Origin: an uncultured Spirochaetota bacterium
GTDB lineage: Bacteria > Spirochaetota > Spirochaetia > SZUA-6 > Fen-1364
Assembly: GCA_963734545.1 (NCBI GenBank)
Contig: CAVTHO010000004.1
Span: forward strand, 608,001 to 672,000
DNA: 64,000 nucleotides
Reading direction: 5' to 3'
Part shown: piece after piece, positions 1-64,000 of the stretch
How positions within the stretch are numbered: position 1 is the first letter of the stretch
How the letters are laid out: each line of letters starts with the position of its first letter
Notes under the pieces: model-generated
Seen by the model: the letters and a program-made list of their open reading frames with translations, nothing else
What the model was told of the DNA's origin: nothing
Databases searched by the model: none
Translations under genes and position numbers: made by a program

Positions 1-227
1 TCCAGCTCCTGCCGGTCAAGACCGACCGCGATCTTCCCGTCCAGGAGGGCGATGGTCGCGGGCACGGCGCCGCATTCCCGCGCAAGGGCCTCCGCGGCGA
101 GCGCCGTTTCCACGTTGCGTGGATAGGGCATGCCATGGCTGATGATCGTGGATTCGAAAGCAACAACCGGCCGGCGCGCGCGCAGCGCATCCGCCACTTC
201 GACGGACAGTCTCACCAGGTCAATCAC
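1..227 (-). CDS. psuG: Pseudouridine-5'-phosphate glycosidase, N-terminal part (runs off window)
   Basis: The reverse strand from GTG 227 reads (M)[45 protein letters not shown], containing the PsuG/IndA ESTII.HGMPYP motif. It overlaps the upstream stop codon (GTGA). Confidence 0.9.
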
Positions 228-1049
228 AGCGCGCCTCGCTGGAGCTTTTCCTCGACGAAAGCCATTGCCCCGTGCACGGCGGCGGTTATTTCCTCCCCTG
301 CATGGAGCCGTGAAAGAAGCGCGGCAAGCAGCAGGTCTCCTGCGCCGGTGGTATCCTGCGCCTGCACGACAACGGACGGCGGGAAATCCTCCCGGCCCTC
401 CTTGCGGTACAATTGTGCCCCCTCGCTGCCGCGTGTCACGAGAATATTCAGAATGCGCTTCTCCGCCATGAACGCGGGAATATCAGTCGTGAGAGCCCGC
501 AGCTCCTCACCGGTCGGGGTGAGGAGATACAGGCCACGGAGGGCCCCGGCGATGCCGAACGGCCTTTTCCACGGACACGGGCTCGAAAACCACGCGCGTA
601 CGGTCCGCGTAGCGGCGCGTCAGGTCCGCGAGGAGCCGGGGCGACAGGTTCGCATCCAGCACGAGGAAGTCCTTCTGCCCGGGATCACCGAGCCGGCTGA
701 TCACGAAGTCAGCGGAGAGGGACTCTTCCACGATGCGAAAGTCCGAGGCACCTACTTTCAGGCTCCCTTTTTCCATGAGCGCGAGGTACAGCGGGGGTCC
801 GGCGTCCGCGCCCCGCACCACCTGGAGGGCCACATCACCGTCGGCTTCCAGCGCCTGCCGTGCCCACTGCGAGATAGGGTCGACCCCCAGCGCGGTGATG
901 AACCGCCTGGGCGCGTCGAGATTGCTGAAAATGCGATACCCCACCCCGCCGAGCCCGAGCTTGATGTCCGATGGGTTCGAAGTGCCTTCGAGAAACTTTT
1001 CCCGGACAGCGATCATGTCGATTGCAACGGCGCCCACTACAAAGATCAT
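224..1049 (-). CDS. PfkB-family carbohydrate kinase, probable pseudouridine kinase; frameshift near 550
   Basis: The N-part [15 protein letters not shown] lies in ORF 507-1241 and the C-part with DTTGAGD lies in ORF 224-469. Removing one base near 550 joins them. It is coupled to psuG. Confidence 0.8.
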
Positions 1050-1118
1050 GCACATGACGATGCGCGATCCTCTTCCGACTGTCAATTCTCCTGTCGTTGT
1101 GGTATCAATGATACTGCG

Positions 1119-2750
1119 ATGGCACACGGCACCGCGGGCAGAGAGCAGGACATCGTTCTCAAGGGCGGTCTCGTCGTCGACGGCACGGGCGGCGCGCCTT
1201 TTTCCGGCACTATTCTGATCCGGGCGGGCAAAATCCATCACATATCACCCCGGCCCATCCGCTCCAAAGGCATTGCGATCGACTGCGCGGGCAAGGTCAT
1301 CGCGCCCGGATTCATCGATGCGCATTCCCACCTGGACTGGCACATACCCATCAAGGGGCACGATGAGCTGAAGTACCCTTTCCTGGCGCAGGGCATAACG
1401 ACCGTGGTGGCGGGAAATTGCGGGGCATCCGCCGCCGGCTTCAGGGAGAACAGCGCCTGGAAGGGGCAGGCCGAGAGCAATCTCCTGAGGAACGGACTTC
1501 TGAAAATCGAATGGGATTCGGTGAGCGACTATCTGTCGCGCATCGGCTCATCCGGCGCCAGCCATAACATCGCGCTGCTCGTGGGGCATGGCTCGACGCG
1601 CGCCTCCATTCGCGGCAATGTCCCCTCTCCCCTTCATCCCTACGAGGCCAAGGAGCTTCTGTGGCTGCTGGAAAACGCCATGGATCAGGGGGCCTGCGGA
1701 GTCTCGCTCGGCCTTCAGTACGAACCAGGCCTTTTTGCCAGTCCCGAGGAAATCAGGGAAGTCGCCCTGTTGGTCAAGAAAAAGGGCAAGATCCTCTCGG
1801 TTCACCTGCGCGCCCTTTCCGCCCTTGCCCCCGGATACCCTCTGCGGGCCTTCGGAGAGCCGCATAACGTGGCTGCGCTCCGCGAGATGCTGGACCTTGC
1901 GAGGCGCACCGGCGTGCGGCTCCAGATCTCGCATCTCATCTTCGTCGGCTCACGGACATGGCGGACAGCGGAGACCGTTCTGGAGCTCATCGACAAGGCC
2001 ATCGCGGACGGTGTCGACGTGCGCTTTGACGCCTACCCCTTTCACTGCGGAGCGTCGGTGATCAGCGTCATGCTGTCCCCGTGGTTCATTGCGAAAGGCC
2101 AGGCCGCCTACGAGGATGCCGGGGCGCTTCGACAGCAGAAGCGGGAAATACAGCGCGTGGAGCGTCTGCTCGGCTTCGGGCCGTCGGATATCCAGGTGAC
2201 TGATACGCTGGACAGCGACCTTGCCGACTACAACGGGAAGTTCCTTCACGAGATCGCGCGCGTGCGCAGGATGAACCCCGTCGAGGCTTTGATCGATATC
2301 TCGCGGCGAAGCCACGGGCGCGCGCGGGTGCTCTGTCATCGCTACAGCAATGACAAGATCGTCGAAGCCCTGATGAAGCACCCTGCCGCGCTCTTCATGA
2401 CGGACGCCTGGGTGGAGCGGACCGGGCTGCAGAACCCCTCCGCGTACGGGGCTTTCCCGCGGCTGCTGCAGATGACGCGCGAGCGCCGGTTGCTGCCGCT
2501 GGAGGAAGTGATCCGCAAGATGACCGGCGCAACGGCAGAGCGTTTCGGGCTTGCCGGCCGGGGTGTGCTGAGGGAAGGATTCCCCGCGGACGTCACGGTC
2601 TTCGACTATGAAAACGTACGGGACAACACGACAACCAGTGAGACCAGCATGGCGCCTTCGGGCATCGAATACGTGATCGTGAACGGACAAAAGATAATCG
2701 GGGCGGGGCGGAAGGAACACCCCCTGAACGCCGGCGTCGCTCTTCCCTGA
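1119..2750 (+). CDS. N-acyl-D-amino-acid deacylase / D-aminoacylase (amidohydrolase 3)
   Basis: Motifs GGLVVDGTG, APGFIDAHSH, QGITTVVAGNCG, GAFPR, KMT. The plausible start is ATG 1119; the ORF-track extension to 135 overlaps the kinase gene. Confidence 0.88.
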   Translation: MAHGTAGREQDIVLKGGLVVDGTGGAPFSGTILIRAGKIHHISPRPIRSKGIAIDCAGKVIAPGFIDAHSHLDWHIPIKGHDELKYPFLAQGITTVVAGNCGASAAGFRENSAWKGQAESNLLRNGLLKIEWDSVSDYLSRIGSSGASHNIALLVGHGSTRASIRGNVPSPLHPYEAKELLWLLENAMDQGACGVSLGLQYEPGLFASPEEIREVALLVKKKGKILSVHLRALSALAPGYPLRAFGEPHNVAALREMLDLARRTGVRLQISHLIFVGSRTWRTAETVLELIDKAIADGVDVRFDAYPFHCGASVISVMLSPWFIAKGQAAYEDAGALRQQKREIQRVERLLGFGPSDIQVTDTLDSDLADYNGKFLHEIARVRRMNPVEALIDISRRSHGRARVLCHRYSNDKIVEALMKHPAALFMTDAWVERTGLQNPSAYGAFPRLLQMTRERRLLPLEEVIRKMTGATAERFGLAGRGVLREGFPADVTVFDYENVRDNTTTSETSMAPSGIEYVIVNGQKIIGAGRKEHPLNAGVALP

Positions 2751-2803
2751 GCGCCGCGGTATCCCCGCGGATTTATCGCGCCGCGGTATTTCCGCGGATT
2801 ATC
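2751..2803. repeat. Tandem pair of ~27-bp palindromic (REP-like) units between convergent genes
   Basis: gcgccgcggtatccccgcggatttatc followed by gcgccgcggtatttccgcggattatc; each unit can fold via CCGCGG..CCGCGG. Confidence 0.7.
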
Positions 2804-4301
2804 GTAGTATCTTCTTCAGCTCCTCTTCCCACCGCCCGTACGCCTCGAGATAGGCGGGTCTCCGCGATTGATCCGGCTCGGCGATCTGCACGGCCTTCAG
2901 GCCGACAAAAGCCTCTTTCATGGTGGTGTACACACCCGCGCCGAGGCCGGCGCCGCGCGCGGCGCCCTGCGCGCCGTCCGTGCTGAAGAGCTCCACCCGG
3001 GCTCCCGTGACGCTGGCAAAGGCGTCGCGAAACAGCGGACTGAGGAACATGTTGGCGTGACCGGCGCGCACGGTGCGTGCTTCGACCCCCATGCCTCTCA
3101 TGATCCCGAGGCCGTACTGAAGCGCGAATACGATCCCTTCCTGCGCAGCCCGGAGAAGGTGAGGAATACCGTGCCTGTTGAAGTCGAGCCCGAGGATCGA
3201 CGCGCCCGGGTTCCTGTTCTCCAGCGTCCTTTCCGCGCCGTTTCCGTAGGGGAGGATGATCAGGCCGTCGGACCCGATCGGCGCCTCCGAGGCGACCCGG
3301 TTCAGCTCGTCATAGGGGACCGCTCCCGAGTCCCCCACGAGCAGGCGTCGGATCCAGCTGTAAAGGATGCCTGTCCCATTGACGCACATGAGGACGCCGT
3401 AGCGGGGGTTCTCCTTCGAATGCGTGACGTGGACAAATGTGTTCACCCGTGACGCCTCGTCATGGGCCGGCGAGGAGGTGATGCCATAGACCACGCCGGA
3501 AGTTCCCGCGGTGGTGGCAGCCTCCCCCGGATCCACCACGCTGAGGGAAAACGCGTTGTTCGGCTGATCGCCCGCCCTGTAGCAGACCGGCGTTCCCTTC
3601 TTCAGGCCGAGCGCGGCGGCCGCTTCAGCCGTCAGACCGCCCTGCACGGAGAATGTCGGCGAGGGCTCGGGAACCATTTCCCGAGGAATCCCGTACCAAT
3701 CCAGCACGAAATCCGCCAGACCCTGCCGTGAGAAATCCCAGAGGATGCCCTCCGAGAGCCCCGAAGGAGACGTGCGGATTTCCCCCGTCATGCGCAGGGC
3801 CACCCAGTCACCGGGGAGCATGAACTTTGCGACACGTGCGAAAATGTCCGGCTCGTTCTCTTTTACCCATGCGAGCTTGGAGGCGGTGAAATTGCCGGGG
3901 GAGTTCAGCAGGCGTGAGAGGCAGGTCTGCTCACCAATGCCGCGAAACGCATTTTCGCCGATCTGCACCGCCCTGCTGTCGCACCAGATGATGGAAGGCC
4001 GCAGCACCTTCCCGGCCTTGTCCACGAGCACCAGGCCGTGCATCTGGTAGGTGATTCCGATCCCGAGGACCGCGTCGAATGCCTTCCCCGTGGAAGCCTT
4101 GAGCTCCGCGGCTGCCGCGAGGATGTTCTCCCACCAGATCGAAGGGTCCTGCTCGGCCCAGCCCGGCCGCTTTGCCTCTATGGCAAGCTCCTTCTTCGGG
4201 GAGGTTGCCGCGCCTGCCACGACCCCTGTGCCCGCGTCCAGCAGAGTCGCCTTGATCGCGGAGCTCCCCACGTCGATGCCCAAGAGGTATCCGTCACGCA
4301 T
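2799..4301 (-). CDS. xylB: Xylulokinase (FGGY carbohydrate kinase)
   Basis: Motifs LGIDVGSS, GWAEQDP, YQMHG, IIWCDSR, GNFTASKL, GDQP, GAER. Confidence 0.88.
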   Translation of the reverse strand: MRDGYLLGIDVGSSAIKATLLDAGTGVVAGAATSPKKELAIEAKRPGWAEQDPSIWWENILAAAAELKASTGKAFDAVLGIGITYQMHGLVLVDKAGKVLRPSIIWCDSRAVQIGENAFRGIGEQTCLSRLLNSPGNFTASKLAWVKENEPDIFARVAKFMLPGDWVALRMTGEIRTSPSGLSEGILWDFSRQGLADFVLDWYGIPREMVPEPSPTFSVQGGLTAEAAAALGLKKGTPVCYRAGDQPNNAFSLSVVDPGEAATTAGTSGVVYGITSSPAHDEASRVNTFVHVTHSKENPRYGVLMCVNGTGILYSWIRRLLVGDSGAVPYDELNRVASEAPIGSDGLIILPYGNGAERTLENRNPGASILGLDFNRHGIPHLLRAAQEGIVFALQYGLGIMRGMGVEARTVRAGHANMFLSPLFRDAFASVTGARVELFSTDGAQGAARGAGLGAGVYTTMKEAFVGLKAVQIAEPDQSRRPAYLEAYGRWEEELKKILR

Positions 4302-4438
4302 GTGGTGGTTATACCCGAGCGCGCCCGGCTTGGGAAGTCCGCGCGGCGCCGGCCGTACGGCGCCGCATCCGGTGGAGAGTCTCGTTCCTTGACGCCGGCG
4401 GACCGAGCGTCTATGCTTTTCTGTCGGGGGAGGCGCAC

Positions 4439-4702
4439 ATGGAACCAGACAAGGGGAACGAGTTCAAGGTCAAGGGCGAAGAGCTGCTCAAAAAGATCAA
4501 AGACATCGTCCACGAGGGAAATGTCCGCAAGATCATCATCAAGGACGACAAGGGCACGCCCTACATGGAGATTCCGCTTACGTTCGGCGTGGTCGGGGCC
4601 CTTATTGCCCCCGTGCTGGCCGCGGTGGGAGCGCTTGCCGCGCTGGCGTCCAACTTTACCCTGGAGATCGTGCGCAAGGACGGGGATTCCAAGACCACCT
4701 AG
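4439..4702 (+). CDS. DUF4342 domain protein
   Basis: ELLKKIKDIVHEGNVRKIIIK..EIPLTFGVVGALIAP pattern; GGAGG RBS. Confidence 0.85.
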   Translation: MEPDKGNEFKVKGEELLKKIKDIVHEGNVRKIIIKDDKGTPYMEIPLTFGVVGALIAPVLAAVGALAALASNFTLEIVRKDGDSKTT

Positions 4703-4896
4703 TAGCGGCGCGAACCTCCCAGGATCCGGGACGGCAGAAAAAGGATTGCCTTGATGAGCGCCAGGACTGCATCCATCGTCATGCCCACTACCCGGAAGGG
4801 CAGCAGCACCAGCCACGCAATGGGGTAGAGCACGAGAACAACAAGGGCCAGCGGCCAGCAGATCAGGACCAGCAGCAGCCAGATCAGGAATCTCAT
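4699..4896 (-). CDS. Small hydrophobic membrane protein
   Basis: 65-aa, very hydrophobic ORF (CWPLAL..LYP..WLVLLPFR) whose stop overlaps the neighbouring gene. Confidence 0.65.
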   Translation of the reverse strand: MRFLIWLLLVLICWPLALVVLVLYPIAWLVLLPFRVVGMTMDAVLALIKAILFLPSRILGGSRRY

Positions 4897-5012
4897 GGGT
4901 GTGAGGGTAGACGGACCGCCCGGTGATTGTCAATTCAAAGCACACATCCGAGGGGCAAAATCCGTCTCCCGCGGGGTTGTATATCGGTCACCAGAAAGAC
5001 AAGGAGGATGTC

Positions 5013-5306
5013 ATGTCTGACCTCAATGCGAAGGTCGAGCTTGCGCACAAGATCGCGGAGCGCAAGCTGGCGTTCATACGGCACGCAATCAGCTACCTGG
5101 TCGTCATCATCGGCCTGGCCATCGTCAACAACCTCGGCTATGCGAGCGACGGGCCGCGGTACCAGTGGTGGCTCTGGGTGGCGTTCGGATGGGGAATCGG
5201 CGTCGTCTCTCATTTCCTCTCCGCATTCCTCTACCAGTCCGGCAACCTTGTGGAAAAGATGGCGAAACGCGAGCTGGAGAAGATGAATGAGTCGAACAAG
5301 ACTTAG
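5013..5306 (+). CDS. 2TM domain protein
   Basis: AAGGAGG RBS before ATG 5013; HAISYLVV..WWLWVAFGWGIGVVSH pattern. Confidence 0.8.
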   Translation: MSDLNAKVELAHKIAERKLAFIRHAISYLVVIIGLAIVNNLGYASDGPRYQWWLWVAFGWGIGVVSHFLSAFLYQSGNLVEKMAKRELEKMNESNKT

Positions 5307-6192
5307 CCCCATCGACATCCTCGGGATCACTTTGGGAGTCATCGTCATCCTCATCGTCATCGGCAGCGTGGTCGTGATCGCGCAGGGCCGGATGTTCGAC
5401 TTCAGATGGTCGATTCCCGAGCTGCGCGGCTCCTGGGCGCGCCCGCAGGCCTCCATCGGCGGCCCGGTACGGGAAGAAAAGGACGAGAAAATAGCGGGAG
5501 ACTTCGCGGAGATCGAGGTGCGCACCATCGCCGGCTCCATAGCGATCAGCGGGACCTCCGCCGGCGGGGTGAACGTGCACTCCGTGAAGACCGCGATGTT
5601 CCGCAATGCAGCCGACAATGTTCATGTCGAAATCCGGAAACAGGGGAACCGCCTCGTCGTGGAGGAGAAGCACGAGCCGCGTTTCTTCTTTCCCTCCGGC
5701 ACGATCTCGTTCCAGGTCGTGATCCCCCGGGGCGTGAAGCTCATCGATGCGCACTCCGTCAGCGGAAGCATCACGGTGCATGATGTCCTGTCGGGCATCG
5801 ATCAGAGCCTGAGCACGATTTCAGGATCCGTCTCCACGAGCCGCGCGCACAACCTGAGCGCATCCAGCACGAGCGGTCAGATCCAATTCGCCTCGGACGG
5901 CGGCTCTCTCAGCGCGCGCACCGTTTCCGGCTCGATCAATGGTGACATAGACTCCCTTGAAAAAGGGGGTTCCGCACGCCTCGCCACGGTTTCCGGCTCG
6001 GTCACCCTGAACGCGTTCCCCGGCCTGGACGCTAAAATCTCCCTTCATTCGGTGAGCGGGCGCGTTTCCTGTGATTTCCCCGTCACGATCTCCGAGCAGA
6101 AGAACAACCGTCTGGAGGGAACGATCGGCGCGGGGGCGGCCAGCCTGGACGCGGGCACGATCAGCGGAAGCATCAGCATCAACAAGAAGTAG
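5287..6192 (+). CDS. DUF4097 (adhesin-like beta-strand repeat) membrane-anchored protein
   Basis: N-terminal TM helix and repeated (T/S)(V/I)SGS(I/V) units. Confidence 0.85.
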   Translation: MSRTRLSPIDILGITLGVIVILIVIGSVVVIAQGRMFDFRWSIPELRGSWARPQASIGGPVREEKDEKIAGDFAEIEVRTIAGSIAISGTSAGGVNVHSVKTAMFRNAADNVHVEIRKQGNRLVVEEKHEPRFFFPSGTISFQVVIPRGVKLIDAHSVSGSITVHDVLSGIDQSLSTISGSVSTSRAHNLSASSTSGQIQFASDGGSLSARTVSGSINGDIDSLEKGGSARLATVSGSVTLNAFPGLDAKISLHSVSGRVSCDFPVTISEQKNNRLEGTIGAGAASLDAGTISGSISINKK

Positions 6193-6277
6193 GGGCGGCG
6201 TGCTGCTGCCGGGCGTGCGCCCCTGGCTTGCACGTCGTGCTGCCTCCGTATAGGATCGCGTCCAGGCAGCACGGCTC

Positions 6278-9200
6278 ATGGCAACCGACAAGAGAAAGCA
6301 TACACGTGTCAGTCACCGCGACACGGTGGAGCTCACATCAGGGTCGTACACGTTCTCCGGAACCTCCGTCAACGTCAGTACGAGCGGAATGCAGGTGGTT
6401 GTCCGGCTGCCGGAGTCTCATGATTCGATCCGCAGCATAGCCTTCCAGATCCCCGGCTCCGGCGAACGCGTCGAGCTGCCCTGTCGCCTGATTCGCAATT
6501 CGGAACACGATGTCGAGGGTGACCAGGTCCTGGGCCTCGAATTTCTCTACGAAGCGGATGCCCAGCTCCTGCTCATCGAGAAGTTCATCCAGGATACCCA
6601 GCGCAGCAGGGACGATGCACGCGAGCTTCCCCGGACCTCCTGCCACCTGGACGATGTCACGGTCGAAAACCAGGCGGTCGAGGTTCTCTCCATTGACAAC
6701 CTCTCCACCGAGGGAATGCTTCTCAGCTATCGCGGAAACCTGAGACAGGGCGACCCGCTCACCGTGAGCGTGGGCATTCCGGGGGACGAGCGCCGCCTGC
6801 GCCTGACGGGCGTCGTGGTGTACGTGATGGAGAACGTGCTTCGGGGATCTTTGACGGCGGGCTTGCGGCTGTCGGTCATGAAAGAGACCGAGGAACGCAG
6901 ACTGAGGAATCTCATCGTCGCCTGCTCCTCGGGGAGCGCGATACGCGGCCTGCACCAGCACATTCATTCCAGGACGCTGGAACCCGAGTCCCGAATAACA
7001 GATCCGGTCCTGATCAGCGACATCCTGCAGGCTCTGCAAGTGGAATGCGTGCGCCTGAGCACGCTGGTAGAAGGTTCCTTCACCATCCTCGAGCATGAGG
7101 TTGAGGGCGTTGACCAGGACCTGCGGCGGTTCACGATCAAGCCGGACAGAGCGCTCGTCTCGCGCGCCCTCACACCGGGTGTAGCGGTGTACTTCAGCTT
7201 CTACAGGAACAAGGCCAGCTACTACTTCAAGGCGGAAGCCGCCTCCGCCAGCGACCAGCTCTTGAGCTTCCCTTTTCCCGTCGTCGTGTTCCGCACGGAC
7301 AAGAGATCCTACCAGAGAAAGCCGCTGCAGAACGTCTCTCGCGTGAGGCTGGGGGTCCTCGGAGAGAAGTCGGAAAGGCATACCTTCGAGGGGACATTGA
7401 TCGACATCAGCCGCAGAGGGTTTCTCTGCGAGCTTCATCTCACCGCCGAATCCCAGGCATTATTTCAGAAGGGAAAAGGCATTCATTACACCGTGGACGA
7501 CAGGCTGGGTCTGGGAAGCGAAGGCCAGATCCGACACCTGAAGGCTCTGCCTTCACCCGAAGGCGTTATGCTCCAGGTCGGTGTGGAGGCGGGAATCGGC
7601 AGAAACGCGGTGCGTTCCCGCCGCATCCCGGATGCAGAATGGGAAGAAGGGAACTCGAGCAGGAACTGGCCGCCCGGTCCTGAAAGGCACATCGAGTCCC
7701 ACGTCGTGAGGTTCCCTGACAGGGACGGCCATGAAATCTGCGCCTTCCTCAACGCCACCGAGCTGCGGGTCAAAGCTCCCGTCGTCATCATCCCCTCGGC
7801 ATACGGGAAAAAGAAGGAAGCATTTTCTCCCCTCGTGGCGACCCTGCTCGCGAGCTTCTGGAGCGAGGGAAAGAACATCGTCACGCTGCGCTTCGACGGC
7901 ACCAACCGCCCGGGGGAAAGCTACCAGGAGGAAAGCAATCCACGGCGCGGGTACGAAATGCTCTCCTACAGGATCAGCCAGGGGCTCGGCGATCTCCAGG
8001 CGGCCCTGGACTTCGTACGCGACAACCCGTACTTCATCGCGGAAAAGGTGATCATGGTCTCCTTCAGCATGTCCGCCATTGACGTGCGGCGCCTGCTGAG
8101 CAGGGACGAGGAAAGTGGTGTCGACTACTGGATCAGCGTCATGGGGGTTCCCGCTGCGCAGACCACGCTCCGCAACATCCTGGGCGGCATCGACATCATC
8201 AGCAATTACCGCCTGGGGATTCCGAACGGCATCATCGGGCTGCTGGGGCATCTCATCGACATGGACATCATGGCGGCAGATGTGGTGGACAAGAAATACG
8301 CCTTCCTCACCGACGCGCGCCTGGACATGTCGCGCATCGCCATTCCCGTTCTGTGGATCTACGGCGTGTACGACAAGTGGGTGGAGATGGACGAGGTCAA
8401 GGACCTGATGTCGGTCAAGGCGCGCGGGACACGCGAGACGCTCGAGATCCCCACCGGGCACAACCTGCGCACCAGTGACGACGCCATCCAGACCTTCAAG
8501 CTGATCGCCAGCTCCATCCATGAAAAGCTGTACGGAAAACAGGTCACGGCGCGCGACCCCTGGAAAGAAGAGATGATGCGCGTGCTCACGGAGGAACGCG
8601 AGCGGCTTGAGAACAGGGCGGCTCCCCCGCTCACGGACTACTGGCGCGGGTACCTCCTCGGCAACGAGAGGAACACGGTCGGGTACGATTTCTATCGCCA
8701 TATCCCGGAGTTCAAGTCGTTTTTCAGAACACAGGCAAAATGCCTGTCGCTGGAGGCGGAGGAGATCGTTGCAGACCTGGGCTGCGGCACGGGAATCTTC
8801 CTGGAGGAGCTCCTGGACTTCATTGCGGGCAGGGAAGAGCGAACATCGGTACGAGAGATCACGGCAATCGACCTTATTCCGGACGCTCTGGACAGGACAA
8901 GGGCAAAGTGCGAAAGGATCGTCGCGAGGCACCCCGGCCTGGCTGAAATCGGCTTCCGGTATGTCCAGAAGAACCTGGAGCCCAACAGGCTCATCCCCGT
9001 TGCGCGTTTCATTGAATCAGATGCGCCGTCACTCGAGTCGCTTCGCAACAGGATCGAGGGGCTTTCCAGCAGAGTGCTCGACCGCCTCATCGAGCGAACC
9101 CCACCGGGGCTGCTGGAGGTGATGCGCGGTGCGGTCTCGGAAGAGATGATCTCAGGGCTTGCATCGACCCTGGAGCCGGTGGAGATGCAGACGGTACTGG

Positions 9201-9793
9201 AGTTCAACAGGGCGGCGCGCTTCCTGCAGAATCGGATCGGGCCCCGGGACATCAGGCCGGAGCGCCAGGCCGCGCAGATCGCCCCCGGCAGCCTGCGCAC
9301 GAGCGACCTGTTGTTCGAGACTCTGAGCTTCGACGACTGTGATTCCGTCCTGACCCTGGGGCTGCCTGAGAATCACTTCACAAAGATCGTCGCGAGCCTC
9401 TTCATCTCCTACCTTCGCAATCCAGACTACGCCCTTGCCGAGTGCCATCGCATGCTCACGCCGGGGGGGACCCTCGTGGTGTCCTCCATGAAACCCGACA
9501 GCGATATCTCCACGATATTCACCAACTATATACGAAAGGTGCTGAACCCAAGCTGCCCCGAAGAGGGCGAGAAGGACGACGAAGGCAGCGCCAGCGCTGC
9601 CCGGGCCATGCTCAACGAAGCGGCGAGCCTGTTCGAGCTGGAAGAAGACGGCTTCTTCAAGTTCTACACTGCGGATGAGCTGACAAAGCTGCTTTCCAGC
9701 GCCGGATTCGACGAAATCAGGGTGTTTCCTTCGATGGGAAACCCGGCCCAGGCAAATGTCGCGGTTGCAAGAAAAAGGTTGACAAAATCTTAG
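6278..9793 (+). CDS. Multidomain protein: three PilZ domains, LuxD-like alpha/beta hydrolase (acyl-thioesterase/transferase), class I SAM methyltransferase
   Basis: PilZ motif pairs RKHTR/NVSTSG, RELPR/NLSTEG and RSYQR/DISRRG. Hydrolase motifs SFSMSA, YDKWV, TGHNL. Methyltransferase motifs VADLGCGTG and ECHRMLTPGG. Confidence 0.85.
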   Translation: MATDKRKHTRVSHRDTVELTSGSYTFSGTSVNVSTSGMQVVVRLPESHDSIRSIAFQIPGSGERVELPCRLIRNSEHDVEGDQVLGLEFLYEADAQLLLIEKFIQDTQRSRDDARELPRTSCHLDDVTVENQAVEVLSIDNLSTEGMLLSYRGNLRQGDPLTVSVGIPGDERRLRLTGVVVYVMENVLRGSLTAGLRLSVMKETEERRLRNLIVACSSGSAIRGLHQHIHSRTLEPESRITDPVLISDILQALQVECVRLSTLVEGSFTILEHEVEGVDQDLRRFTIKPDRALVSRALTPGVAVYFSFYRNKASYYFKAEAASASDQLLSFPFPVVVFRTDKRSYQRKPLQNVSRVRLGVLGEKSERHTFEGTLIDISRRGFLCELHLTAESQALFQKGKGIHYTVDDRLGLGSEGQIRHLKALPSPEGVMLQVGVEAGIGRNAVRSRRIPDAEWEEGNSSRNWPPGPERHIESHVVRFPDRDGHEICAFLNATELRVKAPVVIIPSAYGKKKEAFSPLVATLLASFWSEGKNIVTLRFDGTNRPGESYQEESNPRRGYEMLSYRISQGLGDLQAALDFVRDNPYFIAEKVIMVSFSMSAIDVRRLLSRDEESGVDYWISVMGVPAAQTTLRNILGGIDIISNYRLGIPNGIIGLLGHLIDMDIMAADVVDKKYAFLTDARLDMSRIAIPVLWIYGVYDKWVEMDEVKDLMSVKARGTRETLEIPTGHNLRTSDDAIQTFKLIASSIHEKLYGKQVTARDPWKEEMMRVLTEERERLENRAAPPLTDYWRGYLLGNERNTVGYDFYRHIPEFKSFFRTQAKCLSLEAEEIVADLGCGTGIFLEELLDFIAGREERTSVREITAIDLIPDALDRTRAKCERIVARHPGLAEIGFRYVQKNLEPNRLIPVARFIESDAPSLESLRNRIEGLSSRVLDRLIERTPPGLLEVMRGAVSEEMISGLASTLEPVEMQTVLEFNRAARFLQNRIGPRDIRPERQAAQIAPGSLRTSDLLFETLSFDDCDSVLTLGLPENHFTKIVASLFISYLRNPDYALAECHRMLTPGGTLVVSSMKPDSDISTIFTNYIRKVLNPSCPEEGEKDDEGSASAARAMLNEAASLFELEEDGFFKFYTADELTKLLSSAGFDEIRVFPSMGNPAQANVAVARKRLTKS

Positions 9794-9806
9794 ATCCTTC
9801 TACAAT
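9779..9806 (+). promoter_or_regulatory. Near-consensus sigma70 promoter for the ligase-ACP genes
   Basis: TTGACA (9779-9784), N16, TACAAT (9801-9806); AGAGGA RBS before ATG 9845. Confidence 0.65.
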
Positions 9807-9844
9807 AGCCGTTAGTCCAATTAACTCTAATAGAAGAGGAATCT

Positions 9845-11239
9845 ATGATTGGCATAGGGCAAGCCATCAGCGCCTCTCTCCGCGATTGGGGTGATTGGCC
9901 CGCTTTCCTTCAAGTAAGCAAGGCCCGCGGGATCTCTTCCACCTCTTCCGCCGCGTTCTCAGCGAGAATCATCGAGATTGCCCGACAACTCTCGGCCTGG
10001 GGGATTCGGGAAAAGTACCTGGTTCCCCTGTTCCTCGACAACTCAACCGACTTCATCACCATATTCCTGGCCCTGCTCCACATCGGCGCCATCCCTGTCC
10101 TGGTGAAGCGGGAGTACAGGGCCCTGGAGCTGGATGAGATCTTCAGCAATGCCCGTCCCCAGGCCGTGATCACCGAACAGGAGCACATGCGGCTCCTGAC
10201 GCCCTACCTCCGCGACACAATTGTCATTATGCGGTCGGAAAGCCGATTCTCCCTGACGCAATCCGCCGAGGGCCTGCAGTGCCGTGAGGACATCCCGGAT
10301 GACATTGCCTCCATCAACTACACGTATCGAGGATACGGCTACACCCTGGGCGCCATGGTCTCCCACGCTCAGTACCTGCACGGCGCACGGGTGCTGCAGG
10401 ACGGCCTCCAGGCATCAGCGGGAGAAAAGATGCTCATCATCCTGCCGATGGCCCATATCTTCACGATGGTGGGCTGCATTCTCGTCCCTCTGCTCTTCCG
10501 AATGACCAGCGTGATCGTGGACTCCCTGCACCCGCGGCTCCTCTTCCAGTACATCCGCGACTTCCGCATCGAGCACGTGACGTCCGTGCCGGAGATCTAT
10601 GAGCTGCTCTACCGGCTGCGCGACCCTGCCGCGGACCTGTCCTCTCTCAAGGTCTTTGTGTCGGGCGGAAGCCTCCTGACCCCGGACAGCTATTCGACCC
10701 TGACCCGGGCCTTTTCCGTCGACCTGCTTCACGGGTACGGACTGACGGAGTTCACGCCGGTCAGCCGCAACGTGCGCCACGCGGCCAGGCCGGGAACCGT
10801 CGGGCCGCTCTGCGACCAGGTAGAGTGCCGGATAGACCCGGCAGGTCCGGACGGGGCCGGAGAGATCCTGATCAGGACGCCGCACGAGATAGGCAGGTAC
10901 TACCACAGGCCGCGCGAGTCCGACGAAGCGCGGCGCGATGGCTGGTTTCGCACAGGGGATATGGGCCGCATGGACGACGGCCACTTGGTGTTCGTGAAAG
11001 AGCTGAAGAATACGAGAAAAATCAACGGCAACCTCGTGGACATGGAAGAGGTCAGCCGCGCGTTCCGGCTGGACAAGGACGTGGCGGAGGTGCAGGTGGG
11101 GTGGGAAAACAACTCCCTTTTTGCAAACCTTGCATTGAGCCGGCATATCGACTTTGAAGAAAAGACGAAACGGCTGAAGACCTCGCTGCGGGACGTTCTT
11201 GCGGAGTACAAGATACCCCGGCGCTTGAGCGTGTTGTAG
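9845..11239 (+). CDS. Class I adenylate-forming enzyme (acyl-CoA/acyl-ACP ligase-like) with degenerate P-loop
   Basis: Motifs LPMAHIF, VSGG, GYGLTE, GWFRTGDMG and YKIPR. The A3 loop reads YTYRGYGYTLG. Confidence 0.82.
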   Translation: MIGIGQAISASLRDWGDWPAFLQVSKARGISSTSSAAFSARIIEIARQLSAWGIREKYLVPLFLDNSTDFITIFLALLHIGAIPVLVKREYRALELDEIFSNARPQAVITEQEHMRLLTPYLRDTIVIMRSESRFSLTQSAEGLQCREDIPDDIASINYTYRGYGYTLGAMVSHAQYLHGARVLQDGLQASAGEKMLIILPMAHIFTMVGCILVPLLFRMTSVIVDSLHPRLLFQYIRDFRIEHVTSVPEIYELLYRLRDPAADLSSLKVFVSGGSLLTPDSYSTLTRAFSVDLLHGYGLTEFTPVSRNVRHAARPGTVGPLCDQVECRIDPAGPDGAGEILIRTPHEIGRYYHRPRESDEARRDGWFRTGDMGRMDDGHLVFVKELKNTRKINGNLVDMEEVSRAFRLDKDVAEVQVGWENNSLFANLALSRHIDFEEKTKRLKTSLRDVLAEYKIPRRLSVL

Positions 11240-11252
11240 GAGGCACGGAAAC

Positions 11253-11528
11253 ATGGGCAATGTACAGGAATACCAGAGCGCGACGCAATTCAAGAATGCA
11301 ATCAAGCAGATCGTGTCACGGATCTCCCGGATCGATGTGGCGGAGCTGGATGACGGGCTCTTGATACGCGAAGAGCTGGGAATCGACAGCCTGATGGCAA
11401 TGGAGATCATTGCCACCTGCGAAAAGCTGCTGGGTTTTAGGATTGATGAAACACTATTCGCCGACGTGAAGACAGTAGAAGATTTCTTCGAGCTTCTCAT
11501 GACCCTCGTAGGGAGGGTGAATGCGTAA
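11253..11528 (+). CDS. Acyl carrier protein
   Basis: ELGIDSL phosphopantetheine-Ser motif; acidic 91-aa protein; GGAGG RBS. Confidence 0.9.
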   Translation: MGNVQEYQSATQFKNAIKQIVSRISRIDVAELDDGLLIREELGIDSLMAMEIIATCEKLLGFRIDETLFADVKTVEDFFELLMTLVGRVNA

Positions 11529-11705
11529 ATCAGAGCTGCGCATGCTTCCCGCTTCCCCGGCCAGCTCGGTCTTGCTGACGGCCGCAGCGCACGTGCGTTG
11601 CAGCGGGAGTTTTGCCGTAAAAGGGACCGCCTGGCCTGTGACCAGAAGCGCTCCATTGCTATCCTGCGGAAGGCTGGAGCGACTGTCGCAGTCTGGCAAA
11701 CGAGC

Positions 11706-13037
11706 TCAGGCCAGTTGTTTGTATATTTCCTTGAAATAGGCCGACCTGTCCCTGAAAGCCCTCTCGTTGAATATCTGGCGATATGCCCAGATAAAGCCGT
11801 CTTCGAGCTGCTCCTTGGTCATTCCCTTTGGCCGGAAGGTGACGTCGAGGAACGTACAGCGCTCCCAGAACGGCTCGGGGTAGAGGAACCTGTCCTCTTC
11901 CTTCAATCGTTCATACATTCGTGACCCCGGCAGCGGGGTGGCCACCGTCAGCTGGCCGGTCAGCTGGTTTCGGTTCATGAAGTCGACAACGCGGCTGAAC
12001 ACCCCCTGGTTGTCGTGGTCGAGGCCAAAAATAAACGAGCTGAACACCACGATGCCGTGCTCCTGGATGCGGCGCACATGCGCCTCGTAATTCGGAAGCT
12101 GGCGCAGCTTCCAATCATTGCGGTTCATCCCTGATAGATTCTGGGGATCGAGACTTTCGAAACCGATGAGCAGGAAAAGACATCCGGAACGGTAGATCTG
12201 CTGGAGAAGCTCTTCGTCCGCGCCAATGGCGATATCCGTTTGGCCGATCCAACGGACCTTGAGCTCCTCAAGCGCCACCAGAAGCTCCTTGGCGAATCGT
12301 CGATCGGTGAACAGGTTGTCATCAGCGAAGAGGATGAGGCGGTTCGGGACACTGCGTCTTATCGCAGCAATTTCGTTGCGAACCTGAAGTATGGTCTTTT
12401 TGCGCGGCTTCTTTCCGTAGATCCCGGTTACCAGGCAGAACTCGCAATCGTGTGGGCAGCCCCTGCTCGCCTGGACCGGCACAAAGTTGTAGAAGTGTTC
12501 CGGGTCGAGCAGTGTCTTGCTTCCACTCAGAAGATCGTAGCGAGGCAATGGCGATGTGGTGAGATCTATGTAATGACCCGCAGTGTTGCGGTAGATTTGT
12601 TGCGGCTCCCCATTCTGAAAGTCCTGGAGGAAGCGGGGCCAGAGCTCCTCGGCCTCGCCGACGACGACCGTGTCAGCACGGGAAGCGGCCTCTTGTGGCA
12701 TCATGGTGGCGTGACTTCCCCCGATGACAACATAGACGCCCCGGGCCCGGAACTCAGCAGCGATTTGATAGGCACGGACGATAGTCTGAGTCATTGCAGT
12801 GATCCCGACCAGGTCGTAGTTCGCCGTGTAGTCTATCGGAGCAAAGTCTTCGTGGACGATCTCGACGTCGATGGCTGGCGGAGTCAAGCCGGCTATGGTG
12901 AGCAGACTCAAAGACGGCGAGTACCAAGCCTTCAAGAACTTGTGGCACTCACGCAGTGCAAGCGTTATCTTCTCGGTCTTTGCCCAGACATCACGTCTTG
13001 GATTTATCAGGCATATTCGACTCAATGTGCGGCGCAC
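11706..13037 (-). CDS. B12-binding domain radical SAM protein
   Basis: N-terminal cobalamin-binding domain (DLVGIT, GGSHAT, VVVGEAE); ASRGCPHDCEFC CxxxCxxC; DDN; IGFES. Confidence 0.9.
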   Translation of the reverse strand: MRRTLSRICLINPRRDVWAKTEKITLALRECHKFLKAWYSPSLSLLTIAGLTPPAIDVEIVHEDFAPIDYTANYDLVGITAMTQTIVRAYQIAAEFRARGVYVVIGGSHATMMPQEAASRADTVVVGEAEELWPRFLQDFQNGEPQQIYRNTAGHYIDLTTSPLPRYDLLSGSKTLLDPEHFYNFVPVQASRGCPHDCEFCLVTGIYGKKPRKKTILQVRNEIAAIRRSVPNRLILFADDNLFTDRRFAKELLVALEELKVRWIGQTDIAIGADEELLQQIYRSGCLFLLIGFESLDPQNLSGMNRNDWKLRQLPNYEAHVRRIQEHGIVVFSSFIFGLDHDNQGVFSRVVDFMNRNQLTGQLTVATPLPGSRMYERLKEEDRFLYPEPFWERCTFLDVTFRPKGMTKEQLEDGFIWAYRQIFNERAFRDRSAYFKEIYKQLA

Positions 13038-13211
13038 GGGCGCGAGTATATGACGCAGCGATCTCCCGGCGCAAGGGCAATCTCGAGACGCAGCGCGGGA
13101 GGATCCTGACCAGGGGCTTCTGCAAGCGTGCGAAAGGGTATATGATGCTGGAAATGCCCGGCGCGCTCAGTATTTCTGGAAGGTGTGAGAAAATACCATA
13201 GAAAGGCGAGA

Positions 13212-15726
13212 ATGAGCTCAGAGAATCCGGCTCTCTCAAGCGACCTATCCTCTCTCCACGCCGGATTCGAGGCGGAAACCAGGGAAAAAGCGATTCGAGA
13301 CCTTCGTCTCGTCGTAGTGATCGCGGGTGTTTTCTACATGCTCTTCCTCATTCTCGACTATTTCGCGTATCCCGGCCTATTTCTCACTTTTCTGCTGATA
13401 CGGTGCATAGTCGTTTTCGGCAGTGGGCTGATTTTTCTTCTGATGTGGACACCAATGGGCACAGCGCACCCCCGCCTTTTCGCGATGCTTGAATACCTGT
13501 TGTGCGGCTCGGGCATCATGGTGATGGTTCATCTTTCAGGCGGTTACACCAGCTCGTACTATGCCGGCGTCATCCTGGTCCTGCTGTTTTTCATTTCCAT
13601 CCTACCCCTGGACGACAAGAGAACCCTGTTCATATGCGTGATTCTCTACGCAATGTATCTCGTGCCGATCCTCGCGCTGCAGAGGATCGTCCGATTCGAT
13701 ATATTCCTGAACAACAACTTCTTTCTCTTCACCACGATCGCTCTTGTAGTCCTCAGCTCGCAACTTGCCACCCAGATGCGGTTTCGGGAGTTCAGCGGCA
13801 GATTCAATCTTGCCCGCGCAAATGAGGAGCTGAAGAAGCTCGACGTCCTGAAGTCCCAGTTCTTCGCGAACGTGAGCCACGAGGTCCGCACTCCCCTCAC
13901 CTCCATCCTGTCGCCCATCCAGAGCCTGTACCAGGGAGACCTTGGGCCCCTGGTTCCCGAGCATCAAATGCTCATCGGACAGGTCTACCGCAACGCGCTG
14001 AAGCTGCTCGATATGATCAACCAGATGCTCGATTTCTCGAAATTCGAAGCACGCAAGATGCAGCTCCGTCTCAAGCACGTCGACATAGACGAGCTGGCAC
14101 GGGACATCGTGACGACCTTCCAGGACGTCACGGAGCGGAAGGGATTGAAGCTGCGCTACGTGGTTGAGGGGGAATTGCCGCCCGCATACCTGGACGCGGA
14201 AAAGCTCGAGCGAATCCTTACCAATCTGATTCGAAACGCCATCAAGTTCACAGAGAGCGGGTCCATTACCGTCCGGGTCGGCGCCACGCCGGTGAACCGG
14301 TGGCTCGAAGTCAGGGACACCGGCATCGGCATTCCGATGCAGCATCTTGCGAATATCTTCAACAGGTTCCAGCAGGTGGACTCCTCCTCCACGCGAAAAT
14401 ACGAAGGAACGGGGCTCGGTCTCACGATCGTCAAGGAGTCGGTGGAGCTGATGCAGGGGAGCGATCAATGTCCAGAGCGAGGAAAGGCGGGGCACGACGT
14501 TTCGGATCGAGCTGCCGGCAAACCTGGATCAGCTTGCCCCGGACGCGTTCGTCGACAGGAGGAAGGACGCGCAGCGCCGGCAGCCCGCTGATGAGTTCGA
14601 CGGCGACGAAAAAAGAAGGAAAGCGCGGCGTGAATCGGACCTGGCGCGGATCACCGTGGATGATCTTGCCCTTATCGAGAAAGAGACCATCGACCGCGAA
14701 GCAAAGGACGGCCGCGTCCCTGCGCACGATGGGAACGGCAACGCCGACCACATCCTGCTCGTGGAGGACAACGTCGACCTCAGGGCCTACATCAGCAAGA
14801 TGCTCTCCCGGTTCGGGCATGAAGTGGCCACGGCCATCGACGGACTGGACGGCTGGGAGCATGCACAGACGGACCTCCCCGATCTCGTGGTGTCGGACAT
14901 CATGATGCCGCGCATGGACGGCTACGAGCTGGTGGGCCGGATCAAGTCCACTGACACGACCCGGCATATCCCGGTGATCCTGATCACGGCGAAGCCGGAG
15001 ATCGAATCCAAGCTGGAAGGGCTGCAGAAGGGCGCGGACGACTATCTGCCCAAGCCCATCAACATCCGCGAGCTGGACGCCCGCATCCGGAACCTTCTCG
15101 TGACCCGGAACCTCCAGCAGGCGCTGGCGCGTGAAGCCGAGCTGGGCGCGCGGATGGAAGAGCTCAGCATGAGCTTCTCCCAATCACTGGAGATCCGGGA
15201 CTTCAACACTGCCGGCCATTCGCGTGACGTCCTGTACCTGGGCACGATCATCGCGGAAGGAATCGGCATCCCGGTGGACCGCATGCTGAAGGATTCACTT
15301 CTCCTGCACGATATCGGCAAGCTGGGCATACCCGACCGGATTCTCCTCAAGGAGTCGCCGCTGAACGAGGAGGAGTGGAAGATCATGAGAACCCACCCCG
15401 AGCTGGGGGCGAGCCTGCTCGGGCACTTCGAGTCCTATCGGGAGATAAGCAGCATCATCCTCGCGCACCAGGAGCACCTGAACGGCACCGGCTATCCACG
15501 GGGATTGAAGGGCGACGAGATCCCCCTGTTCGCCCGGATCATCGCCATCGCGGATGCCTACCACGCAATGACCAGCAACCGCCCGTACCGCAAGGCGCTC
15601 CCGGCGAGCAGGGCAGTGCTCGAGCTCACGCGGAACCGCGGCACGCAGTTCGATGCCGCGCTCGTCGATGCCTTCATAAAGGGTCTCCTGCAGCGCAGGA
15701 TCATTACGATGGAAGACATCATGTGA
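13212..15726 (+). CDS. Membrane sensor histidine kinase fused to REC and HD-GYP phosphodiesterase domains; frameshift at ~14459
   Basis: About six TM helices, H-box SHEVRTPL, N/G boxes (NAIKFT, DTGIG, GTGLGL). Removing one G from GGGG at 14456-14459 gives MQGAINVQSEERRGTTFRIELP in frame with ORF 14656-15726, which carries REC VSDIMMP, HDIGK and HLNGTGYP. Confidence 0.85.
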
Positions 15727-15765
15727 GCGGGTAGCAATGGCGGAAGCGCCGCCGCGAGAGCGGGC

Positions 15766-16797
15766 TCAGGGCAGCCGGTTGAACCACAGCAGAGAGAGCG
15801 TACCGGCGAGCAGGAGCAGCGCTATTGCGATTGCCGTAAACAGCGCGGTGACCTCGGTCTGGTCCTTCCCCACGATGAGGCGGGTGCTCAGGGATTTGTA
15901 GATTTTTATCAGGTCCCCGGCGTCGTTCGCCTTGAAATACTGCCCGCCCGTGTTCTGCGCAATTCTCTTCAGGCTCGCCTCGTCGAGTCCCACACGGAAC
16001 GAGCGGCCTTCGAAGCCGATGACGTCTCCCCGCGCGCTTCCCAGCCCCACGGTGAATATGCGGATTCCCCGGTTGGCCGCTTTCTCCGCCGCGTCCAGCG
16101 GATCGGGTCCCTGGTTGTTCTGTCCGTCGCTGAGCAGGACGATGACCGCGGAATTGTTCGAACCGGGCGCAACCGGATCCGGTTCAGGCGGTGACGGCGG
16201 TGCCGGCAGCAGCGGATCACTCGGAGCCGACAGGGAGGCAGGGGTCTGACCTGGCTGCTCATCCTCCAGAATGGCGTCCAAGGCGACGAGGATCCCGCTT
16301 CCGATGGCCGTTCCCCGCTGGAGCATGAGACGCTCGATCGCGCCGCGTATGTCCTCCCGGGCGGTGGTCGGTGCCTGTACCAGTGCCGCTGTCCCGCTGA
16401 AAGCGGCGACCCCGATCCGCACCCGGGGCGGCTGCTTGTTTACGAATTCGAGCGCCGCCTGTTTTGCCGCCTCCATCCGGGTCGGCTTGATGTCCTGCGC
16501 GCGCATGCTTCCCGAGATGTCCATGGCAAGGATCACCGTGCCCCTGTTCGAGGGCAGGGAGATGGTGGCAAGCGGGCGCGCCAACGCGAAGATCATGACT
16601 GTCAGCGAGACCAGGAAAAGCAGGGCCGGGATGTGCCGGCGAAAGCCGGGGCCCCGGCCAAGGGCATCCTTCACGAGCATCAGGCTCGCATAGCGGATTG
16701 CGAACTTCTGCCGGCGTCTCTGCGCCCAGAGGTAGAAAAGAACGAGCACCGGCACGAGCAGCAGGAACCAGAGCATCGAGGTCCATTGAAATGTCAT
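15766..16797 (-). CDS. VWA domain membrane protein (BatA-like)
   Basis: MIDAS motif DISGSM, LLSDG, N- and C-terminal TM helices. Confidence 0.88.
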   Translation of the reverse strand: MTFQWTSMLWFLLLVPVLVLFYLWAQRRRQKFAIRYASLMLVKDALGRGPGFRRHIPALLFLVSLTVMIFALARPLATISLPSNRGTVILAMDISGSMRAQDIKPTRMEAAKQAALEFVNKQPPRVRIGVAAFSGTAALVQAPTTAREDIRGAIERLMLQRGTAIGSGILVALDAILEDEQPGQTPASLSAPSDPLLPAPPSPPEPDPVAPGSNNSAVIVLLSDGQNNQGPDPLDAAEKAANRGIRIFTVGLGSARGDVIGFEGRSFRVGLDEASLKRIAQNTGGQYFKANDAGDLIKIYKSLSTRLIVGKDQTEVTALFTAIAIALLLLAGTLSLLWFNRLP

Positions 16798-17726
16798 GAC
16801 ACTTCCCGCAGGCCGTGCGCGGCACGGGAGGCCGGTGCCGCGCGGCGCTGTTTGCGCTCAATGGCGAACCGGACGATTTCCCTCGCCATGTCGCCCTCCG
16901 TGGACAATGAGAGGAGCTCGACGCCCCGACGGGCGAGCAGGCTGTCGAGCTCCTCACGCCTCTTGCGGGCGGCCGCGGCGAACCGCCTCCTGAAACCGTG
17001 GTCGTGCGTGTCGAGGAAGAGCTGCTCGCCCGTTTCCGCGTCCTCGAACACGATGGCGCCCACGTCCGGGAGCTCCGACTCCCGCGGGTCGGAGAGCCGC
17101 ACCCCGAGGATCTCGTGTCTGCGGGTGAGCATGTCCAGCGGCTTGTCCCAGCCCGTCACGCTGAGAAAGTCGGACACGACGAACAGCAGGGAACGCCGGC
17201 CGATGATGCGGAGGGCCGATTCGAGGAGCAGGGAGAGGTCGGTCTGGGGCGCGCGCTGAAGCCGGGGCTGACCCTGAAGCTCCTGGATGAGGCGCAGGAC
17301 ATGGGTCCGCCCGCCCCGCGCGGGAATGGTGCGCGCGGGCGCGCCGCTGAAGATCAGCGCCCCTACCCGGTTTCCGTGCCGCGTGAGCAGCCGCGCAAGG
17401 ACGCCGACGAAGTCGACGAGCAGCTTCCTCTTGTCCGTGGCAACCGTGCCGAAGTCCACCGAGGGGCTCATGTCGAGGAGGAACCACGCGGTGACCTCCC
17501 TGTCCTCCATGTACTGCCGCACGTAGGGGGTCTGCAGCCGCGCTGTCACGTACCAGTCGATCGTCCGCACGTCGTCGGTGAGCTGGTATTCGCGCAGGTC
17601 CGCCAGCTCGAGCCCGAAGCCGCGGAACAAGGTCCGATAGTTGCCCTGCAGGATCCCGTCGAGCCGGCGGATCACCGTCCAGTCCAGCCGCTGGAGAATC
17701 CTCTCGGGGTCAGAGGGCTGCGGCAT
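16794..17726 (-). CDS. DUF58 domain protein
   Basis: G..LADLREYQ..DDVRTIDW.VTAR motif; lies within the MoxR operon. Confidence 0.9.
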   Translation of the reverse strand: MPQPSDPERILQRLDWTVIRRLDGILQGNYRTLFRGFGLELADLREYQLTDDVRTIDWYVTARLQTPYVRQYMEDREVTAWFLLDMSPSVDFGTVATDKRKLLVDFVGVLARLLTRHGNRVGALIFSGAPARTIPARGGRTHVLRLIQELQGQPRLQRAPQTDLSLLLESALRIIGRRSLLFVVSDFLSVTGWDKPLDMLTRRHEILGVRLSDPRESELPDVGAIVFEDAETGEQLFLDTHDHGFRRRFAAAARKRREELDSLLARRGVELLSLSTEGDMAREIVRFAIERKQRRAAPASRAAHGLREVS

Positions 17727-18729
17727 GACTCTGCAGCGCCTGGGCGGGTGCGGGAACCGCCTGCATCACCTTCTGGATGATCGCATCGGTGCTCACCCCG
17801 TCGGAGAGGGCCTCGTAGGACGGGATGATGCGATGACGCATCACGTCGTGCACCATGTCGACGATGTCCTGGGGAATGACGTACGATCTCCCGCGCACGA
17901 AGGCCAGCGCGCGTCCGGCAATGACGAGATTGATCGAGGCGCGGGGGCTCGCGCCGTATACGATGTACTTCGCCACTTCCGGCACTCCATGCCTGTCCGG
18001 GCTGCGCGTGGCGGCGGCAAGCCGCACGGCGTACTGCACGAGCAGGGGGTCCACGAACACGCCCTCGCAGGCCTGGCGGAGCTGCAGGATCTGCTCGGTG
18101 GTCACGACCGCGGCCGGCTGGGCCAGCGCGGTCGTCATCCTCTGCACGATGACGAACTCCTCCGGCTCGCTGGGGTAGTCCACGAGGACTTTCATCATGA
18201 AGCGATCGACCTGCGCCTCGGGAAGCGGATAGGTCCCGTCCGTCTCGATGGGGTTCTGCGTTGCCATGACGAGGAAGGGTTCCGCGACCTTGAACGTCTC
18301 CCCGCCGATGGTCACCTGGCGCTCCTGCATGACCTCCAGGAGCGCGCTCTGCACCTTGGCAGGGGCGCGATTGATCTCGTCAGCGAGGAGCAGGTTGGCG
18401 AAAACGGGACCGAGGGACGTGCTGAACTCACCGGTCCGCTGATTGTAGATGCGTGTGCCCACCAGGTCCGCGGGAACGAGATCCGGTGTGAACTGGATCC
18501 TCTTGAATACCCCGTTCATCGCCGACGCGAGGGTCTTGACCGTCAGGGTCTTTGCCAGTCCCGGCACGCCCTCCACGAGCAGGTGGCCTTGAGAAAGGAG
18601 CGCGACGAGCACGCGCTCCAGAAGGTGGTCCTGCCCGACGATCACCTTCTTCACCTCGTAGAGTATCTTCTCCATGAGCTGTGCCTGCTCGAGGTAAGCT
18701 CCTTCCGCCCCAATGTGCATGCTTTCCAT
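17710..18729 (-). CDS. moxR: MoxR family AAA+ ATPase
   Basis: Motifs GVPGLAKT, RIQFTPDL, DEINRAPAKVQSALLE, ATQNP. Confidence 0.93.
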   Translation of the reverse strand: MESMHIGAEGAYLEQAQLMEKILYEVKKVIVGQDHLLERVLVALLSQGHLLVEGVPGLAKTLTVKTLASAMNGVFKRIQFTPDLVPADLVGTRIYNQRTGEFSTSLGPVFANLLLADEINRAPAKVQSALLEVMQERQVTIGGETFKVAEPFLVMATQNPIETDGTYPLPEAQVDRFMMKVLVDYPSEPEEFVIVQRMTTALAQPAAVVTTEQILQLRQACEGVFVDPLLVQYAVRLAAATRSPDRHGVPEVAKYIVYGASPRASINLVIAGRALAFVRGRSYVIPQDIVDMVHDVMRHRIIPSYEALSDGVSTDAIIQKVMQAVPAPAQALQSHAAAL

Positions 18730-18761
18730 AATGGTTCTCCCTTTCGCGGTACTCCGTGAAG

Positions 18762-19613
18762 CTAAACGGGGGGTGAGCCGACCACGCCGCCCGCCGTGTC
18801 GATGGGGACGGCGAAGCCGATCCCGATGAATACGTCCTGGTTTGTCGGATTCAAGAGCGATGTGACGATGCCCACCACTTCCCCGTTCCTGTTGACCAGA
18901 GGCCCCCCGGAGTTGCCGGGGTTCACCGCGGCATCGAACTGGATGAGGTTTTTCAGCGTGGCCCCTGTCTCACGGGAGGTGTACTGCCTGCCCAGGCCGG
19001 AGACGACACCGTCGGAGGTCGAAAAGAAGACCCCGAACGGGTTGCCCACCGCGATCACCTCGTCCCCGACGTGCAGGGAGGCCGAGCTCACGAGGGTCGC
19101 GGGCTTCAGGTCATCCGGCACCTTCATGGCGCTCAGCACCGCAAGGTCGTTCTCCGGCTGCCGCACCATCACCTGCGCATCCGACTCCGTGCCGTCCGCG
19201 AACACGACCTTCACCGAGGCGGCGTCCTTCACGACGTGAAGGCAGGTCAGGATGATGCCCGTGTCCACGACCACGACGCCGGCGCCCAGCGACGCGCGGG
19301 GCTTCCCGTCTCCGGGCACGACGGCCTCCACCGCCACGACGGACGGCAGAATGACGTCATAGGCGACCGAGGCATTCGAGGGTTTGGGCGGCGCGTTCTC
19401 GAGAGAGCGGTCCACCGCCGCGTCGATGTCTCTCTGGGTGAGTCGTTGCGGGACCGGCCGGAGCGCGTTGTAGACGAGGAGGGCAACGAGCGTGATGATG
19501 ATCTGGGCGGCTATGAGGAAAAGCGTCCGATGGCCCTGGTACGCGCCCCTGAGCCATTGACGGACAAGCTGCCAGTCTGAAGGCGGGCTCGCCTTAGGAT
19601 CTTCTATATACAC
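18762..19613 (-). CDS. Membrane-anchored trypsin-like (S1C/HtrA-type) serine protease without PDZ domain
   Basis: Catalytic triad motifs TCLHVV, DLAVL and NPGNSGGPL; one TM helix. Confidence 0.88.
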   Translation of the reverse strand: MYIEDPKASPPSDWQLVRQWLRGAYQGHRTLFLIAAQIIITLVALLVYNALRPVPQRLTQRDIDAAVDRSLENAPPKPSNASVAYDVILPSVVAVEAVVPGDGKPRASLGAGVVVVDTGIILTCLHVVKDAASVKVVFADGTESDAQVMVRQPENDLAVLSAMKVPDDLKPATLVSSASLHVGDEVIAVGNPFGVFFSTSDGVVSGLGRQYTSRETGATLKNLIQFDAAVNPGNSGGPLVNRNGEVVGIVTSLLNPTNQDVFIGIGFAVPIDTAGGVVGSPPV

Positions 19614-19666
19614 AGATGAAGATACTGCGATGCGGCGGCCGGGGGAAATAATATCCGGTTATCTTC

Positions 19667-22000
19667 TCAGAAGCGCACGCCCAGGCCCAGCATCACAGTG
19701 GGCTGAAATACCGTCTTGGAGGGATTGGCGCCGCTGATTCCGTCGGAGAGATAGGGGACCAGGACGCGGACGGCCGTGCCCGCTGTCAATGACACGCCGC
19801 CAAAAAGCTCCAGCCCGATCGCGGCGCGCAGGCGGGGAAACAACGCGCCGACCGTGGAGGCGCCGAGGTCCGGGAATCCCAGTCGCTCAGTCACCATGGA
19901 AAGCTCGTAGTCCAGGTAGAAGGGATTGATACTGGAGCGTCCTCCCAGCCCCAGGCCAAGGGACCAGAGCGAAGGGTCAGGCCCCGGCTTCCACCCCACG
20001 CTGAAAATGGTGTACAGATACCGGGTGCCGAGGGACAGCGCCGCCGTGGTCGTCCCTGCCATGTCCACCCACAGGTCCACACTGTGGTGTCCCTTGGCCT
20101 CGATGGAAACCAGGCCGACAGGGACCCCCTCGATCTCCTCGGAAATGTTGAGCACGCCGACCTGCGTGCCGGAAACGTGCCGGGCGATGTTGACGACGCC
20201 GACCTGCGCGCCGCTGACTGTATCCGCCACGTTCACAACGCTGATCTGGGGGCCCGTCAGGGTCCGGCCCCAGTTGAATACGCCGGCCACCTGGGCGCCG
20301 CTCACATCGACCCCTGCCCAGTTGAAAAGTCCCGCCACCTGCGCGCCCCGTGCCGCGCCGAGGGACACGTTGCCCAGCCCGGCAAGCTGCGCGCCGTTGA
20401 GGCCGCCGCTGACATTGACCAGCCCCGCTGCCTGGACGTACCGGGCTTCGCCGCCAAGGTAGTTGACCAATCCCGCTGCCTGGAAGCCGTTGAGCCTGCC
20501 CAGGACGACGTTTGCAAGACCGGCACCCTGAAAACCGGTCACGTCATGGGATTCGAGGTTTGCCAGTCCGCCGATCTCGAATCCGCGCGAGTAGGATGAC
20601 GAGCCGATCAGGAGGTTGATCCCCACGACATGATCGGCGCTCGAGGAGAAGAGCCCGTTCGACACGTCCGGCAGCAGGCTAAAGGCGATCGGGCTTGGCC
20701 GCGGAGGGCCGCTCGCCCGGGGGGCTGGTTCGGACCCGTCCGCCGGAGCTTCCTCTGCCGGCGGGCCGACCTGCTGGGTGGACGGGCCGATAGAGGTCGC
20801 TGCCGCAGCCGCCGAGATGGCAGCGCCGACTGCTCCGCCGATGGCGGCACCGACCGCGGCGCCTATGGCCGCCCCCGGTTCTGTTCGCGTGACCACGGGC
20901 GGCATGCCCTGGTCGTAGGGCGGCTGGCTCCCGGCCTGATCGCCGCGGGCCGTGGCTTTGTCCAGCGGCACGGCGCGCAGCATGGCCATGGTAAGAGTGC
21001 CGCGCTGCCGCGTCGTGACACGCACGTCCCCCGCAAAACGAGCCCCCTTCTTGTCGAGCACGACGGAGTAGACACCGGGCTCGAGACCCAGCTCCGTTTT
21101 CTGGCCTTCCACCTTGTTCAGCTCGACGGCGAGCGTGCCTTGATCGTCGCGGAAGTACAGTCTCCCCCCGATGTTTTCCGCCACGGTGAGCCCCGCGGCG
21201 GAAGACCTCAGGTCGGTGAGCACGAGGTCACCCGATCCTGTCAGGTTAATGTCATACGCGGCATGCTGGGGCCCGTACTCGGTCTTTTCCGTTGAAGCGA
21301 GGGTTTCCTGGAAAGCATAGGCATAGGCCTCGTTGAGGGTCACGACTCCGTCCCCTGCCGTGTCCGCGGCGCCGCGCAGACCCGATATCAGGTAGTGCGT
21401 GAAGAAGGACGCGCCGATCCTGTCCGATTCCTGCGCCGCCTCCTCTGCCGAGGCCGAGGTGAGGTACGCGTGCCCCGTCATGTCCGAGGAGGCGTCGAAA
21501 AGGAACGCGGGACGCGCAACGCCTCCCTTTGCGCGCGTGAGGGACCCTGATGAGCACGAGTCGAGGATGGCCACCTTGACGTCCGCCGGTATGTCGTTGA
21601 TGTCGCGTCGAAACTGCTCCCACGTGTAGCGGTCCTTGCCCAGTATGAGCCCGTCGTCGTCGGAATGGCCCGAATAGTAAATGACGAGCTCGCGGCGTTC
21701 ATCCATCTCCCTCGGGGATTTGACCATCTGGCCAACCCTTCCCAGGGCATCCTCGAAGCGTGAGAGGTCGGGGCTCAAGGTCAGGACCAGGTCCTGCGCG
21801 CGGACACCGCCCAGGTCCTGGAGCACGGCCGCAAAGGACCGCGCATCTGTTTCCGCGTATTTCAGACGGATGAGGTTTTCACCGCCATAGTTGGAGCCGA
21901 CGACCATTGCGAAACGCCGGAGGGGCACCGGCGAGTCGGCTCCCACAGCCCAGGCGACGGAGCCGAGCAGGAGGATGAATAACGCGCGCTTCACATTCAT
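19667..22000 (-). CDS. Exported caspase-family (C14) peptidase with G-x-Q beta-repeat region and a C-terminal beta-barrel-like domain
   Basis: Signal peptide; YYSGHS and ILDSCSSG His/Cys dyad; repeats of type GxQxAGLxN; ends in GLGVRF. Confidence 0.85.
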   Translation of the reverse strand: MNVKRALFILLLGSVAWAVGADSPVPLRRFAMVVGSNYGGENLIRLKYAETDARSFAAVLQDLGGVRAQDLVLTLSPDLSRFEDALGRVGQMVKSPREMDERRELVIYYSGHSDDDGLILGKDRYTWEQFRRDINDIPADVKVAILDSCSSGSLTRAKGGVARPAFLFDASSDMTGHAYLTSASAEEAAQESDRIGASFFTHYLISGLRGAADTAGDGVVTLNEAYAYAFQETLASTEKTEYGPQHAAYDINLTGSGDLVLTDLRSSAAGLTVAENIGGRLYFRDDQGTLAVELNKVEGQKTELGLEPGVYSVVLDKKGARFAGDVRVTTRQRGTLTMAMLRAVPLDKATARGDQAGSQPPYDQGMPPVVTRTEPGAAIGAAVGAAIGGAVGAAISAAAAATSIGPSTQQVGPPAEEAPADGSEPAPRASGPPRPSPIAFSLLPDVSNGLFSSSADHVVGINLLIGSSSYSRGFEIGGLANLESHDVTGFQGAGLANVVLGRLNGFQAAGLVNYLGGEARYVQAAGLVNVSGGLNGAQLAGLGNVSLGAARGAQVAGLFNWAGVDVSGAQVAGVFNWGRTLTGPQISVVNVADTVSGAQVGVVNIARHVSGTQVGVLNISEEIEGVPVGLVSIEAKGHHSVDLWVDMAGTTTAALSLGTRYLYTIFSVGWKPGPDPSLWSLGLGLGGRSSINPFYLDYELSMVTERLGFPDLGASTVGALFPRLRAAIGLELFGGVSLTAGTAVRVLVPYLSDGISGANPSKTVFQPTVMLGLGVRF

Positions 22001-22011
22001 GACCGCAATCC

Positions 22012-22800
22012 CTACTTCTTCACGAGAAGCGAGTACTGTCCCAGGCCGCCGGGAAGACCAAGGCCCTCCCGCTCAGCGGCCCCGGGTCGGGCGGCCAGGG
22101 CACGCGCTGCCCGGTCCACGTCTCCGACCTCGAAGGGAGAAGCCGCATACACAAGAAAGAATCGCTCGAACCGGGGGGCATCGTCCAGCTCATACGCGGA
22201 CGGAAGGACCACCTGGCCCTGCAGGTCCAGGGGAGGCGCGGCGCGGGACCCTCCCCGATAGCCCGCCGGCACGTGCCACGTGACGGCGCCTCGGCCGTCC
22301 ACGGAGAGAATGACCCCGTATTTGGCCTCTCCCGCCGTGTAGCTGATCTGCAGGACATCGGCCCGCCGGGCCGACGCGCCGGGGCGCAGCTCCTCCGCGC
22401 CGCCGGCGGGCGTCTTGCGGAAAAGATTGAGATGCGTCGTGAGGCCCTTGAGCCTCGTCTCATTCGGGACGATCCGCTCCCGGACCACGACGAGAGAAAG
22501 GACAAGAATCACCATTGCGGCGGCCGGCAGCGCCCAAGCCATGGTCTGCGCCCTGCGCGGCCGCGCCGCCCTTCCGCCCGCCTGGAGCAGTCTCTCCTTG
22601 ATTGCAGGCACGATGCGTTCCGCCGGATAGTCCGCCATGATCTCCCGGTTGGACTGGGTGATCGCGGCCAGTCTCTCTCTCAGTGTTTCGTCTCGCTCCA
22701 GCTCGTCGCGCACCATCCGCTCCTGGCCCGAAGAGAGCTCCCCTAGAATATACTGCTCCAGCAGCAGGTCCGATACAGTCTGTTTCTGCGGCATCTTCAT
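22012..22800 (-). CDS. Putative anti-sigma factor (ActD-like single-pass membrane protein)
   Basis: GGAGGAGG RBS; N-terminal LLEQYILGEL helix, central TM, RLKG motif and an extracytoplasmic domain; translationally coupled to the ECF sigma gene. Confidence 0.72.
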   Translation of the reverse strand: MKMPQKQTVSDLLLEQYILGELSSGQERMVRDELERDETLRERLAAITQSNREIMADYPAERIVPAIKERLLQAGGRAARPRRAQTMAWALPAAAMVILVLSLVVVRERIVPNETRLKGLTTHLNLFRKTPAGGAEELRPGASARRADVLQISYTAGEAKYGVILSVDGRGAVTWHVPAGYRGGSRAAPPLDLQGQVVLPSAYELDDAPRFERFFLVYAASPFEVGDVDRAARALAARPGAAEREGLGLPGGLGQYSLLVKK

Positions 22801-23276
22801 GCCTCCTCCAGAGCGCGAGTGCGCTCCTTGAGCTGGCGCAGGCGCTTGCGCACCCCGGACACGGACAGGCCGACGTGGCCCGCCACCTCTTCGAGCGTCA
22901 TGCCGTCCACGTAGTGCATCACCGCCATGGTGCGCGTCGAGGCGCGCTCCCGCCCGAAGATGCGATCCAGGACGTGCCGGTCGAGGGCCCTCGACTCCAC
23001 GTCCTCGGCGGATGCGATGCGCTCCAGGGCTGCTTCCCCCGCCGACTGCGGGCGCCTGCGCGCCGTGCGCATCATGTTCAGGCAGACATTTGTGGCGATA
23101 GTGTAGAGCATGCTCGACGGTGCCTTGTCCGTGAGCCTTTCCTGGAAGCGCAGAAGCTTCACAAAGGTCTCCTGGGCGGCATCCATTGCCTGTTCCTCGT
23201 CGACGAGAAGGGCACGGCATCTGCGCAGGACCATGGGTCCGTACTTCCTGTAGAGGGCATCGACGTCCAGCGCCAC
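22797..23276 (-). CDS. ECF RNA polymerase sigma factor
   Basis: Region 2 (AMDAAQETFVKL, LYTIATNVCLN) and region 4 (GMTLEEVA..VGLSVSGVRKRL); probable GTG start at 23276. Confidence 0.92.
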   Translation of the reverse strand: MALDVDALYRKYGPMVLRRCRALLVDEEQAMDAAQETFVKLLRFQERLTDKAPSSMLYTIATNVCLNMMRTARRRPQSAGEAALERIASAEDVESRALDRHVLDRIFGRERASTRTMAVMHYVDGMTLEEVAGHVGLSVSGVRKRLRQLKERTRALEEA

Positions 23277-23300
23277 CAGCTTCTCCCGCTCATCACAGAC

Positions 23301-23353
23301 TATAACACGGAAAACTCCGCGGAGTGACACCCTCCAAAAAACGGGGTGTTGTA
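23301..23353. promoter_or_regulatory. Mirror-symmetric element, candidate bidirectional ECF promoter
   Basis: TATAACAC-N15-GTGACAC-N15-GTGTTGTA; both strands read GTGWCAC-N15-GTGTTRTA. Confidence 0.6.
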
Positions 23354-23385
23354 CTCATATGATATCCCACAGAGGAGGCATTCTG

Positions 23386-23976
23386 ATGAAATCCACGTTC
23401 CTCGTCCTTGTGCTGGCGCTGACGGCACTCGGCATGCCGTGTGATGCGGGCGCCGTGCGCCTGACGGGAAATGTCTCAGCCGACTTTCTCGGGGGCAATT
23501 CCGGCCAGCAAATCATAAACACATTCACGGTAGGTGACCAGCCTTTTTTCTGGGGCTTTGGATGGGAAGTGATCATCGACCGGTTCGGGTTCGGGGGCGA
23601 CTATATGGTGAGCTTCTATCGCGATGCCGCCGAGCAATGGTGGCTCGACTGGTACGCCCCTGCTCTCTTCGTGAGCTTCCACCCACTTGGCGGCAAATCC
23701 TTCCTGGATCCCTTCCTCCAGCTGGGCGTCGGCTGCTCCGGCCAGGTGTTTCTCGAGCCTCAGCGCATGCCCATGGGCCCGAGTCCCCGCCAGGACCTGT
23801 CACTTTCCCTCTTCCCGTTCGTGGGGGCAGGCCTTGCCTTCAATCTCGAGGGTTTCCTCCTGAGCGCAAAGGCGATCTACACCCCCTATTGGTCCCAGGT
23901 TCCGGTGACGGACATTCCGAGCTACCCTCTGGGCAAGTTCCAGGTGACGGTGAGCGCGGGAATCTCACTCGGCTGA
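23386..23976 (+). CDS. Secreted hypothetical protein, probable outer-membrane beta-barrel
   Basis: AGGAGG RBS, signal peptide, and alternating aromatic/Gly-rich strands. Confidence 0.7.
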   Translation: MKSTFLVLVLALTALGMPCDAGAVRLTGNVSADFLGGNSGQQIINTFTVGDQPFFWGFGWEVIIDRFGFGGDYMVSFYRDAAEQWWLDWYAPALFVSFHPLGGKSFLDPFLQLGVGCSGQVFLEPQRMPMGPSPRQDLSLSLFPFVGAGLAFNLEGFLLSAKAIYTPYWSQVPVTDIPSYPLGKFQVTVSAGISLG

Positions 23977-24047
23977 AACCCGCAAGCTCGCGGATGAGTA
24001 AGACGAAGCAGCCGATTCTGTGCTAATTTGCCCGCCGGAGGCGAGGC

Positions 24048-25265
24048 ATGAAGCCGGCGGGCACATTTGTCGGATTTGGTTTCGGTCCCATACAGACCGG
24101 CCTGATGCTCTGTGAGGCTCTCGAATCGGGGAGCTTCGAACGGTTCGTCGTTGCCGAGGTGGACCAGGCCCTGGTGGACGCAGTCCGCGGGAACGGAGAC
24201 ACGGTTACCATCAACATCGCCGGAGAGACCGCGATACGCAGGATGAGTCTGCCCGGGGTCCGGCTTCTCAATCCCCGGGTCGGCGGGGACAGGAAGGAAA
24301 TCGTGGCTGCAATCGGGTCAGCCACGGAGCTTGCTACTGCAATTCCGAGCGTCGAGCTGTATGGGGCGGGAGGGGATGCGTCCGTGGCGGCCCTGCTCGC
24401 GGAGGGCGCCGCGGGCGGGCGCGCGCGCGTCCTCTACGCGGCGGAGAACAACAACTACGCGGCAGAAATTCTCATGCAGGAGATCGCGGGACGCGCGCCG
24501 CGCGCTGCTTTCCCGCACCTCCAGGCGCTGGATACGGTGATCGGGAAGATGAGCGGCCTGATCACGACCGTGGAGGAGATGCGGCAGCTCGGGCTCGCTC
24601 CCCTGGTACCGGGTCTCGACAAATGCGTGCTCGTTGAAGAGTTCAACCGGATCCTCATTTCGAGAATCACGCTGCCCGGATTCACGCGCGGCATCCGGGT
24701 GTTTGAGGAAAAGGACGACCTTATTCCCTTCGAGGAGGCAAAGCTCTACGGCCACAACGCCGTGCACGCCCTCTTGGGCTACCTGGCACGGCTGCGTGGA
24801 CACAGGTTCATGAGCAGCATCAGGGAGGACAGCGAGCTCCGGGCGCTCGGGCGCCGGGCGTTCCTCCAGGAATCGGGCGTCGCGATGGTCCGCCGGCACG
24901 GAGGGACCGGCGATCCGCTGTTCACGGCGGACGGCTGGGGGGCGTACGCCGAAGATCTCCTTCAACGGATGACCAACCCGTTCCTGCATGATGATGTGGA
25001 GCGGATCATCCGCGACCCCAGACGCAAGCTCGGATGGAGCGACCGATTCTTCGGAACGATGCGGGCGGCCCTGCAGGCCGGCATCCAGCCGCACTCCATG
25101 GCGCTGGGAGCGGCTGCGGCCGCCAGCGCGGCCGGCATCCCTCCCGGAAAAACGAGGGAGCACCTGGTGGCGCTGTGGGGCAGCGAGGCAGCGGGAGAAG
25201 AGCGCGAGGCATGTCTCTCCCTCGTGGAGGACGCGATGACCCGACTTGCCTCCTGGCGCGCGTGA
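24048..25265 (+). CDS. Mannitol-1-phosphate/altronate dehydrogenase-family oxidoreductase
   Basis: GFGFGPIQTG Rossmann start, AENN, KLYGHNAVHA, NPFLHDDVERIIRDP.RKL. Confidence 0.75.
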   Translation: MKPAGTFVGFGFGPIQTGLMLCEALESGSFERFVVAEVDQALVDAVRGNGDTVTINIAGETAIRRMSLPGVRLLNPRVGGDRKEIVAAIGSATELATAIPSVELYGAGGDASVAALLAEGAAGGRARVLYAAENNNYAAEILMQEIAGRAPRAAFPHLQALDTVIGKMSGLITTVEEMRQLGLAPLVPGLDKCVLVEEFNRILISRITLPGFTRGIRVFEEKDDLIPFEEAKLYGHNAVHALLGYLARLRGHRFMSSIREDSELRALGRRAFLQESGVAMVRRHGGTGDPLFTADGWGAYAEDLLQRMTNPFLHDDVERIIRDPRRKLGWSDRFFGTMRAALQAGIQPHSMALGAAAAASAAGIPPGKTREHLVALWGSEAAGEEREACLSLVEDAMTRLASWRA

Positions 25266-25335
25266 CAGCCCCGGCAGGCTCAGACGCGGCCTGTCGAAAT
25301 GCCACGGGCCGCGCACACGCGGTTCCGTGGCCGCC

Positions 25336-25364
25336 TTGACCGCACCTGCCGCCCCTCCTACTAT
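25336..25364 (+). promoter_or_regulatory. sigma70 promoter of pyk (probably leaderless transcript)
   Basis: TTGACC-N17-TACTAT, 8 nt before the ATG, with no SD sequence. Confidence 0.6.
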
Positions 25365-25372
25365 CACCGGCG

Positions 25373-27139
25373 ATGCGTAAAACAAAAATCGTCTGTACCC
25401 TGGGCCCCGCCACAGATGACGTGGAAGTGCTCTGCCGCCTGCTGCAGGCAGGTATGAACGTGGCCCGATTCAACATGGCACACAGCGACCTTGCCTACCA
25501 TGCCGACATGATCTCCAAGGTGCGCGAGGCAAGCCGTTCGACCGGTATCCCTGTTGCTCTTCTCATCGACATCAAGGGACCCGAGGTGCGCACGGGAATG
25601 GTTGCCGGCGGGGGCGAGGTGGAGCTGGCGACCGGCAGCGTGATTACCGTCACGGTGGATGACGGCCCTTGCTCGGCGGAGCGCGTGAGCCTCTCGTACA
25701 AAGACCTGCCGGATCAGGTCACCCCCGGCATTCACATCCTCATCGCGGACGGGCTCATCGATCTGGAAGTGACGTCCGTGCAGGGCAGGGAGACGCGGTG
25801 CGCCGTACGCACCGGCGGGACGCTCGGCTCCCACAAGAACGTGAACATCATCGGCATAAGAAGCCGCCTTCCTGCCGTCACGGAGAAGGACATCGAGAAC
25901 CTGCATTTCGCCGTCTCCAAGGACATGGATTTCGTTGCCGCGTCGTTCGTCCGCAGGCCTGAGGACATTCTCGAAATCCGGCAGATCCTGCTGAAGGCCG
26001 GCTCGCACATGCATATCGTGGCGAAGATCGAGGACGGGGAAGGCGTGGCGAACATCGACGAGATCATCCGGGTTTCCGACGGCATCATGATTGCCCGCGG
26101 AGACCTGGGGGTGCAGCTTGCCACCGAGCAAATCCCCCTGGTGCAGAAGAGGATCATCCTCAAATGCCACGGCCAGAACAAAACGGTGATCACCGCGACG
26201 CAGATGCTGGATTCGATGATTCACAATCCCCGGCCCACCCGCGCCGAGGCCACAGACGTGGCGAACGCCATTTTCGATGGATCCGACGCTGTCATGCTCT
26301 CCGGCGAAACGGCGAGCGGGCAATATCCCGTGGCTGCCGTCCAGGTAATGGACTCCATTGCCCGTACGACGGAGGCCTCACCGGAGTACGAGTCCCGGGT
26401 GAAGCGCTTTTTCCGTCTTGACGAGATCGGGGAGGACATCGCGCAGGCGGTCACACGGAGCGCGTTCCTGGTGGCACGGGAAATCAACGCCACGGCGATC
26501 ATCGCGCCGACGCTCCGCGGCAACACGCCGCGCCTGATCAGCAAGTACCGGCCCTCGCAGCCGATATTCGCCATCACCCCCTCCGAGTCTGTCCAGCGGC
26601 GGCTCCTCCTGTACTGGGGCGTCTATCCGCTGCTCTGCGACCTTGCCGACAATTCAGACACCATGCAGAACAACGCGCTCGTGGCCGCCATGGAAAAAGG
26701 GCTGGTGAAGAAGCACGACAAGGTCGTGATCGTGGCCGGCGTCCCCCTGCACTCGCCCATCATGCTCAATACGATCAAGGTCCACTTCGTGGGGAACGTC
26801 CTGGCAAAGGGAGAGAGGGGATTCGGGGGCTATCGCTCCGGGAAAATCGTGCGGGTCGAGGATGCCCTGGACGCGGAGCTCCGGCTCAAGCACGACGGTA
26901 CCGAGATACTTCTGGCGCGTTTCCTCACGCCGGATTTCCTGCCGATCCTCAAAGGGGTCGGCGGCATCGTGCTGGAGGAGTCCTCCTACCTGAGCCCCGA
27001 GCAGATCCGCCAGATCGCTCCGGACATCGCGGCGATCTCCTCCGTGACCGGCGCCATGGTACTGCTCGAAGACGGCTTCACCGTGACGCTGCACGGAGAC
27101 GAGTGCGTGGTCTACGAGGGCATCATCAGCGGGAAATGA
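25373..27139 (+). CDS. pyk: Pyruvate kinase with C-terminal extension
   Basis: Motifs KTKIVCTLGP, DIKGPEVRTG, ARGDLG, ATQMLDSM, MLSGETA. Confidence 0.96.
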   Translation: MRKTKIVCTLGPATDDVEVLCRLLQAGMNVARFNMAHSDLAYHADMISKVREASRSTGIPVALLIDIKGPEVRTGMVAGGGEVELATGSVITVTVDDGPCSAERVSLSYKDLPDQVTPGIHILIADGLIDLEVTSVQGRETRCAVRTGGTLGSHKNVNIIGIRSRLPAVTEKDIENLHFAVSKDMDFVAASFVRRPEDILEIRQILLKAGSHMHIVAKIEDGEGVANIDEIIRVSDGIMIARGDLGVQLATEQIPLVQKRIILKCHGQNKTVITATQMLDSMIHNPRPTRAEATDVANAIFDGSDAVMLSGETASGQYPVAAVQVMDSIARTTEASPEYESRVKRFFRLDEIGEDIAQAVTRSAFLVAREINATAIIAPTLRGNTPRLISKYRPSQPIFAITPSESVQRRLLLYWGVYPLLCDLADNSDTMQNNALVAAMEKGLVKKHDKVVIVAGVPLHSPIMLNTIKVHFVGNVLAKGERGFGGYRSGKIVRVEDALDAELRLKHDGTEILLARFLTPDFLPILKGVGGIVLEESSYLSPEQIRQIAPDIAAISSVTGAMVLLEDGFTVTLHGDECVVYEGIISGK

Positions 27140-27181
27140 CGGGGCGCATTCTGCAGCGACCCGCAGGGCGCCCATCTTCCG

Positions 27182-28304
27182 CTACTGAATGGTCTTTTCG
27201 AACTCTTCGATGAGCTCGCGCTGCCGGGCGCTCACTGCGCGGGGGATGACCACGGACACTTTCACGAGCTCGTCCCCGACTCCCCGGCCCCGCAGCTCGG
27301 GCATCCCCTTGCCCTTGAGCCTGAACACCGTGCCGCTCTGCGTGCCGGCAGGGATCTTCATCACGACAGCGCCGTCCATGGTCGGCACGCTGAGCTCCGC
27401 GCCGAGGATCGCGCGCGGAAGGCTGATGGTGAGCTCCGTGAGAAGGTCCGCACCCTGCCTCTGGAACTGCGCATGGGGAAGGACCTCCACGACCAGGAAC
27501 AGGTCGCCCTTGCCCTTCTCTCCCGATTCGCCCTCCCCTTTCATGCGGAGGCGCGCGCCCGTGTCCACTCCCGGCGGGATCGTGACGGAAAGGGATTTCG
27601 TGACGGTCACCCGGCCCTGGCCCCCGCATTCCTGGCAGGGCGTCAGGATAATGGAGCCGGTTCCCCCGCACCGGGTGCACGGCTGGGCCATCTGGAAAAT
27701 CCCGCTGGAGACGAGCTTGCTGCCCGGTGCCCCGACAATCGGGGCAGGTGGTCTTGCTCGTCCCGGGAGCCGCGCCGGTTCCGCCGCAGACGGGGCACGA
27801 GTCGCGTCGAGACACGGAGATCGTCTTCTCCGTGCCGCGATACGCTTCCTCCAGAGTCACGGAAACGGCCGCCTCGAGGTCCTTTCCGCGGGCGCCCTCA
27901 GAGGCGGATCCCTTTGCCTTTCGCCGTCTGCCGCGCGTTCCGAAAAGGCCGAAGCCCGCGTCGCCGAAGAGGTTCTCGAAGAAGCTGCCTCCCAGGCCCT
28001 CGTCCCCCATTCCCTCGAAGACACTGCGAAAATCGGTGCCCCTGAAGATGTCTTCCCGCGCGAATTTCTGGTCGACGCCGTCGTGCCCGTACTGGTCGTA
28101 CAGGGCGCGCTTCTTCGGATCGGAAAGCACACCGTACGCTTCCGAGATTTCCTTGAACGCGTCCTCTGCCTGCTTCTTCTTGTCGGCGGACACGCGGTCA
28201 GGGTGGTGCCGGAGCGCGAGCTCCCGATAGGCCTTTCGGAGCTCCTCAGGAGTCGCGCCTTTCCTGATACCGAGGATTTCGTAATAGTCACGTTTTGTGG
28301 ACAT
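27182..28304 (-). CDS. dnaJ: Chaperone DnaJ; frameshift near 27719
   Basis: J-domain with HPD; four CxxCxGxG motifs split across ORFs 27126-28304 and 27182-27691; C-terminal domain intact. Confidence 0.92.
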
Positions 28305-28314
28305 GGTTTTCCAT

Positions 28315-28341
28315 AAAAAGCCCCGGGGGCTGCCCGGGGCT
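28315..28341 (-). terminator. Intrinsic terminator between dnaK and dnaJ
   Basis: Minus strand reads AGCCCCGGG-CAGCC-CCCGGGGCT followed by TTTT. Confidence 0.7.
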
Positions 28342-28349
28342 CACGTCGG

Positions 28350-30275
28350 CTATTTCTTCTCTTCGCGGAACTCCGCGTCGATCACGTCGTCGTCCTTCTT
28401 GCCCGAGGCCGCTCCGGCCTGCCCCTGGCCGTCCGACGAATCCCCGGGACCGGGACCCGGCTGCGGACCCGCCCCCTGCTGCTTGCCCGCGGCCTGCTTG
28501 TACACTTCTTCCGCGAGCTTGTGGGACGCCTTGGTCAGCTCCTCCATGCCCTTCTTGATCCGATCCACGTTCTTTTCCTTGATAGCGGACTTCAGATCGT
28601 TGAGCTTCGCCTCGATGTCGGCCCGCTCGGCCTGGCTGACCTTGTCCCCGTAGTCCTTGAGGGACTTCTCCACCGAATAGGCGAGAGTGTCCGCCTGGTT
28701 GACGGTCTCCACCTCTTCCTTCTTCTTGGTGTCTTCCGCCGCGAACTGCTCTGCCTGGCGCACCATCTTCTCGATCTCTTCCTTCGAGAGTTTTTTCGGC
28801 GCCGTGATCTTGATGGACTGCTGCTTTCCCGTCCCCAGGTCCTTGGCGGCCACGCTGACGATGCCGTTTGCGTCGATGTCGAAGGACACCTCCACCTGCG
28901 GCACCCCGCGGGGGGCGGGCGGAATGCCTACCAGGTTGAACCTGCCCAGCTCGACGTTGTCATTCGCCATGGGCCGTTCACCCTGGAGCACGCGTATCGT
29001 GACCTCGGTCTGGTTGTCCGCCGCGGTGGAGAAGATCTCGCTCTTCCGCGTGGGGATGGTCGTGTTGCGCTCGATGAGCTTCGTGCTCACGCCGCCGAGG
29101 GTCTCGATGCCGAGAGAGAGCGGGGTCACGTCCAGGAGGAGGACATCCTTCACCTCGCCCTTGATGATGGCCGCCTGGATCGCGGCGCCCATGGCGACGC
29201 ACTCCATGGGGTCGACGCCACGCTCGATCTTCTTGCCGAAGAAATCCTCCACGAACTTCTGCACGATCGGCATCCGGGTGGGTCCCCCCACCATGATGAT
29301 CTTGTCGATCTCCGCCCCGTTGTCGCTGAATTGAACCCCGTCCTTTGCAAATGCCCCCCGGGCATCCTTGAGCGCGGTCTCCAGCGGTGTGCGGCAGCGC
29401 TGGACGATGGGGCCGATGAGCTCTTCCAGCTTGGCCCGGTTCACCGTCATGGTGAGGTGCTTGGGGCCGCTGGCGTCCGCCGTGATGAAGGGGAGATTGA
29501 TGTCCGTCGTGAGCGTGCTGGACAGCTCCACCTTGGCTTTTTCCGCGGCCTCCCGGACCCTCTGGGTGGCCATGGTGTCCTTTTTCAGATCTATGCCCGT
29601 CTGGCGCATGAACTCCTTCTCGATGTACTCCACGAAGGCATTGTCCATGTCCGTGCCGCCGAGCTGGGTGTCCCCGCTCGTGGCAACGACCTTGAACCCG
29701 CCCTCTTTCCACATCTCCATGATGGTGACGTCCAGGGTGCCGCCGCCGAAGTCGAACACGAGGATCTTCAGCTCCTTGCCCGCCTTCTCCAGGCCGTAGG
29801 CAAGACACGCCGCGGTGGGTTCATTGATGATGCGCAGCACCTTCAGACCGGCAATCTCTCCGGCGTCCTTGGTGGCCGTGCGCTGGTTGTCGTCGAAATA
29901 CGCGGGACAGGTAATGACCACTTCCTCCACCGTGTCACCGAGGTATGCTTCCGCATCCTGCTTGACCTTCTGGAGTATGAACGCCGAGATCTGCTGGGCG
30001 CTGTATTCCTTTCCAAAGGCCTTGAACTTGTGGTCCGTTCCCATCTTTCTCTTTGCCGCGTAGATGGTGCCGTCAGGATTGATGGCAGCCTGCCTGCGCG
30101 CGGGTTCCCCCACGAGCCTTTCGCCCTCCTTGGTGAACGCCACGAATGATGGAAATGCCTTGCCCGAAGAGACGCCGGCCCCTTCCGCCGAGGGGATGAT
30201 AACCGGCCTGCCGCCCTCCATGACGGCAGCGGCAGAGTTCGATGTCCCGAGATCGATGCCGATGATACGACCCAT
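28350..30275 (-). CDS. dnaK: Chaperone DnaK (Hsp70)
   Basis: Motifs [38 protein letters not shown] tail. Confidence 0.98.
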
Positions 30276-30415
30276 ATCATTCTCCTTTGTGTCCTGCTCT
30301 CCCCTGCGCCGACATGCGGCGCGCTTCCGGGCGCACGGCTCTTCCGCTTTTCTGCCGCCCGGGGAAACCGGTCATCCGCTTCCTGGTATGATTGCGAGAG
30401 ACATCCGACTACAAA

Positions 30416-30444
30416 AATGTAAGTACTGAAGGCTCGGAAGTCAA
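30416..30444 (-). promoter_or_regulatory. sigma70-type promoter of dnaK
   Basis: TTGACT-N17-TACATT on the minus strand. Confidence 0.55.
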
Positions 30445-30518
30445 GCAGACAACGGCGATGCGCTGCCAAAATCCGCGACACATTGACGCCGGTTGCGCCG
30501 ACCATTAGAGTAGCCACT

Positions 30519-31848
30519 ATGCAGGTCCGCGCCCTCGCCTGGAGCTCCCTCACGGAGCAGGACAAACGCAAGATCTTCGCGCGCTCGGAGCAGGACATTG
30601 CGGCGGTCTTCCCCCGCGTGCGGGAAATCATCGAAAAAGTGCGCGTGGACGGCGATGCGGCGCTCATCGAATATACCCGGCAATTCAACAACGCGGACCT
30701 CACCGGCATTCCCCTCGCGGTAGGTGAGCGGGAATTCGCGGACGCGGAGAAGGCCCTCGATGCGCCGGTCAAGGATGCCATCAGGTTCTGCGTGGCAAAC
30801 GTGCGCGCCTATCATGAACAGCAGCTTCCCGGGGCCATGAGCTTCGGTGAGGTCCTCCCTGGCGTCTACGCGGGCGAGCGCGCCACTCCGATCCCGTCCG
30901 TGGCCCTGTATGCGCCGCGCGGCAAAGGGAGCTTCCCGTCATCGACCTACATGATGGCGGTCCCGGCGCACGTGGCGGGGGTCAGCCGCGTTGTCGTGGT
31001 AAGCCCGCCGGATTCCAGGGGCGCGTGCGACCCGGCCACGCTGTTTGCCGCCCGGCTGTGCGGCGTCCACGAAGTCTACCGTGTCGGCGGCGTGCAGGCC
31101 CTGGCGGCGCTTGCCTATGGCACGCAGAGCATCCGCCCGGTCGTGAAGCTCCTGGGACCGGGCAACCAGTACGTCACGGCGGCAAAGAGACTCCTGTTCG
31201 GGGTCGTCGACGTGGGACTGCCGGCCGGGCCCTCCGAATCCATGATCCTCGCGGACGACTCAGCCGACCCGCGGCTGCTCGCCCTCGACCTGCTGATCGA
31301 GGCGGAGCACGGACCGGATTCGCAGGCGCTTCTGGTCACCACGAGCGACAGATCGGCCCGCGCGGTCGCCGCGCACCTTCCCCGGCTCGTGTCCGAGCTG
31401 CCCGAGCCCCGCGCCTCCTATGCGGCGCAGGTGCTCGCCAACTATGGCGGCATCATCGTGGCCGCGGACCTCACCGAGGCCGTCTCCATCGCAAATGAGG
31501 TCGCCCCTGAGCACCTGCAGATCGCCACCTCGGACCCTCTGGAGACTCTCTCCCGGATCCAGGAACGCCGGCGAGATCCTCCTCGGGCAGCGCACCCCTT
31601 TTTCCCTTGCCAACTATGCCATCGGCGCCAACGCGGTGCTCCCCACGGGCGGGAAAGCGAAAACCTGCTCCCCCCTTTCCGTGCGGGATTTCCTCAAGTA
31701 CTCATCGGTCGCGTACCTGACCCGGCAGGGCCACGAGTCCGTCCGCCAGGCAGCGATCGTTCTCGCAGACTATGAAGGCTTTCCCGCGCATGCAAAGGCG
31801 CTCCGTGAAAGGAGGGGCAATGAGCCCGAAGACGACAGGCAGGTCTGA
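30519..31848 (+). CDS. hisD: Histidinol dehydrogenase (or homolog); frameshift near 31560
   Basis: Motifs GGVQA, GPGNQYV, AGPSE, EAEHG, APEHL. Removing one C gives RIRNAGEILLG..NAVLPT..EGFPAHA. Confidence 0.88.
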
Positions 31849-33244
31849 ACCCCGCGCAAAGAAGGTGAAGAAGTCTCCGGGCACCAGGGCCCCTGCCCGT
31901 CGGCCGGCGCCGCCCAACTCCGCGGCATACCGCGGAAGGGGCCCCCGGGCCTGGGTGACCACCGCCAACATGGGTCTCGGCCACCAGAGGGCCGCCTACC
32001 CGCTGCGCGACATCGCGGAGGGCGGAATCATCACGCTGGGAAAGGCGGAGAACACGTCCCCTTCCGAGCAAAGGCTCTGGGAGCGCCTGCGCAAGAGCTA
32101 CGAGTTCCTCTCCCGCACAAAGAGCTGGCCGCTGATCGGCAACGCGGTATTCGGCCTGCTGGATCGGCTGCAGAACATCCCGCCGTTCTACCCTATCCGC
32201 GACATGTCCAATCCCTCCTTTCAAGTCAGGTGGCTGAGGGGGCTGATTCAGAAGGGCATGTGCAGCGGGTTGATGGAAATGATCCGGGAAAAACCCCTGC
32301 CGCTTCTCACCACGTTCTACGCCCCGGCCATCGCCGCTGACATCGCCGGCTACGGACGGATCTACAGCGTCATCTGCGATGCCGAGATCAACAGGGCCTG
32401 GGTGGCGGAGAATCCGCGCACCAGCAAGATCGTCTACCTGGTCCCCTGCGGCCGGGCCGTGCGGCGGCTGAACGAGTACGGGATTCCCAACGATCGGATC
32501 TGGCTCACCGGCTTCCCGATTCCCCTGGAGCTGCTGGGGGACAGGAACATCAGCGTATTGAAATGGGACCTGGGCCAGAGATTGCACTACCTGGACCCCA
32601 CCGCGGAACGCTTCTGGCCCATGCACGGCCTGAACGTGGAGCACTTCCTCGGCGCAAAGAACTGCAAGTTCGCAAGGAAGCGCGCCTTCACGATCACCTT
32701 CGGAGTGGGGGGCGCGGGCGCACAGACCGACATCGCCTACGCGGTGGCCAGGAGCCTCAGGGACAAGATCGCAAAGGGAGAGGTGAGCTACAACATACTT
32801 GCAGGCGTCCGGCCCGAGGTCGCGGAATACCTGGAGAACATCAAGAAAGAGCTTGCGCTTCCCCAGATCCGGATCGTGACCGGAAAAACCCTGAACGAGT
32901 ATTTCCAGGGTTTCACCGAGTGCATGCGGACCACGGACGTGCTCTGGACCAAGCCCAGCGAGCTTTCCTTCTATTGCGGGCTGGGCATCCCCGTCATCAT
33001 GGCTCCGCACATCGGCTCCCAGGAGGATTACAACCAGGCGTGGCTCCTGGAGATCCAGGCAGGATTCCCCCAGCAGGATCCGCAGTACACCGACCAGTGG
33101 CTTCTGGACCTTGTCCGCGCCGGTCGGCTCGCGGACGCGGCCTGGAACGGGTTCCTGAAGGCAAGAAAATACGGCACCTACAAGATCCAGGAAATAATGC
33201 TGACCGGCACGATGGAGAAGGAGACCTCGGTACTGCGCAGATGA
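31820..33244 (+). CDS. Hypothetical GT-B glycosyltransferase-like protein (MGDG-synthase-like, DUF6938-type)
   Basis: MGLGHQRAA at the N-terminus, TGFP, GGAGAQ, LWTKPSE, GSQEDYN. Confidence 0.65.
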   Translation: MSPKTTGRSEPRAKKVKKSPGTRAPARRPAPPNSAAYRGRGPRAWVTTANMGLGHQRAAYPLRDIAEGGIITLGKAENTSPSEQRLWERLRKSYEFLSRTKSWPLIGNAVFGLLDRLQNIPPFYPIRDMSNPSFQVRWLRGLIQKGMCSGLMEMIREKPLPLLTTFYAPAIAADIAGYGRIYSVICDAEINRAWVAENPRTSKIVYLVPCGRAVRRLNEYGIPNDRIWLTGFPIPLELLGDRNISVLKWDLGQRLHYLDPTAERFWPMHGLNVEHFLGAKNCKFARKRAFTITFGVGGAGAQTDIAYAVARSLRDKIAKGEVSYNILAGVRPEVAEYLENIKKELALPQIRIVTGKTLNEYFQGFTECMRTTDVLWTKPSELSFYCGLGIPVIMAPHIGSQEDYNQAWLLEIQAGFPQQDPQYTDQWLLDLVRAGRLADAAWNGFLKARKYGTYKIQEIMLTGTMEKETSVLRR

Positions 33245-34567
33245 GGGAGGAGATCCGCACACCGCAGGACGTCTTTTCCTGGGCTGAATCATTCACCAAT
33301 CTCGAGCGCGGGACGTATCCCCCCGACAAGCGCGCCTACCGGCTGGACCGGATGCATCGGCTTCTCGAAATGTTCGACAACCCGGAGGCGCGGCTGCGGA
33401 TCATCCATGTTGCCGGGACAAAGGGAAAAGGATCCACCTCCGCCCTCCTGGCATCGGTGCTGTGCGCCGCGGGGAGGCGCACCGGCCTCTATACATCGCC
33501 GCACGTCGAGAACGCTTTCGAGAGGATCGCGATTGCCGGACAACCTCGCAGGCCCGAGCTCCTGGTCCGGCTGGGTCAGGAAGTGAAGGCGGTCATCGAC
33601 CGGCTGCCTCCGGAGGATTTTCCCGGTCACTACGGACCGACGACCTTCGAGCTCTACACCCTGCTGGCATTTCTCTACTTCCGGGATGCCGGTTGCCAGG
33701 AGGCCGTCGTGGAGACCGGGCATCGGCGGCCGGCTGGACGCCACCAACGTCGTGAGCTCGGTGGCTTCGGTCATCACCCCGCTCGATCTGGAGCACACGG
33801 AAATCCTGGGTGACACGCTGGAGAAGATCGCGTGGGAAAAGGCGGGCATCATCAAGCCGGGCGCGCCGTGCTTTGTCGGCCTGCAGCCGCGCGCGGTAAA
33901 GGAAGTCATCCGGCAGGTCTGCCGTGAGCGCGGCTCGGCGCCCGCGTTTCTCGACGAGGAAACCAGCGAGCGGGTCGCGGTCGTGGATGCGCAGGGCACC
34001 ACGTTTACGCTGCGGCTGGGAGGAGAGCCGGCCGAAGAGTTCAGGCTTTCGATGCTCGGCGAGTTCCAGGCGGAGAACGCGGCGCTCGCGTATCTCCTCG
34101 TGCGGCGAACGAGGCCGGAGATCACCCTCGCGCAATGCCGGCGCGGCTTTCTGGACACGACGCTCCCCGGGCGCATGGAGCTGCGCGGCACTCATCCGAT
34201 CGTGGTTCTCGACGGCGCCCACACGCCCCTTGCCGTCACGCGGCTGCTCGCCGCTTTCCGCGAGGTCTTCCCCGGCGAGGCAGTCCTCCTTTTCGGCTCC
34301 GTCTCCGGAAAGAATCCGCGCGCAATGGCGCAGATCATGGCACCCCACTTTTTCCGGATCATCATCTCCACCCCGGGAACCTTCAAGGAGAGCAACCCCG
34401 GGGAGGTGGCGGACATTTTCCGGGCCGTCAAACCGGAGGCCACGCTGCTGGAACCGGATCCTCGACAGGCGCTTCGGCTGGCCATGGAGGAATCAGAAGG
34501 AACACGTCCCATCCTCGTCACGGGCTCGTTCTACATGGTGGCGGAAATCCGCAGGCTTCTCCGATGA
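33241..34567 (+). CDS. folC: Folylpolyglutamate/dihydrofolate synthase; frameshift near 33720
   Basis: Motifs HVAGTKGKGST, YTSPH, ETG(I)GGRLDATN, EKAGIIK, LDGAH, VTGSFY. Confidence 0.92.
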
Positions 34568-35109
34568 GCGAGCTCCTCGGCGGCAGGCTCGTGGTGGAGA
34601 CGGGGGACATCACCGCTCGCGCGGTGGATGCGATCGTGAACGCGGCCAATTCCTCCCTCATGGGAGGTGGCGGGGTGGATGGCGCCATCCACAGGGCCGG
34701 CGGCCCCGCAATCCTCGAAGCCTGCAGACGCCTCCGCAGGGACCGATACCCGGATGGGCTTCCCGCGGGAGAAGCCGTGGAAACCACCGCGGGCAGGCTC
34801 CCGGCACGATACGTGATTCATACCGTGGGGCCGGTATGGCATGGCGGGACATCGGGGGAGGAGGCGCTCCTGGCGAGCTGCTACCGGAAGAGTCTCGCGC
34901 TCGCCGCGCGGCTCGGCCTGCACACCATTGCTTTCCCGGCGATATCAACGGGCGTGTACGGCTACCCGCGGGAAAAGGCGGCACAGGTTGTCTGGAGAAC
35001 GGTTCGTGATTACCTCGCCGCGTCTGCCGAGCCGCGGGTGGTGACGCTGGAGTTCTACTCGGAGGCCGATGCGCAGGTATTTCTCCGGGCGGCCGGCGCG
35101 GAGAGATGA
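34564..35109 (+). CDS. Macro domain O-acetyl-ADP-ribose deacetylase (YmdB-like)
   Basis: Motifs GDIT, NAANSSLMGGGGVDGAIH, FPAISTGVYGYP. Confidence 0.93.
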   Translation: MSELLGGRLVVETGDITARAVDAIVNAANSSLMGGGGVDGAIHRAGGPAILEACRRLRRDRYPDGLPAGEAVETTAGRLPARYVIHTVGPVWHGGTSGEEALLASCYRKSLALAARLGLHTIAFPAISTGVYGYPREKAAQVVWRTVRDYLAASAEPRVVTLEFYSEADAQVFLRAAGAER

Positions 35110-36575
35110 GCAGCGGTTCCCTGAACTGGAGAGAGATCGACCTGGTACTCTCCGAGCTCGGCCTCGAGGGATGCCTGATCCAGGAGGTACACCAGCCCTC
35201 GCACGACAGGATCGTCCTGCACCTCTTCCGCCATGGAACGCAGTTCTCGGTCCTCATCTGCCTGTCCACGCGATTCCCGCGCCTGCACATCCTCACGGAA
35301 AAGCTCGCCAATCCGGAAAAACCGCTGCGCTTCGCCTCCTTCCTGCGCGCCCACATCCGCGGCGGGAGAATCGAGAGCGCAGTGCAGCTCCGCGCGCCGG
35401 AAGCTGCACCTGACGCGCCGGGTGAGCGGATCGTGCGGATAGCCATTCGGCACGCGGGGGAGCAGAAGATACTCTGGATACGTCTCTGGGGCGCCGCGGC
35501 AAATGCAATCCTCACCGATGCGGAAGGCATCATCCTGGACGCATTCTACCGCAGGCCGAAGAAGGGAGAGGTTTCGAGAAAACCTTTCGCGGCCCTGGCC
35601 CCTGCCGGCGCGAGCGGCGCAAAGACCGGACCCGTCAAGGAATACGCGGTACGGGAGCTGCCCGGTGAAGGCACCTTCAATGAAAAGCTCGAGCGCGAGT
35701 TTCGCGAGCGGGAAACCAGCGGAAACGTGGAGAAGCTCGCGGCCGCGGCAGACGCGGAGCTGGAAATCAGCGAGAACAAGGTCCTGTCCAGCCTGGAATC
35801 GCTCACCGCGCGGCTTTCCGAGTACGCCTCCCTCGACAGATACAGGGAGCTGGGGGACCTGGTGACGAGCAACCTGCACGCCGTGACCCGGGGGCAGAAG
35901 TGGTTGAAGGTGGAAGACTTTTTCCACGGCGATGCGCCGGTCGAGATCGAGCTCCAGCCCGACCTTGCGCCGGCCCAGAACGCGGAGATCTACTACGAAC
36001 GCCACAGAAAGGCACGACTGGGCCGCGGCAAGGTCGAGGAAGAGATAGCCCACCTGCAGAAGACCCTGGAGAGGATCCGCAGGCAGCGTGCAGCCATTGC
36101 GCTCAATCCCGACCCGGCAGCGCTCGGCGCCGCGGCAAAAAGAGCAGCGGGGGCGCGCAAGCCGCTCGTCGACGCCGGAACCCCGGGGCTCGTGTTCTTC
36201 TCCAGTCCCTTCCGCATCTTCGTGGGACGCACGGCAAAGGAGAACGACGAGCTTCTGCGCAGGAAAGTGCGGGGCAATGACTGGTGGTTCCACGCGCGGG
36301 ACTGGCCGGGGGCCTACGTCTTCGTGAAGGCGCAGGCGGGCAAGAGCCTGCCCCTGGAGACCCTTCTGGACGCCGCCACCCTCGCCGTGCACTATTCCAA
36401 GGGAAAAACCTCGGGCCAGGGAGATGTGTACTACACGCAGGTCAAATACCTGCGGCGCGCCAAGGGAGCAAAAAAGGGCACCGTGCTGCCCACGCAGGAA
36501 AAGAATCTCCACGTCAAGCTGGACCCGGCTCGTATCGAAAGGCTGAAAGCAGGCGGAGAAATCAAGGAGCCGTAG
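35106..36575 (+). CDS. rqcH: NFACT/RqcH (FbpA) family ribosome quality-control protein
   Basis: N-terminal NFACT domain, QNAE.YY coiled coil, and VGRTAKEND..DWWFHARDWPG RNA-binding domain. Confidence 0.85.
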   Translation: MSSGSLNWREIDLVLSELGLEGCLIQEVHQPSHDRIVLHLFRHGTQFSVLICLSTRFPRLHILTEKLANPEKPLRFASFLRAHIRGGRIESAVQLRAPEAAPDAPGERIVRIAIRHAGEQKILWIRLWGAAANAILTDAEGIILDAFYRRPKKGEVSRKPFAALAPAGASGAKTGPVKEYAVRELPGEGTFNEKLEREFRERETSGNVEKLAAAADAELEISENKVLSSLESLTARLSEYASLDRYRELGDLVTSNLHAVTRGQKWLKVEDFFHGDAPVEIELQPDLAPAQNAEIYYERHRKARLGRGKVEEEIAHLQKTLERIRRQRAAIALNPDPAALGAAAKRAAGARKPLVDAGTPGLVFFSSPFRIFVGRTAKENDELLRRKVRGNDWWFHARDWPGAYVFVKAQAGKSLPLETLLDAATLAVHYSKGKTSGQGDVYYTQVKYLRRAKGAKKGTVLPTQEKNLHVKLDPARIERLKAGGEIKEP

Positions 36576-36576
36576 G

Positions 36577-39255
36577 ATGCGCAAGTCGACGATACGAATC
36601 ATCTTTCTTCTCTTCTTCTTCACCGGCATCAGCAGCCTGGTCTATCAGGTGATCTGGGTGAGGATGTTCGGCCTCGTCTTCGGCAACACCCTCTACGCAT
36701 CCAGCGCCGTTCTCGCCGCTTTCATGGCGGGATTGGCCCTGGGCAGCTTTCTCTCCGGGCGGCTCATGGAGAAGAGAAGAGACGGACTGCGCGTGTACGC
36801 GGTCCTGGAGCTCTGCATCGGCGTGTGCGGGGTCCTGATGGCGCTCGGCGTCGCCCTGGCATCCCGGATCGACATTCTCATCTTCAGGCGCTTCGCCCCC
36901 TCCTACGGATTTCTTACCGGTCTGCGATTCGTGTATTCATTCCTGCTCCTGGTCATTCCCTGCACTCTCATGGGGGCCACGCTCCCGGCATTGGGCACGT
37001 TCGTAATCGGAGCGCGCGCGGGGGGGGCGTCCCTCCTCGGCAAGCTCTACGGGGTGAACACGCTGGGCGCGTTCGCGGGGTGCTTTGCGAGCGGCTTCTA
37101 TCTCATTGGGGGCATCGGGATATCGCGTACGACACTCGTCGCTGCGGCTCTCAACGTCTCTGTCGCGGCAGCCTCTCTTGTCCTGTTCGGCGCTTTTTCC
37201 CGGAAGACTGCCGCGACCGGCAAAGCGGAGCCGGCCGAGCCGAAGAGCGAATGGCTTTCCGGGCTCGAGGGAAATCCCGTTCTTGGAAGGGTCGTCCTGA
37301 TCGCCTATGCGTTTTCCGGCTTCTCGGCCCTGGCCCTGGAGGTGGCATGGACGCGCTCGCTCGTCTGGGTAATGGGCATGGACTCTTATGCCTTTGCCGC
37401 CATGCTGTGCGTGATCCTGGCCGGGATAGGCATGGGCAGCCTTCTGTACCCGGTGCTGCGGAAAAGGATCCGAAGGCCCGTGGCATTCCTCGGGCGTCTG
37501 CAGTTACTCATCGGACTGTTCGTCGTCGTGTCCATCTTCGCCATCCACCGCGCAATCGGAACAAGGGAGGCCGTGAGCGCTCTCTTGAGCTCGATGAGTC
37601 TGGGCGGTTTGTACAGCGTGATCGCGCCTTACACGATCGTTCAGATGGCGGTATCCGCCGCCATCCTCCTCATCCCCTCCCTGCTCATGGGACTCGCGTT
37701 CCCGATCTACGCGGCGGTGTATATCGGCGTGAAGGGGAGCGTGGGCAGAGGGATCGGCAACATCTATTCCGTCAACACGCTGGGCGGCATTGTCGGCTCC
37801 CTGGCCATGGGCTTCTTCATCATCCCCGTGATGGGTCTCCTGCCCTCTATCGGCCTGATGGCTGCCGTGTACATCGTCGTCTCCCTCGTGATCACGACGG
37901 TGGACCGTGAACAGGCCCGCTCCGGGAAGCTCGTCACGGTCGGGGTCGCGGCCGCTGCCTCGCTCCTGCTCTTTCTCGTGACGGACATGAGCTTCGTGAG
38001 CGTGCTCAAGACCACGCTCGGGGCCGACCAATCGCGGCGGGACGAGTCGATCGTGTATTTCAAGGAGACCGCGACCGGGAGCGTCCTCGTCAAGCAGAGC
38101 GCGGTCTATGGAAAGGAGATGCTCATCGACGGGGTGCAGGTGGCGTCAACCGGGGATTTCGATCTCCATTCGCACATCTACCCGGCGCACCTGATCGGCC
38201 TCCTGAAGCGGGAGCTGGACGACGTGCTGGTCATTGCGTTCGGCGCGGGTGGCACCAGCGGCTCCTTGCTCAAGTACCCGGAAGTGAAGCGGCTCGATGT
38301 CGTGGAGATCTGCGAAGGCGTCATCGACCCTGCCAGGAAGTACTTCTCGGACATGAACAGCGGCGTGTTCGCCGATCCGAGGCTCAATCTCATCATCCAG
38401 GACGGCAAGAACTACATCAAGATGACCAACAGGCGGTACGATGTCATCTACTCGGGGCCCATCCATCCCCAGTCCAACCAGGGAAGCGCGGCCCTCTACA
38501 CGAAGGAGTACTTCGCGGACTGCCGGTCGAGGCTCAAGAGCGGAGGCTTCCAGTGCCTCTGGCTGCCGCTGCACATGTCCTCTCCCGCTGATTTTCTGGC
38601 CATCGTGAAGGCCTACAGGGAGGTGTATCCGTATGTCACGCTGTGGCAGATGCCGGAAACGGAGACCTCCGAGTCCCACCCGCACCTCATCGGATCCATG
38701 GGGCCGATCCTACCGGACTACCAAATTGTCTCGGCGCGGCTCTCACGCCCCGAGATCGCCCGGGATATCGCGCGGCTTCAGGACGCCGGGTTTTCCGAAC
38801 CCGCGCAGTTCATCTCCCAGCTCGCAATGGACCAGGAGGGGCTGGAGAAGCTGATGGACGGCTTCTCCCGGGTCAACACGGACGACAGGCCCTCCGTCGA
38901 GTTCTACAAGAGACCTTTCAACGTGCAGATCGAGAGCAAGAGGACACAGAGCCTCCTCTGCCAGGCAATAGAGAAGATCATGGAAAATCCCGAGCGGTTC
39001 GTTCAGAACGTTCCCCCCTCCGAGAAACCCAGGCTGGGGAGGGAGCTGGCACGGCTCTTCGAGGGGAACAAGGCCCTTGTCAAGGGACATGCATTCTACA
39101 TCGCCCGGCTGAACCTTCAGCCCGATCCCGAGATGCTCTCCAACTTCAACTATCTGATCATCACGAGCTACTCCCGGGCCTACCGGTTCATTCCGGAAAG
39201 CACGTACCTGAAGAAGTTTTTCGAGGAGAACAGGATCACGCCGGTAAAGGAGTAG
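36577..39255 (+). CDS. Fused MFS-like membrane domain / spermidine synthase-like protein
   Basis: Two repeats of the LVYQVIW.R / Y.VNTLG membrane module, then an aminopropyltransferase fold (VIAFGAGGT, VVEI, DG). Confidence 0.85.
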   Translation: MRKSTIRIIFLLFFFTGISSLVYQVIWVRMFGLVFGNTLYASSAVLAAFMAGLALGSFLSGRLMEKRRDGLRVYAVLELCIGVCGVLMALGVALASRIDILIFRRFAPSYGFLTGLRFVYSFLLLVIPCTLMGATLPALGTFVIGARAGGASLLGKLYGVNTLGAFAGCFASGFYLIGGIGISRTTLVAAALNVSVAAASLVLFGAFSRKTAATGKAEPAEPKSEWLSGLEGNPVLGRVVLIAYAFSGFSALALEVAWTRSLVWVMGMDSYAFAAMLCVILAGIGMGSLLYPVLRKRIRRPVAFLGRLQLLIGLFVVVSIFAIHRAIGTREAVSALLSSMSLGGLYSVIAPYTIVQMAVSAAILLIPSLLMGLAFPIYAAVYIGVKGSVGRGIGNIYSVNTLGGIVGSLAMGFFIIPVMGLLPSIGLMAAVYIVVSLVITTVDREQARSGKLVTVGVAAAASLLLFLVTDMSFVSVLKTTLGADQSRRDESIVYFKETATGSVLVKQSAVYGKEMLIDGVQVASTGDFDLHSHIYPAHLIGLLKRELDDVLVIAFGAGGTSGSLLKYPEVKRLDVVEICEGVIDPARKYFSDMNSGVFADPRLNLIIQDGKNYIKMTNRRYDVIYSGPIHPQSNQGSAALYTKEYFADCRSRLKSGGFQCLWLPLHMSSPADFLAIVKAYREVYPYVTLWQMPETETSESHPHLIGSMGPILPDYQIVSARLSRPEIARDIARLQDAGFSEPAQFISQLAMDQEGLEKLMDGFSRVNTDDRPSVEFYKRPFNVQIESKRTQSLLCQAIEKIMENPERFVQNVPPSEKPRLGRELARLFEGNKALVKGHAFYIARLNLQPDPEMLSNFNYLIITSYSRAYRFIPESTYLKKFFEENRITPVKE

Positions 39256-39274
39256 CAGGGGAGAGACGCGGCCT

Positions 39275-39595
39275 CTAGTCTATGTGGAACGCTTCCTCGA
39301 TCTCTTCGATCTCCGCGCCGATGACCCGGGGATCCTTCTTGACGAAGAACCTGTCCATGGCCTTCTGCCACCGCGCGTTCACCTCTGTCCTGCCCAGTTT
39401 CTCCAGGGCTTTCCGCGGGTCATCGGCTTCCAGGTAGGCGAACAGTGTTCCGTCGGGCCGGAAGTAGATGGAATAGTTCCTGATTCCGCTGTCCCGTATC
39501 GCCTTTGCCATGTCCGGCCAGATCTCGTCGTGCGCCTTGATGTACTCCGCCTTCAGCTCGGGCTTTATCCGCATGATGAAGGAAAAGCGCTTCAT
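39275..39595 (-). CDS. rhaM: L-rhamnose mutarotase
   Basis: EY.KAHDEIWP..GIRNYSIY..LFAY..NARWQ pattern. Confidence 0.9.
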   Translation of the reverse strand: MKRFSFIMRIKPELKAEYIKAHDEIWPDMAKAIRDSGIRNYSIYFRPDGTLFAYLEADDPRKALEKLGRTEVNARWQKAMDRFFVKKDPRVIGAEIEEIEEAFHID

Positions 39596-40665
39596 TTCTG
39601 CCCCTTCTCGAAATCAGAGGCCAGGCGGGAAAGCATCTCATCCCGCCTTTCGTACAGGCGGCGCAGGGGACGCGGTTTTCTCTTTGTCAGGGCGTACGCG
39701 GCCATGATGGGAAGCGCAATGGTCGAATCCGTGTAGCAGACAACAGTGTCGGGAAGCTGCTCCGGGTCGACCTTTCCCCATGTGACGGCCTCCTGCGAGG
39801 TGGCACCGGAGAGGCCTCCCGTGTCCACACGCGCGTCGGTGACCTGGATGAAGAAATCGTGCCCTTTCTCCGCCAGCTTGTAGATCTCCTGGATCTGCGG
39901 CTCGGTTTGAAGCGCGAAGTTCTTCGGGCTCCCGCCACCCAGGATGAGCACGCCGCTCTTTCCCCCGGACCGCTTTGCATCGTATACGATGGCCGCCGTT
40001 TCATTGACGTCCAGCTCCGGATCGAAGCCGACCTCGAACCCCTGCAGGCGCAGCGAGGCAAGGCCCATGCCGAGGCTCGAGTCCCCCGGGCTGGAGGTGT
40101 AGATCGGCACGCCCGCCTCGTACGCTGCGCCCAGCAGCGAGCGGTATGAGGTTTTGAGGAGCTTCTCGCGCTCCCGCACGTACCGGCCCAGCCGCCAGTG
40201 AAGCTCGGCCGTGGACATGCGCTTCTGGAACTCTTTGGATTTCAATACCTCGGAAACGAAATCATCCGTCTTGAAGAGAACGTCGGCGTCGAACACGATG
40301 TCGTAAATGCGGATGATCCCGTCGCGGCGCAGCGCCACGTCGTCCACCTGGGGGGGTATCCCGTACAGGGAAAAGCCCAGCGAACGGTGCATGTCGTGAT
40401 AGACATTGGCGCCGGTGGACACGATCCAGTCCACGAATCCCGCTTCCACGAGCGGAACGAACGCGGCGTACCCGAGACCGGTGGGGGTGAGAGCGCCGCT
40501 GATGGTAAGACCAACGGTCACGTCCGGCCCGAGCATCTTGTCCGCATAGATATGACAGGCTTCGCGCAGGCGCCCGGCGTTGTAGGAGAGGAAAAAATCG
40601 TCCACAAGGGAGTCGACCCCGATGCCGCCCGTGATGGGCGCGGGGTCGAGCCTGCGCCCCCTCAT
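39592..40665 (-). CDS. Deoxyhypusine synthase-like protein (bacterial homospermidine synthase type)
   Basis: Motifs SGALTPTG, STGAN, GGGSPKNF, GGLSGAT..EAVTWGK with the catalytic Lys. Confidence 0.9.
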   Translation of the reverse strand: MRGRRLDPAPITGGIGVDSLVDDFFLSYNAGRLREACHIYADKMLGPDVTVGLTISGALTPTGLGYAAFVPLVEAGFVDWIVSTGANVYHDMHRSLGFSLYGIPPQVDDVALRRDGIIRIYDIVFDADVLFKTDDFVSEVLKSKEFQKRMSTAELHWRLGRYVREREKLLKTSYRSLLGAAYEAGVPIYTSSPGDSSLGMGLASLRLQGFEVGFDPELDVNETAAIVYDAKRSGGKSGVLILGGGSPKNFALQTEPQIQEIYKLAEKGHDFFIQVTDARVDTGGLSGATSQEAVTWGKVDPEQLPDTVVCYTDSTIALPIMAAYALTKRKPRPLRRLYERRDEMLSRLASDFEKGQK

Positions 40666-41209
40666 TACAGGAGGACCGCGGCCGAAACGACCGTCGTCCA
40701 GACGCCTCCCGAGGCCCCCTCCGCCGTCTGCGTGATGCTCGTGCTGTCGACGATATGACCGCCCATCCGGTACTGCTCGCGGCGCTCATTGTAGTCCTTG
40801 TCCAGGTCGAACGGCACGCCGAGCAGGGTGGCGAGCATCGAGGCGGCAAGATCCTCCGCGTAGTCCCCCGCTTCCTTCTCCGTCTGCCCGTAGACGTGGT
40901 GCTCGGAAAGATAGCCGTACATCTTCTGGTCGGCCGGGATCGCGATCCCTATGGAAGCGGCGATCCGCCGCCCCGGCTCATCTGTCGCCATCTCCGCGAG
41001 GACCACGAACGTCACCTCGCCCGCCTCCAGCGCGGCGAGTCCTTCTTCCGGGCTGGCGATCTTGCAGCCGGGGGAAAGATCGACGAGACCCGCACGATGT
41101 TGAGGTGCGCAATGCCGGCGTTGCGGAGGGCCATCTCGAAGCTGTTGAGTTTTTCCTTGTTGATCCCGACCCCGCGGGTCAGAAACAATTTCCGGGGAAC
41201 GAATCTCAC
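40665..41209 (-). CDS. pdaD: Pyruvoyl-dependent arginine decarboxylase; frameshift near 41072
   Basis: [24 protein letters not shown] with the Ser-Ser cleavage site in one frame; [17 protein letters not shown] in the next frame. Confidence 0.88.
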
Positions 41210-41236
41210 CTATTTGTTCTCCTCTCGAGCACGCTG

Positions 41237-41265
41237 ACGATAGGGCGGAAGCCCGGTTAAGTCAA
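41237..41265 (-). promoter_or_regulatory. sigma70-type promoter of the pdaD operon
   Basis: TTGACT-N17-TATCGT, then GAGGAG RBS. Confidence 0.5.
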
Positions 41266-41500
41266 GGCGGTCACCGTACTCGGTGACATTCATTGCGGTC
41301 ACGGTACCGCGTTCGCGCGGAACGCGTACGGCCTTCGGGGCCGAGCGCGTACTCGCGCACTCGCGTACGCCGTGACATTCATTGCGCCGGCCGCCGTTCA
41401 TGTCGTCACGAATGCCACGGCCTGCCGTGGCCGCGGTGCGCCGCGGCATTCATGCCTGCGCTTGCATTCACTCCGGCATTCCACGATACTTTTTATTGGT

Positions 41501-42352
41501 ATGAGCGTCACACCGCTCAAGGCGAGCATCCGTCCCCCAATCGTCGACGGCCTCTTCTATCCGGCAAAGCGCGACGCGCTTTCCGCGATGATCGAAGATC
41601 TGGTCGGGCGCTCCTCCACGCCGGCAGGCGCAAGCCTGGCCGTGATCTCCCCGCATGCCGGCTACGAATACGCGGGGACCGTGATGGCAGCTGCGTTCCG
41701 GGCAATTTCCCTGCGTCCCGTGCGCACGGCGGTTCTCATCGGACCCATCCACCGCGATCCCGAGCACGGAATCTACCTGCCTGAATCGGATGCATTCAGC
41801 ACGCCGTTCGGGGAAATCCCCGTGGACGCCGCGGCGGCGGCCGCGCTCTGCGCCTGTGACCCGGTTTTCCGCAGGCGCGATCTCCCTCACCTGGAAGAGC
41901 ATTGCCTGGAAGTGCAGATCCCCTTCCTCGCGCACCAGTTCCCCGGTCTCTCCATCGTGCCCCTGCTCGTGGGCAGCAGCGACGCGGCAACCGTGTCCGC
42001 CCTCTCCCGGGGCCTTCGATTGACCTTCGAGGAAGGCGCCCCCTATACTGTCTTTATCGTGTCCGCCAACATGGCATCTTACATGACGGGGAAAGACCCC
42101 GAAGCGGAGGCGGCGGCCCTGGAAGGTCTGCTCACCGGCTGCAATTGGAAGGGTGTGCTCGAAGCCGCGGAGAAGCGGCGGATCAGCACGTGCGGCGCCG
42201 CGGGAATCGCGGCCCTGCTCGCCCTTGCCGGAGATGGATGCCGCGTGCAGATCCTCGCCCGGTCCAGCTCGCGCGGCGTGGACGACGATCCTTCCCGGAT
42301 CGTGCACTACGCGGCGGTGAGCATCGACCGGGGTGACCGCCCGGAGGGATGA
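41501..42352 (+). CDS. amrB: AmmeMemoRadiSam system protein B (MEMO1 family)
   Basis: Motifs GLFYP, PHAGYEYAG, EHCLEVQIPFL, CG, VHYA. Confidence 0.88.
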   Translation: MSVTPLKASIRPPIVDGLFYPAKRDALSAMIEDLVGRSSTPAGASLAVISPHAGYEYAGTVMAAAFRAISLRPVRTAVLIGPIHRDPEHGIYLPESDAFSTPFGEIPVDAAAAAALCACDPVFRRRDLPHLEEHCLEVQIPFLAHQFPGLSIVPLLVGSSDAATVSALSRGLRLTFEEGAPYTVFIVSANMASYMTGKDPEAEAAALEGLLTGCNWKGVLEAAEKRRISTCGAAGIAALLALAGDGCRVQILARSSSRGVDDDPSRIVHYAAVSIDRGDRPEG

Positions 42353-42900
42353 GCTCCACGCTCACGGAACAGGACGGGCACGTTCTCCTGCAGACCGCGC
42401 GCGAAGCCATCGGCGCCCGTCTCGCAATGCGCAGCCCGCGATACCCCCCTCCTTCCGCAGCCCTGTCGGCGCGCTGCGGCGCGTTCGTCACCCTGAAAGT
42501 GGACGGTCAGCTGCGCGGGTGCATCGGGCACATCACCGGCTCCCGGGCCCTCGTGGAGACAATCAAGGAAGTGGCGCTGTCGAGCGCATTCGAGGATCCC
42601 CGCTTCTCTCCGCTGCGCGCGGAGGAGTGGAACCGGGTGCACATCGAGATTTCCGTGCTCTCTCCCTTCGAGCCGATCACTGATGTGAACCGCATCGAGG
42701 TGGGTACGCACGGCATCATGATCCGCCAGGGCGGTCATTCGGGGCTTCTCCTGCCCCAGGTTGCGGCCGACCAGGGCTGGGACAGAGACGCGTTCCTCGC
42801 TCACACCTGCCTGAAGGCGGGGCTGCCGAGGGATGCGTGGAGCTGGCCCCACACGCGAATCGAGATCTTCAGCGCGCAGGTGTTCTCGGAGAAAGAGTAG
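42349..42900 (+). CDS. amrA: AmmeMemoRadiSam system protein A (AMMECR1)
   Basis: Motifs GAFVTL, LRGCIG, DPRF, LLPQV, KAGL. Confidence 0.93.
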   Translation: MSSTLTEQDGHVLLQTAREAIGARLAMRSPRYPPPSAALSARCGAFVTLKVDGQLRGCIGHITGSRALVETIKEVALSSAFEDPRFSPLRAEEWNRVHIEISVLSPFEPITDVNRIEVGTHGIMIRQGGHSGLLLPQVAADQGWDRDAFLAHTCLKAGLPRDAWSWPHTRIEIFSAQVFSEKE

Positions 42901-42913
42901 AGGTTGTCCTCCC

Positions 42914-44335
42914 ATGGTGCAGGAGCTGATCGATCAGGGTGTGAAGCATCTCGCGGTCTCTGTAGGTGACACGGCAAAAGGCAGGGCCTTGACCCGTATC
43001 CTTGCGCTGAAAGCGTCTCCCGGGTGGCACGTGCGAGGCAGCGACGTACGCGAATGGCGTTTCGAGGGTCTGATGGAAAGGGACGGGGCGCCCCTGCTGT
43101 ACGGCCCCCCCGCTGCCGGTCAACCACTTGCGGCGGTCCTCGATCTCCCCCTGCGCTCCGCGCTGCCCTTTCTCTCCCGGCTCGCTCAGGCGCTCAGCCT
43201 GCTTTCCCGGAGGAGCATCCCCTGGTTCGCCCTGCAGACCGATTCGGTGCTGTTCGATGACGCGGACGGCGTGCTGTTCCTTCCCCCCGACGTCATGCGT
43301 GAAATCAGGGACCTCAACAGCTTCGCGCAGAGCCGGGACACCTTCGAGTCGATCAATCACCCGGATCTGAAGGGCGAAGCCCTCGCGTCTTTCTCGATCG
43401 CCGCGCTGCTCTACCGGGTCGGCACCGGCAGGTTCCCCTTCACGGGCCCGGACGCCGAGGAGATACACGAGCAGGTGCGCAAGCTCGAGATCGAAGCGCC
43501 CTCCGGCATCGTACCGGAGCTGGATCCGGAGCTCTCCGCGCTGGTCATGGCAGGGCTGGGAAGGGCACGTCGCGGATCCGTTCCCCTTGCGGAGTGGTCG
43601 GAGAGGCTGGACGCCTGGCAGAAGCGGGAGCTGTTCCGCGTTCTCACGGCTGAAGAAAAGCAGAAGGCACTGCGTGAAGCAGGTGCCCGGCAGCAGGCAT
43701 CGGGGAAAGGCTTTCGCAGGCGCATGTTCTGGGAGAAGAACTGGAAGCTCATCGCCGTCGTCGCCATCGCGATTGCCGTGGTTGCGGCCGGCGCCGGGGG
43801 CATCCTCAAGAACATACTCGCCCCCCGGATCACGCGGGGTTACACGCCGCAGAAGGTCGTGGAAACATTTTACGGCAGCATGAACTCCCTCGATCACCAG
43901 GCCATGCAGTCCTGCGTGATCGGGCGCGCGGGCCAGGGGGAAATCAACGAGGTCACCGTGCTCTATGTCACCTCACGGGTCACCCAGGGGTACGAGGGAA
44001 AATCGACGATCATCTCCGCGGAAGACTGGGACAGAAAGGGCCGGCCGAAGCTGGAGAGCCCTTCCTCGCTGTACGGCGTGACCGGACTCGCCGTCACGCG
44101 GGAACAGGGGGAGCCTGCTCCGGTGTTCAGGGTCCAGTATGACAAGTGGAACCCGTTGCGGCCGTCCGACACGGGAAGCGCATCTGCCCAGACGGCGCCG
44201 AAGTCCGAAGGGCACAGGGTTGTCGACCGGGCCTGGTTGAAACAGGACAAGGGCGATTGGGTGATCTACAGGATCGATCGTCTCCGGCAGGATCCCCTCC
44301 CGCCCCCGGAGCTCGCAACGGCACCCGCCCCCTAG
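42914..44335 (+). CDS. Hypothetical single-pass membrane protein with a kinase-C-lobe-like N-terminal region
   Basis: FSIAALLYRVGTGRFPF resembles kinase subdomain IX; TM helix LIAVVAIAIAVVAAG; extracytoplasmic C-domain. Confidence 0.65.
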   Translation: MVQELIDQGVKHLAVSVGDTAKGRALTRILALKASPGWHVRGSDVREWRFEGLMERDGAPLLYGPPAAGQPLAAVLDLPLRSALPFLSRLAQALSLLSRRSIPWFALQTDSVLFDDADGVLFLPPDVMREIRDLNSFAQSRDTFESINHPDLKGEALASFSIAALLYRVGTGRFPFTGPDAEEIHEQVRKLEIEAPSGIVPELDPELSALVMAGLGRARRGSVPLAEWSERLDAWQKRELFRVLTAEEKQKALREAGARQQASGKGFRRRMFWEKNWKLIAVVAIAIAVVAAGAGGILKNILAPRITRGYTPQKVVETFYGSMNSLDHQAMQSCVIGRAGQGEINEVTVLYVTSRVTQGYEGKSTIISAEDWDRKGRPKLESPSSLYGVTGLAVTREQGEPAPVFRVQYDKWNPLRPSDTGSASAQTAPKSEGHRVVDRAWLKQDKGDWVIYRIDRLRQDPLPPPELATAPAP

Positions 44336-44410
44336 CGCTTCCCCCGTGGCCGCGGGCTTCTGCCCGCTCCCCGACACCCGCCCTGCAGCGCGCTTCCCCC
44401 GTGGCCGCGG
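44335..44410. repeat. 21-bp perfect direct repeat, two copies
   Basis: gcgcttcccccgtggccgcgg at 44335-44355 and 44390-44410. Confidence 0.8.
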
Positions 44411-44433
44411 ATAGGGTATACTCTCCGCGGGCT

Positions 44434-45936
44434 ATGAAAAAACAGCTTGGGGATATCCTGCTCGAGAAAGGCTACATCAGCAGCGAGGACCTGACCACCG
44501 CCCTCACCTACCAGATGCGCAAGGTCCTCAGCGACGACATCAAGGACAACTGGGCCACGAGCTTCCTTCTCGAGGTTGCCCGGACCAAATACAATAATCG
44601 GGACGAGTTCTACCTCGGCAAGATCCTCACCGAGCTGAAGCTCCTGCCGGAGACGCGCATACAGGAGGCGCTGGAGATCCAGAAGGCTTCCCCTTCGGAC
44701 ACCCCGCACGGGAAGTTGGACGCTCTGAACCGCATCCTGGTGCGGATGAACGGCTCCTACAACCTCATCGACCTTTTGAGCCAGATCCTCGTCCTTGCCG
44801 CCCAGCTCGTGGAGGCTGAAAGCGCGAGCCTCATCATTCACGACCGCACCCGGGACATGCTGGTCATCCTCATGCCGATCGGACCGGGAGCCGAGGCGGT
44901 GCGTCATCTGGAGATTCCCAAGGACCAGGGCATCGTGGGCTGGGTGTACCAGAACTCCTGCTCCGTCATATGCAATGACGCGGCCAACGACGAACGCTTC
45001 TACCCCGCCATCGACGAGGCGAGCGGCTACACGAGCCGCCAGATTCTCTGCGTGCCTCTTACCGTCAAGGACAAGCGGCTCGGCGCGGTGGAAGCGATCA
45101 ACAAGATCCAGGTCCCCGGCGAGCCGCCGCAGGGCTTCTCTCCCGCGGACCAGCTCCTGCTGGAAATGTTCAGCGCGCAGGCGGCGGTGGCCATCGAGAA
45201 CGCCCGGCTCACCGTGGCCCTTTCCCGGCTGGAGGAAGACGTGGCCCTGCGCACCACGGAAATGCCCAAGGAGCACCGGGCGCGCGCCGCGGCCCTGATT
45301 GCGGAATCGTTCATGCAGAAAATGAAAAGGTCGCTGATTCCCCTGCAGGGGTACGCGGCCCGGCTGCACGAGATCTCCGCGGATCCGCGCGTGGAGAAAT
45401 ACCGCTCCTACATCGACCGGGAGATGGACAGGCTCATGACGCACGCGGAGGATGTCGCGCGCTTCCTGAAGGACGAGTTCGCGCCGAGCCGCAGGGCAGT
45501 GAGCCTCCGTGAGGTACTCAAAGAGCTGGAGTCCCGATTCTGGGTCGAATGCCGTACCGGCGGCATCTCCTTTGAGCTGGACATGAAGGAAGATCTGATC
45601 GTCAACGCGGACAAGGAGCTGCTGCTCAAGGCGCTCGAGGCCCTCTTTCTGAACAGCCGTGAGGCCATGCCCGAGGGCGGGAGCTTTACCGTGACCGCGA
45701 AAGGCACCCGCCCCCCCGGAGCGGAAATCACGGTGACGGATTCGGGCAAAGGCATCGACGACCTGGGCGTGGAGCAGATATTCGAGCCTTTCTTCACCAG
45801 CGGCAAGCGCTGTGCGGCAGGGCTGGGGCTTTCAATCGCGAAGAAAATAGTCGAGCTGCACGGCGGCGGCATTCACGCGGAAAACCGCGGCGACTCGCCG
45901 GGGGCCCGATTCACCATCACGCTCCCGTCCCTCTGA
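44434..45936 (+). CDS. MshEN-like + GAF + histidine kinase-like ATPase protein lacking the phospho-His
   Basis: QLGDILLEKGYISSEDLTTALTYQ and YLGKILTELKLLPETRIQEALEIQ; GAF (GIVGWV, DERF, ILCVPL, EAINK); HATPase (DSGKG, FEPFFT, GLGL). Confidence 0.82.
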   Translation: MKKQLGDILLEKGYISSEDLTTALTYQMRKVLSDDIKDNWATSFLLEVARTKYNNRDEFYLGKILTELKLLPETRIQEALEIQKASPSDTPHGKLDALNRILVRMNGSYNLIDLLSQILVLAAQLVEAESASLIIHDRTRDMLVILMPIGPGAEAVRHLEIPKDQGIVGWVYQNSCSVICNDAANDERFYPAIDEASGYTSRQILCVPLTVKDKRLGAVEAINKIQVPGEPPQGFSPADQLLLEMFSAQAAVAIENARLTVALSRLEEDVALRTTEMPKEHRARAAALIAESFMQKMKRSLIPLQGYAARLHEISADPRVEKYRSYIDREMDRLMTHAEDVARFLKDEFAPSRRAVSLREVLKELESRFWVECRTGGISFELDMKEDLIVNADKELLLKALEALFLNSREAMPEGGSFTVTAKGTRPPGAEITVTDSGKGIDDLGVEQIFEPFFTSGKRCAAGLGLSIAKKIVELHGGGIHAENRGDSPGARFTITLPSL

Positions 45937-46837
45937 GCAGGGCCTCGATCTCTCTTTCACCGGGCATGGACGGCTGGGCGCCGCGGCGGGTGGTGGAAAT
46001 GGCCGCGGCAGCAGATGCCCGGCGCAATGCCGTCCCCACCTCGAGGCTCCCTGCGAGAGAGGCGGCCAGAACGCCGCAGAAGCAATCCCCGGCACCCACC
46101 GTGTCCACCGCCTCAACCGGAAATGCATCCACCCGCTGGACACCCCGCTCCTGGATCAGGATGCTTCCCTCTCTTCCCAGCGTCACGATGACGGCACGCA
46201 CGCCGCGGGCAAAGAGAGTGCGCGCGGCCTGCTCGGGGTCGCCGTTCCTTCCCGTGAGAGCGGCGAGCTCGTTGCGATTGCAGATGAGCAGGTCCACGGC
46301 GCGCAGGGCCGTGTCGGCAGGAGGGCGGCTGAGGGTCGGCGCGAGATTCCAGAGAACGACATGCCCCGCGTCATGCGCCGTGAGGATGAGCGCCTCGGTG
46401 GCCTCCTGGGGAACCTCGTTCTGGAGAAGAGAGACCCACGTCTCCGCCCGCGGGGGACGGGGGAGCTCGATCCCTTCGGCGCTGAACATCGCGTTGGCCC
46501 CCGGCGCCACGGCGATTGTATTCTCTCCATCGCTGTCCACCGTGATCTGGGCAACTCCCGAGCTGACCCCGGGCAGGACCCGGACTCCCCGGGTAGAGAC
46601 CCCGGTCTCTTTCAGGCTTTTCAGCCTTTCCCTGCCGAACAGGTCGTCCCCCAGGCACCCGTAGAGCTCGACCGTTGCACCCGCTCGCGCGGCAGCAACG
46701 GCCTGGTTGGCGCCTTTACCCCCCGGAAAGGACGCCCACCCCTTTCCCGACACTGTTTCACCCGGCTGGGGAAGCTGCGTGACATAGACGACGAGGTCGG
46801 TGTTGATGCTTCCGAACACAAAGACCCTGCCACCCAT
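45917..46837 (-). CDS. rbsK: Ribokinase
   Basis: Motifs GSINTD, PGGKGANQAVAAAR, DTVGAGD. Confidence 0.92.
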   Translation of the reverse strand: MGGRVFVFGSINTDLVVYVTQLPQPGETVSGKGWASFPGGKGANQAVAAARAGATVELYGCLGDDLFGRERLKSLKETGVSTRGVRVLPGVSSGVAQITVDSDGENTIAVAPGANAMFSAEGIELPRPPRAETWVSLLQNEVPQEATEALILTAHDAGHVVLWNLAPTLSRPPADTALRAVDLLICNRNELAALTGRNGDPEQAARTLFARGVRAVIVTLGREGSILIQERGVQRVDAFPVEAVDTVGAGDCFCGVLAASLAGSLEVGTALRRASAAAAISTTRRGAQPSMPGEREIEALLRGTGA

Positions 46838-46941
46838 TGCAGGGGAATGGTACGCGCGGCCGGCAGTGTTGTAAAGGCGCGTGCGGCCGGGCGTGCTGCG
46901 CCATTGAAATGCCCACCCCCTTTTGCTATGATGCGCGCCAC

Positions 46942-49601
<2,660 letters not shown>

Positions 49602-49631
49602 GGCGGGGCGCGCGCCGCGCCGGGCGGCTCC

Positions 49632-50438
49632 ATGGCGGACCTGAGAGAAGGGCTCGACACTCTCTATCGGAAATACAACAAGCGCGCGTTCGTGCATCCG
49701 GATCCGCTCGAGCTCGTGTACCGCTACGATTCCCCCGCGGACCAGGAGATCGCCGGATTGATCGCGGCATGCCTTGCGTACGGCCGGGTGGCGCAGATCC
49801 TTGCCAGCGTCTCGAGCGTCCTGGAGGCAGTCGGCGGGGACGGCTCCCCGCGGTCCTTCCTCGAGAGGGCAACGGACCGGGAGCTGCGGCCGCTTCTTGG
49901 TGAGTTCAGGCACCGCTTCACCCCCGGCGCGGAAGTCGCCGCGCTGCTGCGGGGCGTGAAACGCGCTCTCGCGGAGCACGGGTCCCTCGAAGCGCTCTTT
50001 GTCGCGGGCATGGGCAGGAAGGACGAAACAATCCTTCCCGCGCTCACCGTTTTCGTCGATCGGCTGCGCGCGCTCGCCGGCGGCACGCAGGCGTGTCCCA
50101 GCCTGCTTTCATCCCCTGCGGACGGCAGCGCATGCAAGAGGCTGAACCTCTTTCTGCGGTGGATGGTGAGACGGGACAGCGTGGATCCGGGCCCCTGGCG
50201 GTCCGTGTCCCGGGCAAAGCTCGTCGTTCCCCTGGACACTCACCTGCACAGGATTGCGCGCCAGCTCCGGTTGACCAATCGGAAGCAGGCGGACTTGAAG
50301 ACAGCAGTCGAGATCACCGGGGGATTCGCGCGGTATAACCCCCGGGACCCGGTACGCTGGGACTTTTCCCTGACACGCCTCGGCATCAATCCGGCGTGCC
50401 GTGACGACGACGTCCTTTTCCTGCCGCAGGGCCCCTAG
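49632..50438 (+). CDS. TIGR02757 family protein (DUF2400)
   Basis: Motifs PDP, AYGRV, SACKRLNLFLRWMVR, D.G.W, PLDTH, DPVRWDF. Confidence 0.9.
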   Translation: MADLREGLDTLYRKYNKRAFVHPDPLELVYRYDSPADQEIAGLIAACLAYGRVAQILASVSSVLEAVGGDGSPRSFLERATDRELRPLLGEFRHRFTPGAEVAALLRGVKRALAEHGSLEALFVAGMGRKDETILPALTVFVDRLRALAGGTQACPSLLSSPADGSACKRLNLFLRWMVRRDSVDPGPWRSVSRAKLVVPLDTHLHRIARQLRLTNRKQADLKTAVEITGGFARYNPRDPVRWDFSLTRLGINPACRDDDVLFLPQGP

Positions 50439-51210
50439 GCGGCACCGGACGGCGTCCCGCAATCCAGTCCTGCAGCACCTGCTTGTGGTCGAAGGCGAAT
50501 GGGAGCCCCTCGATGTCCGCGGCGCGGACGACCCGCACGTCCGCCGCATCGTCACCGGCGCGCGGAACGCCCTCCGCCCGTGCGCTGAAGACCGTTGTGA
50601 CGGTGTGAAAGCGCGGGTCCCGCGACGGGTCGGAGTACGTGTGGAACTGAGCGAGGTCGATCAGCTCGAGCCCCGTCTCTTCGCGCGCTTCCCGGAGCAC
50701 GGCCTGCTCCAGGCTCTCCCCGTAGTCGACAAAGCCTCCGGGCAGCGCGAAACCCAGGGGCGGATTGCTCCTCTTCACCAGCACGATCCCTTCCTGCACC
50801 TCGATGATCGCGTCCACTGTTATGAAAGGCCCCCAGATCAGCACGTCCAGGAAGTGCTTCACGTACCCGTTCACCGTCTTCTGGAAGACCTCATAGTCTT
50901 TCTCCTCGGCGCAGCAGAAAGTGATCCGTGACGTGCGTATCGGGCCCGCGCGGGCGAAGCGGATAGCCTCCTGTGCCATGATTTTCCCCGCGGTGACGGC
51001 CGGCATGGCTCCTGTCCGCACCCCGAGCGCCGCGATCGCCACTGAGCCGACCCCGCGCACACGCGCCTCCATCAGGGCGCGCGCGCAGGCCGCGCGGACG
51101 GACTGTTCGTCAGGCTGAGCGCCCGCGGCCTCTTCGGTGATCGTAATCTCGGCGCGCACGCTCTCGGCTTCCGCGCGCACCACCTCTATCTCGACTCCCT
51201 TGATTTTCAC
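50386..51210 (-). CDS. NUDIX hydrolase with N-terminal degenerate macro-like domain
   Basis: Nudix box GGFVDYGESLEQAVLREAREETG, SRDPR, AFDH; N-terminal SVAIAALGVRTG. GTG start at 51210 after GGAGG. Confidence 0.82.
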   Translation of the reverse strand: MKIKGVEIEVVRAEAESVRAEITITEEAAGAQPDEQSVRAACARALMEARVRGVGSVAIAALGVRTGAMPAVTAGKIMAQEAIRFARAGPIRTSRITFCCAEEKDYEVFQKTVNGYVKHFLDVLIWGPFITVDAIIEVQEGIVLVKRSNPPLGFALPGGFVDYGESLEQAVLREAREETGLELIDLAQFHTYSDPSRDPRFHTVTTVFSARAEGVPRAGDDAADVRVVRAADIEGLPFAFDHKQVLQDWIAGRRPVPPRGPAAGKGRRRHGTPD

Positions 51211-51290
51211 GCCCGCCTCCTGCAGTCCGCGCCGCCGTATTCGGCGGGTTTCCAAGCAGGCACAGTGTAGCGTGGATTGTGGACTCTGGG

Positions 51291-51338
51291 CCACCACGTA
51301 TTGTGGGCCGTGGCCCACCACGCATTGTGGGCCGTGGC
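51291..51338. repeat. 24-bp tandem repeat (two copies plus a degenerate one) between divergent genes
   Basis: ccaccacg(t/c)attgtgggccgtggc, twice. Confidence 0.8.
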
Positions 51339-51362
51339 CCGCCATGGTACCATCCAGCTTCC

Positions 51363-52181
51363 ATGGAGCCGGAGATCGTTTTCGAAGAAGTGTCGTTTCG
51401 TTATCCGGACGGAGACGGCGATATCTTCACCGGGCTGGACCTGGCGCTCCCGCGGGGGATCGTCTCTCTCGTCGGACAGAACGGGACGGGAAAGTCGACG
51501 CTTCTCCTCGTCGCGTCGGGCCGGCTGCTTCCCACTCACGGAAGGGTTCTCATACGCGGCCGGGACACGCGGGATCTTCAGGACGAGGCGGAGAGACAGA
51601 AGCTGGTTTCCTTCATCTACCAGAACATGGAGTTCGATACCGAGGAGCCCATCGGCCGGCTCCTGTCGTTCGTCCACGCGAACGGCCTTCACGCGCCCGG
51701 GCGCCAGGATCCTGCCGCGGAACGAATGCCGCGGATTACCGTGGCGGAGCTTGTCGACGTGTTCGAGCTTTCACCGGTCCTCGGAAGGCGCACCCAGGAA
51801 GTGAGCAAGGGGGAGCTGCAGCGCACGATCCTCGCGTTCAGCCTCCTCTATGGATCGCCCCTCATTGCCATGGACGAGCCGATCTTCGCGCTGGAAAGCC
51901 ATCAGAAACAAAACGCCATGGATTACCTTTCCCTGCGCGCACGGCAGGAGGAAATGAGCCTCTACTATTCCGTGCACGAGCTGGACATCTCCCAGAAATA
52001 TTCGGATTACATCCTGCTGTTCTCCCGGGAAGCGCCGCCGCGCCTGGGCAAGACCTCAGAGATCTTCACCCGGGAGACGATCGAAAAAGCATACGAGGTG
52101 CCGTTCGACATGTTGAAAAAACGGGAAGAGCTCTACCGGAAGTACCTGGTCGAGCTGCTGCGGGTGCGCGGAGAGGGCTAG
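51363..52181 (+). CDS. Stand-alone ABC ATP-binding protein
   Basis: Walker A GQNGTGKST, signature VSKGE, Walker B IAMDEP, H-loop VHE. Confidence 0.88.
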   Translation: MEPEIVFEEVSFRYPDGDGDIFTGLDLALPRGIVSLVGQNGTGKSTLLLVASGRLLPTHGRVLIRGRDTRDLQDEAERQKLVSFIYQNMEFDTEEPIGRLLSFVHANGLHAPGRQDPAAERMPRITVAELVDVFELSPVLGRRTQEVSKGELQRTILAFSLLYGSPLIAMDEPIFALESHQKQNAMDYLSLRARQEEMSLYYSVHELDISQKYSDYILLFSREAPPRLGKTSEIFTRETIEKAYEVPFDMLKKREELYRKYLVELLRVRGEG

Positions 52182-52229
52182 CCCCCCGGGCTGACTCTCC
52201 CGGGTCTGACCCCCCGGTGATAGCCGCTC

Positions 52230-53390
52230 TCACCTCTTGTACGCCCGCAGTACTTTCTTCACAGCCGACACGCACAGCTCCACGTGCCCGCGTTCCCATG
52301 AGGGCGGCAGACCGAGCACCACGGTCATACCCTGCAGGGCTTCCGCGCCTGCGCAGCGCGCCTGCGGGCGCCCCGCGAAGACAGGCTCCTGGTAGGATTC
52401 GGGCCATCGGCCGCCGCAGTCAGGAAGCCCTTCCGCAACGAGCGCGCGGCGAAACTCCTCCGCCCCGCACGTGAGCTTCTCGAGGTCGAGCTGCAGCGGG
52501 TACTTCCAGTATGCATTCCGACGCTCAGGGGTATTGAAAGGGAGCGCCCGCACGCCGTAGAGCTGGGAGAAGGCATGGTCGTATGTCTTTGCAAAGCCGA
52601 CGCGCCGGGGGAGATTCCACGTGTCCAGCCTGTCCAGCTCGCCCAGACCAATGATGGACTGGATCTCGGTCAGCCGGTAGTTGAACCCCACACGCACGTG
52701 CGCCGTGTCCTCGCGGCCATAGTCGCGCAGGGACCGGCAGGACTGCGCGAGCTTTTCGTCGTCCGTCACGACCATGCCGCCCTCGCCCCCGGTGCTGACA
52801 TGCTTGCCCTCCGAGAAGCTGAAGCACCCCGCATCACCGAGCGTCCCCGCTTTCCTCCCGTGAAACTCCCCGCCGACCGATTGCGCGCAATCCTCGACCA
52901 CCGAGAGGCCGCGCCGCCGCGCTACCTCCAGGATACGGTCCATGGCGCACACGATGCCGTACAGGTGCACGACGATGATGGCCCGGGTCCTGTCGGTGAC
53001 AAGCGCCTCCAGCGCGCGCGGATCGATGGTTTGATCGTCCCCCACATCGCAGAAAACCGGTACGGCACCGGCATGCAGCACGGCCAGGGAGGTGGAGACG
53101 AAGGTATGGGAAGGGACTATCACCTCGTCTCCCGGCCGGATGCCGAGGGCCAGGAGCGCCGTGTGGAGGGCGGCCGTGCCGCTGGAGCAGGAGACAGCAT
53201 GCGCGGCCCCGATCCAGGACGCCCACCGGGCTTCGAACTCTTTTCCCCGGGCGCCCGACGAATAGGAAACCCTGCCCGACCGAAGCGGCTCGAGGACGCC
53301 GGTGAGTGTCCTTTCCGCGAATTGCGGCCACGGCGGGAAGGGCTCATGCGCCGTCTTCTCCCCGCCGTACAAGGCAAGCTCTCCGCGCAC
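52230..53390 (-). CDS. DegT/DnrJ/EryC1/StrS PLP aminotransferase
   Basis: Motifs SSGTAALH, VHLYG, EDCAQ, FSFSEGK, GEGG, GFNYR. Confidence 0.92.
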   Translation of the reverse strand: MRGELALYGGEKTAHEPFPPWPQFAERTLTGVLEPLRSGRVSYSSGARGKEFEARWASWIGAAHAVSCSSGTAALHTALLALGIRPGDEVIVPSHTFVSTSLAVLHAGAVPVFCDVGDDQTIDPRALEALVTDRTRAIIVVHLYGIVCAMDRILEVARRRGLSVVEDCAQSVGGEFHGRKAGTLGDAGCFSFSEGKHVSTGGEGGMVVTDDEKLAQSCRSLRDYGREDTAHVRVGFNYRLTEIQSIIGLGELDRLDTWNLPRRVGFAKTYDHAFSQLYGVRALPFNTPERRNAYWKYPLQLDLEKLTCGAEEFRRALVAEGLPDCGGRWPESYQEPVFAGRPQARCAGAEALQGMTVVLGLPPSWERGHVELCVSAVKKVLRAYKR

Positions 53391-53396
53391 GGGGAT

Positions 53397-54161
53397 CTAT
53401 CCGGAGGCTGATCTCCACCACTGGTAGTGCGTCGTCTGCAGCTCCCGTTCCGACGGCATCGGGTAGTAGAGAAGCTCCTTGCCGCTGCCGAGATAGAAGC
53501 CATTCTCGACGAGCCGGTAGGGAAAATCGGTAGGCGCCGCGCGATCCACGGTCTTGGTTCCCTTGTGGGTGTCCTTCTTCACCTCGGTGATGCAGGATCG
53601 CAAGTGCTCGATGTTGGGGTAGGAGAGGTCACGGACACTCCCCGTTTCAGGGTTCTCCGCGAGCTCGCCCAGGCTCAGCTCGGCGAAGAAGATCTTGGGC
53701 ACATGTATGCTCCGCTTCGGGTCCGTCATGAACGCGCAGAACTCCTGCGGATCAAGACGGCTCACAACGCGCGGCGAGACCGGACAGATCTCCTGGTAGA
53801 AGCGGAACGCCTTGGGAAACTTCGGCAGCACCTTTGTCGGGGCGATCTCAAGAACCCTCCCGTCCCGTGTGGCGAGGTAGAGCTTGCCGATGGCGCTCAG
53901 GGGCACGTGCTCAAGCACCCTGTACACGGACAGGTACACCGAGTGCTTCGGCTCCCCGTTCGGGTGCGGCACGCAGCGCGAGTCTATCTCCGACATGGGG
54001 AAATAGTCGCTGGAGAATCCCCGGTCCACGCTGAAGTACTGGGCCTGGCCGTGAGACTTCTTCTCCATGCCGACCGCATAGTACACGCCGAAATCCAGCG
54101 GCGTGAGCATGGATGCGATGAGCGCTTCGGGAATCGTTGAAAGATACAAATGGACTGCCAT
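53397..54161 (-). CDS. Hypothetical protein
   Basis: GGAGGAGAG RBS; coding-like composition; EALIASML.P..FG.YYAVG N-terminus. Confidence 0.75.
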   Translation of the reverse strand: MAVHLYLSTIPEALIASMLTPLDFGVYYAVGMEKKSHGQAQYFSVDRGFSSDYFPMSEIDSRCVPHPNGEPKHSVYLSVYRVLEHVPLSAIGKLYLATRDGRVLEIAPTKVLPKFPKAFRFYQEICPVSPRVVSRLDPQEFCAFMTDPKRSIHVPKIFFAELSLGELAENPETGSVRDLSYPNIEHLRSCITEVKKDTHKGTKTVDRAAPTDFPYRLVENGFYLGSGKELLYYPMPSERELQTTHYQWWRSASG

Positions 54162-54208
54162 ACTCTCCTCCCTTGGGCGATAATACCGCGGCCGTGGCCG
54201 CAAATCAA

Positions 54209-55231
54209 TCACGAGAACTTGTCGTAGAAAATGAGATCGTCATGCAGCCACTGGGCGCGCAGAACGCCGATGCAGGCGTCGATCATGCCGGGGCTCCCGC
54301 ACAGATATGCCTCGTGGTGAAAGAGACTGGGCAGGAGACGGTTCAGCGCGGAGGCGATCCCTCCCCCTTCTCCCTCCCAGCCGTCCCGGGGCCGGGTATT
54401 GGAAAGGACCGGCACAAAGCGAAAGCCCGGAAGGTCCTTTTCCAGCGCCCGCATCTCATCCACATAAAAGAGGTCCCGGGCCGACCGTGCGGCGAAGTAG
54501 TACGTGACTGCCCGCTTGATGTTCTTCTCCGCCATGTCCATGAGCATGCCGCGCAGAGGAGCCATGCCGGACCCGCCGGCGATGAAGAGAATGTCCCGTT
54601 CGCTGTCACGAAGATAGAACTCGCCGAACGGACCGTTGACTGTTACCACATCGTCGGAACTGAGGCGGTCGAATACATACGACGAGCAGACACCGCCGAG
54701 TATCCTTCCGAACACCAGTGTCAGCCTGCCGGAGGACGAGGGGGGCGAGGCGATGGAATACGCGCGGTAGAGGGGCTGTGCATCGCCCTCGGTGCCGGGA
54801 ATCAGGAATTGCACATATTGGCCGGCCTTGAAGGGCATATTGGCCGGAGCGATCAGCTCGAGCGTGACTTCCCGGATATCGGGGGTAAAATCGCGAATGG
54901 AGACGACCCGGCTCGTGTACTGACGCGCGTTCAGGCTCGCTTCCGGAATCTCGATCCGGGTTTCCGGTCCGATCCTGACCTGGCACGCGAGGTGGACTCC
55001 TCTCTGCCGGTCCTTTTCGGGAATCAGGGGAAGCTCTTCAGGCGCATATCCCTCGGCTCCAGAGAGAACCCGGACCTTGCACTGACCGCAGCTTGCCCTG
55101 CCTCCGCAGGCGGAGGGGATGAAAATGCGTTCCGACATCAGGGCGAACAGGAGCGGCCGGCCCAGGTCCGAGATGACAACGCGCGCGCCGTCGTTGACGA
55201 CGATTCTCGCGCGGGCGCCGGGGGGATGCAT
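54209..55231 (-). CDS. 2Fe-2S / FAD / NAD oxidoreductase (NqrF or phenol-hydroxylase-reductase-like)
   Basis: Motifs CGGRASCGQC..LACQ, RAYSIAS, GPFG, AGGSGMAP, YLCG, YDKF. Confidence 0.88.
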   Translation of the reverse strand: MHPPGARARIVVNDGARVVISDLGRPLLFALMSERIFIPSACGGRASCGQCKVRVLSGAEGYAPEELPLIPEKDRQRGVHLACQVRIGPETRIEIPEASLNARQYTSRVVSIRDFTPDIREVTLELIAPANMPFKAGQYVQFLIPGTEGDAQPLYRAYSIASPPSSSGRLTLVFGRILGGVCSSYVFDRLSSDDVVTVNGPFGEFYLRDSERDILFIAGGSGMAPLRGMLMDMAEKNIKRAVTYYFAARSARDLFYVDEMRALEKDLPGFRFVPVLSNTRPRDGWEGEGGGIASALNRLLPSLFHHEAYLCGSPGMIDACIGVLRAQWLHDDLIFYDKFS

Positions 55232-55448
55232 GACACAAGGATATCGGCCCCTCGACGCCTGGTCAACGCAAGCCATTGACCGCGCGGGCGCGGGGGAACG
55301 ACTCACGCGAACCTCTGGAAACGTACAATACCACGGGTTCCTGCACCGCGTCCTGCCGCACGCCGCGGCTCGCTTCCCCGCCACCCTCTCGGCGTGCTAC
55401 GGTTGACCGCGCGTGCACGCGCCATTACACTACCCTGCATACGGAGTC

Positions 55449-55838
55449 ATGGTGGAACACACTGTCATTTCAACCCTTTTGCAGAAGATCTTGCTCGTCC
55501 CCATGGTGGCACTCTGGCTGTTTCACCTTTACCAGAGGCGCTTCAAGGAGGCGGGCACTCGAAAAAGGATTGCCACACTCTCGCTGACCATGGTTCTGAT
55601 CGGCGCGTGGGCAGCCGCCTGGGTATTCTCCCGCTATGGTATCGGCGACACATGGCTGCTCCTGGTTGCCGTCCTCGCCGTGGCCGTGGTAGTCTGGCAG
55701 CGCAAACTCATGCTGCCCTATCGACTCCTCTGCGTCCAATGCCGCGCGCCGCTCACCATCACGCGCATCTTTTCCCTTGACTCGAACAAGTGCGAGGCCT
55801 GCGAGCCCGCAGCAATAGAAGGAGACCGGCACCGATGA
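55449..55838 (+). CDS. Small 3-TM membrane protein with C-terminal CxxC..CxxC zinc ribbon
   Basis: Hydrophobic helices followed by CVQC..CEAC; coupled to the xylA start. Confidence 0.65.
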   Translation: MVEHTVISTLLQKILLVPMVALWLFHLYQRRFKEAGTRKRIATLSLTMVLIGAWAAAWVFSRYGIGDTWLLLVAVLAVAVVVWQRKLMLPYRLLCVQCRAPLTITRIFSLDSNKCEACEPAAIEGDRHR

Positions 55839-57040
55839 AGAACAGAAAACTCTCAATGCCATTCTGGTGCGTCAGCAACCCGGTGGGGGACCCTTTCGGG
55901 CCCGCGGTGATGGACCGCATGACCTCTCTCGAGGTCTGCGATCTGCTCTGCAAAGCGCGCGGGGAGAAGCTGATCGAGCTCACCTCGGCGCACGACGACG
56001 ACCTGGTTGCATGGGACCCCAAGCATCTCGAGGACGACCTGGATCCTTCCAGCCCCGCCTCCAAGACGCTCAAGGCCATAAAGGAAAAACTCGACGCGGC
56101 CGAGCTGAAGGTGGCGATGATCACGTGCAGCCTGCACACGAACCCGCTCTTCCGCAACGGCGGGCTCACCAATCCCAACCCCGAGATCCGACTCCTTGCC
56201 GCGCGCAAGGTCATGCGAACCATTCGGATCGGCAACTACCTCGGCGCCGAGTACATGACGTACTGGGTGGCACGGGACGGCTTCGAGTGCCAGTTCTCCG
56301 TGCCCTGGGAGCGCAATTTCCACTATCTCATCGAGGGCTTGAACCTGGCCGAACGCTACATAAAGGAACAGAACGGAACGATCCGTCATGGAAGCATAGA
56401 GCCCAAGCCCAACGAGCCGCGGGGTGAAATGTACATTCCCACCACCGGCCACGCGCTGGGGATCATTGCCATGCTGAATGACCCCGGCTTCTGGGGAGTG
56501 AACCCCGAGGTCCTTCAACACGAAGGCATGACCAATCTCTCCGCCGAGGTTGCGGTCGCCATGGCCGTGCACGCGCAGAAGATGTTCTTCCTTCACGTCG
56601 GCAACCAGAAGCCCGGCCAGTTCGACAACGACCTGCCCATGCTCACCGGCATGGACGGGCTGAAGGAAATGGTGGCTGTGCTCTGGCTCCTGGACCGCAT
56701 GAACTGGCAGGGACACTGCGAGTTCGACAACCACATCGTGCGCACCGACACGGCGCCGGGCAAGGACAACAGCACGAGGATCCGCATGGACTTCATCCGC
56801 CTGAACGTGGAGAACTTCCGCATGGCGGAGAAAAAGGCGCGTGACCTCGGCGCGGATTCTGAATTGGCGAAGATGATGAGCGCCCTGTGGGACAAGGAGC
56901 CGGGCATGGCCAAGACCCTTGCGCAGGGAGATCCGGCGGAGATGCTGAAGATGAGCGTTGACTACGACAAGGTGAACGGCACGGGGCTGCAGATCTCGAG
57001 ACTCGACCAGATGGTGAACCGGAAAATCTTCGGGATGTAG
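55835..57040 (+). CDS. xylA: Xylose isomerase (short class I-like, divergent)
   Basis: Motifs GDPFG, HDDDL, F.NGGLT, IEPKPNEPRG, GVNPE, FDND; GAAGGAG RBS. Confidence 0.82.
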   Translation: MKNRKLSMPFWCVSNPVGDPFGPAVMDRMTSLEVCDLLCKARGEKLIELTSAHDDDLVAWDPKHLEDDLDPSSPASKTLKAIKEKLDAAELKVAMITCSLHTNPLFRNGGLTNPNPEIRLLAARKVMRTIRIGNYLGAEYMTYWVARDGFECQFSVPWERNFHYLIEGLNLAERYIKEQNGTIRHGSIEPKPNEPRGEMYIPTTGHALGIIAMLNDPGFWGVNPEVLQHEGMTNLSAEVAVAMAVHAQKMFFLHVGNQKPGQFDNDLPMLTGMDGLKEMVAVLWLLDRMNWQGHCEFDNHIVRTDTAPGKDNSTRIRMDFIRLNVENFRMAEKKARDLGADSELAKMMSALWDKEPGMAKTLAQGDPAEMLKMSVDYDKVNGTGLQISRLDQMVNRKIFGM

Positions 57041-57050
57041 GCGCCCCGCA

Positions 57051-57848
57051 ATGCGGCTGCGCAGGATTCCGCGGGACACCGCGGTGCTCTCCACCGCCCT
57101 TCCGCTCAATCTCTCCGGCGGAAAAGTTGGCGCCCTTCTCATTCACGGGTTCACGGGCACCCCGCGCGATCTGGCGGATCTGGGAGGCCGCCTGCAGGGC
57201 AGCGGTCTCACGGTGAGCGTCCCGCGGCTCCCCGGTCACGGCACAAACGGGAGAGATTTCCTCCAGTCCGGCTGGCGCGACTGGCTGCGCGCCGCGGTGG
57301 ACGCGTATGCAGACCTGAGGGCGCGCTGCGAGACCGTTCACGTCGTGGGCTTCTCCATGGGGGGAATCATCGCCGTCCTGCTGGCCGCGCGGTTTCCCGT
57401 GACGCGCCTCGTGCTCCTGGCCCCCGCTCTGCGGACAAAGAATCCTCTGCTGCCGTTCACGCCGTTCATGAGGCTCTTCATCAGGCGCATGCGCTGGCCC
57501 TATGTGCCGCAAGAGGGCCTCACGGACCCTGACTACACCGTCCTCGCAAGGGAATACTGGCAGTGGAGGTACTCCAGCCAGGCCGCGTCACTCCTCCACA
57601 TGAAGCGCATGGCACGGCGCGCGCTCAAGAAAGTGACGGCGGACACCCTCACGATTGTGGGCGATGCGGATGGGAGCGTGCCCGTTTCCGTGATTCCGCT
57701 CATCGAGCGGAGAATCTCGGCCGAAAGAACGCGTCACCTGGTCATCGAGAACGGCGAACACCTCATTTTGGCAGGAGAAGAAGGCGGGCGTGTGGCCGGC
57801 GAGGTGGTTCGGTGGCTGACCGTCAGCCCGCAAGATCAGGACGTATAA
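57051..57848 (+). CDS. Carboxylesterase / monoacylglycerol lipase-like alpha/beta hydrolase
   Basis: Motifs LIHGFTG, LPGHG, GFSMGG, with downstream Asp and His. Confidence 0.88.
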   Translation: MRLRRIPRDTAVLSTALPLNLSGGKVGALLIHGFTGTPRDLADLGGRLQGSGLTVSVPRLPGHGTNGRDFLQSGWRDWLRAAVDAYADLRARCETVHVVGFSMGGIIAVLLAARFPVTRLVLLAPALRTKNPLLPFTPFMRLFIRRMRWPYVPQEGLTDPDYTVLAREYWQWRYSSQAASLLHMKRMARRALKKVTADTLTIVGDADGSVPVSVIPLIERRISAERTRHLVIENGEHLILAGEEGGRVAGEVVRWLTVSPQDQDV

Positions 57849-58824
57849 GAACTTTCAAGACCGCTTCCTTCCCCTCCTCGATCAGCTCGATTCCCCGCCG
57901 AAAGCCGGAGAGGGGAAGCTCATGGGAGACAAGCGATGAAACGTCGATCTTCCCGGTCTCCAGAAGCCGCACCGCCTGGATCGAGTTCCGCACCGACGTA
58001 TAGGAGGAGAGGATCGTGAGACCCTTGCGGAAAATCGTGAACGCGTCGAACGAGACTTTGCTCGTGCGCGGGGGCACGCCGAAGAGCAGGACCCGGCCCC
58101 CGCTGCGCACGAACGCAAGCGTCTTCTCCATCACGGCGGGCACCCCGGTGGCATCCACGACGACATCGTAGCCGTCCTCCGGGAGTGCGTCGAAGGACGA
58201 GGCCGTCTGGACGGCGCCCGACGCGCGTGCAAGCTCGAGCCGGGCAGGATTCTTGTCCACCGAGGTGATGGAGCTCGCTCCCTCCAGAAGGATCGCCTTC
58301 AGCAGCAGGATGCCGATCGGGCCCGCGCCGAGGATCAGCACCCGGTCCGCGAGGGAGAACCCCGTTCGCTGTACGCCGTGAAGCACGCAGGAGAGCGGCT
58401 CCACAAAGGCGCCGGCGGCGAAGGGAAGCGCTCCGATGTTGAATGCAGCCTTCTCGGGAGCTGCCACGAACTGCGCCATACCTCCCGGCAGGGTCACGCC
58501 GACCCCGTTCCACTTCTCACAGAAGTTCTGGCGGTTGGACAGGCAGGCGGGACAGTTGTCGCAGGAGATGTTCGGCTCCACGGCAACGTGGTCTCCCACC
58601 TTGAATCGCGTCACCCGCGCACCAACGGCCGTGATGATGCCGGAGAACTCGTGTCCGGGGATGACCGGGTAGGTGCCGAGGTATTCGCCGCGGAATATGT
58701 GGATGTCGGTGCCGCAGATGCCGCTCGCCCTTACCTCGATCAACACTTCGTCATCCGCCGCGACAGGCAGGGGGACCTCCCGCACGGCGATCTCACCCGG
58801 CTTCTCGATGAATGCTGCCTTCAC
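57823..58824 (-). CDS. Zn-dependent alcohol (polyol) dehydrogenase
   Basis: Motifs GICGTD, GHEFSG, CDNCPAC..C, GAGPIG. Confidence 0.92.
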   Translation of the reverse strand: MKAAFIEKPGEIAVREVPLPVAADDEVLIEVRASGICGTDIHIFRGEYLGTYPVIPGHEFSGIITAVGARVTRFKVGDHVAVEPNISCDNCPACLSNRQNFCEKWNGVGVTLPGGMAQFVAAPEKAAFNIGALPFAAGAFVEPLSCVLHGVQRTGFSLADRVLILGAGPIGILLLKAILLEGASSITSVDKNPARLELARASGAVQTASSFDALPEDGYDVVVDATGVPAVMEKTLAFVRSGGRVLLFGVPPRTSKVSFDAFTIFRKGLTILSSYTSVRNSIQAVRLLETGKIDVSSLVSHELPLSGFRRGIELIEEGKEAVLKVLIRPDLAG

Positions 58825-58828
58825 GGAA

Positions 58829-59722
58829 TCATCCTTTCACAGCGCCCTGGGTGAGGCCTTTGACGAGCGATTTCTGCGTCATCCATCCCACCACGATGGC
58901 GGGCAGGATGGCGATCGTGGAAGATGCGGAAAGCTGGGCGACGAACATCCCCTGCTGCTCGCGGAATCGCGCCATGTACACCGGCAGGGTCGCCGTGGTG
59001 TTCGATGTCAGGTTAAAGCCCAGGAAGAACTCGTTCCATATGAACACCGCCACGAGCAGCCCCGCCGAGATGATCCCGGTCCGTACGAGCGGCATCGCTA
59101 CGAACACGAGCTGCTGGAAACGGGTGCACCCGTCCAAGCCGGACGCCTCGATGATTTCGACAGGGACGTCCGTGAAGAAGGAATGCACCATCCACACGAC
59201 AATCGGCACGTGGAAGCCGACGTACGCAATCAGGAGCCCTATCGGGGTCTTGTTCAGGTTGAATGCCTGGTACCATGTATACAGGGGAATAAGGACGGCG
59301 ACGGGCGGCAGGAGGATCGTGGTAATGAACCACGCGTGTATCTTGTCGTGGGTATCCTTCTTGCGGAATTTGCCGAACACCAGCACGAACGCCGCGGGAA
59401 CGCCCAGGGCCAGGCAGATCATGGTGGCGACGATGACCTGGAACAGGGAGTTCCTCAGGTATCCGTACATGCTTGAATCGCTCAGGACCTTCTGGAAGGT
59501 TTCAAGAGTGGGGGTGAAAATGAGCCCTGGATTGACCGCCTGGTATTCCGTCTTGAACCCCGAAATGAACATGTAAAGGATCGGGGACACGTAAATGATC
59601 GCCACGGCGTAGATCAGGATCGACAGCGCGGCGATCCGCACATTTCTCCTGAATCTGGCGGATCGTCCCCATCCCGGCCGCGGGTGTGCTGGATTCTTGC
59701 GCGAACTTGCGCAGTTCGTCAT
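58829..59722 (-). CDS. Carbohydrate ABC transporter permease (MalG-like)
   Basis: EAA-type loop EIIEASGLDG, WNEF, six TM helices. Confidence 0.92.
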   Translation of the reverse strand: MTNCASSRKNPAHPRPGWGRSARFRRNVRIAALSILIYAVAIIYVSPILYMFISGFKTEYQAVNPGLIFTPTLETFQKVLSDSSMYGYLRNSLFQVIVATMICLALGVPAAFVLVFGKFRKKDTHDKIHAWFITTILLPPVAVLIPLYTWYQAFNLNKTPIGLLIAYVGFHVPIVVWMVHSFFTDVPVEIIEASGLDGCTRFQQLVFVAMPLVRTGIISAGLLVAVFIWNEFFLGFNLTSNTTATLPVYMARFREQQGMFVAQLSASSTIAILPAIVVGWMTQKSLVKGLTQGAVKG

Positions 59723-59736
59723 GGTCCCTCCCTCCC

Positions 59737-60639
59737 TCACGCCTCGGCTGCCCTGCGCCGCTTCAAAGACCGGTAAAGGATATTGACCGCGAGCAGCGTG
59801 AGGACGACCGTGAAAACGGCGAGGGCTCCCGCCCTCCCGACGTTGGATGCATTGAAGATTTGCATGTACACCGCGTAGGGCAGCGTGTAGGAACGTGTGC
59901 CGGGGCCGCCGGCGGTCGTCACGAGGATGAGACCGAATTCCTTCACCACAAAGACCAGGCCGAGCATCACTGCGACACGCATGTGGTTGGTAATCAGGGG
60001 CAGCTTGACCAGAAATGTGGACTGCAGCCAGTTCGTCCCGTCGATGCGCATGGCGTCATTGAGGTCCACCGGGATGCCCTGCAGGCCGGCCAGGATCACC
60101 AGGACGAAAAAGGGCATCCACTGCCACCAGAACAGGAGAACGATCACGAAAATAGGATGGTAGCTCAACAGGTCCACCGAATTGAGCCCGAGAGCTTTCA
60201 TGGCTACGCCGTACCAGCCGAAGGTCGTGTTGAAGATCGTCGATTTCCAGATGACCCCGCTCGCGGTGGACATCACGAAAAAGGGGCCCAGCATGAGGGT
60301 CCGTGCGATGTTCACGCCGGGCACGGGGTTGTCCAGAAGAATGGACACCATGAATCCCGTCACGACGCACAGGAGGAGCGTCAGGCCCGTGATGAGAATC
60401 GTCTGCCATACAATTGCGTAGAACTCGGGAATCGCTGGAAAACGGGGGACCCTGAGAAAGAAAAGGTAGTTGTCGAAGCCGACAAACTTGACCGGCAGGT
60501 CCGGCCGCGCGAGGTTCCACCTCAGGGTCGAATAGATGACCGTGAGAACGAATGGAACCTGCGTCATGATCGCGACCACGAGGATTGCCGGCAGGACAAA
60601 CGTCAGATCGTGCTTCTTCTTCGTCAACGTCACCGTCAC
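59737..60639 (-). CDS. Carbohydrate ABC transporter permease (MalF-like)
   Basis: WQWMPF, LAGLQ..DAMRIDG, T.GGPG. Confidence 0.92.
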   Translation of the reverse strand: MTVTLTKKKHDLTFVLPAILVVAIMTQVPFVLTVIYSTLRWNLARPDLPVKFVGFDNYLFFLRVPRFPAIPEFYAIVWQTILITGLTLLLCVVTGFMVSILLDNPVPGVNIARTLMLGPFFVMSTASGVIWKSTIFNTTFGWYGVAMKALGLNSVDLLSYHPIFVIVLLFWWQWMPFFVLVILAGLQGIPVDLNDAMRIDGTNWLQSTFLVKLPLITNHMRVAVMLGLVFVVKEFGLILVTTAGGPGTRSYTLPYAVYMQIFNASNVGRAGALAVFTVVLTLLAVNILYRSLKRRRAAEA

Positions 60640-60682
60640 ACCCTCTCGCTTCTGAGTTTCGCGGGACTGCGGAGATGGAGAG

Positions 60683-60718
60683 GCCTGTCAGCATCCCCGG
60701 GCGGGGATGGTGACAGGC
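60683..60718. terminator. Stem-loop after the solute-binding protein gene (stabiliser or partial terminator)
   Basis: gcctgtcagcatcccc-gggc-ggggatggtgacaggc inverted repeat. Confidence 0.6.
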
Positions 60719-60745
60719 AATGAAACACTTGAGAGGAAGTCGTCC

Positions 60746-62095
60746 CTATTTCTGGTAGCCCCCGTCCTTCGCAACCTGGTTGAACAGGTCATTCGTCCTC
60801 TGTATTGCTTCATCCAGGGTGATCTTGTCAACCACGTAGTCGGCAAGGTACTGGGTCATCTGCGTGCCCGCATCCGCAAACTCGGGGATCGCGATGTACT
60901 GAAGCCCGACATAGGGAACCGGCTGAAGGGTCGGGTGCGTGAAATCCGTGGATTCGAGCGTCTTGAGAGTCATTGTCGCATAGGGAGCTTTCCGGTACGC
61001 GGGAAGCTTGTACGTGGAGGATCGGGAGGCCGGCGGCGTGCTCGATCCGGTCGGGTCCAGGTCCACCGTCATCTTGATGAAGTCCTTGGAGGTGGCCCAG
61101 AGCATGAAGTCGAACACTGCCTGCTTCTTGTCCTCATCGCTCTTGGGGTTGATGCCCATGGACCAGTTCCATAGCCATGCCGTATTGGTCTGCATCTTCT
61201 GGTGCGGGGGCATCGCGTATCCGACCTTGCCCTTCACCTTGGATCCCGCGGATTCCAGGGGCGGTGCAATGGAGGTTGCATCATAGTAGATGCCGCACTT
61301 GCCCGACTGCATGAGCGCGATGCACTCGTTGTACGTGTAGGAGAGGATGTCCTTCTGGCCCGCATCGCGAAGGATCGACTTGTACATCCGCCATGCAGCT
61401 CTCTGCTCGGGCGTGTCCACGGTCGCGTTCCAGTTCATGTCGTAGAATCGGCCGCCGAAGGCGTTCACGATCGTGACGAATGGGGCTCCGCTCATGCCCC
61501 AGCCGGGAGCGCCGCGCATGGTCATTCCGACGATTCCCTTTGCCGGATCGTTGATCTTCTTGGCCAGGACATAGATCTCGTCCCACGTAGGATTGTCCGG
61601 CATCTTCAGCTTCTTGGCGGCAAAGAGCTCCTTGTTGTACATGATGAACGAGCTCTCCCCGTAGAAGGGGATTGCATATTCCTCTCCGTTGAGCGAGACC
61701 GACCCCACCATTCCCTGGATCAGGTCCGCCCGGTCGTACCAGGCGAGCTTGGCGGCGGGCAGCGCCTTGAAATAGGGCTCCAGATTCTCGAGCCACCCGT
61801 TCTTGGCCCAGTTGCTGGCCTCGTAGGGGCCGATGAAGAACATGTCATAGGTCGTCCCGCCCGTTGAAGCCTCCGTGGTGAGCTTCTGCCGCAGGTCGTT
61901 CTCCGGGAGGACCGCGATGTTGACCGTCACTCCGTCTGCCTTGTACTTGTCCTTTGCAATTCGCGACAAGGCCTGGGAAATAGGATTGTTCGCCAGCGCG
62001 ATGTTGATGGTCACGTCCGCAAAGGCTTGCGCGCCCGAGACCAGGAACAGCGACAGGCACATGATACACATGAGAAAAACAGAGACTCTCTTCAT
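60746..62095 (-). CDS. Sugar/polyol ABC transporter substrate-binding protein (SmoE-like)
   Basis: Signal peptide; LPENDLRQK, PFYGES, YDAT, PYVG.QY..IPEF; GAGGAGGAG RBS. Confidence 0.9.
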   Translation of the reverse strand: MKRVSVFLMCIMCLSLFLVSGAQAFADVTINIALANNPISQALSRIAKDKYKADGVTVNIAVLPENDLRQKLTTEASTGGTTYDMFFIGPYEASNWAKNGWLENLEPYFKALPAAKLAWYDRADLIQGMVGSVSLNGEEYAIPFYGESSFIMYNKELFAAKKLKMPDNPTWDEIYVLAKKINDPAKGIVGMTMRGAPGWGMSGAPFVTIVNAFGGRFYDMNWNATVDTPEQRAAWRMYKSILRDAGQKDILSYTYNECIALMQSGKCGIYYDATSIAPPLESAGSKVKGKVGYAMPPHQKMQTNTAWLWNWSMGINPKSDEDKKQAVFDFMLWATSKDFIKMTVDLDPTGSSTPPASRSSTYKLPAYRKAPYATMTLKTLESTDFTHPTLQPVPYVGLQYIAIPEFADAGTQMTQYLADYVVDKITLDEAIQRTNDLFNQVAKDGGYQK

Positions 62096-62262
62096 GGTAC
62101 TCCTCCTCATCGAGAGACATAGGCAGGCCATGGTCCCAGCCTGCTGCGGGAATAGTAGTGCCGGGTATCCCCGCCTGGAAGTTACCGGGGTACCGAAGTT
62201 TGCAAGAATTGTACTAGTACCCGGGGCTGTGTTATCCTCCTGCCGTTGATGAAGTCCGATCT

Positions 62263-63486
62263 ATGCAGCTACAACCGTGGATCGCGGCCCGAGCGTCCCG
62301 CATAGGCACCATTCTCACGGGTCACACCGTGGCCGGCCTGCTGTTCTTCTTCTCTTTTCGCGATTTCGAGCTCCGCCCGATCTGGCTCCCGCAATTCTAC
62401 GTCCTCCTGGTCCTCGCGACGATGCTTCTGCTGCTGGTGCGGCGGCTCCGGAAGAATGTGTATCGGGTCGTCGTTCTTCTCTGCGCGATGATGGTCGAGG
62501 TGGTGATCGGCATCCCCCAGGGACCCGACCTGACAACCGGGGCCGTGCTGGGAACCGTGTTCATCTGGGTGACGATGACGGAGGTCCGGGGAATCGTCGC
62601 CACGGTGATCTCCCTCGGCTACTCCCTCGTGCTCGCGTCCATGCACTGGCCGCTGGTCGCGTGGGGTGTGAGGGTCGAAGGGGCGCCCCCGGAGTACGCG
62701 GTCCTCTTCGGCCTCTACCTCGTCTTCATGACGTGGCTCGCGGGTCTTGTGGGATCGCGGGGTCACGTGATACGAAGCCAGCAGGAAGAGATGCTCCGAA
62801 TCGACCGTACCGTCAAGGCGCTCTCGGAGGCGAACCTGGATTTCCAGGAGCTCGCCACGCGGGTGCAGAGCGAAACCGAGGAGCAGGAGCGCAAGCGCAT
62901 TGCCCGCGAGGTGCACGACATCGTAGGCTATACGCTCACGAATATCCAGATGATGATGGAAGCGGCAACGGACCTCGCCAAGGGGAGGAAAGAAGGGTTG
63001 GAGGATCTCCTGGTGAAGTCCCGCAACCAGGCGCAGCGCGGGCTCCTGGAGACCCGCCGGGCCATGCGGAACCTGCGGGAGACACCCGTCCTTCGGTCCA
63101 GCGGGATGCGGAGAATCGCCGATGTGGCGCGGATCTTCGAGAGAGCGACGAAGGTCTCCGTGCACGTGCACTTCGGCAACGTCCCCCCGAGCTTCGGCAC
63201 CGCGGTGGACGAAGTGGTCTATCGCACGGTGCAGGAATCCCTGACAAATGCGCTGCGCCACGGAAACGCCACGGAGATCTCCGTGAACTTCTGGGCGGTG
63301 GACAGCGCGGTGCGGATCAGCATCTCCGACAACGGGGAGGGTTCCAAGGAGATCGTCCCGGGGGTCGGGCTGGCGGGGATGATGGAGCGCATCGCGCAGC
63401 TCGGCGGCACAATGAAGGCGGAGAACCTGCCCTTCGGATTCCACGTCCTGGCCGAGATTCCGCTGCGGCCGCAGGGGGAAAGATGA
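62263..63486 (+). CDS. Membrane sensor histidine kinase (HisKA_3, NarX/DesK type)
   Basis: Motifs ERKRIAREVHD, QESLTNALRHG, DNGEG, GLAGMMER. Confidence 0.92.
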   Translation: MQLQPWIAARASRIGTILTGHTVAGLLFFFSFRDFELRPIWLPQFYVLLVLATMLLLLVRRLRKNVYRVVVLLCAMMVEVVIGIPQGPDLTTGAVLGTVFIWVTMTEVRGIVATVISLGYSLVLASMHWPLVAWGVRVEGAPPEYAVLFGLYLVFMTWLAGLVGSRGHVIRSQQEEMLRIDRTVKALSEANLDFQELATRVQSETEEQERKRIAREVHDIVGYTLTNIQMMMEAATDLAKGRKEGLEDLLVKSRNQAQRGLLETRRAMRNLRETPVLRSSGMRRIADVARIFERATKVSVHVHFGNVPPSFGTAVDEVVYRTVQESLTNALRHGNATEISVNFWAVDSAVRISISDNGEGSKEIVPGVGLAGMMERIAQLGGTMKAENLPFGFHVLAEIPLRPQGER

Positions 63487-64000
63487 GCAAAACACGGGTC
63501 CTGCTTGCTGATGACCAGGTCCTGTTCGTGGAAAGCCTCCGCACGGTGCTGGAGACGCGCGCCACGGACTTCGAAGTCGTGGGTGTCGCCCTGAGCGGCC
63601 GGGAGGCCATACGGCTCGTGGTCGAAAAACAGCCGGATATCATCCTCATGGACGTGCGCATGCCGGACATGGACGGTGTGGAGGCGACAAAGATCATTCA
63701 CGAGGCGTACCCCGACATCCACGTCCTCATGCTCACGACCTTCGACGACGACGTGTATGTCGTCGAGGCCCTGAACCACGGAGCGGCAGGCTATCTGCTC
63801 AAGGACATCCCCCCGGAAGAGCTGATCGTCTCTCTCCGCGCCGTCTGCAGCGGCTCCGTCATCATCTCGCCCCAGGTGGCGAACAAGGTGCTGCGCGCCC
63901 GGGAGGGGGACACGGCGCCCGATGAAGGGGAGACTCGACCCGCGCCGTCCGCGGACAACCCCTTCCTCCGCTTCCTGAGCAGACGGGAGGTCGAGATCCT
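63483..64000 (+). CDS. NarL/LuxR-family response regulator (truncated by window end)
   Basis: Translated by hand: MSKTRVLLADD, DIILMDVRMP, LTTFDD, GYLLK, then LSRREVEI at the start of the HTH. Confidence 0.92.
   Translation, partial: MSKTRVLLADDQVLFVESLRTVLETRATDFEVVGVALSGREAIRLVVEKQPDIILMDVRMPDMDGVEATKIIHEAYPDIHVLMLTTFDDDVYVVEALNHGAAGYLLKDIPPEELIVSLRAVCSGSVIISPQVANKVLRAREGDTAPDEGETRPAPSADNPFLRFLSRREVEI

Follow-up and report, generated by a model that had tools for sequence, protein, structure and literature searches.

A conserved gene module of a peat spirochaete and other sediment bacteria, predicted to couple carrier-protein chemistry to c-di-GMP

The Phc system of Ralstonia relies on the methyltransferase PhcB, which makes 3-OH fatty-acid methyl esters, and on its partners PhcS and PhcR. 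In biotin synthesis, the logic of BioC and BioH is that the carboxyl group of an ACP-bound diacid is methylated, with later removal by an esterase. Canonical c-di-GMP-binding PilZ domains carry the motifs RxxxR and [D/N]xSxxG. PilZ-gated synthases are known for cellulose (BcsA) and alginate (Alg44) (10.1101/814665). The Rpf/DSF system of Xanthomonas (RpfF, RpfB, RpfC, RpfG) has a sensor kinase that phosphorylates a REC-HD-GYP phosphodiesterase, according to an HD-GYP survey (10.1101/2021.11.05.467447). The searchable literature gave no published description of an acyl enzyme with three PilZ domains and an adjoining membrane sensor that degrades c-di-GMP, in agreement with the sequence-only reading of this DNA, which knew of no described system with such an architecture. 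We rate the module as a new variation on already known c-di-GMP circuitry.

The window (the whole stretch of 64,000 nucleotides that was analyzed) comes from a peat spirochaete, and five genes were found at 6278-15726 (Table 1); the module is also carried by other sediment bacteria. We labeled the genes P (the 1171-aa protein with three PilZ domains, a hydrolase, and a methyltransferase), L (ligase), A (ACP), R (B12 radical SAM enzyme), and K (kinase-REC-HD-GYP). The five genes are contiguous, as had been claimed, but they are not co-directional, because R is on the minus strand, and K is not one open frame, because of a frameshift. The AT-richer part noticed at 11.2-13.8 kb proved real but modest: GC was 0.525-0.577 in windows covering 11201-13800; the remainder of the cluster had about 0.59-0.65 and the DNA outside it 0.63-0.70.

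Table 1. Position, strand, and basis of assignment of the module features in the window
Feature	Coordinates	Strand	Basis
P: PilZ x3 + LuxD-like alpha/beta hydrolase + SAM methyltransferase, 1171 aa	6278..9793	+	ORF, Pfam
PilZ domain 1 (aa 4-104), R6-x3-R10, N32-x-S34-x2-G37	6287..6589	+	Pfam stretch 4-104
PilZ domain 2 (aa ~113-213), R115-x3-R119, N141-x-S143-x2-G146	6614..6916	+	TIGR02266 PilZ-like match 139-213, below cut-off
PilZ domain 3 (aa ~340-450), R343-x3-R347, D376-x-S378-x2-G381	7295..7627	+	Motifs; limits estimated
LuxD-like alpha/beta hydrolase (acyl-ACP thioesterase/acyltransferase type), putative triad S597, D699, H728	7715..8557	+	AlphaFold/Foldseek
Helical linker + class I SAM methyltransferase, ~140-residue helical insertion, motif I D833-x-G-C-G-T-G	8558..9793	+	Pfam, model
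L: adenylate-forming ligase, 464 aa, presumed ACP loader	9845..11239	+	Pfam AMP-binding 3.4e-48
A: dedicated acyl carrier protein, 91 aa, DSL serine motif	11253..11528	+	Pfam PP-binding 2.9e-11
R: B12-binding radical SAM, 443 aa, CPHDCEFC motif, DUF4070-like tail; facultative, "type A"	11706..13037	-	Pfam
K: MASE8-like six-TM sensor-HisKA-HATPase-REC-HD-GYP, frame split near 14461	13185..15726	+	Pfam, reading frames
K membrane sensor domain (MASE8-like)	13185..13850	+	Sub-threshold MASE8 in orthologues, Atlas feature score
K output: REC 14752-15090, HD-GYP phosphodiesterase 15211-15663	14752..15663	+	Pfam

Co-occurrence was counted from P outward in 76 distinct related loci, with the assessable loci as denominators; because many of the 76 are related to one another, the support is less independent than the counts suggest. 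L came after P and in the same direction in 57 of 59 loci, A was present in 41 of 44, and the kinase and the REC-HD-GYP were each found in 30 of 32. Such a count had been proposed as a check of the sequence-only reading, and the linkage to P indicates a conserved module. In a second genus, whose P is about 41-43% identical, P-L-A-R-K was co-directional in 7/7 genomes with unrelated flanks, and the chromosomal flanks vary between lineages. The only widely shared families around P were P, L, A, R, and K; the next commonest occurred in at most 11 loci, and the less common neighbours checked by Pfam were housekeeping genes (RuvABC, YebC, signal peptidase, XseA). The data support the view that P, L, A, and K, with R where present, form a conserved functional module. 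Its spread is narrow (8 of the 401 genomes of the phylum, 2 of 153 genera).

P matched PilZ (5e-19), Acyl_transf_2 (1.5e-4), and Methyltransf_11/23/25 in Pfam. Among 7,999 candidates scored, 201 homologues were found at E<=1e-5. Representatives at E<=1e-3 numbered 736. PF07238 (PilZ) reached 69 bits (cut-off 22.5), and two stretches passed separately. The three PilZ domains claimed for P correspond to three pairs of RxxxR and [D/N]xSxxG, each kept in 42-45 of 45 distinct homologues. R6, R10, S34, and G37 of the first domain were present in 42/42 aligned rows (three further rows were gapped at the N-terminus), and 45/45 distinct P proteins had R115, R119, and G146 of the second as well as R343, R347, S378, G381, and D/N376 of the third.

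The description of the hydrolase as LuxD-like was borne out by structure: its AlphaFold model (pLDDT 94.3) had the myristoyl-ACP thioesterase 1THT as first-ranked Foldseek match (E 4.9e-14, TMt 0.82, identity 15-16%). By sequence, the comparison with 1THT gave E 0.0096, and PF02273 (Acyl_transf_2, LuxD family) scored 21.6 bits against a cut-off of 20.3. The putative triad is conserved, with S597 in 43/45 and D699 and H728 in 45/45 distinct P proteins. P is LuxD-like and not a LuxD orthologue, as the NF052253 equivalog scored 20 bits where its cut-off is 420. In the methyltransferase (model pLDDT 92.9) the Pfam match is split between residues 825-880 and 1023-1145, and the SAM motif DxGxGxG (D833, G835, G837, G839) was found in 45/45 distinct P proteins. 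Foldseek returned generic class I enzymes only, of mixed C-, O-, N-, and S-specificities, which leaves the methyl-ester product of the sequence-only reading unproven.

L matched the AMP-binding (ANL ligase) family with 164.8 bits against a cut-off of 29.9. Every NCBIfam match of L fell below its curated cut-off, as did those of P, A, and R, so orthology names no step. The closest solved relatives of L are malonyl-CoA (nearest), feruloyl-CoA, and 4-coumarate ligases (E ~1e-25). They are CoA ligases and not proven ACP loaders, and the loading of A by L is presumed; as these relatives handle malonate, ferulate, and coumarate, a lipid substrate, assumed at first, goes beyond the evidence. A complete ANL C-terminal subdomain carries the A10 lysine. 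L stops at position 501/531 of the best NCBIfam model and at 478/506 of chain 4GXQ, and the shortfall of about 30 positions relative to that model may affect adenylation.

R matched B12-binding (8.5e-12, 45.4 bits vs. 32.1) and Radical_SAM (1e-10, 42.5 bits vs. 29.5) in Pfam and has the class B signature, with the CxxxCxxC cluster motif as CPHDCEFC. No named radical SAM subfamily of NCBIfam reached its cut-off; the matches below cut-off included HpnJ (4.6e-26), a "lipid biosynthesis B12-binding/radical SAM protein" (2.9e-18), and HpnR (1.6e-12). In the R tree, the window copy belonged to a 9-row clade (SH-aLRT 100%), with L069 nearest at 68%. R had been read as a fixed pathway step, which its distribution does not support: 18 of 24 fully assessable loci had the gene and 6 did not, and where present it falls into two clades and shifts position. 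P, L, A, and K would form a self-contained four-gene core, with R as a facultative fifth gene. The 36 downstream R genes of other loci were all co-directional, whereas that of the window is inverted. At >=90% identity, contigs of four runs from three studies show this A-R(minus)-K order as well, which marks it as a trait of a living lineage.

The domains predicted for K, a multi-TM histidine kinase with REC and HD-GYP, were recovered: about six hydrophobic N-terminal segments were recognized by reading the sequence, and Pfam gave HisKA, HATPase_c, Response_reg (1.4e-27, 96.5 bits), and HD_5 (1.6e-35, 122.8 bits). The HD and GYP motifs read LHDIGK and HQEHLNGTGYP, and both regular expressions matched in 34 of 37 orthologues. 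MASE8 (PF20968) gave no match to the window sensor in Pfam, and the sensors of two orthologues scored E 2.5e-4 (21.7 bits) and 0.011 (16.3 bits) against a cut-off of 26.2 bits. The Atlas feature score was 0.98 to clusters in which only 11-40% of the members have MASE8, and the sensor is called MASE8-like only. R excepted, no other protein segment of the module varies as much.

Near 14456 the K frame at 13185-14591 no longer encodes the HATPase domain, and the rest of the protein is read in the frame of 14656-15726. A single base that is missing from L003 and L002 shifts the frame near 14461 and rules out an intact K frame in this assembly. The only related peat-metagenome contig across the site has one letter fewer at 14461, and K is one continuous protein in the relatives L002, L003, and L013-L019. 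The copy may be broken here, or the assembly may be in error at this base. A Desulfobacula-like variant has a double kinase followed by a separate REC-HD-GYP gene, which indicates that the output is kept even without fusion. Judged by their motifs, the PilZ and HD-GYP parts of the module look functional, and 13 GGDEF matches in the host genome predict that it is able to make c-di-GMP.

In the best reading, P is an acyl-tailoring enzyme that depends on the ACP and is gated by c-di-GMP, and K is its dedicated sensor phosphodiesterase of MASE8-like type. This reading starts from what was observed: the domain content, the conserved catalytic and binding motifs, the fold resembling LuxD, and the linkage of the genes in different lineages. 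We consider it on balance probable that the P/L/A/K core, with R where present, couples carrier-protein chemistry to c-di-GMP in six steps. In the presumed direction of acyl flow, L would adenylate a carboxylic acid and load it onto the dedicated ACP (A). Where encoded, R would modify the ACP-tethered group, and C-methylation is the likeliest modification. The LuxD-like Ser-Asp-His domain of P would then remove the acyl group from the ACP by hydrolysis or transfer, and the fused SAM methyltransferase would methylate the product or an intermediate, at an atom that can be proposed only. The three canonical PilZ domains would make this terminal step dependent on c-di-GMP, with a sign of control that is likewise a matter of prediction. 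K would act as a membrane-embedded MASE8-like sensor kinase for a putative ligand, and phosphorelay to its own REC would switch the HD-GYP phosphodiesterase, so that K would set the c-di-GMP level read by P.

The product of P-L-A(-R) could instead be a diffusible hydrophobic signal bound by the membrane domain of K, the drop in c-di-GMP feeding back on P in a quorum-sensing-like manner, which we regard as possible though doubtful. It would explain why K is tied to the biosynthetic genes in 30/32 loci, and a wholly intramembrane, MASE8-like sensor suits a hydrophobic ligand. The center of the module is hypervariable between close relatives, in apparent analogy with polymorphic signal/receptor loci: between the window and L003, identity was 89% for P, 80% for L, 64% for the ACP, 43% for R, 53% for the sensor, and 93% for both the kinase core and the REC-HD-GYP. 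R state had to change 8 times on the sensor tree; the kinase-core tree required 12 changes and the ligase tree 10. However, the window sensor, which accompanies a type A R, was nearest to those of L027 (no R, 78%) and L002/L088 (type B, 70-71%), while the type A loci L024 and L069 stood at 46% and 43%; the sensors of L056 (no R) and L059 (type A) were near-identical. Sensor similarity thus does not track the presence or type of R, and the earlier claim that K senses the product was not substantiated. It also counts against the circuit that, as a rule, membrane sensor domains diverge more quickly than kinase cores. The families conserved in the module include no export gene, and the methyltransferase fold gives no sign of a methyl-ester product. 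A new cell-cell or self-signaling circuit, in which c-di-GMP gates the enzyme that frees an ACP-built, radical-SAM-diversified small molecule and a cognate membrane kinase/HD-GYP reads it, is in our view unlikely. If it were true, a swappable R (two clades or none) and a fast-evolving ACP and sensor would yield strain-specific signal dialects.

Less likely still is a role in envelope-lipid homeostasis, in which a modified acyl group, methylated or branched, would end up in a lipid of the membrane or envelope, while K would sense the membrane state and not a signal, and would tune the modification through c-di-GMP. The relatives of R do include lipid-modifying enzymes (HpnJ, HpnR, and the lipid biosynthesis protein, all below cut-offs), fatty acyl-ACP is the substrate of LuxD-type enzymes, the K sensor is entirely within the membrane, and the neighbours of the module are housekeeping genes. 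Yet the conserved families include no flippase, no glycerolipid gene, and no acyltransferase that would serve a lipid acceptor, L is not clearly of the fatty-acid type, and so narrow a spread is more in keeping with an accessory trait than with core lipid homeostasis.

It is very improbable that the locus is decaying in this genome into a rearranged, non-functional state, as the surplus base in K (if a real frameshift), the inverted, foreign-looking R, and the GC drop would suggest, given that P, L, A, and R are intact ORFs with every motif in place, the gene order recurs in other runs, the site-spanning contig is without the extra base, and kinases split from REC-HD-GYP occur naturally elsewhere.

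The closest fold to the hydrolase of the preferred reading, a c-di-GMP-gated acyl-tailoring enzyme with its own sensor phosphodiesterase, is that of LuxD (Vibrio harveyi, 1THT), with which it shares the Ser-Asp-His triad, the Pfam family Acyl_transf_2, and a similar triad spacing. Unlike LuxD, the domain is one part of a protein that also has PilZ domains and a methyltransferase, and luxCE and luxAB are absent from the module. As in BioC/BioH, a SAM methyltransferase and an alpha/beta hydrolase are predicted in P to act on ACP-bound substrates; P has a weak NCBIfam match to BioC (5.6e-7, 29.6 bits vs. a cut-off of 184.95), and the parallel extends to malonyl-CoA synthetase as nearest solved relative of L. 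However, there is no biotin gene context, and the PilZ domains and kinase have no known counterpart there. Phc, compared by description and not by sequence, also joins a SAM methyltransferase and a sensor kinase in one signaling locus, but is not known to have HD-GYP, PilZ, ACP, or ligase.

Like Rpf, the module has a membrane kinase acting on REC-HD-GYP beside acyl-ACP-related biosynthesis genes and an adenylate-forming ligase. It is not an Rpf/DSF cluster: the RpfF crotonase is not among the conserved families, and none of the six window proteins examined gave a crotonase match in Pfam. Kinase and HD-GYP are usually one protein in the module, the sensor is MASE8-like, and the module adds a dedicated ACP and a PilZ-gated enzyme, neither of which is known from Rpf. 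With BcsA and Alg44, P shares the plan of a biosynthetic protein whose canonical RxxxR and [D/N]xSxxG PilZ motifs make output c-di-GMP-dependent, as is predicted for P. In P this output would be carrier-protein acyl chemistry and not polysaccharide polymerization, the PilZ domains number three instead of one, and the module also encodes a dedicated phosphodiesterase.

The module holds all five genes that a sequence-only reading had described as a cluster at 6278-15726, although R lies on the strand opposite to the other four. The domains of the fusion joining kinase, REC and HD-GYP were also found, but the frame of this supposedly single gene is broken in this assembly. The lower G+C content reported for 11.2-13.8 kb was confirmed, the difference being modest (0.525-0.577 against ~0.59-0.65 in the rest of the cluster), and this AT-richer segment is the same stretch as the ACP, R and the sensor. 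That first observation holds for the most part: the module exists and is conserved. Counts of promoter-like and terminator-like sequences were not above those of shuffles (3 vs. 2.4 and 10 vs. 6.8); an 11/12 match to the sigma-70 promoter consensus lies at 9779-9806, where 51 nt separate P from L, but promoter-like counts overall were not above those of shuffles.

Genes of the module, their positions in the window and main features
Gene	Positions	Strand	Features
P	6278-9793	+	1171 aa; Pfam PilZ (5e-19), Acyl_transf_2, SAM methyltransferase
L	9845-11239	+	464 aa; AMP-binding adenylate-forming enzyme
A	11253-11528	+	91 aa; phosphopantetheine carrier (ACP), DSL serine
R	11706-13037	minus	443 aa; B12-binding and radical SAM domains, CPHDCEFC motif, DUF4070-like tail
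K	13185-15726	+	about six hydrophobic segments, then HisKA, HATPase_c, REC, HD-GYP

A search of the phylum with the hydrolase-methyltransferase part of P, using one genome per species, revealed it in 8 of 401 genomes and 2 of 153 genera, namely in the window's genome and seven genomes of one other genus. In all seven, P-L-A-R-K were co-directional although P was only ~41-43% identical, and no flanking gene of the window recurred. Named genome contigs contributed four Spirochaetia/Spirochaetota MAG loci and a metagenome scan 79 further loci. By joining near-identical loci, the 90 loci with P were merged into 76 distinct groups, all found via P and many of them kin. Among these groups, L directly followed P in 57 of 59 assessable loci, A was present in 41 of 44, and the kinase and the REC-HD-GYP part in 30 of 32 each; two loci, L083 and L085, accounted for the two misses every time. 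The co-location elsewhere that the sequence-only reading had proposed to look for was found, L, A, kinase and REC-HD-GYP being kept with P in related loci. Clustering the ORFs of all loci gave five widely shared families and no others: P (89 loci), L (72), K (50), R (48) and A (30, with a 90-aa ORF cut-off). The sixth most common family reached at most 11 loci, and this clustering showed no further conserved partner (exporter, PPTase or cyclase), with L083 and L085 as exceptions. The flanks that were checked encode lineage-specific housekeeping functions (RuvA/B/C, YebC, queuosine synthesis, signal peptidase, XseA, and inositol monophosphatase).

The distant P homologues at L083:9986-13453 and L085:9881-13474 (with L086) are 31-32% identical and have no L, A or K beside them; Asp replaces Ser as the hydrolase nucleophile (FDMA). 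Two divergent cNMP-binding GGDEF cyclase genes lie upstream of them and an Sfp-type phosphopantetheinyl transferase downstream, so the c-di-GMP and carrier-protein themes recur there in other wiring. Behind the module, the minus strand of the window (15766-23220) carries a BatA/VWA, DUF58 and MoxR AAA+ operon followed by a trypsin-like peptidase, a 777-aa caspase-domain (Peptidase_C14) protein, and a 402-aa protein without a Pfam match; this set is syntenic in the related loci L003 and L004. The MAG contig of L004 has many frame breaks in genes that are conserved apart from these breaks, namely its amidohydrolase, FGGY kinase, DUF4097, ACP, kinase, DUF58, and trypsin-like genes, which are probably assembly errors and not decay.

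Homologues of P numbered 201 proteins at E <= 1e-5 among 7,999 candidates scored, and representatives at 50% identity numbered 736 at E <= 1e-3 and 335 at E <= 1e-30. Their database names are generic ("PilZ domain-containing protein", "UbiE / pimeloyl-ACP methyl ester carboxylesterase"), and the sources are named as Spirochaetia, Spirochaetales, Desulfobacula, Desulfotignum, and Thermodesulfobacteriota, with a more distant cluster in Acidobacteriota. One homologue (P0118) is named "Desulfobacula sp." and bears no MAG tag, so a culturable carrier may exist.

Motif conservation in P was scored over 45 complete, distinct proteins. The signatures of PilZ 1 (R6/R10, S34, G37), PilZ 2 (R115/R119, S143, G146), and PilZ 3 (R343/R347, S378, G381) were essentially invariant; the proposed hydrolase triad was kept at S597 in 43, at D699 in 45 and at H728 in 45 proteins, and methyltransferase motif I (DxGxGxG) occurred in 45/45. 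Shorter variants of P exist with one PilZ domain, with REC and PilZ, or without any N-terminal domain. Some homologues, such as P0073 and P0159, have an additional N-terminal receiver (REC) domain before the PilZ domains, which suggests a direct phosphorelay input into the enzyme in some lineages.

The hydrolase of P matched Acyl_transf_2, the LuxD family of Pfam, with 21.6 bits against a cut-off of 20.3. Residues 475-1171 gave a confident AlphaFold model from 67 sequences (pLDDT 94.3, pTM 0.92). In the PDB, its hydrolase domain best matched 1THT, which is the Vibrio harveyi myristoyl-ACP thioesterase LuxD (E 4.9e-14, TMt 0.82), with the thioesterase DcsB and feruloyl/cinnamoyl esterases next. 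Orthology with LuxD itself was ruled out by NCBIfam (20 bits against a cut-off of 420). The methyltransferase matched Pfam in two blocks, ~825-880 and 1023-1145, and was modelled alone with a pLDDT of 92.9. Its fold search pointed to no specific family: all matches were generic class I enzymes with differing specificities (TMt <=0.68), including CmoA, Coq5, CouO/NovO, RebM, and MitM; a sequence search of the PDB with this domain alone gave only matches at E >= 0.0035. The methyl-ester synthesis that had been ascribed to P found no pointer in these fold matches.

Among solved structures, L comes closest to malonyl-CoA synthetase, feruloyl-CoA synthetase, and 4-coumarate ligase (E ~1e-25), and every NCBIfam match of L was under its cut-off; a "lipid" substrate is therefore an assumption. 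In L and the orthologous ligases (median 464 aa; window 11150-11239), the C-terminus is ~30 positions short of the best full-length models, the alignment reaching position 501 of 531 in the best NCBIfam model and 478 of 506 in chain 4GXQ. ANL enzymes carry their A10 lysine motif in this stretch, so the family may lack it.

R is an accessory gene of the module and was found in 18 of 24 fully assessable loci. In 36 loci it was encoded downstream of P and on P's strand, placed either between A and K, between L and A, or ahead of L; in six it was upstream of P on the opposite strand. The window's combination of a downstream position with the opposite strand did not occur in any of those loci. The R proteins form two clades. 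The smaller one (clade A, nine rows, SH-aLRT 100%) includes the window's R, whose nearest relative, at 68%, comes from L069, a locus with P only 52% identical to the window's. The closest relatives by P, L003 (89%) and L002 (74%), carry R of the other clade (clade B), 42-43% identical to the window's, and L056 and L059 are otherwise close but have no R and clade A R, respectively. Given this variation in position, clade and presence, R has been swapped, moved, gained or lost repeatedly within a stable module. Its nearest solved relative is AprD4 (2e-10), and the NCBIfam models for HpnJ, ApyD, BchE, PhpK, and lipid-associated B12 radical SAM enzymes all scored far under their cut-offs.

Two explanations of the inverted R were rejected. 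As an invertible element it should be bracketed by inverted repeats, and none was convincing among the longest 25 of 35 pairs. An assembly artefact is contradicted by Logan contigs of four metagenome runs from three studies, aligned to window 11200-15800 at >=90% likeness, which bridge A-R-K identically; as these contigs of a close relative cover A, minus-strand R and K, the arrangement exists in nature. In all four runs, the region between R and K (13083-13150) is longer by ~52 letters in the related contigs, which also have three inserted letters behind 13150.

Identity of module segments between the window and three related loci
Segment	L003	L027	L002
P	89%	79%	74%
L	80%	81%	76%
A	64%		74%
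R	43%	no R	42%
K sensor	53%	78%	70%
K kinase core	93%	92%	90%
REC-HD-GYP	93%	95%	87%

This pattern, with a variable centre of A, R and the sensor, resembles that of polymorphic signal/receptor loci, and for this reason co-variation of sensor and R was tested. Over the same 42 rows, R state required 8 changes when mapped onto the tree of the sensor, against 12 for the kinase core and 10 for the ligase. The window's sensor, with clade A R, groups with those of L027 (no R) and L002/L088 (clade B), and the sensors of L056 (no R) and L059 (clade A) are near-identical. Co-variation was rejected as support, the signal being weak and similar sensors pairing with different R states, which argues that the sensor is not tuned to the action of R. 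Fast evolution of the membrane domain is an adequate alternative explanation of the variable sensor. The autoinduction loop of the sequence-only reading, with its hypothesized lipid methyl-ester signal sensed by the module's own kinase, faces this one weakly negative test, and we consider it unlikely.

The membrane domain of K is MASE8-like. Orthologues gave sub-cut-off Pfam matches to MASE8 (2.5e-4 and 0.011) and the window's own sensor gave none; the Atlas feature score was 0.98, to clusters with MASE8 in only 11-40% of members. The HD and GYP motifs are present in the window's K and in 34 of 37 orthologues, and GGDEF is matched 13 times in the host genome. One variant is Desulfobacula-like, its P sharing 83% identity with a protein named Desulfobacula sp.; there, K is TM-HK-REC-HK and a separate REC-HD-GYP gene follows. 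The loci L044:7817-11545 and L039:9867-13592 encode such a double kinase (TM-HisKA-HATPase-REC-HisKA-HATPase, ~880 aa), with HD-GYP in a separate REC-HD-GYP response regulator.

Taken as a prediction from sequence, the c-di-GMP wiring of the module is well founded. To the observed gene linkage, motifs and fold we add an order of steps, a chemistry, a sign of c-di-GMP control and a ligand for K, all of which we infer. L would put an acid onto A, and R, where present, would alter the group tethered there; the LuxD-like domain of P would take the group off the carrier and the fused methyltransferase would methylate it. Binding of c-di-GMP to the three PilZ domains would control P, the last enzyme, and the membrane sensor kinase K would drive its own REC-HD-GYP part and so lower c-di-GMP. 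We lean slightly towards this general model of acyl-carrier chemistry by L, A, R and P, with P gated by c-di-GMP and K lowering it. A role in envelope-lipid homeostasis seems to us quite improbable.

In the window, the HATPase domain can be read in the frame of 13185 only to about 14456, after which the protein resumes in the frame of 14656-15726; there is one extra base at the break relative to two aligned relatives. The sole Logan contig across the site (depth 10.6) has one letter fewer at 14461, which leaves that relative with an intact K. The frameshift thus either arose in assembly or is peculiar to this strain, and decay of the window's own copy of the module is very unlikely.

c-di-GMP is known to act mostly on motility, adhesins, polysaccharide synthases, and transcription. 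An acyl-carrier enzyme with three intact PilZ domains would make small-molecule or lipid synthesis a directly gated output. Sensor, phosphodiesterase, receptor and target would be packed in four or five genes, and this compactness would make the module an exceptionally clean, portable test case for "local" c-di-GMP signalling.

The architecture is described in no paper found in our literature search, and it is absent from passages of surveys of PilZ (10.1101/814665) and HD-GYP (10.1101/2021.11.05.467447) proteins, whose supplementary tables might list it. With BcsA and Alg44, as far as they are treated in those passages (10.1101/814665), the module shares a PilZ domain on a biosynthetic protein, but its chemistry differs. 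The Rpf system has in common with it the relay from sensor kinase to REC-HD-GYP, whereas the module lacks the defining RpfF crotonase and has, in addition, a PilZ-gated enzyme and an ACP of its own. We regard the module as a new variation on known c-di-GMP circuitry.

Follow-up and report, generated by a model that had tools for sequence, protein, structure and literature searches.

The window, a 64,000-nucleotide stretch from an uncultured Spirochaetota bacterium, encodes what its sequence indicates to be a large, conserved spirochaete protein in which three c-di-GMP sensor modules are joined to a fatty-acyl hydrolase and a methyltransferase. The domains of this 1171-residue fusion follow each other in the order PilZ, PilZ, PilZN-like segment, PilZ, LuxD-like hydrolase and methyltransferase (Table 1). 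The open reading frame that a previous sequence-only reading had delimited was reproduced at its full length with no internal stops. The gene is present as a single copy in the host genome and, among the homologues listed, 118 of 120 span 1032–1328 amino acids at identities of 40–87%. We consider it a little better than an even bet (about 55%) that the protein takes an acyl product off its carrier and methylates it under the control of c-di-GMP, the local level of which would be set by the HD-GYP protein of the operon. Through the fusion, a lipid-like product probably comes under the control of the second messenger. Our literature search found neither a paper on a triple-PilZ hydrolase-methyltransferase fusion nor an experiment on any member of this family.

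Table 1. Features of the fusion gene and its operon (window coordinates)
Feature	Position	Strand	Basis and details
Triple-PilZ/hydrolase/methyltransferase gene	6278..9793	+	ORF and translation, 1171 aa
PilZ module 1	6287..6589	+	residues 4-104; R6xxxR10, N32xS34xxG37
PilZ module 2	6614..6922	+	about residues 113-215; R115xxxR119, N141xS143xxG146
YcgR-N/PilZN-like segment	6980..7282	+	about residues 235-335, approximate boundaries
PilZ module 3	7295..7612	+	about residues 340-445; R343xxxR347, D376xS378xxG381
LuxD-like alpha/beta-hydrolase domain	7685..8557	+	about residues 470-760; Pfam Acyl_transf_2, 1THT
Ser597 codon, predicted nucleophile	8066..8068	+	S-F-S-M-S elbow, invariant
Asp699 codon, predicted triad acid	8372..8374	+	invariant
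His728 codon, predicted triad base	8459..8461	+	within invariant G-H-N-L
Class I SAM-dependent methyltransferase domain	8561..9790	+	residues 762-1171; motif I D833-L-G-C-G-T-G839
Mostly helical insert, about 135 aa	8969..9376	+	about residues 898-1033, inside methyltransferase fold
Atypical ANL (AMP-binding family) protein, 464 aa	9845..11239	+	Pfam AMP-binding E 3.4e-48
Dedicated acyl carrier protein (ACP), 91 aa	11253..11528	+	Pfam PP-binding E 2.9e-11; D-S-L attachment site
B12-binding radical-SAM enzyme, 443 aa	11706..13037	-	Pfam B12-binding and Radical_SAM
Multi-pass membrane sensor histidine kinase	13185..14591	+	Pfam HisKA, HATPase_c; hydropathy
REC and HD-GYP, c-di-GMP phosphodiesterase type	14656..15726	+	Pfam Response_reg, HD_5, HD

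All three c-di-GMP motif pairs assigned by the sequence-only reading are present, namely R6-KHT-R10 with N32-VS34TS-G37, R115-ELP-R119 with N141-LS143TE-G146 and R343-SYQ-R347 with D376-IS378RR-G381. Pfam PilZ matches the fusion in three stretches (E 5e-19, 69 bits against a cut-off of 22.5 bits), the best of which is residues 4–104 of module 1, while module 3 is another. PilZ matches in the host genome fall on module 1 (C4:614287-614589) and on module 2 (C4:614668-614916, window 6668-6916), and at module 1 a profile of the N-terminal region has a match in the PilZ domain of MotI/YpfA (5vx6, E 2e-5). In an alignment of 53 relatives, whose identity in the PilZ region goes down to 23%, R6, R10, S34, G37, R115, R119, S143, G146, R343, R347 and G381 are invariant and S378 of module 3 is at least 90% conserved. 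The third module had also been thought to be preceded by a YcgR/PilZN-like segment, and this view gains support from the N-terminal profile, which matches, over positions 247–425, both domains of the YcgR-like protein PP4397 (3kyf and 2gjg, E 6.7e-5 / 8.6e-5), with module 3 aligning with the PilZ domain of the latter protein. The same profile reaches E-values of about 0.07–0.08 with YcgR and MrkH, and the Pfam families PilZNR and PilZN match the segment in 3 and 2 of 53 members, respectively. The host genome contains 13 GGDEF matches and is predicted to have a c-di-GMP network, to which the modules may respond by binding the nucleotide.

The hydrolase domain had been described as lacking the GxSxG motif and as carrying a LuxD-like Ser-Asp-His triad. 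Its nucleophile elbow indeed reads S595-F-S597-M-S599, and the triad codons start at the very nucleotides proposed for them (8066, 8372 and 8459), their residues being invariant in sets of 25 and 71 sequences. In a structural model of the domain (pLDDT 93.6), Ser597 is situated between strand 126–135 and helix 138–148, Asp699 after strand 230–235 and His728 after strand 258–263, so that the model places the predicted triad at canonical positions. Three of five segments previously matched to LuxD by eye (SFSMSA with AASLSA, MGVPAAQ..L with VGVVNLRDTL and YDKWV with NDDWV) reappear in a profile alignment with the LuxD structure 1THT, in which Ser597 aligns with the serine of A-A-S-L-S-A and Asp699 with a D of NDDWV; the printed alignment does not extend to the remaining two, RFDGTNRPGES and TGHNL.

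Both the HMMER search and the structure prediction that had been proposed as checks of the LuxD assignment turned out favourably. Of the Pfam hydrolase families, only Acyl_transf_2, that of LuxD, exceeds its cut-off (20.3 bits), scoring 21.6 bits with the whole protein and 25.5 bits with the isolated domain. The match spans only model positions 76–220 of 294, and the family is matched by 56 of 71 relatives (best E 1.9e-9), compared to 14 for Hydrolase_4 and 3 for DLH. When the hydrolase family profile was compared to the PDB, 1THT was the only significant match (E 6.5e-5), followed by arylesterases at E 0.2. 1THT was also the top match of the model in Foldseek (E 1.5e-14, TM 0.76/0.78) and in a Foldseek-independent fold search (Z 28.2, rmsd 2.6, 263 residues aligned), in which feruloyl esterases, a PETase and monoacylglycerol lipases came within about 1–4 Z of LuxD. 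Because of these near-ties, the substrate could be an ordinary ester instead of an acyl-ACP. The identity to LuxD amounts to 15–17% and the NCBIfam LuxD equivalog model scores 20 bits against a cut-off of 420 bits; by these matches, the domain is distantly LuxD-like and not a LuxD orthologue. In agreement with the earlier proposal that the gene lies outside a lux operon, the host genome yielded no full match to LuxE.

The C-terminal region had been called a methyltransferase, and Pfam Methyltransf_11, _23, _25, _12 and _31 all match it above their cut-offs, with an invariant motif I (DxGCGTG). Its modelled fold (pLDDT 90.5) resembles small-molecule methyltransferases, as Foldseek returned Coq5, CmoA, MitM and RebM at E about 2e-8. 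All 70 methyltransferase domains analyzed match the NCBIfam BioC model and other UbiE-type models, and 10 of them match the fatty-acid O-methyltransferase model Mtf2, in each case far below the cut-offs; the BioC match (best E 8.5e-13, 33.7 bits against 184.95) is confined to a generic core stretch. Since no specific family is matched, carboxylate O-methylation is a guess at the reaction. The insert splits the Pfam matches, Methyltransf_23 spanning residues 825–1145, and forms helices between strands 131–136 and 273–278 of the modelled domain. An ESM Atlas search with the insert gave no usable match.

The fusion gene is the first gene of a conserved operon, the components of which were each counted over 52–63 loci. 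The ANL protein is encoded in 62 of 63 loci. Its best solved relatives are malonyl-CoA synthetases (4gxq, 4fut; E 2.5e-25 to 7.6e-24), with matches to feruloyl- and fatty-acyl-CoA synthetases only slightly weaker. Its segment NYTYRGYGYTLG, aligned to YTSGTTGRSKG and YTSGSTGRPKG of solved ligases, represents a degenerate P-loop devoid of the serine, threonines and lysine, the A10 lysine tail is missing, and 57 orthologues share both this variant motif and the short C-terminus. Judging from these residues, the protein is probably unable to adenylate, and their loss counts against our preferred reading at the ACP-loading step. An ACP gene occurs at 60 of 61 loci. In the window, the radical-SAM gene is inverted, whereas its homologues lie downstream on the plus strand in 43 of 58 loci (45 of 58 if counted anywhere in the locus); its best NCBIfam matches, HpnJ, ApyD and PhpK, are all far below their cut-offs.

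The kinase, found in 53 of 55 loci, possesses hydrophobic segments in residues 36–191 followed by HisKA and HATPase domains. The REC-HD-GYP protein (HD at residues 217–218, GYP at 279) is encoded at each of the 52 loci counted. Relatives carry it at the C-terminal end of the kinase polypeptide, a single open frame covering both in 50 of 53 loci, whereas in the window the two are split by a frame break that frame analysis places near 14452–14463. An orthologue in one locus (L023) is matched by the NCBIfam model of NosR-family c-di-GMP phosphodiesterases. Both the broken kinase/HD-GYP frame and the inverted radical-SAM gene in the window count against the preferred reading. A second-messenger-gated biosynthetic role is strengthened because the conserved operon holds an ACP, an ANL protein, a B12 radical-SAM enzyme and an HD-GYP protein.

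The 20 representatives sampled from the wider family differ at their N-termini, which contain no PilZ module, one or two of them, or REC together with PilZ; going by these architectures, the hydrolase-methyltransferase pair appears to be the constant core and the N-terminal sensors the varying part. A subfamily of ~830 amino acids lacks the methyltransferase insert and has a single PilZ module that keeps both binding motifs. Of 75 loci of this subfamily, 49 have a homologue of the same multi-pass kinase beside the gene and 29 have an exporter of the MMPL/HAE3 lipid type, neighbours that point to a hydrophobic product. As no ANL or ACP gene was found near the genes of this subfamily, the catalytic pair does not seem to strictly need a private carrier.

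In the course of events that we infer, the fusion would act as a c-di-GMP receptor-enzyme with its PilZ modules ahead of a LuxD-like acyl-transferase/thioesterase and a class I methyltransferase. The hydrolase would move an acyl group from a carrier-protein thioester to Ser597 and then release it, the carrier being either the operon's own ACP or, as in LuxD, the ACP of fatty-acid synthase. The methyltransferase would then methylate the acyl product, most simply at the carboxylate to yield a methyl ester, and c-di-GMP on the PilZ modules would turn the activity on or off. The acyl-carrier side would be provided by the ANL protein, the ACP and often the B12 radical-SAM enzyme for tailoring. Upon phosphorylation, the kinase-REC-HD-GYP protein may lower c-di-GMP locally, which would couple a membrane or lipid signal to the enzyme.

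BioH and BioC form the same enzyme pairing, an esterase with a methyltransferase, and this speaks for a masking scheme in which the ANL protein would charge the operon's ACP with malonate or another dicarboxylate, the methyltransferase would mask the remaining carboxyl as a methyl ester to allow extension or tailoring of the chain, and the hydrolase would finally cleave the methyl ester, or else the thioester. We regard this scheme, under which the fused domains would work at opposite ends of a pathway and not in sequence, as rather unlikely. While the malonyl-CoA synthetases among the ANL relatives, the BioC matches of all 70 domains and the ACP in the operon favour it, the BioC score is low and limited to the generic core, the lead of malonyl-CoA synthetases over feruloyl- and fatty-acyl-CoA synthetases is slight, the ANL protein looks unable to adenylate and the hydrolase is nearest to LuxD and not to a BioH-type family. 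Less probable still is a general esterase of the monoacylglycerol-lipase or feruloyl-esterase type that frees a fatty or aromatic acid for later methylation, with ACP and ANL protein serving a separate step. The fold scores of 7qjn (Z 27.2), Est1E (2wtm, Z 27.1), the ferulic acid esterase 7z2u (Z 26.6) and the monoacylglycerol lipases 7ozm and 6ax1 (Z 24–25) come close to that of LuxD, and the ~830-residue subfamily manages without ACP and ANL neighbours; against this stand the sequence profile, significant for LuxD alone, the prevalence of Acyl_transf_2 over Hydrolase_4 and DLH matches, the non-GxSxG elbow common to the hydrolase and LuxD and the almost invariable linkage of ACP and ANL genes in the spirochaete type.

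It is also conceivable, but very unlikely, that the PilZ modules are protein-protein adaptors or bind other ligands, with no gating by c-di-GMP and with the HD-GYP gene as a functionally unlinked neighbour. The available part of a PilZ survey (10.1101/814665) describes PilZ domains that act via protein contacts, such as MapZ, whose C-terminal helix binds CheR, and the kinase/HD-GYP gene is frame-broken in the window. According to the same part, however, degenerate PilZ domains usually lose their binding motifs, whereas both motifs persist in each module of the fusion over 53 relatives, as they do in the one PilZ module of the ~830-residue subfamily, and the REC-HD-GYP linkage is without exception. 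We give the least credence to a reversible protein carboxyl-methylation akin to CheR and CheB, in which the methyltransferase would modify the kinase or the ACP and the hydrolase would remove the methyl ester. Such a system would account for the pairing of the two activities and for the presence of a sensor kinase alongside the fusion in either subfamily, but the methyltransferase fold matches small-molecule enzymes, no CheR-type family is among the Pfam and NCBIfam matches, the hydrolase is nearest to an acyl-ACP thioesterase and the ACP, ANL, radical-SAM and MMPL partners suggest that the product is small and hydrophobic.

YcgR, MotI and PP4397 are stand-alone PilZ receptors of c-di-GMP, while in BcsA and Alg44 PilZ is fused to an output. 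The third module of the fusion has the PilZN-PilZ build of PP4397 and YcgR; unlike these known effectors, the fusion possesses three tandem modules and, as output, an acyl hydrolase with a methyltransferase. That PilZ proteins evolve by fusion with output domains is known from the available part of the PilZ survey (10.1101/814665), which mentions no hydrolase and a methyltransferase once, with CheR as a binding partner only. LuxD, the myristoyl-ACP thioesterase/acyl-transferase of Vibrio harveyi (1THT, PF02273), is both the best sequence-profile match among solved structures and the top fold match of the hydrolase domain, and the two share a glycine-free nucleophile elbow (S-F-S-M-S here, A-A-S-L-S in LuxD) as well as aligned Ser and Asp positions. 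In the accessible text of PMC6279958, LuxD unloads acyl-ACP onto Ser114, the acylated residue, and the free acid is handed to an ATP-dependent synthetase; its lux partner is LuxE, and a partner of acid-activating type is encoded adjacent to the fusion as well. In contrast to LuxD, the domain is found here without a lux operon and fused to three PilZ modules and a methyltransferase. For the operon's ANL protein, which lacks the P-loop residues and the A10 lysine tail, a precedent is PtmA2 of platensimycin biosynthesis, an ANL-fold protein that, as far as the available part of PMC6594144 describes it, is non-adenylating and performs the thioester-forming second half-reaction only. The two are likened by description of function alone, and they differ in that no acyl-adenylate-making partner was identified in the fusion operon.

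BioC (malonyl-ACP O-methyltransferase) and BioH (pimeloyl-ACP methyl ester esterase) likewise combine a methyltransferase with an alpha/beta-hydrolase and act on ACP-bound acyl chains, but they differ in the fusion itself, in the PilZ modules and in the operon, and the hydrolase is nearest to LuxD. In the Phc system of Ralstonia, the methyltransferase PhcB makes methyl 3-hydroxymyristate, which the sensor kinase PhcS detects (available parts of PMC8578825 and PMC11960443). By analogy of description only, the operon resembles Phc in encoding a putative fatty-acid methyl ester methyltransferase alongside a membrane sensor kinase, whereas Phc is devoid of PilZ, a LuxD-like domain, ACP, ANL and HD-GYP. 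The Rpf/DSF system of Xanthomonas comprises the sensor kinase RpfC, the REC-HD-GYP protein RpfG and the acyl-CoA ligase RpfB, and the operon shares with it the association of fatty-acid-related genes with a sensor kinase that acts through a REC-HD-GYP phosphodiesterase. Unlike in Rpf/DSF, kinase, REC and HD-GYP form one polypeptide here in most loci, and the predicted c-di-GMP receptor is encoded in the same operon.

The fusion gene is a stop-free reading frame of 1171 codons and occurs as a single copy in its genome (5.14 Mb in 10 contigs, 89% complete). A word-indexed search for homologues returned 183 matches; among the matches listed, 118 of 120 were fusion homologues of 1032–1328 aa that cover the whole query at 40–87% identity and, where named, carry just the name "PilZ domain-containing protein" or generic methylase or hydrolase labels. 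These listed homologues come mostly from metagenome-assembled genomes (MAGs) of Spirochaetia or Spirochaetota, and some from Desulfobacula and Thermodesulfobacteriota. A scan of one genome per species yielded 187 stretches encoding a relative of the fusion, from which 79 loci were retained. Spirochaetota predominate in this set, accompanied by a few loci from Desulfotignum, Desulfobacula, a Leptospirales MAG, an Aminicenantes MAG and bins labelled Eubacteriales. The distribution is patchy, since an even sample of the phylum contained the fusion in 8 of 401 genomes and 2 of 153 genera. A search for shorter, stand-alone homologues gave 60 matches, mostly short contigs or split pieces, and none bore an informative name. 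At two loci from Desulfotignum and Desulfobacteraceae MAGs (L017 and L018) the tblastn match begins at query residue 113, and PilZ module 1 may be absent or divergent there; the Desulfobacula proteins P0117 and P0118 retain it. All 20 holders found in public sequencing runs contained less than 0.2 of the sampled words and are thus relatives and not the window strain; no RNA run was among the holders listed.

The sequence-only reading had described three complete c-di-GMP motif pairs in the N-terminal part of the protein, and all three are present in the translation (R6KHTR10/N32VSTSG37, R115ELPR119/N141LSTEG146 and R343SYQR347/D376ISRRG381). The Pfam PilZ model (PF07238) matches three stretches of the fusion with 69 bits against a cut-off of 22.5 (E 5e-19) and likewise matches 53 of 53 relatives. 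When the N-terminal 470 residues of these relatives, whose identity to the window protein goes down to 23%, were aligned, R6, R10, S34, G37, R115, R119, S143, G146, R343, R347 and G381 proved invariant and S378 was conserved in at least 90%. Given the Pfam score and this conservation, the motifs are not a product of chance. Solved relatives of the N-terminal profile are MotI/YpfA, matched in its PilZ domain (5vx6, E 2e-5), and the YcgR-like PP4397 (3kyf, 2gjg; E ~7e-5), whose two domains are both matched over positions 247–425; YcgR and MrkH follow at E 0.07–0.08. A YcgR/PilZN-like segment in front of the third PilZ module, as had been proposed, is therefore plausible: the PP4397 profile match speaks for it, while in Pfam just 3 of the 53 members match PilZNR and 2 match PilZN. 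At least one PilZ module very probably binds c-di-GMP. The host genome contains 13 GGDEF matches.

The hydrolase domain (residues 470–760) lacks GxSxG, as had been noticed, and its elbow reads S595-F-S597-M-S599. Acyl_transf_2 (PF02273), the LuxD family, is the sole hydrolase family above its Pfam cut-off in the fusion (whole protein 21.6 bits, domain by itself 25.5 bits, cut-off 20.3), with a match that spans only model positions 76–220 of 294. Among 71 domain sequences, comprising the window and 70 loci, it matches 56 at E ≤0.01; the other families found are FSH1 (17), Hydrolase_4 (14), DLH (3) and Abhydrolase_1 (1). Searched directly against the PDB with phmmer, the whole protein found just weak matches (dienelactone hydrolase, E 0.04; Vibrio harveyi LuxD, 1THT, E 0.06); significance was reached only with a family profile. 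The profile of the 71 sequences found 1THT at E 6.5e-5 with the next PDB match at E 0.2, and its alignment reproduced three of the five LuxD matches that had been drawn by eye, including vtfSmSa~iaaSlSa and kyDkWv~nnDdWv. Ser597 aligns with the LuxD serine and Asp699 with the LuxD aspartate in this alignment. The postulated triad of Ser597, Asp699 and His728, encoded at nucleotides 8066, 8372 and 8459, holds up as well, being invariant in 25 full-length and 71 domain sequences.

An AlphaFold model of the hydrolase (71-row alignment, mean pLDDT 93.6) places the triad residues after the predicted strands 126–135, 230–235 and 258–263, which are the canonical positions. The LuxD structure 1THT came first in both structural searches with this model, namely in Foldseek (E 1.5e-14, TM 0.76/0.78, rmsd 3.2) and in VIA, a Foldseek-independent comparison with 48,161 chains (Z 28.2, rmsd 2.6, 263 residues aligned). 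The VIA runners-up are the uncharacterised hydrolase 7qjn (Z 27.2) and Est1E (Z 27.1), and further matches include ferulic acid esterases (Z 26.4–26.6) and monoacylglycerol lipases (Z 24–25). The lead of LuxD over other esterases in these model comparisons is narrow, in some cases within 1–2 Z, and the fold alone leaves the substrate class unfixed. The hydrolase is LuxD-like. Orthology to LuxD was rejected, because the fusion scores far under the cut-off of the LuxD equivalog NF052253 (fatty acid reductase transferase subunit; 20 bits vs 420), the hydrolase is only 15–17% identical to 1THT, and a full LuxE is absent from its own genome, where two partial matches to the LuxE model cover positions 281–383 of 391. 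The fusion also scores 20.3 bits against a cut-off of 529 with PRK13604. A position outside a lux operon, likewise part of the earlier description, agrees with its neighbourhood, which encodes an ANL (AMP-binding) protein, an ACP and an enzyme of the radical-SAM type.

The C-terminal part (residues 762–1171) was correctly recognized as a methyltransferase: Methyltransf_11, _23, _25, _12 and _31 all exceed their Pfam cut-offs, and motif I, D833-L-G-C-G-T-G839, is invariant in the methyltransferase alignments. A structural model of this domain (pLDDT 90.5) found small-molecule methyltransferases (Coq5, MitM, CmoA, RebM and others) in Foldseek at E ~2e-8, with a query-side TM of just 0.3–0.4. The low query-side TM is explained by a predicted, mostly helical insert of ~135 residues that interrupts the methyltransferase core between two of its strands; an ESM Atlas search with this insert gave no usable match. 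NCBIfam models matched the 70 members scanned only below their thresholds, with DVU_1556, CpaM and BioC in 70 of 70, UbiE types as well, and the fatty-acid O-methyltransferase model Mtf2 in 10. The BioC model (TIGR02072) gives 33.7 bits, where 184.95 would be required, and covers domain residues 260–313 only; a BioC identity of the methyltransferase was rejected on this score. No specific methyltransferase family stood out in the NCBIfam scan or in Foldseek, and the methyl acceptor is unreadable from the sequence. Taken as a whole, the protein is a fusion of PilZ with a class I methyltransferase superfamily member and a LuxD-like, non-orthologous hydrolase.

The genes surrounding the fusion are compiled in the table below. 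Conservation was determined by tblastn of the window neighbours against the 79 loci, whereby only loci with enough downstream DNA were counted.

Features at and around the fusion gene, with the number of assessable loci in which a gene lies downstream of the fusion
Feature	Position	Strand	Downstream of fusion (loci)
DUF4342, 2TM-domain and DUF4097 ('toastrack') proteins, directly upstream of the fusion	4439–6192	+	
PilZ–hydrolase–methyltransferase fusion	6278–9793	+	
Sigma-70-like site, 11/12 consensus (TTGACA, 16 nt, TACAAT), overlapping the fusion 3′ end just before the ANL gene	9779–9806	+	
ANL "ligase"	9845–11239	+	62/63
ACP	11253–11528	+	60/61
B12-binding radical-SAM enzyme	11706–13037	−	43/58 (anywhere in locus 45/58)
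Histidine kinase	13185–14591	+	53/55
Break in the kinase frame	near 14452–14463		
REC-HD-GYP protein	14656–15726	+	52/52 (REC-HD domain)
BatA/VWA, DUF58 and MoxR-type AAA ATPase trio	15766–18729	−	
Trypsin-like peptidase (283 aa) adjoining a 777-aa protein with N-terminal caspase (Peptidase_C14)	18762–22000	−	

No upstream gene is conserved beside the fusion in the 79 loci, and the DUF4342, 2TM and DUF4097 proteins, found beside it in 2, 1 and 0 loci, were rejected as members of the system. The BatA/VWA, DUF58 and MoxR-type trio is common only to the closest relatives, L006 and L009. Between 5800 and 15900, neither promoter-like sites (3 vs 2.3 ± 1.5 in shuffles) nor terminator-like sites (10 vs 6.6 ± 3.3) exceed chance, and they carry no information on how the operon is organised.

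Hydrophobic segments occupy residues 36–191 of the kinase and leave no space for a large periplasmic domain. The ESM Atlas connects this membrane part to clusters of MASE-type sensors (scores 0.94–0.97, the Pfam families being present in 11–61% of cluster members), a resemblance that we treat as a feature-level lead and not as a finding. The REC-HD-GYP protein matches HD_5 (E 1.6e-35) and Response_reg (E 1.4e-27) in Pfam and carries HD at residues 217–218 and GYP at 279; its orthologue at L023 matches the NCBIfam model of the NosR-family REC c-di-GMP phosphodiesterase with E 1.2e-50, below the cut-off. Kinase and REC-HD-GYP share one open frame in 50 of 53 loci, for example in frames of 838 (L006), 840 (L005), 841 (L023) and 833 aa (L071). 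The operon therefore encodes a putative c-di-GMP receptor as well as a putative, sensor-driven c-di-GMP phosphodiesterase.

The window departs from its relatives at two points. Its kinase frame is broken between two open frames where the relatives have a single gene of 833–841 aa, and the downstream kinase frame runs stop-free into REC-HD-GYP. Contigs assembled from four public runs (1, 2, 1 and 1 contigs from X1–X4) have one base fewer than the window at the break, in all of the depth; as they derive from relatives and not from the window strain, they cannot separate an assembly error from a mutation. The second point concerns the radical-SAM gene, which in the window is encoded on the minus strand, flanked by the ACP and kinase genes. 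Compared with plus-strand, in-operon radical-SAM genes, it reaches only ~40% identity even in close relatives that share 75–89% identity with the window in the fusion protein (42% in L006, fusion protein 89%), whereas minus-strand copies found upstream of the fusion gene at L005 and L068 are 64–66% identical to it. By these comparisons, the gene appears to have been exchanged or lost between related genomes. The window enzyme and the in-operon type of the relatives match many B12 radical-SAM models (HpnJ, PhpK, ApyD, BchE, ladderane type), all far under the cut-offs, and these identities were rejected; no reaction can be assigned.

The ANL protein shows a strong AMP-binding match (Pfam, E 3.4e-48); among solved structures it comes closest to the synthetases of malonyl-CoA, feruloyl-CoA and fatty-acyl-CoA. 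It carries NYTYRGYGYTLG where solved ligases have the P-loop YTSGTTGRSKG or YTSGSTGRPKG; TYRGYGYTLG thereby replaces TSGTTGxPKG, and the pattern (T/S)SG(T/S)TGxPKG is missing. The A10 lysine used for adenylation sits in the C-terminal tail of ANL enzymes. The operon's protein terminates just past YKIP, ~25 residues short of the aligned ligase end (4gxq position 478 of 506). Altered P-loop and short C-terminus are conserved in 57 ANL orthologues, which retain GYGLTE and WFxTGD. These motif changes suggest an enzyme unable to adenylate, and PtmA2 is a precedent of a non-adenylating ANL enzyme (PMC6594144). An alignment-based complex prediction for the hydrolase and the ANL protein gave an uncontrolled score of 0.00 against a mark of 0.32, which speaks neither for an association nor against it.

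The hydrolase–methyltransferase pair extends beyond these operons. Its hydrolase-domain profile retrieved 622 proteins at E ≤0.001, 271 of them at E ≤1e-30, from 1.84 billion representatives. All 20 representatives scanned, out of 150 listed, have methyltransferase domains after the hydrolase match and differ in their N-termini: no PilZ (733–736 aa), one PilZ with an uninterrupted methyltransferase (~830 aa), one or two PilZ (930–1090 aa), or REC plus PilZ in protein P0311. Fifteen members of the ~830-aa group all preserve RxxxR, DxSxxG, the triad and motif I. When metagenomes were scanned for the group, 128 stretches could be confirmed; from these, 80 loci were taken forward, 75 of them analysable. 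ANL and ACP neighbours are absent from these metagenome loci. A homologue of the multi-pass kinase (33–37% identity over 80–90% of the length) lies near the gene in 49 of the 75; it is a HisKA-HATPase-REC hybrid without HD-GYP. An RND transporter of the MMPL/HAE3 type is found near the gene in 29. A sensor-headed hydrolase–methyltransferase partnered by this membrane kinase thus recurs in both subfamilies examined, and a hydrophobic product is suggested by the lipid-type exporter of one of them. The operon of the ~830-aa type (L081–L160, e.g. L138:3598-17863; one PilZ, methyltransferase without insert) is a different one, with a Trans_reg_C/AAA_16 regulator, the MMPL/HAE3 transporter and two hybrid kinases. 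A LolA-like protein is present in 5 loci, and an AAA-deaminase protein has a match, under the cut-off, to the model of the anti-phage dCTP deaminase.

We propose that the fusion couples acyl transfer to methylation under the control of c-di-GMP, with an HD-GYP protein lowering the signal, and give this outline, which leans on analogy, a probability of about 0.55. As in LuxD, Ser597 would be acylated from a carrier-protein thioester, and the fused methyltransferase would methylate the released product. PilZ-bound c-di-GMP would gate the hydrolase–methyltransferase activity, and the kinase-REC-HD-GYP protein would lower c-di-GMP upon a membrane or lipid cue. That the product is a carboxyl methyl ester is a tentative suggestion which we would sooner doubt than believe. 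LuxD itself passes the freed acid to an ATP-dependent synthetase (PMC6279958).

Other explanations have to be weighed against this outline. The pair might serve a BioC/BioH-like masking pathway, for which the BioC matches in every member scanned speak as far as they go; with the score of the model so far under its cut-off, we consider this unlikely. Still less probable is an ordinary esterase or lipase as the hydrolase: such enzymes follow LuxD closely in the structural ranking, but the LuxD family is the one that passes its Pfam threshold, and 1THT is the one significant match of the sequence profile. The PilZ modules could act without c-di-GMP; their motifs, however, are invariant or at least 90% conserved in the relatives aligned and a putative phosphodiesterase is encoded in the operon, and we rate this reading as improbable. 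Reversible protein methylation, given the neighbouring ACP and the LuxD-like domain, strikes us as the least probable of the four.

The outline of acyl transfer, methylation and c-di-GMP gating can be extended to a speculative reading, which we think unlikely, of the operon as a lipid-signal circuit that is complete in itself and runs through c-di-GMP. An acyl chain built on the ACP and tailored by the radical-SAM enzyme would be released and methyl-esterified by the PilZ-gated enzyme, yielding a signal that diffuses or stays in the membrane; the multi-pass kinase would sense this signal or the resulting state of the membrane, and the kinase-fused REC-HD-GYP would destroy c-di-GMP and thus feed back on the synthase. 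The task of the atypical ANL protein would be to shuttle acyl groups, without adenylation, between the acylated LuxD-like domain and the operon's own ACP. If true, the circuit would represent a new type of autoinducer loop, or of membrane-homeostasis loop, with an acyl-processing enzyme under the direct gating of a second messenger.

The family lends itself to testing because sensor, both catalytic domains, carrier, tailoring enzyme and signal-removing enzyme are encoded together. The hydrolase–methyltransferase pair, recurring with different sensor heads, could show how PilZ controls an enzyme allosterically, and the system could also reveal the identity of the methylated acyl product and the cue sensed by the multi-pass kinase. 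A second biochemical puzzle lies in the ANL protein and the adenylation motifs that it and its orthologues lack.

The fusion architecture does not occur in the PilZ survey that was searched (10.1101/814665), and our literature search found nothing on PilZ combined with LuxD, on a PilZ–hydrolase–methyltransferase architecture or on a spirochaete operon with HD-GYP and ACP. Likeness to the Phc system of fatty-acid methyl ester quorum sensing, with its PhcB-type methyltransferase and PhcS-type sensor, is one of analogy only. PilZ receptors control, to our knowledge, motility, polysaccharide synthases, secretion and transcription. The fusion is a predicted PilZ effector whose enzymatic output is new and which has an operon of its own, and direct gating of an acyl- or lipid-processing enzyme by c-di-GMP would add a new output class to c-di-GMP signalling.
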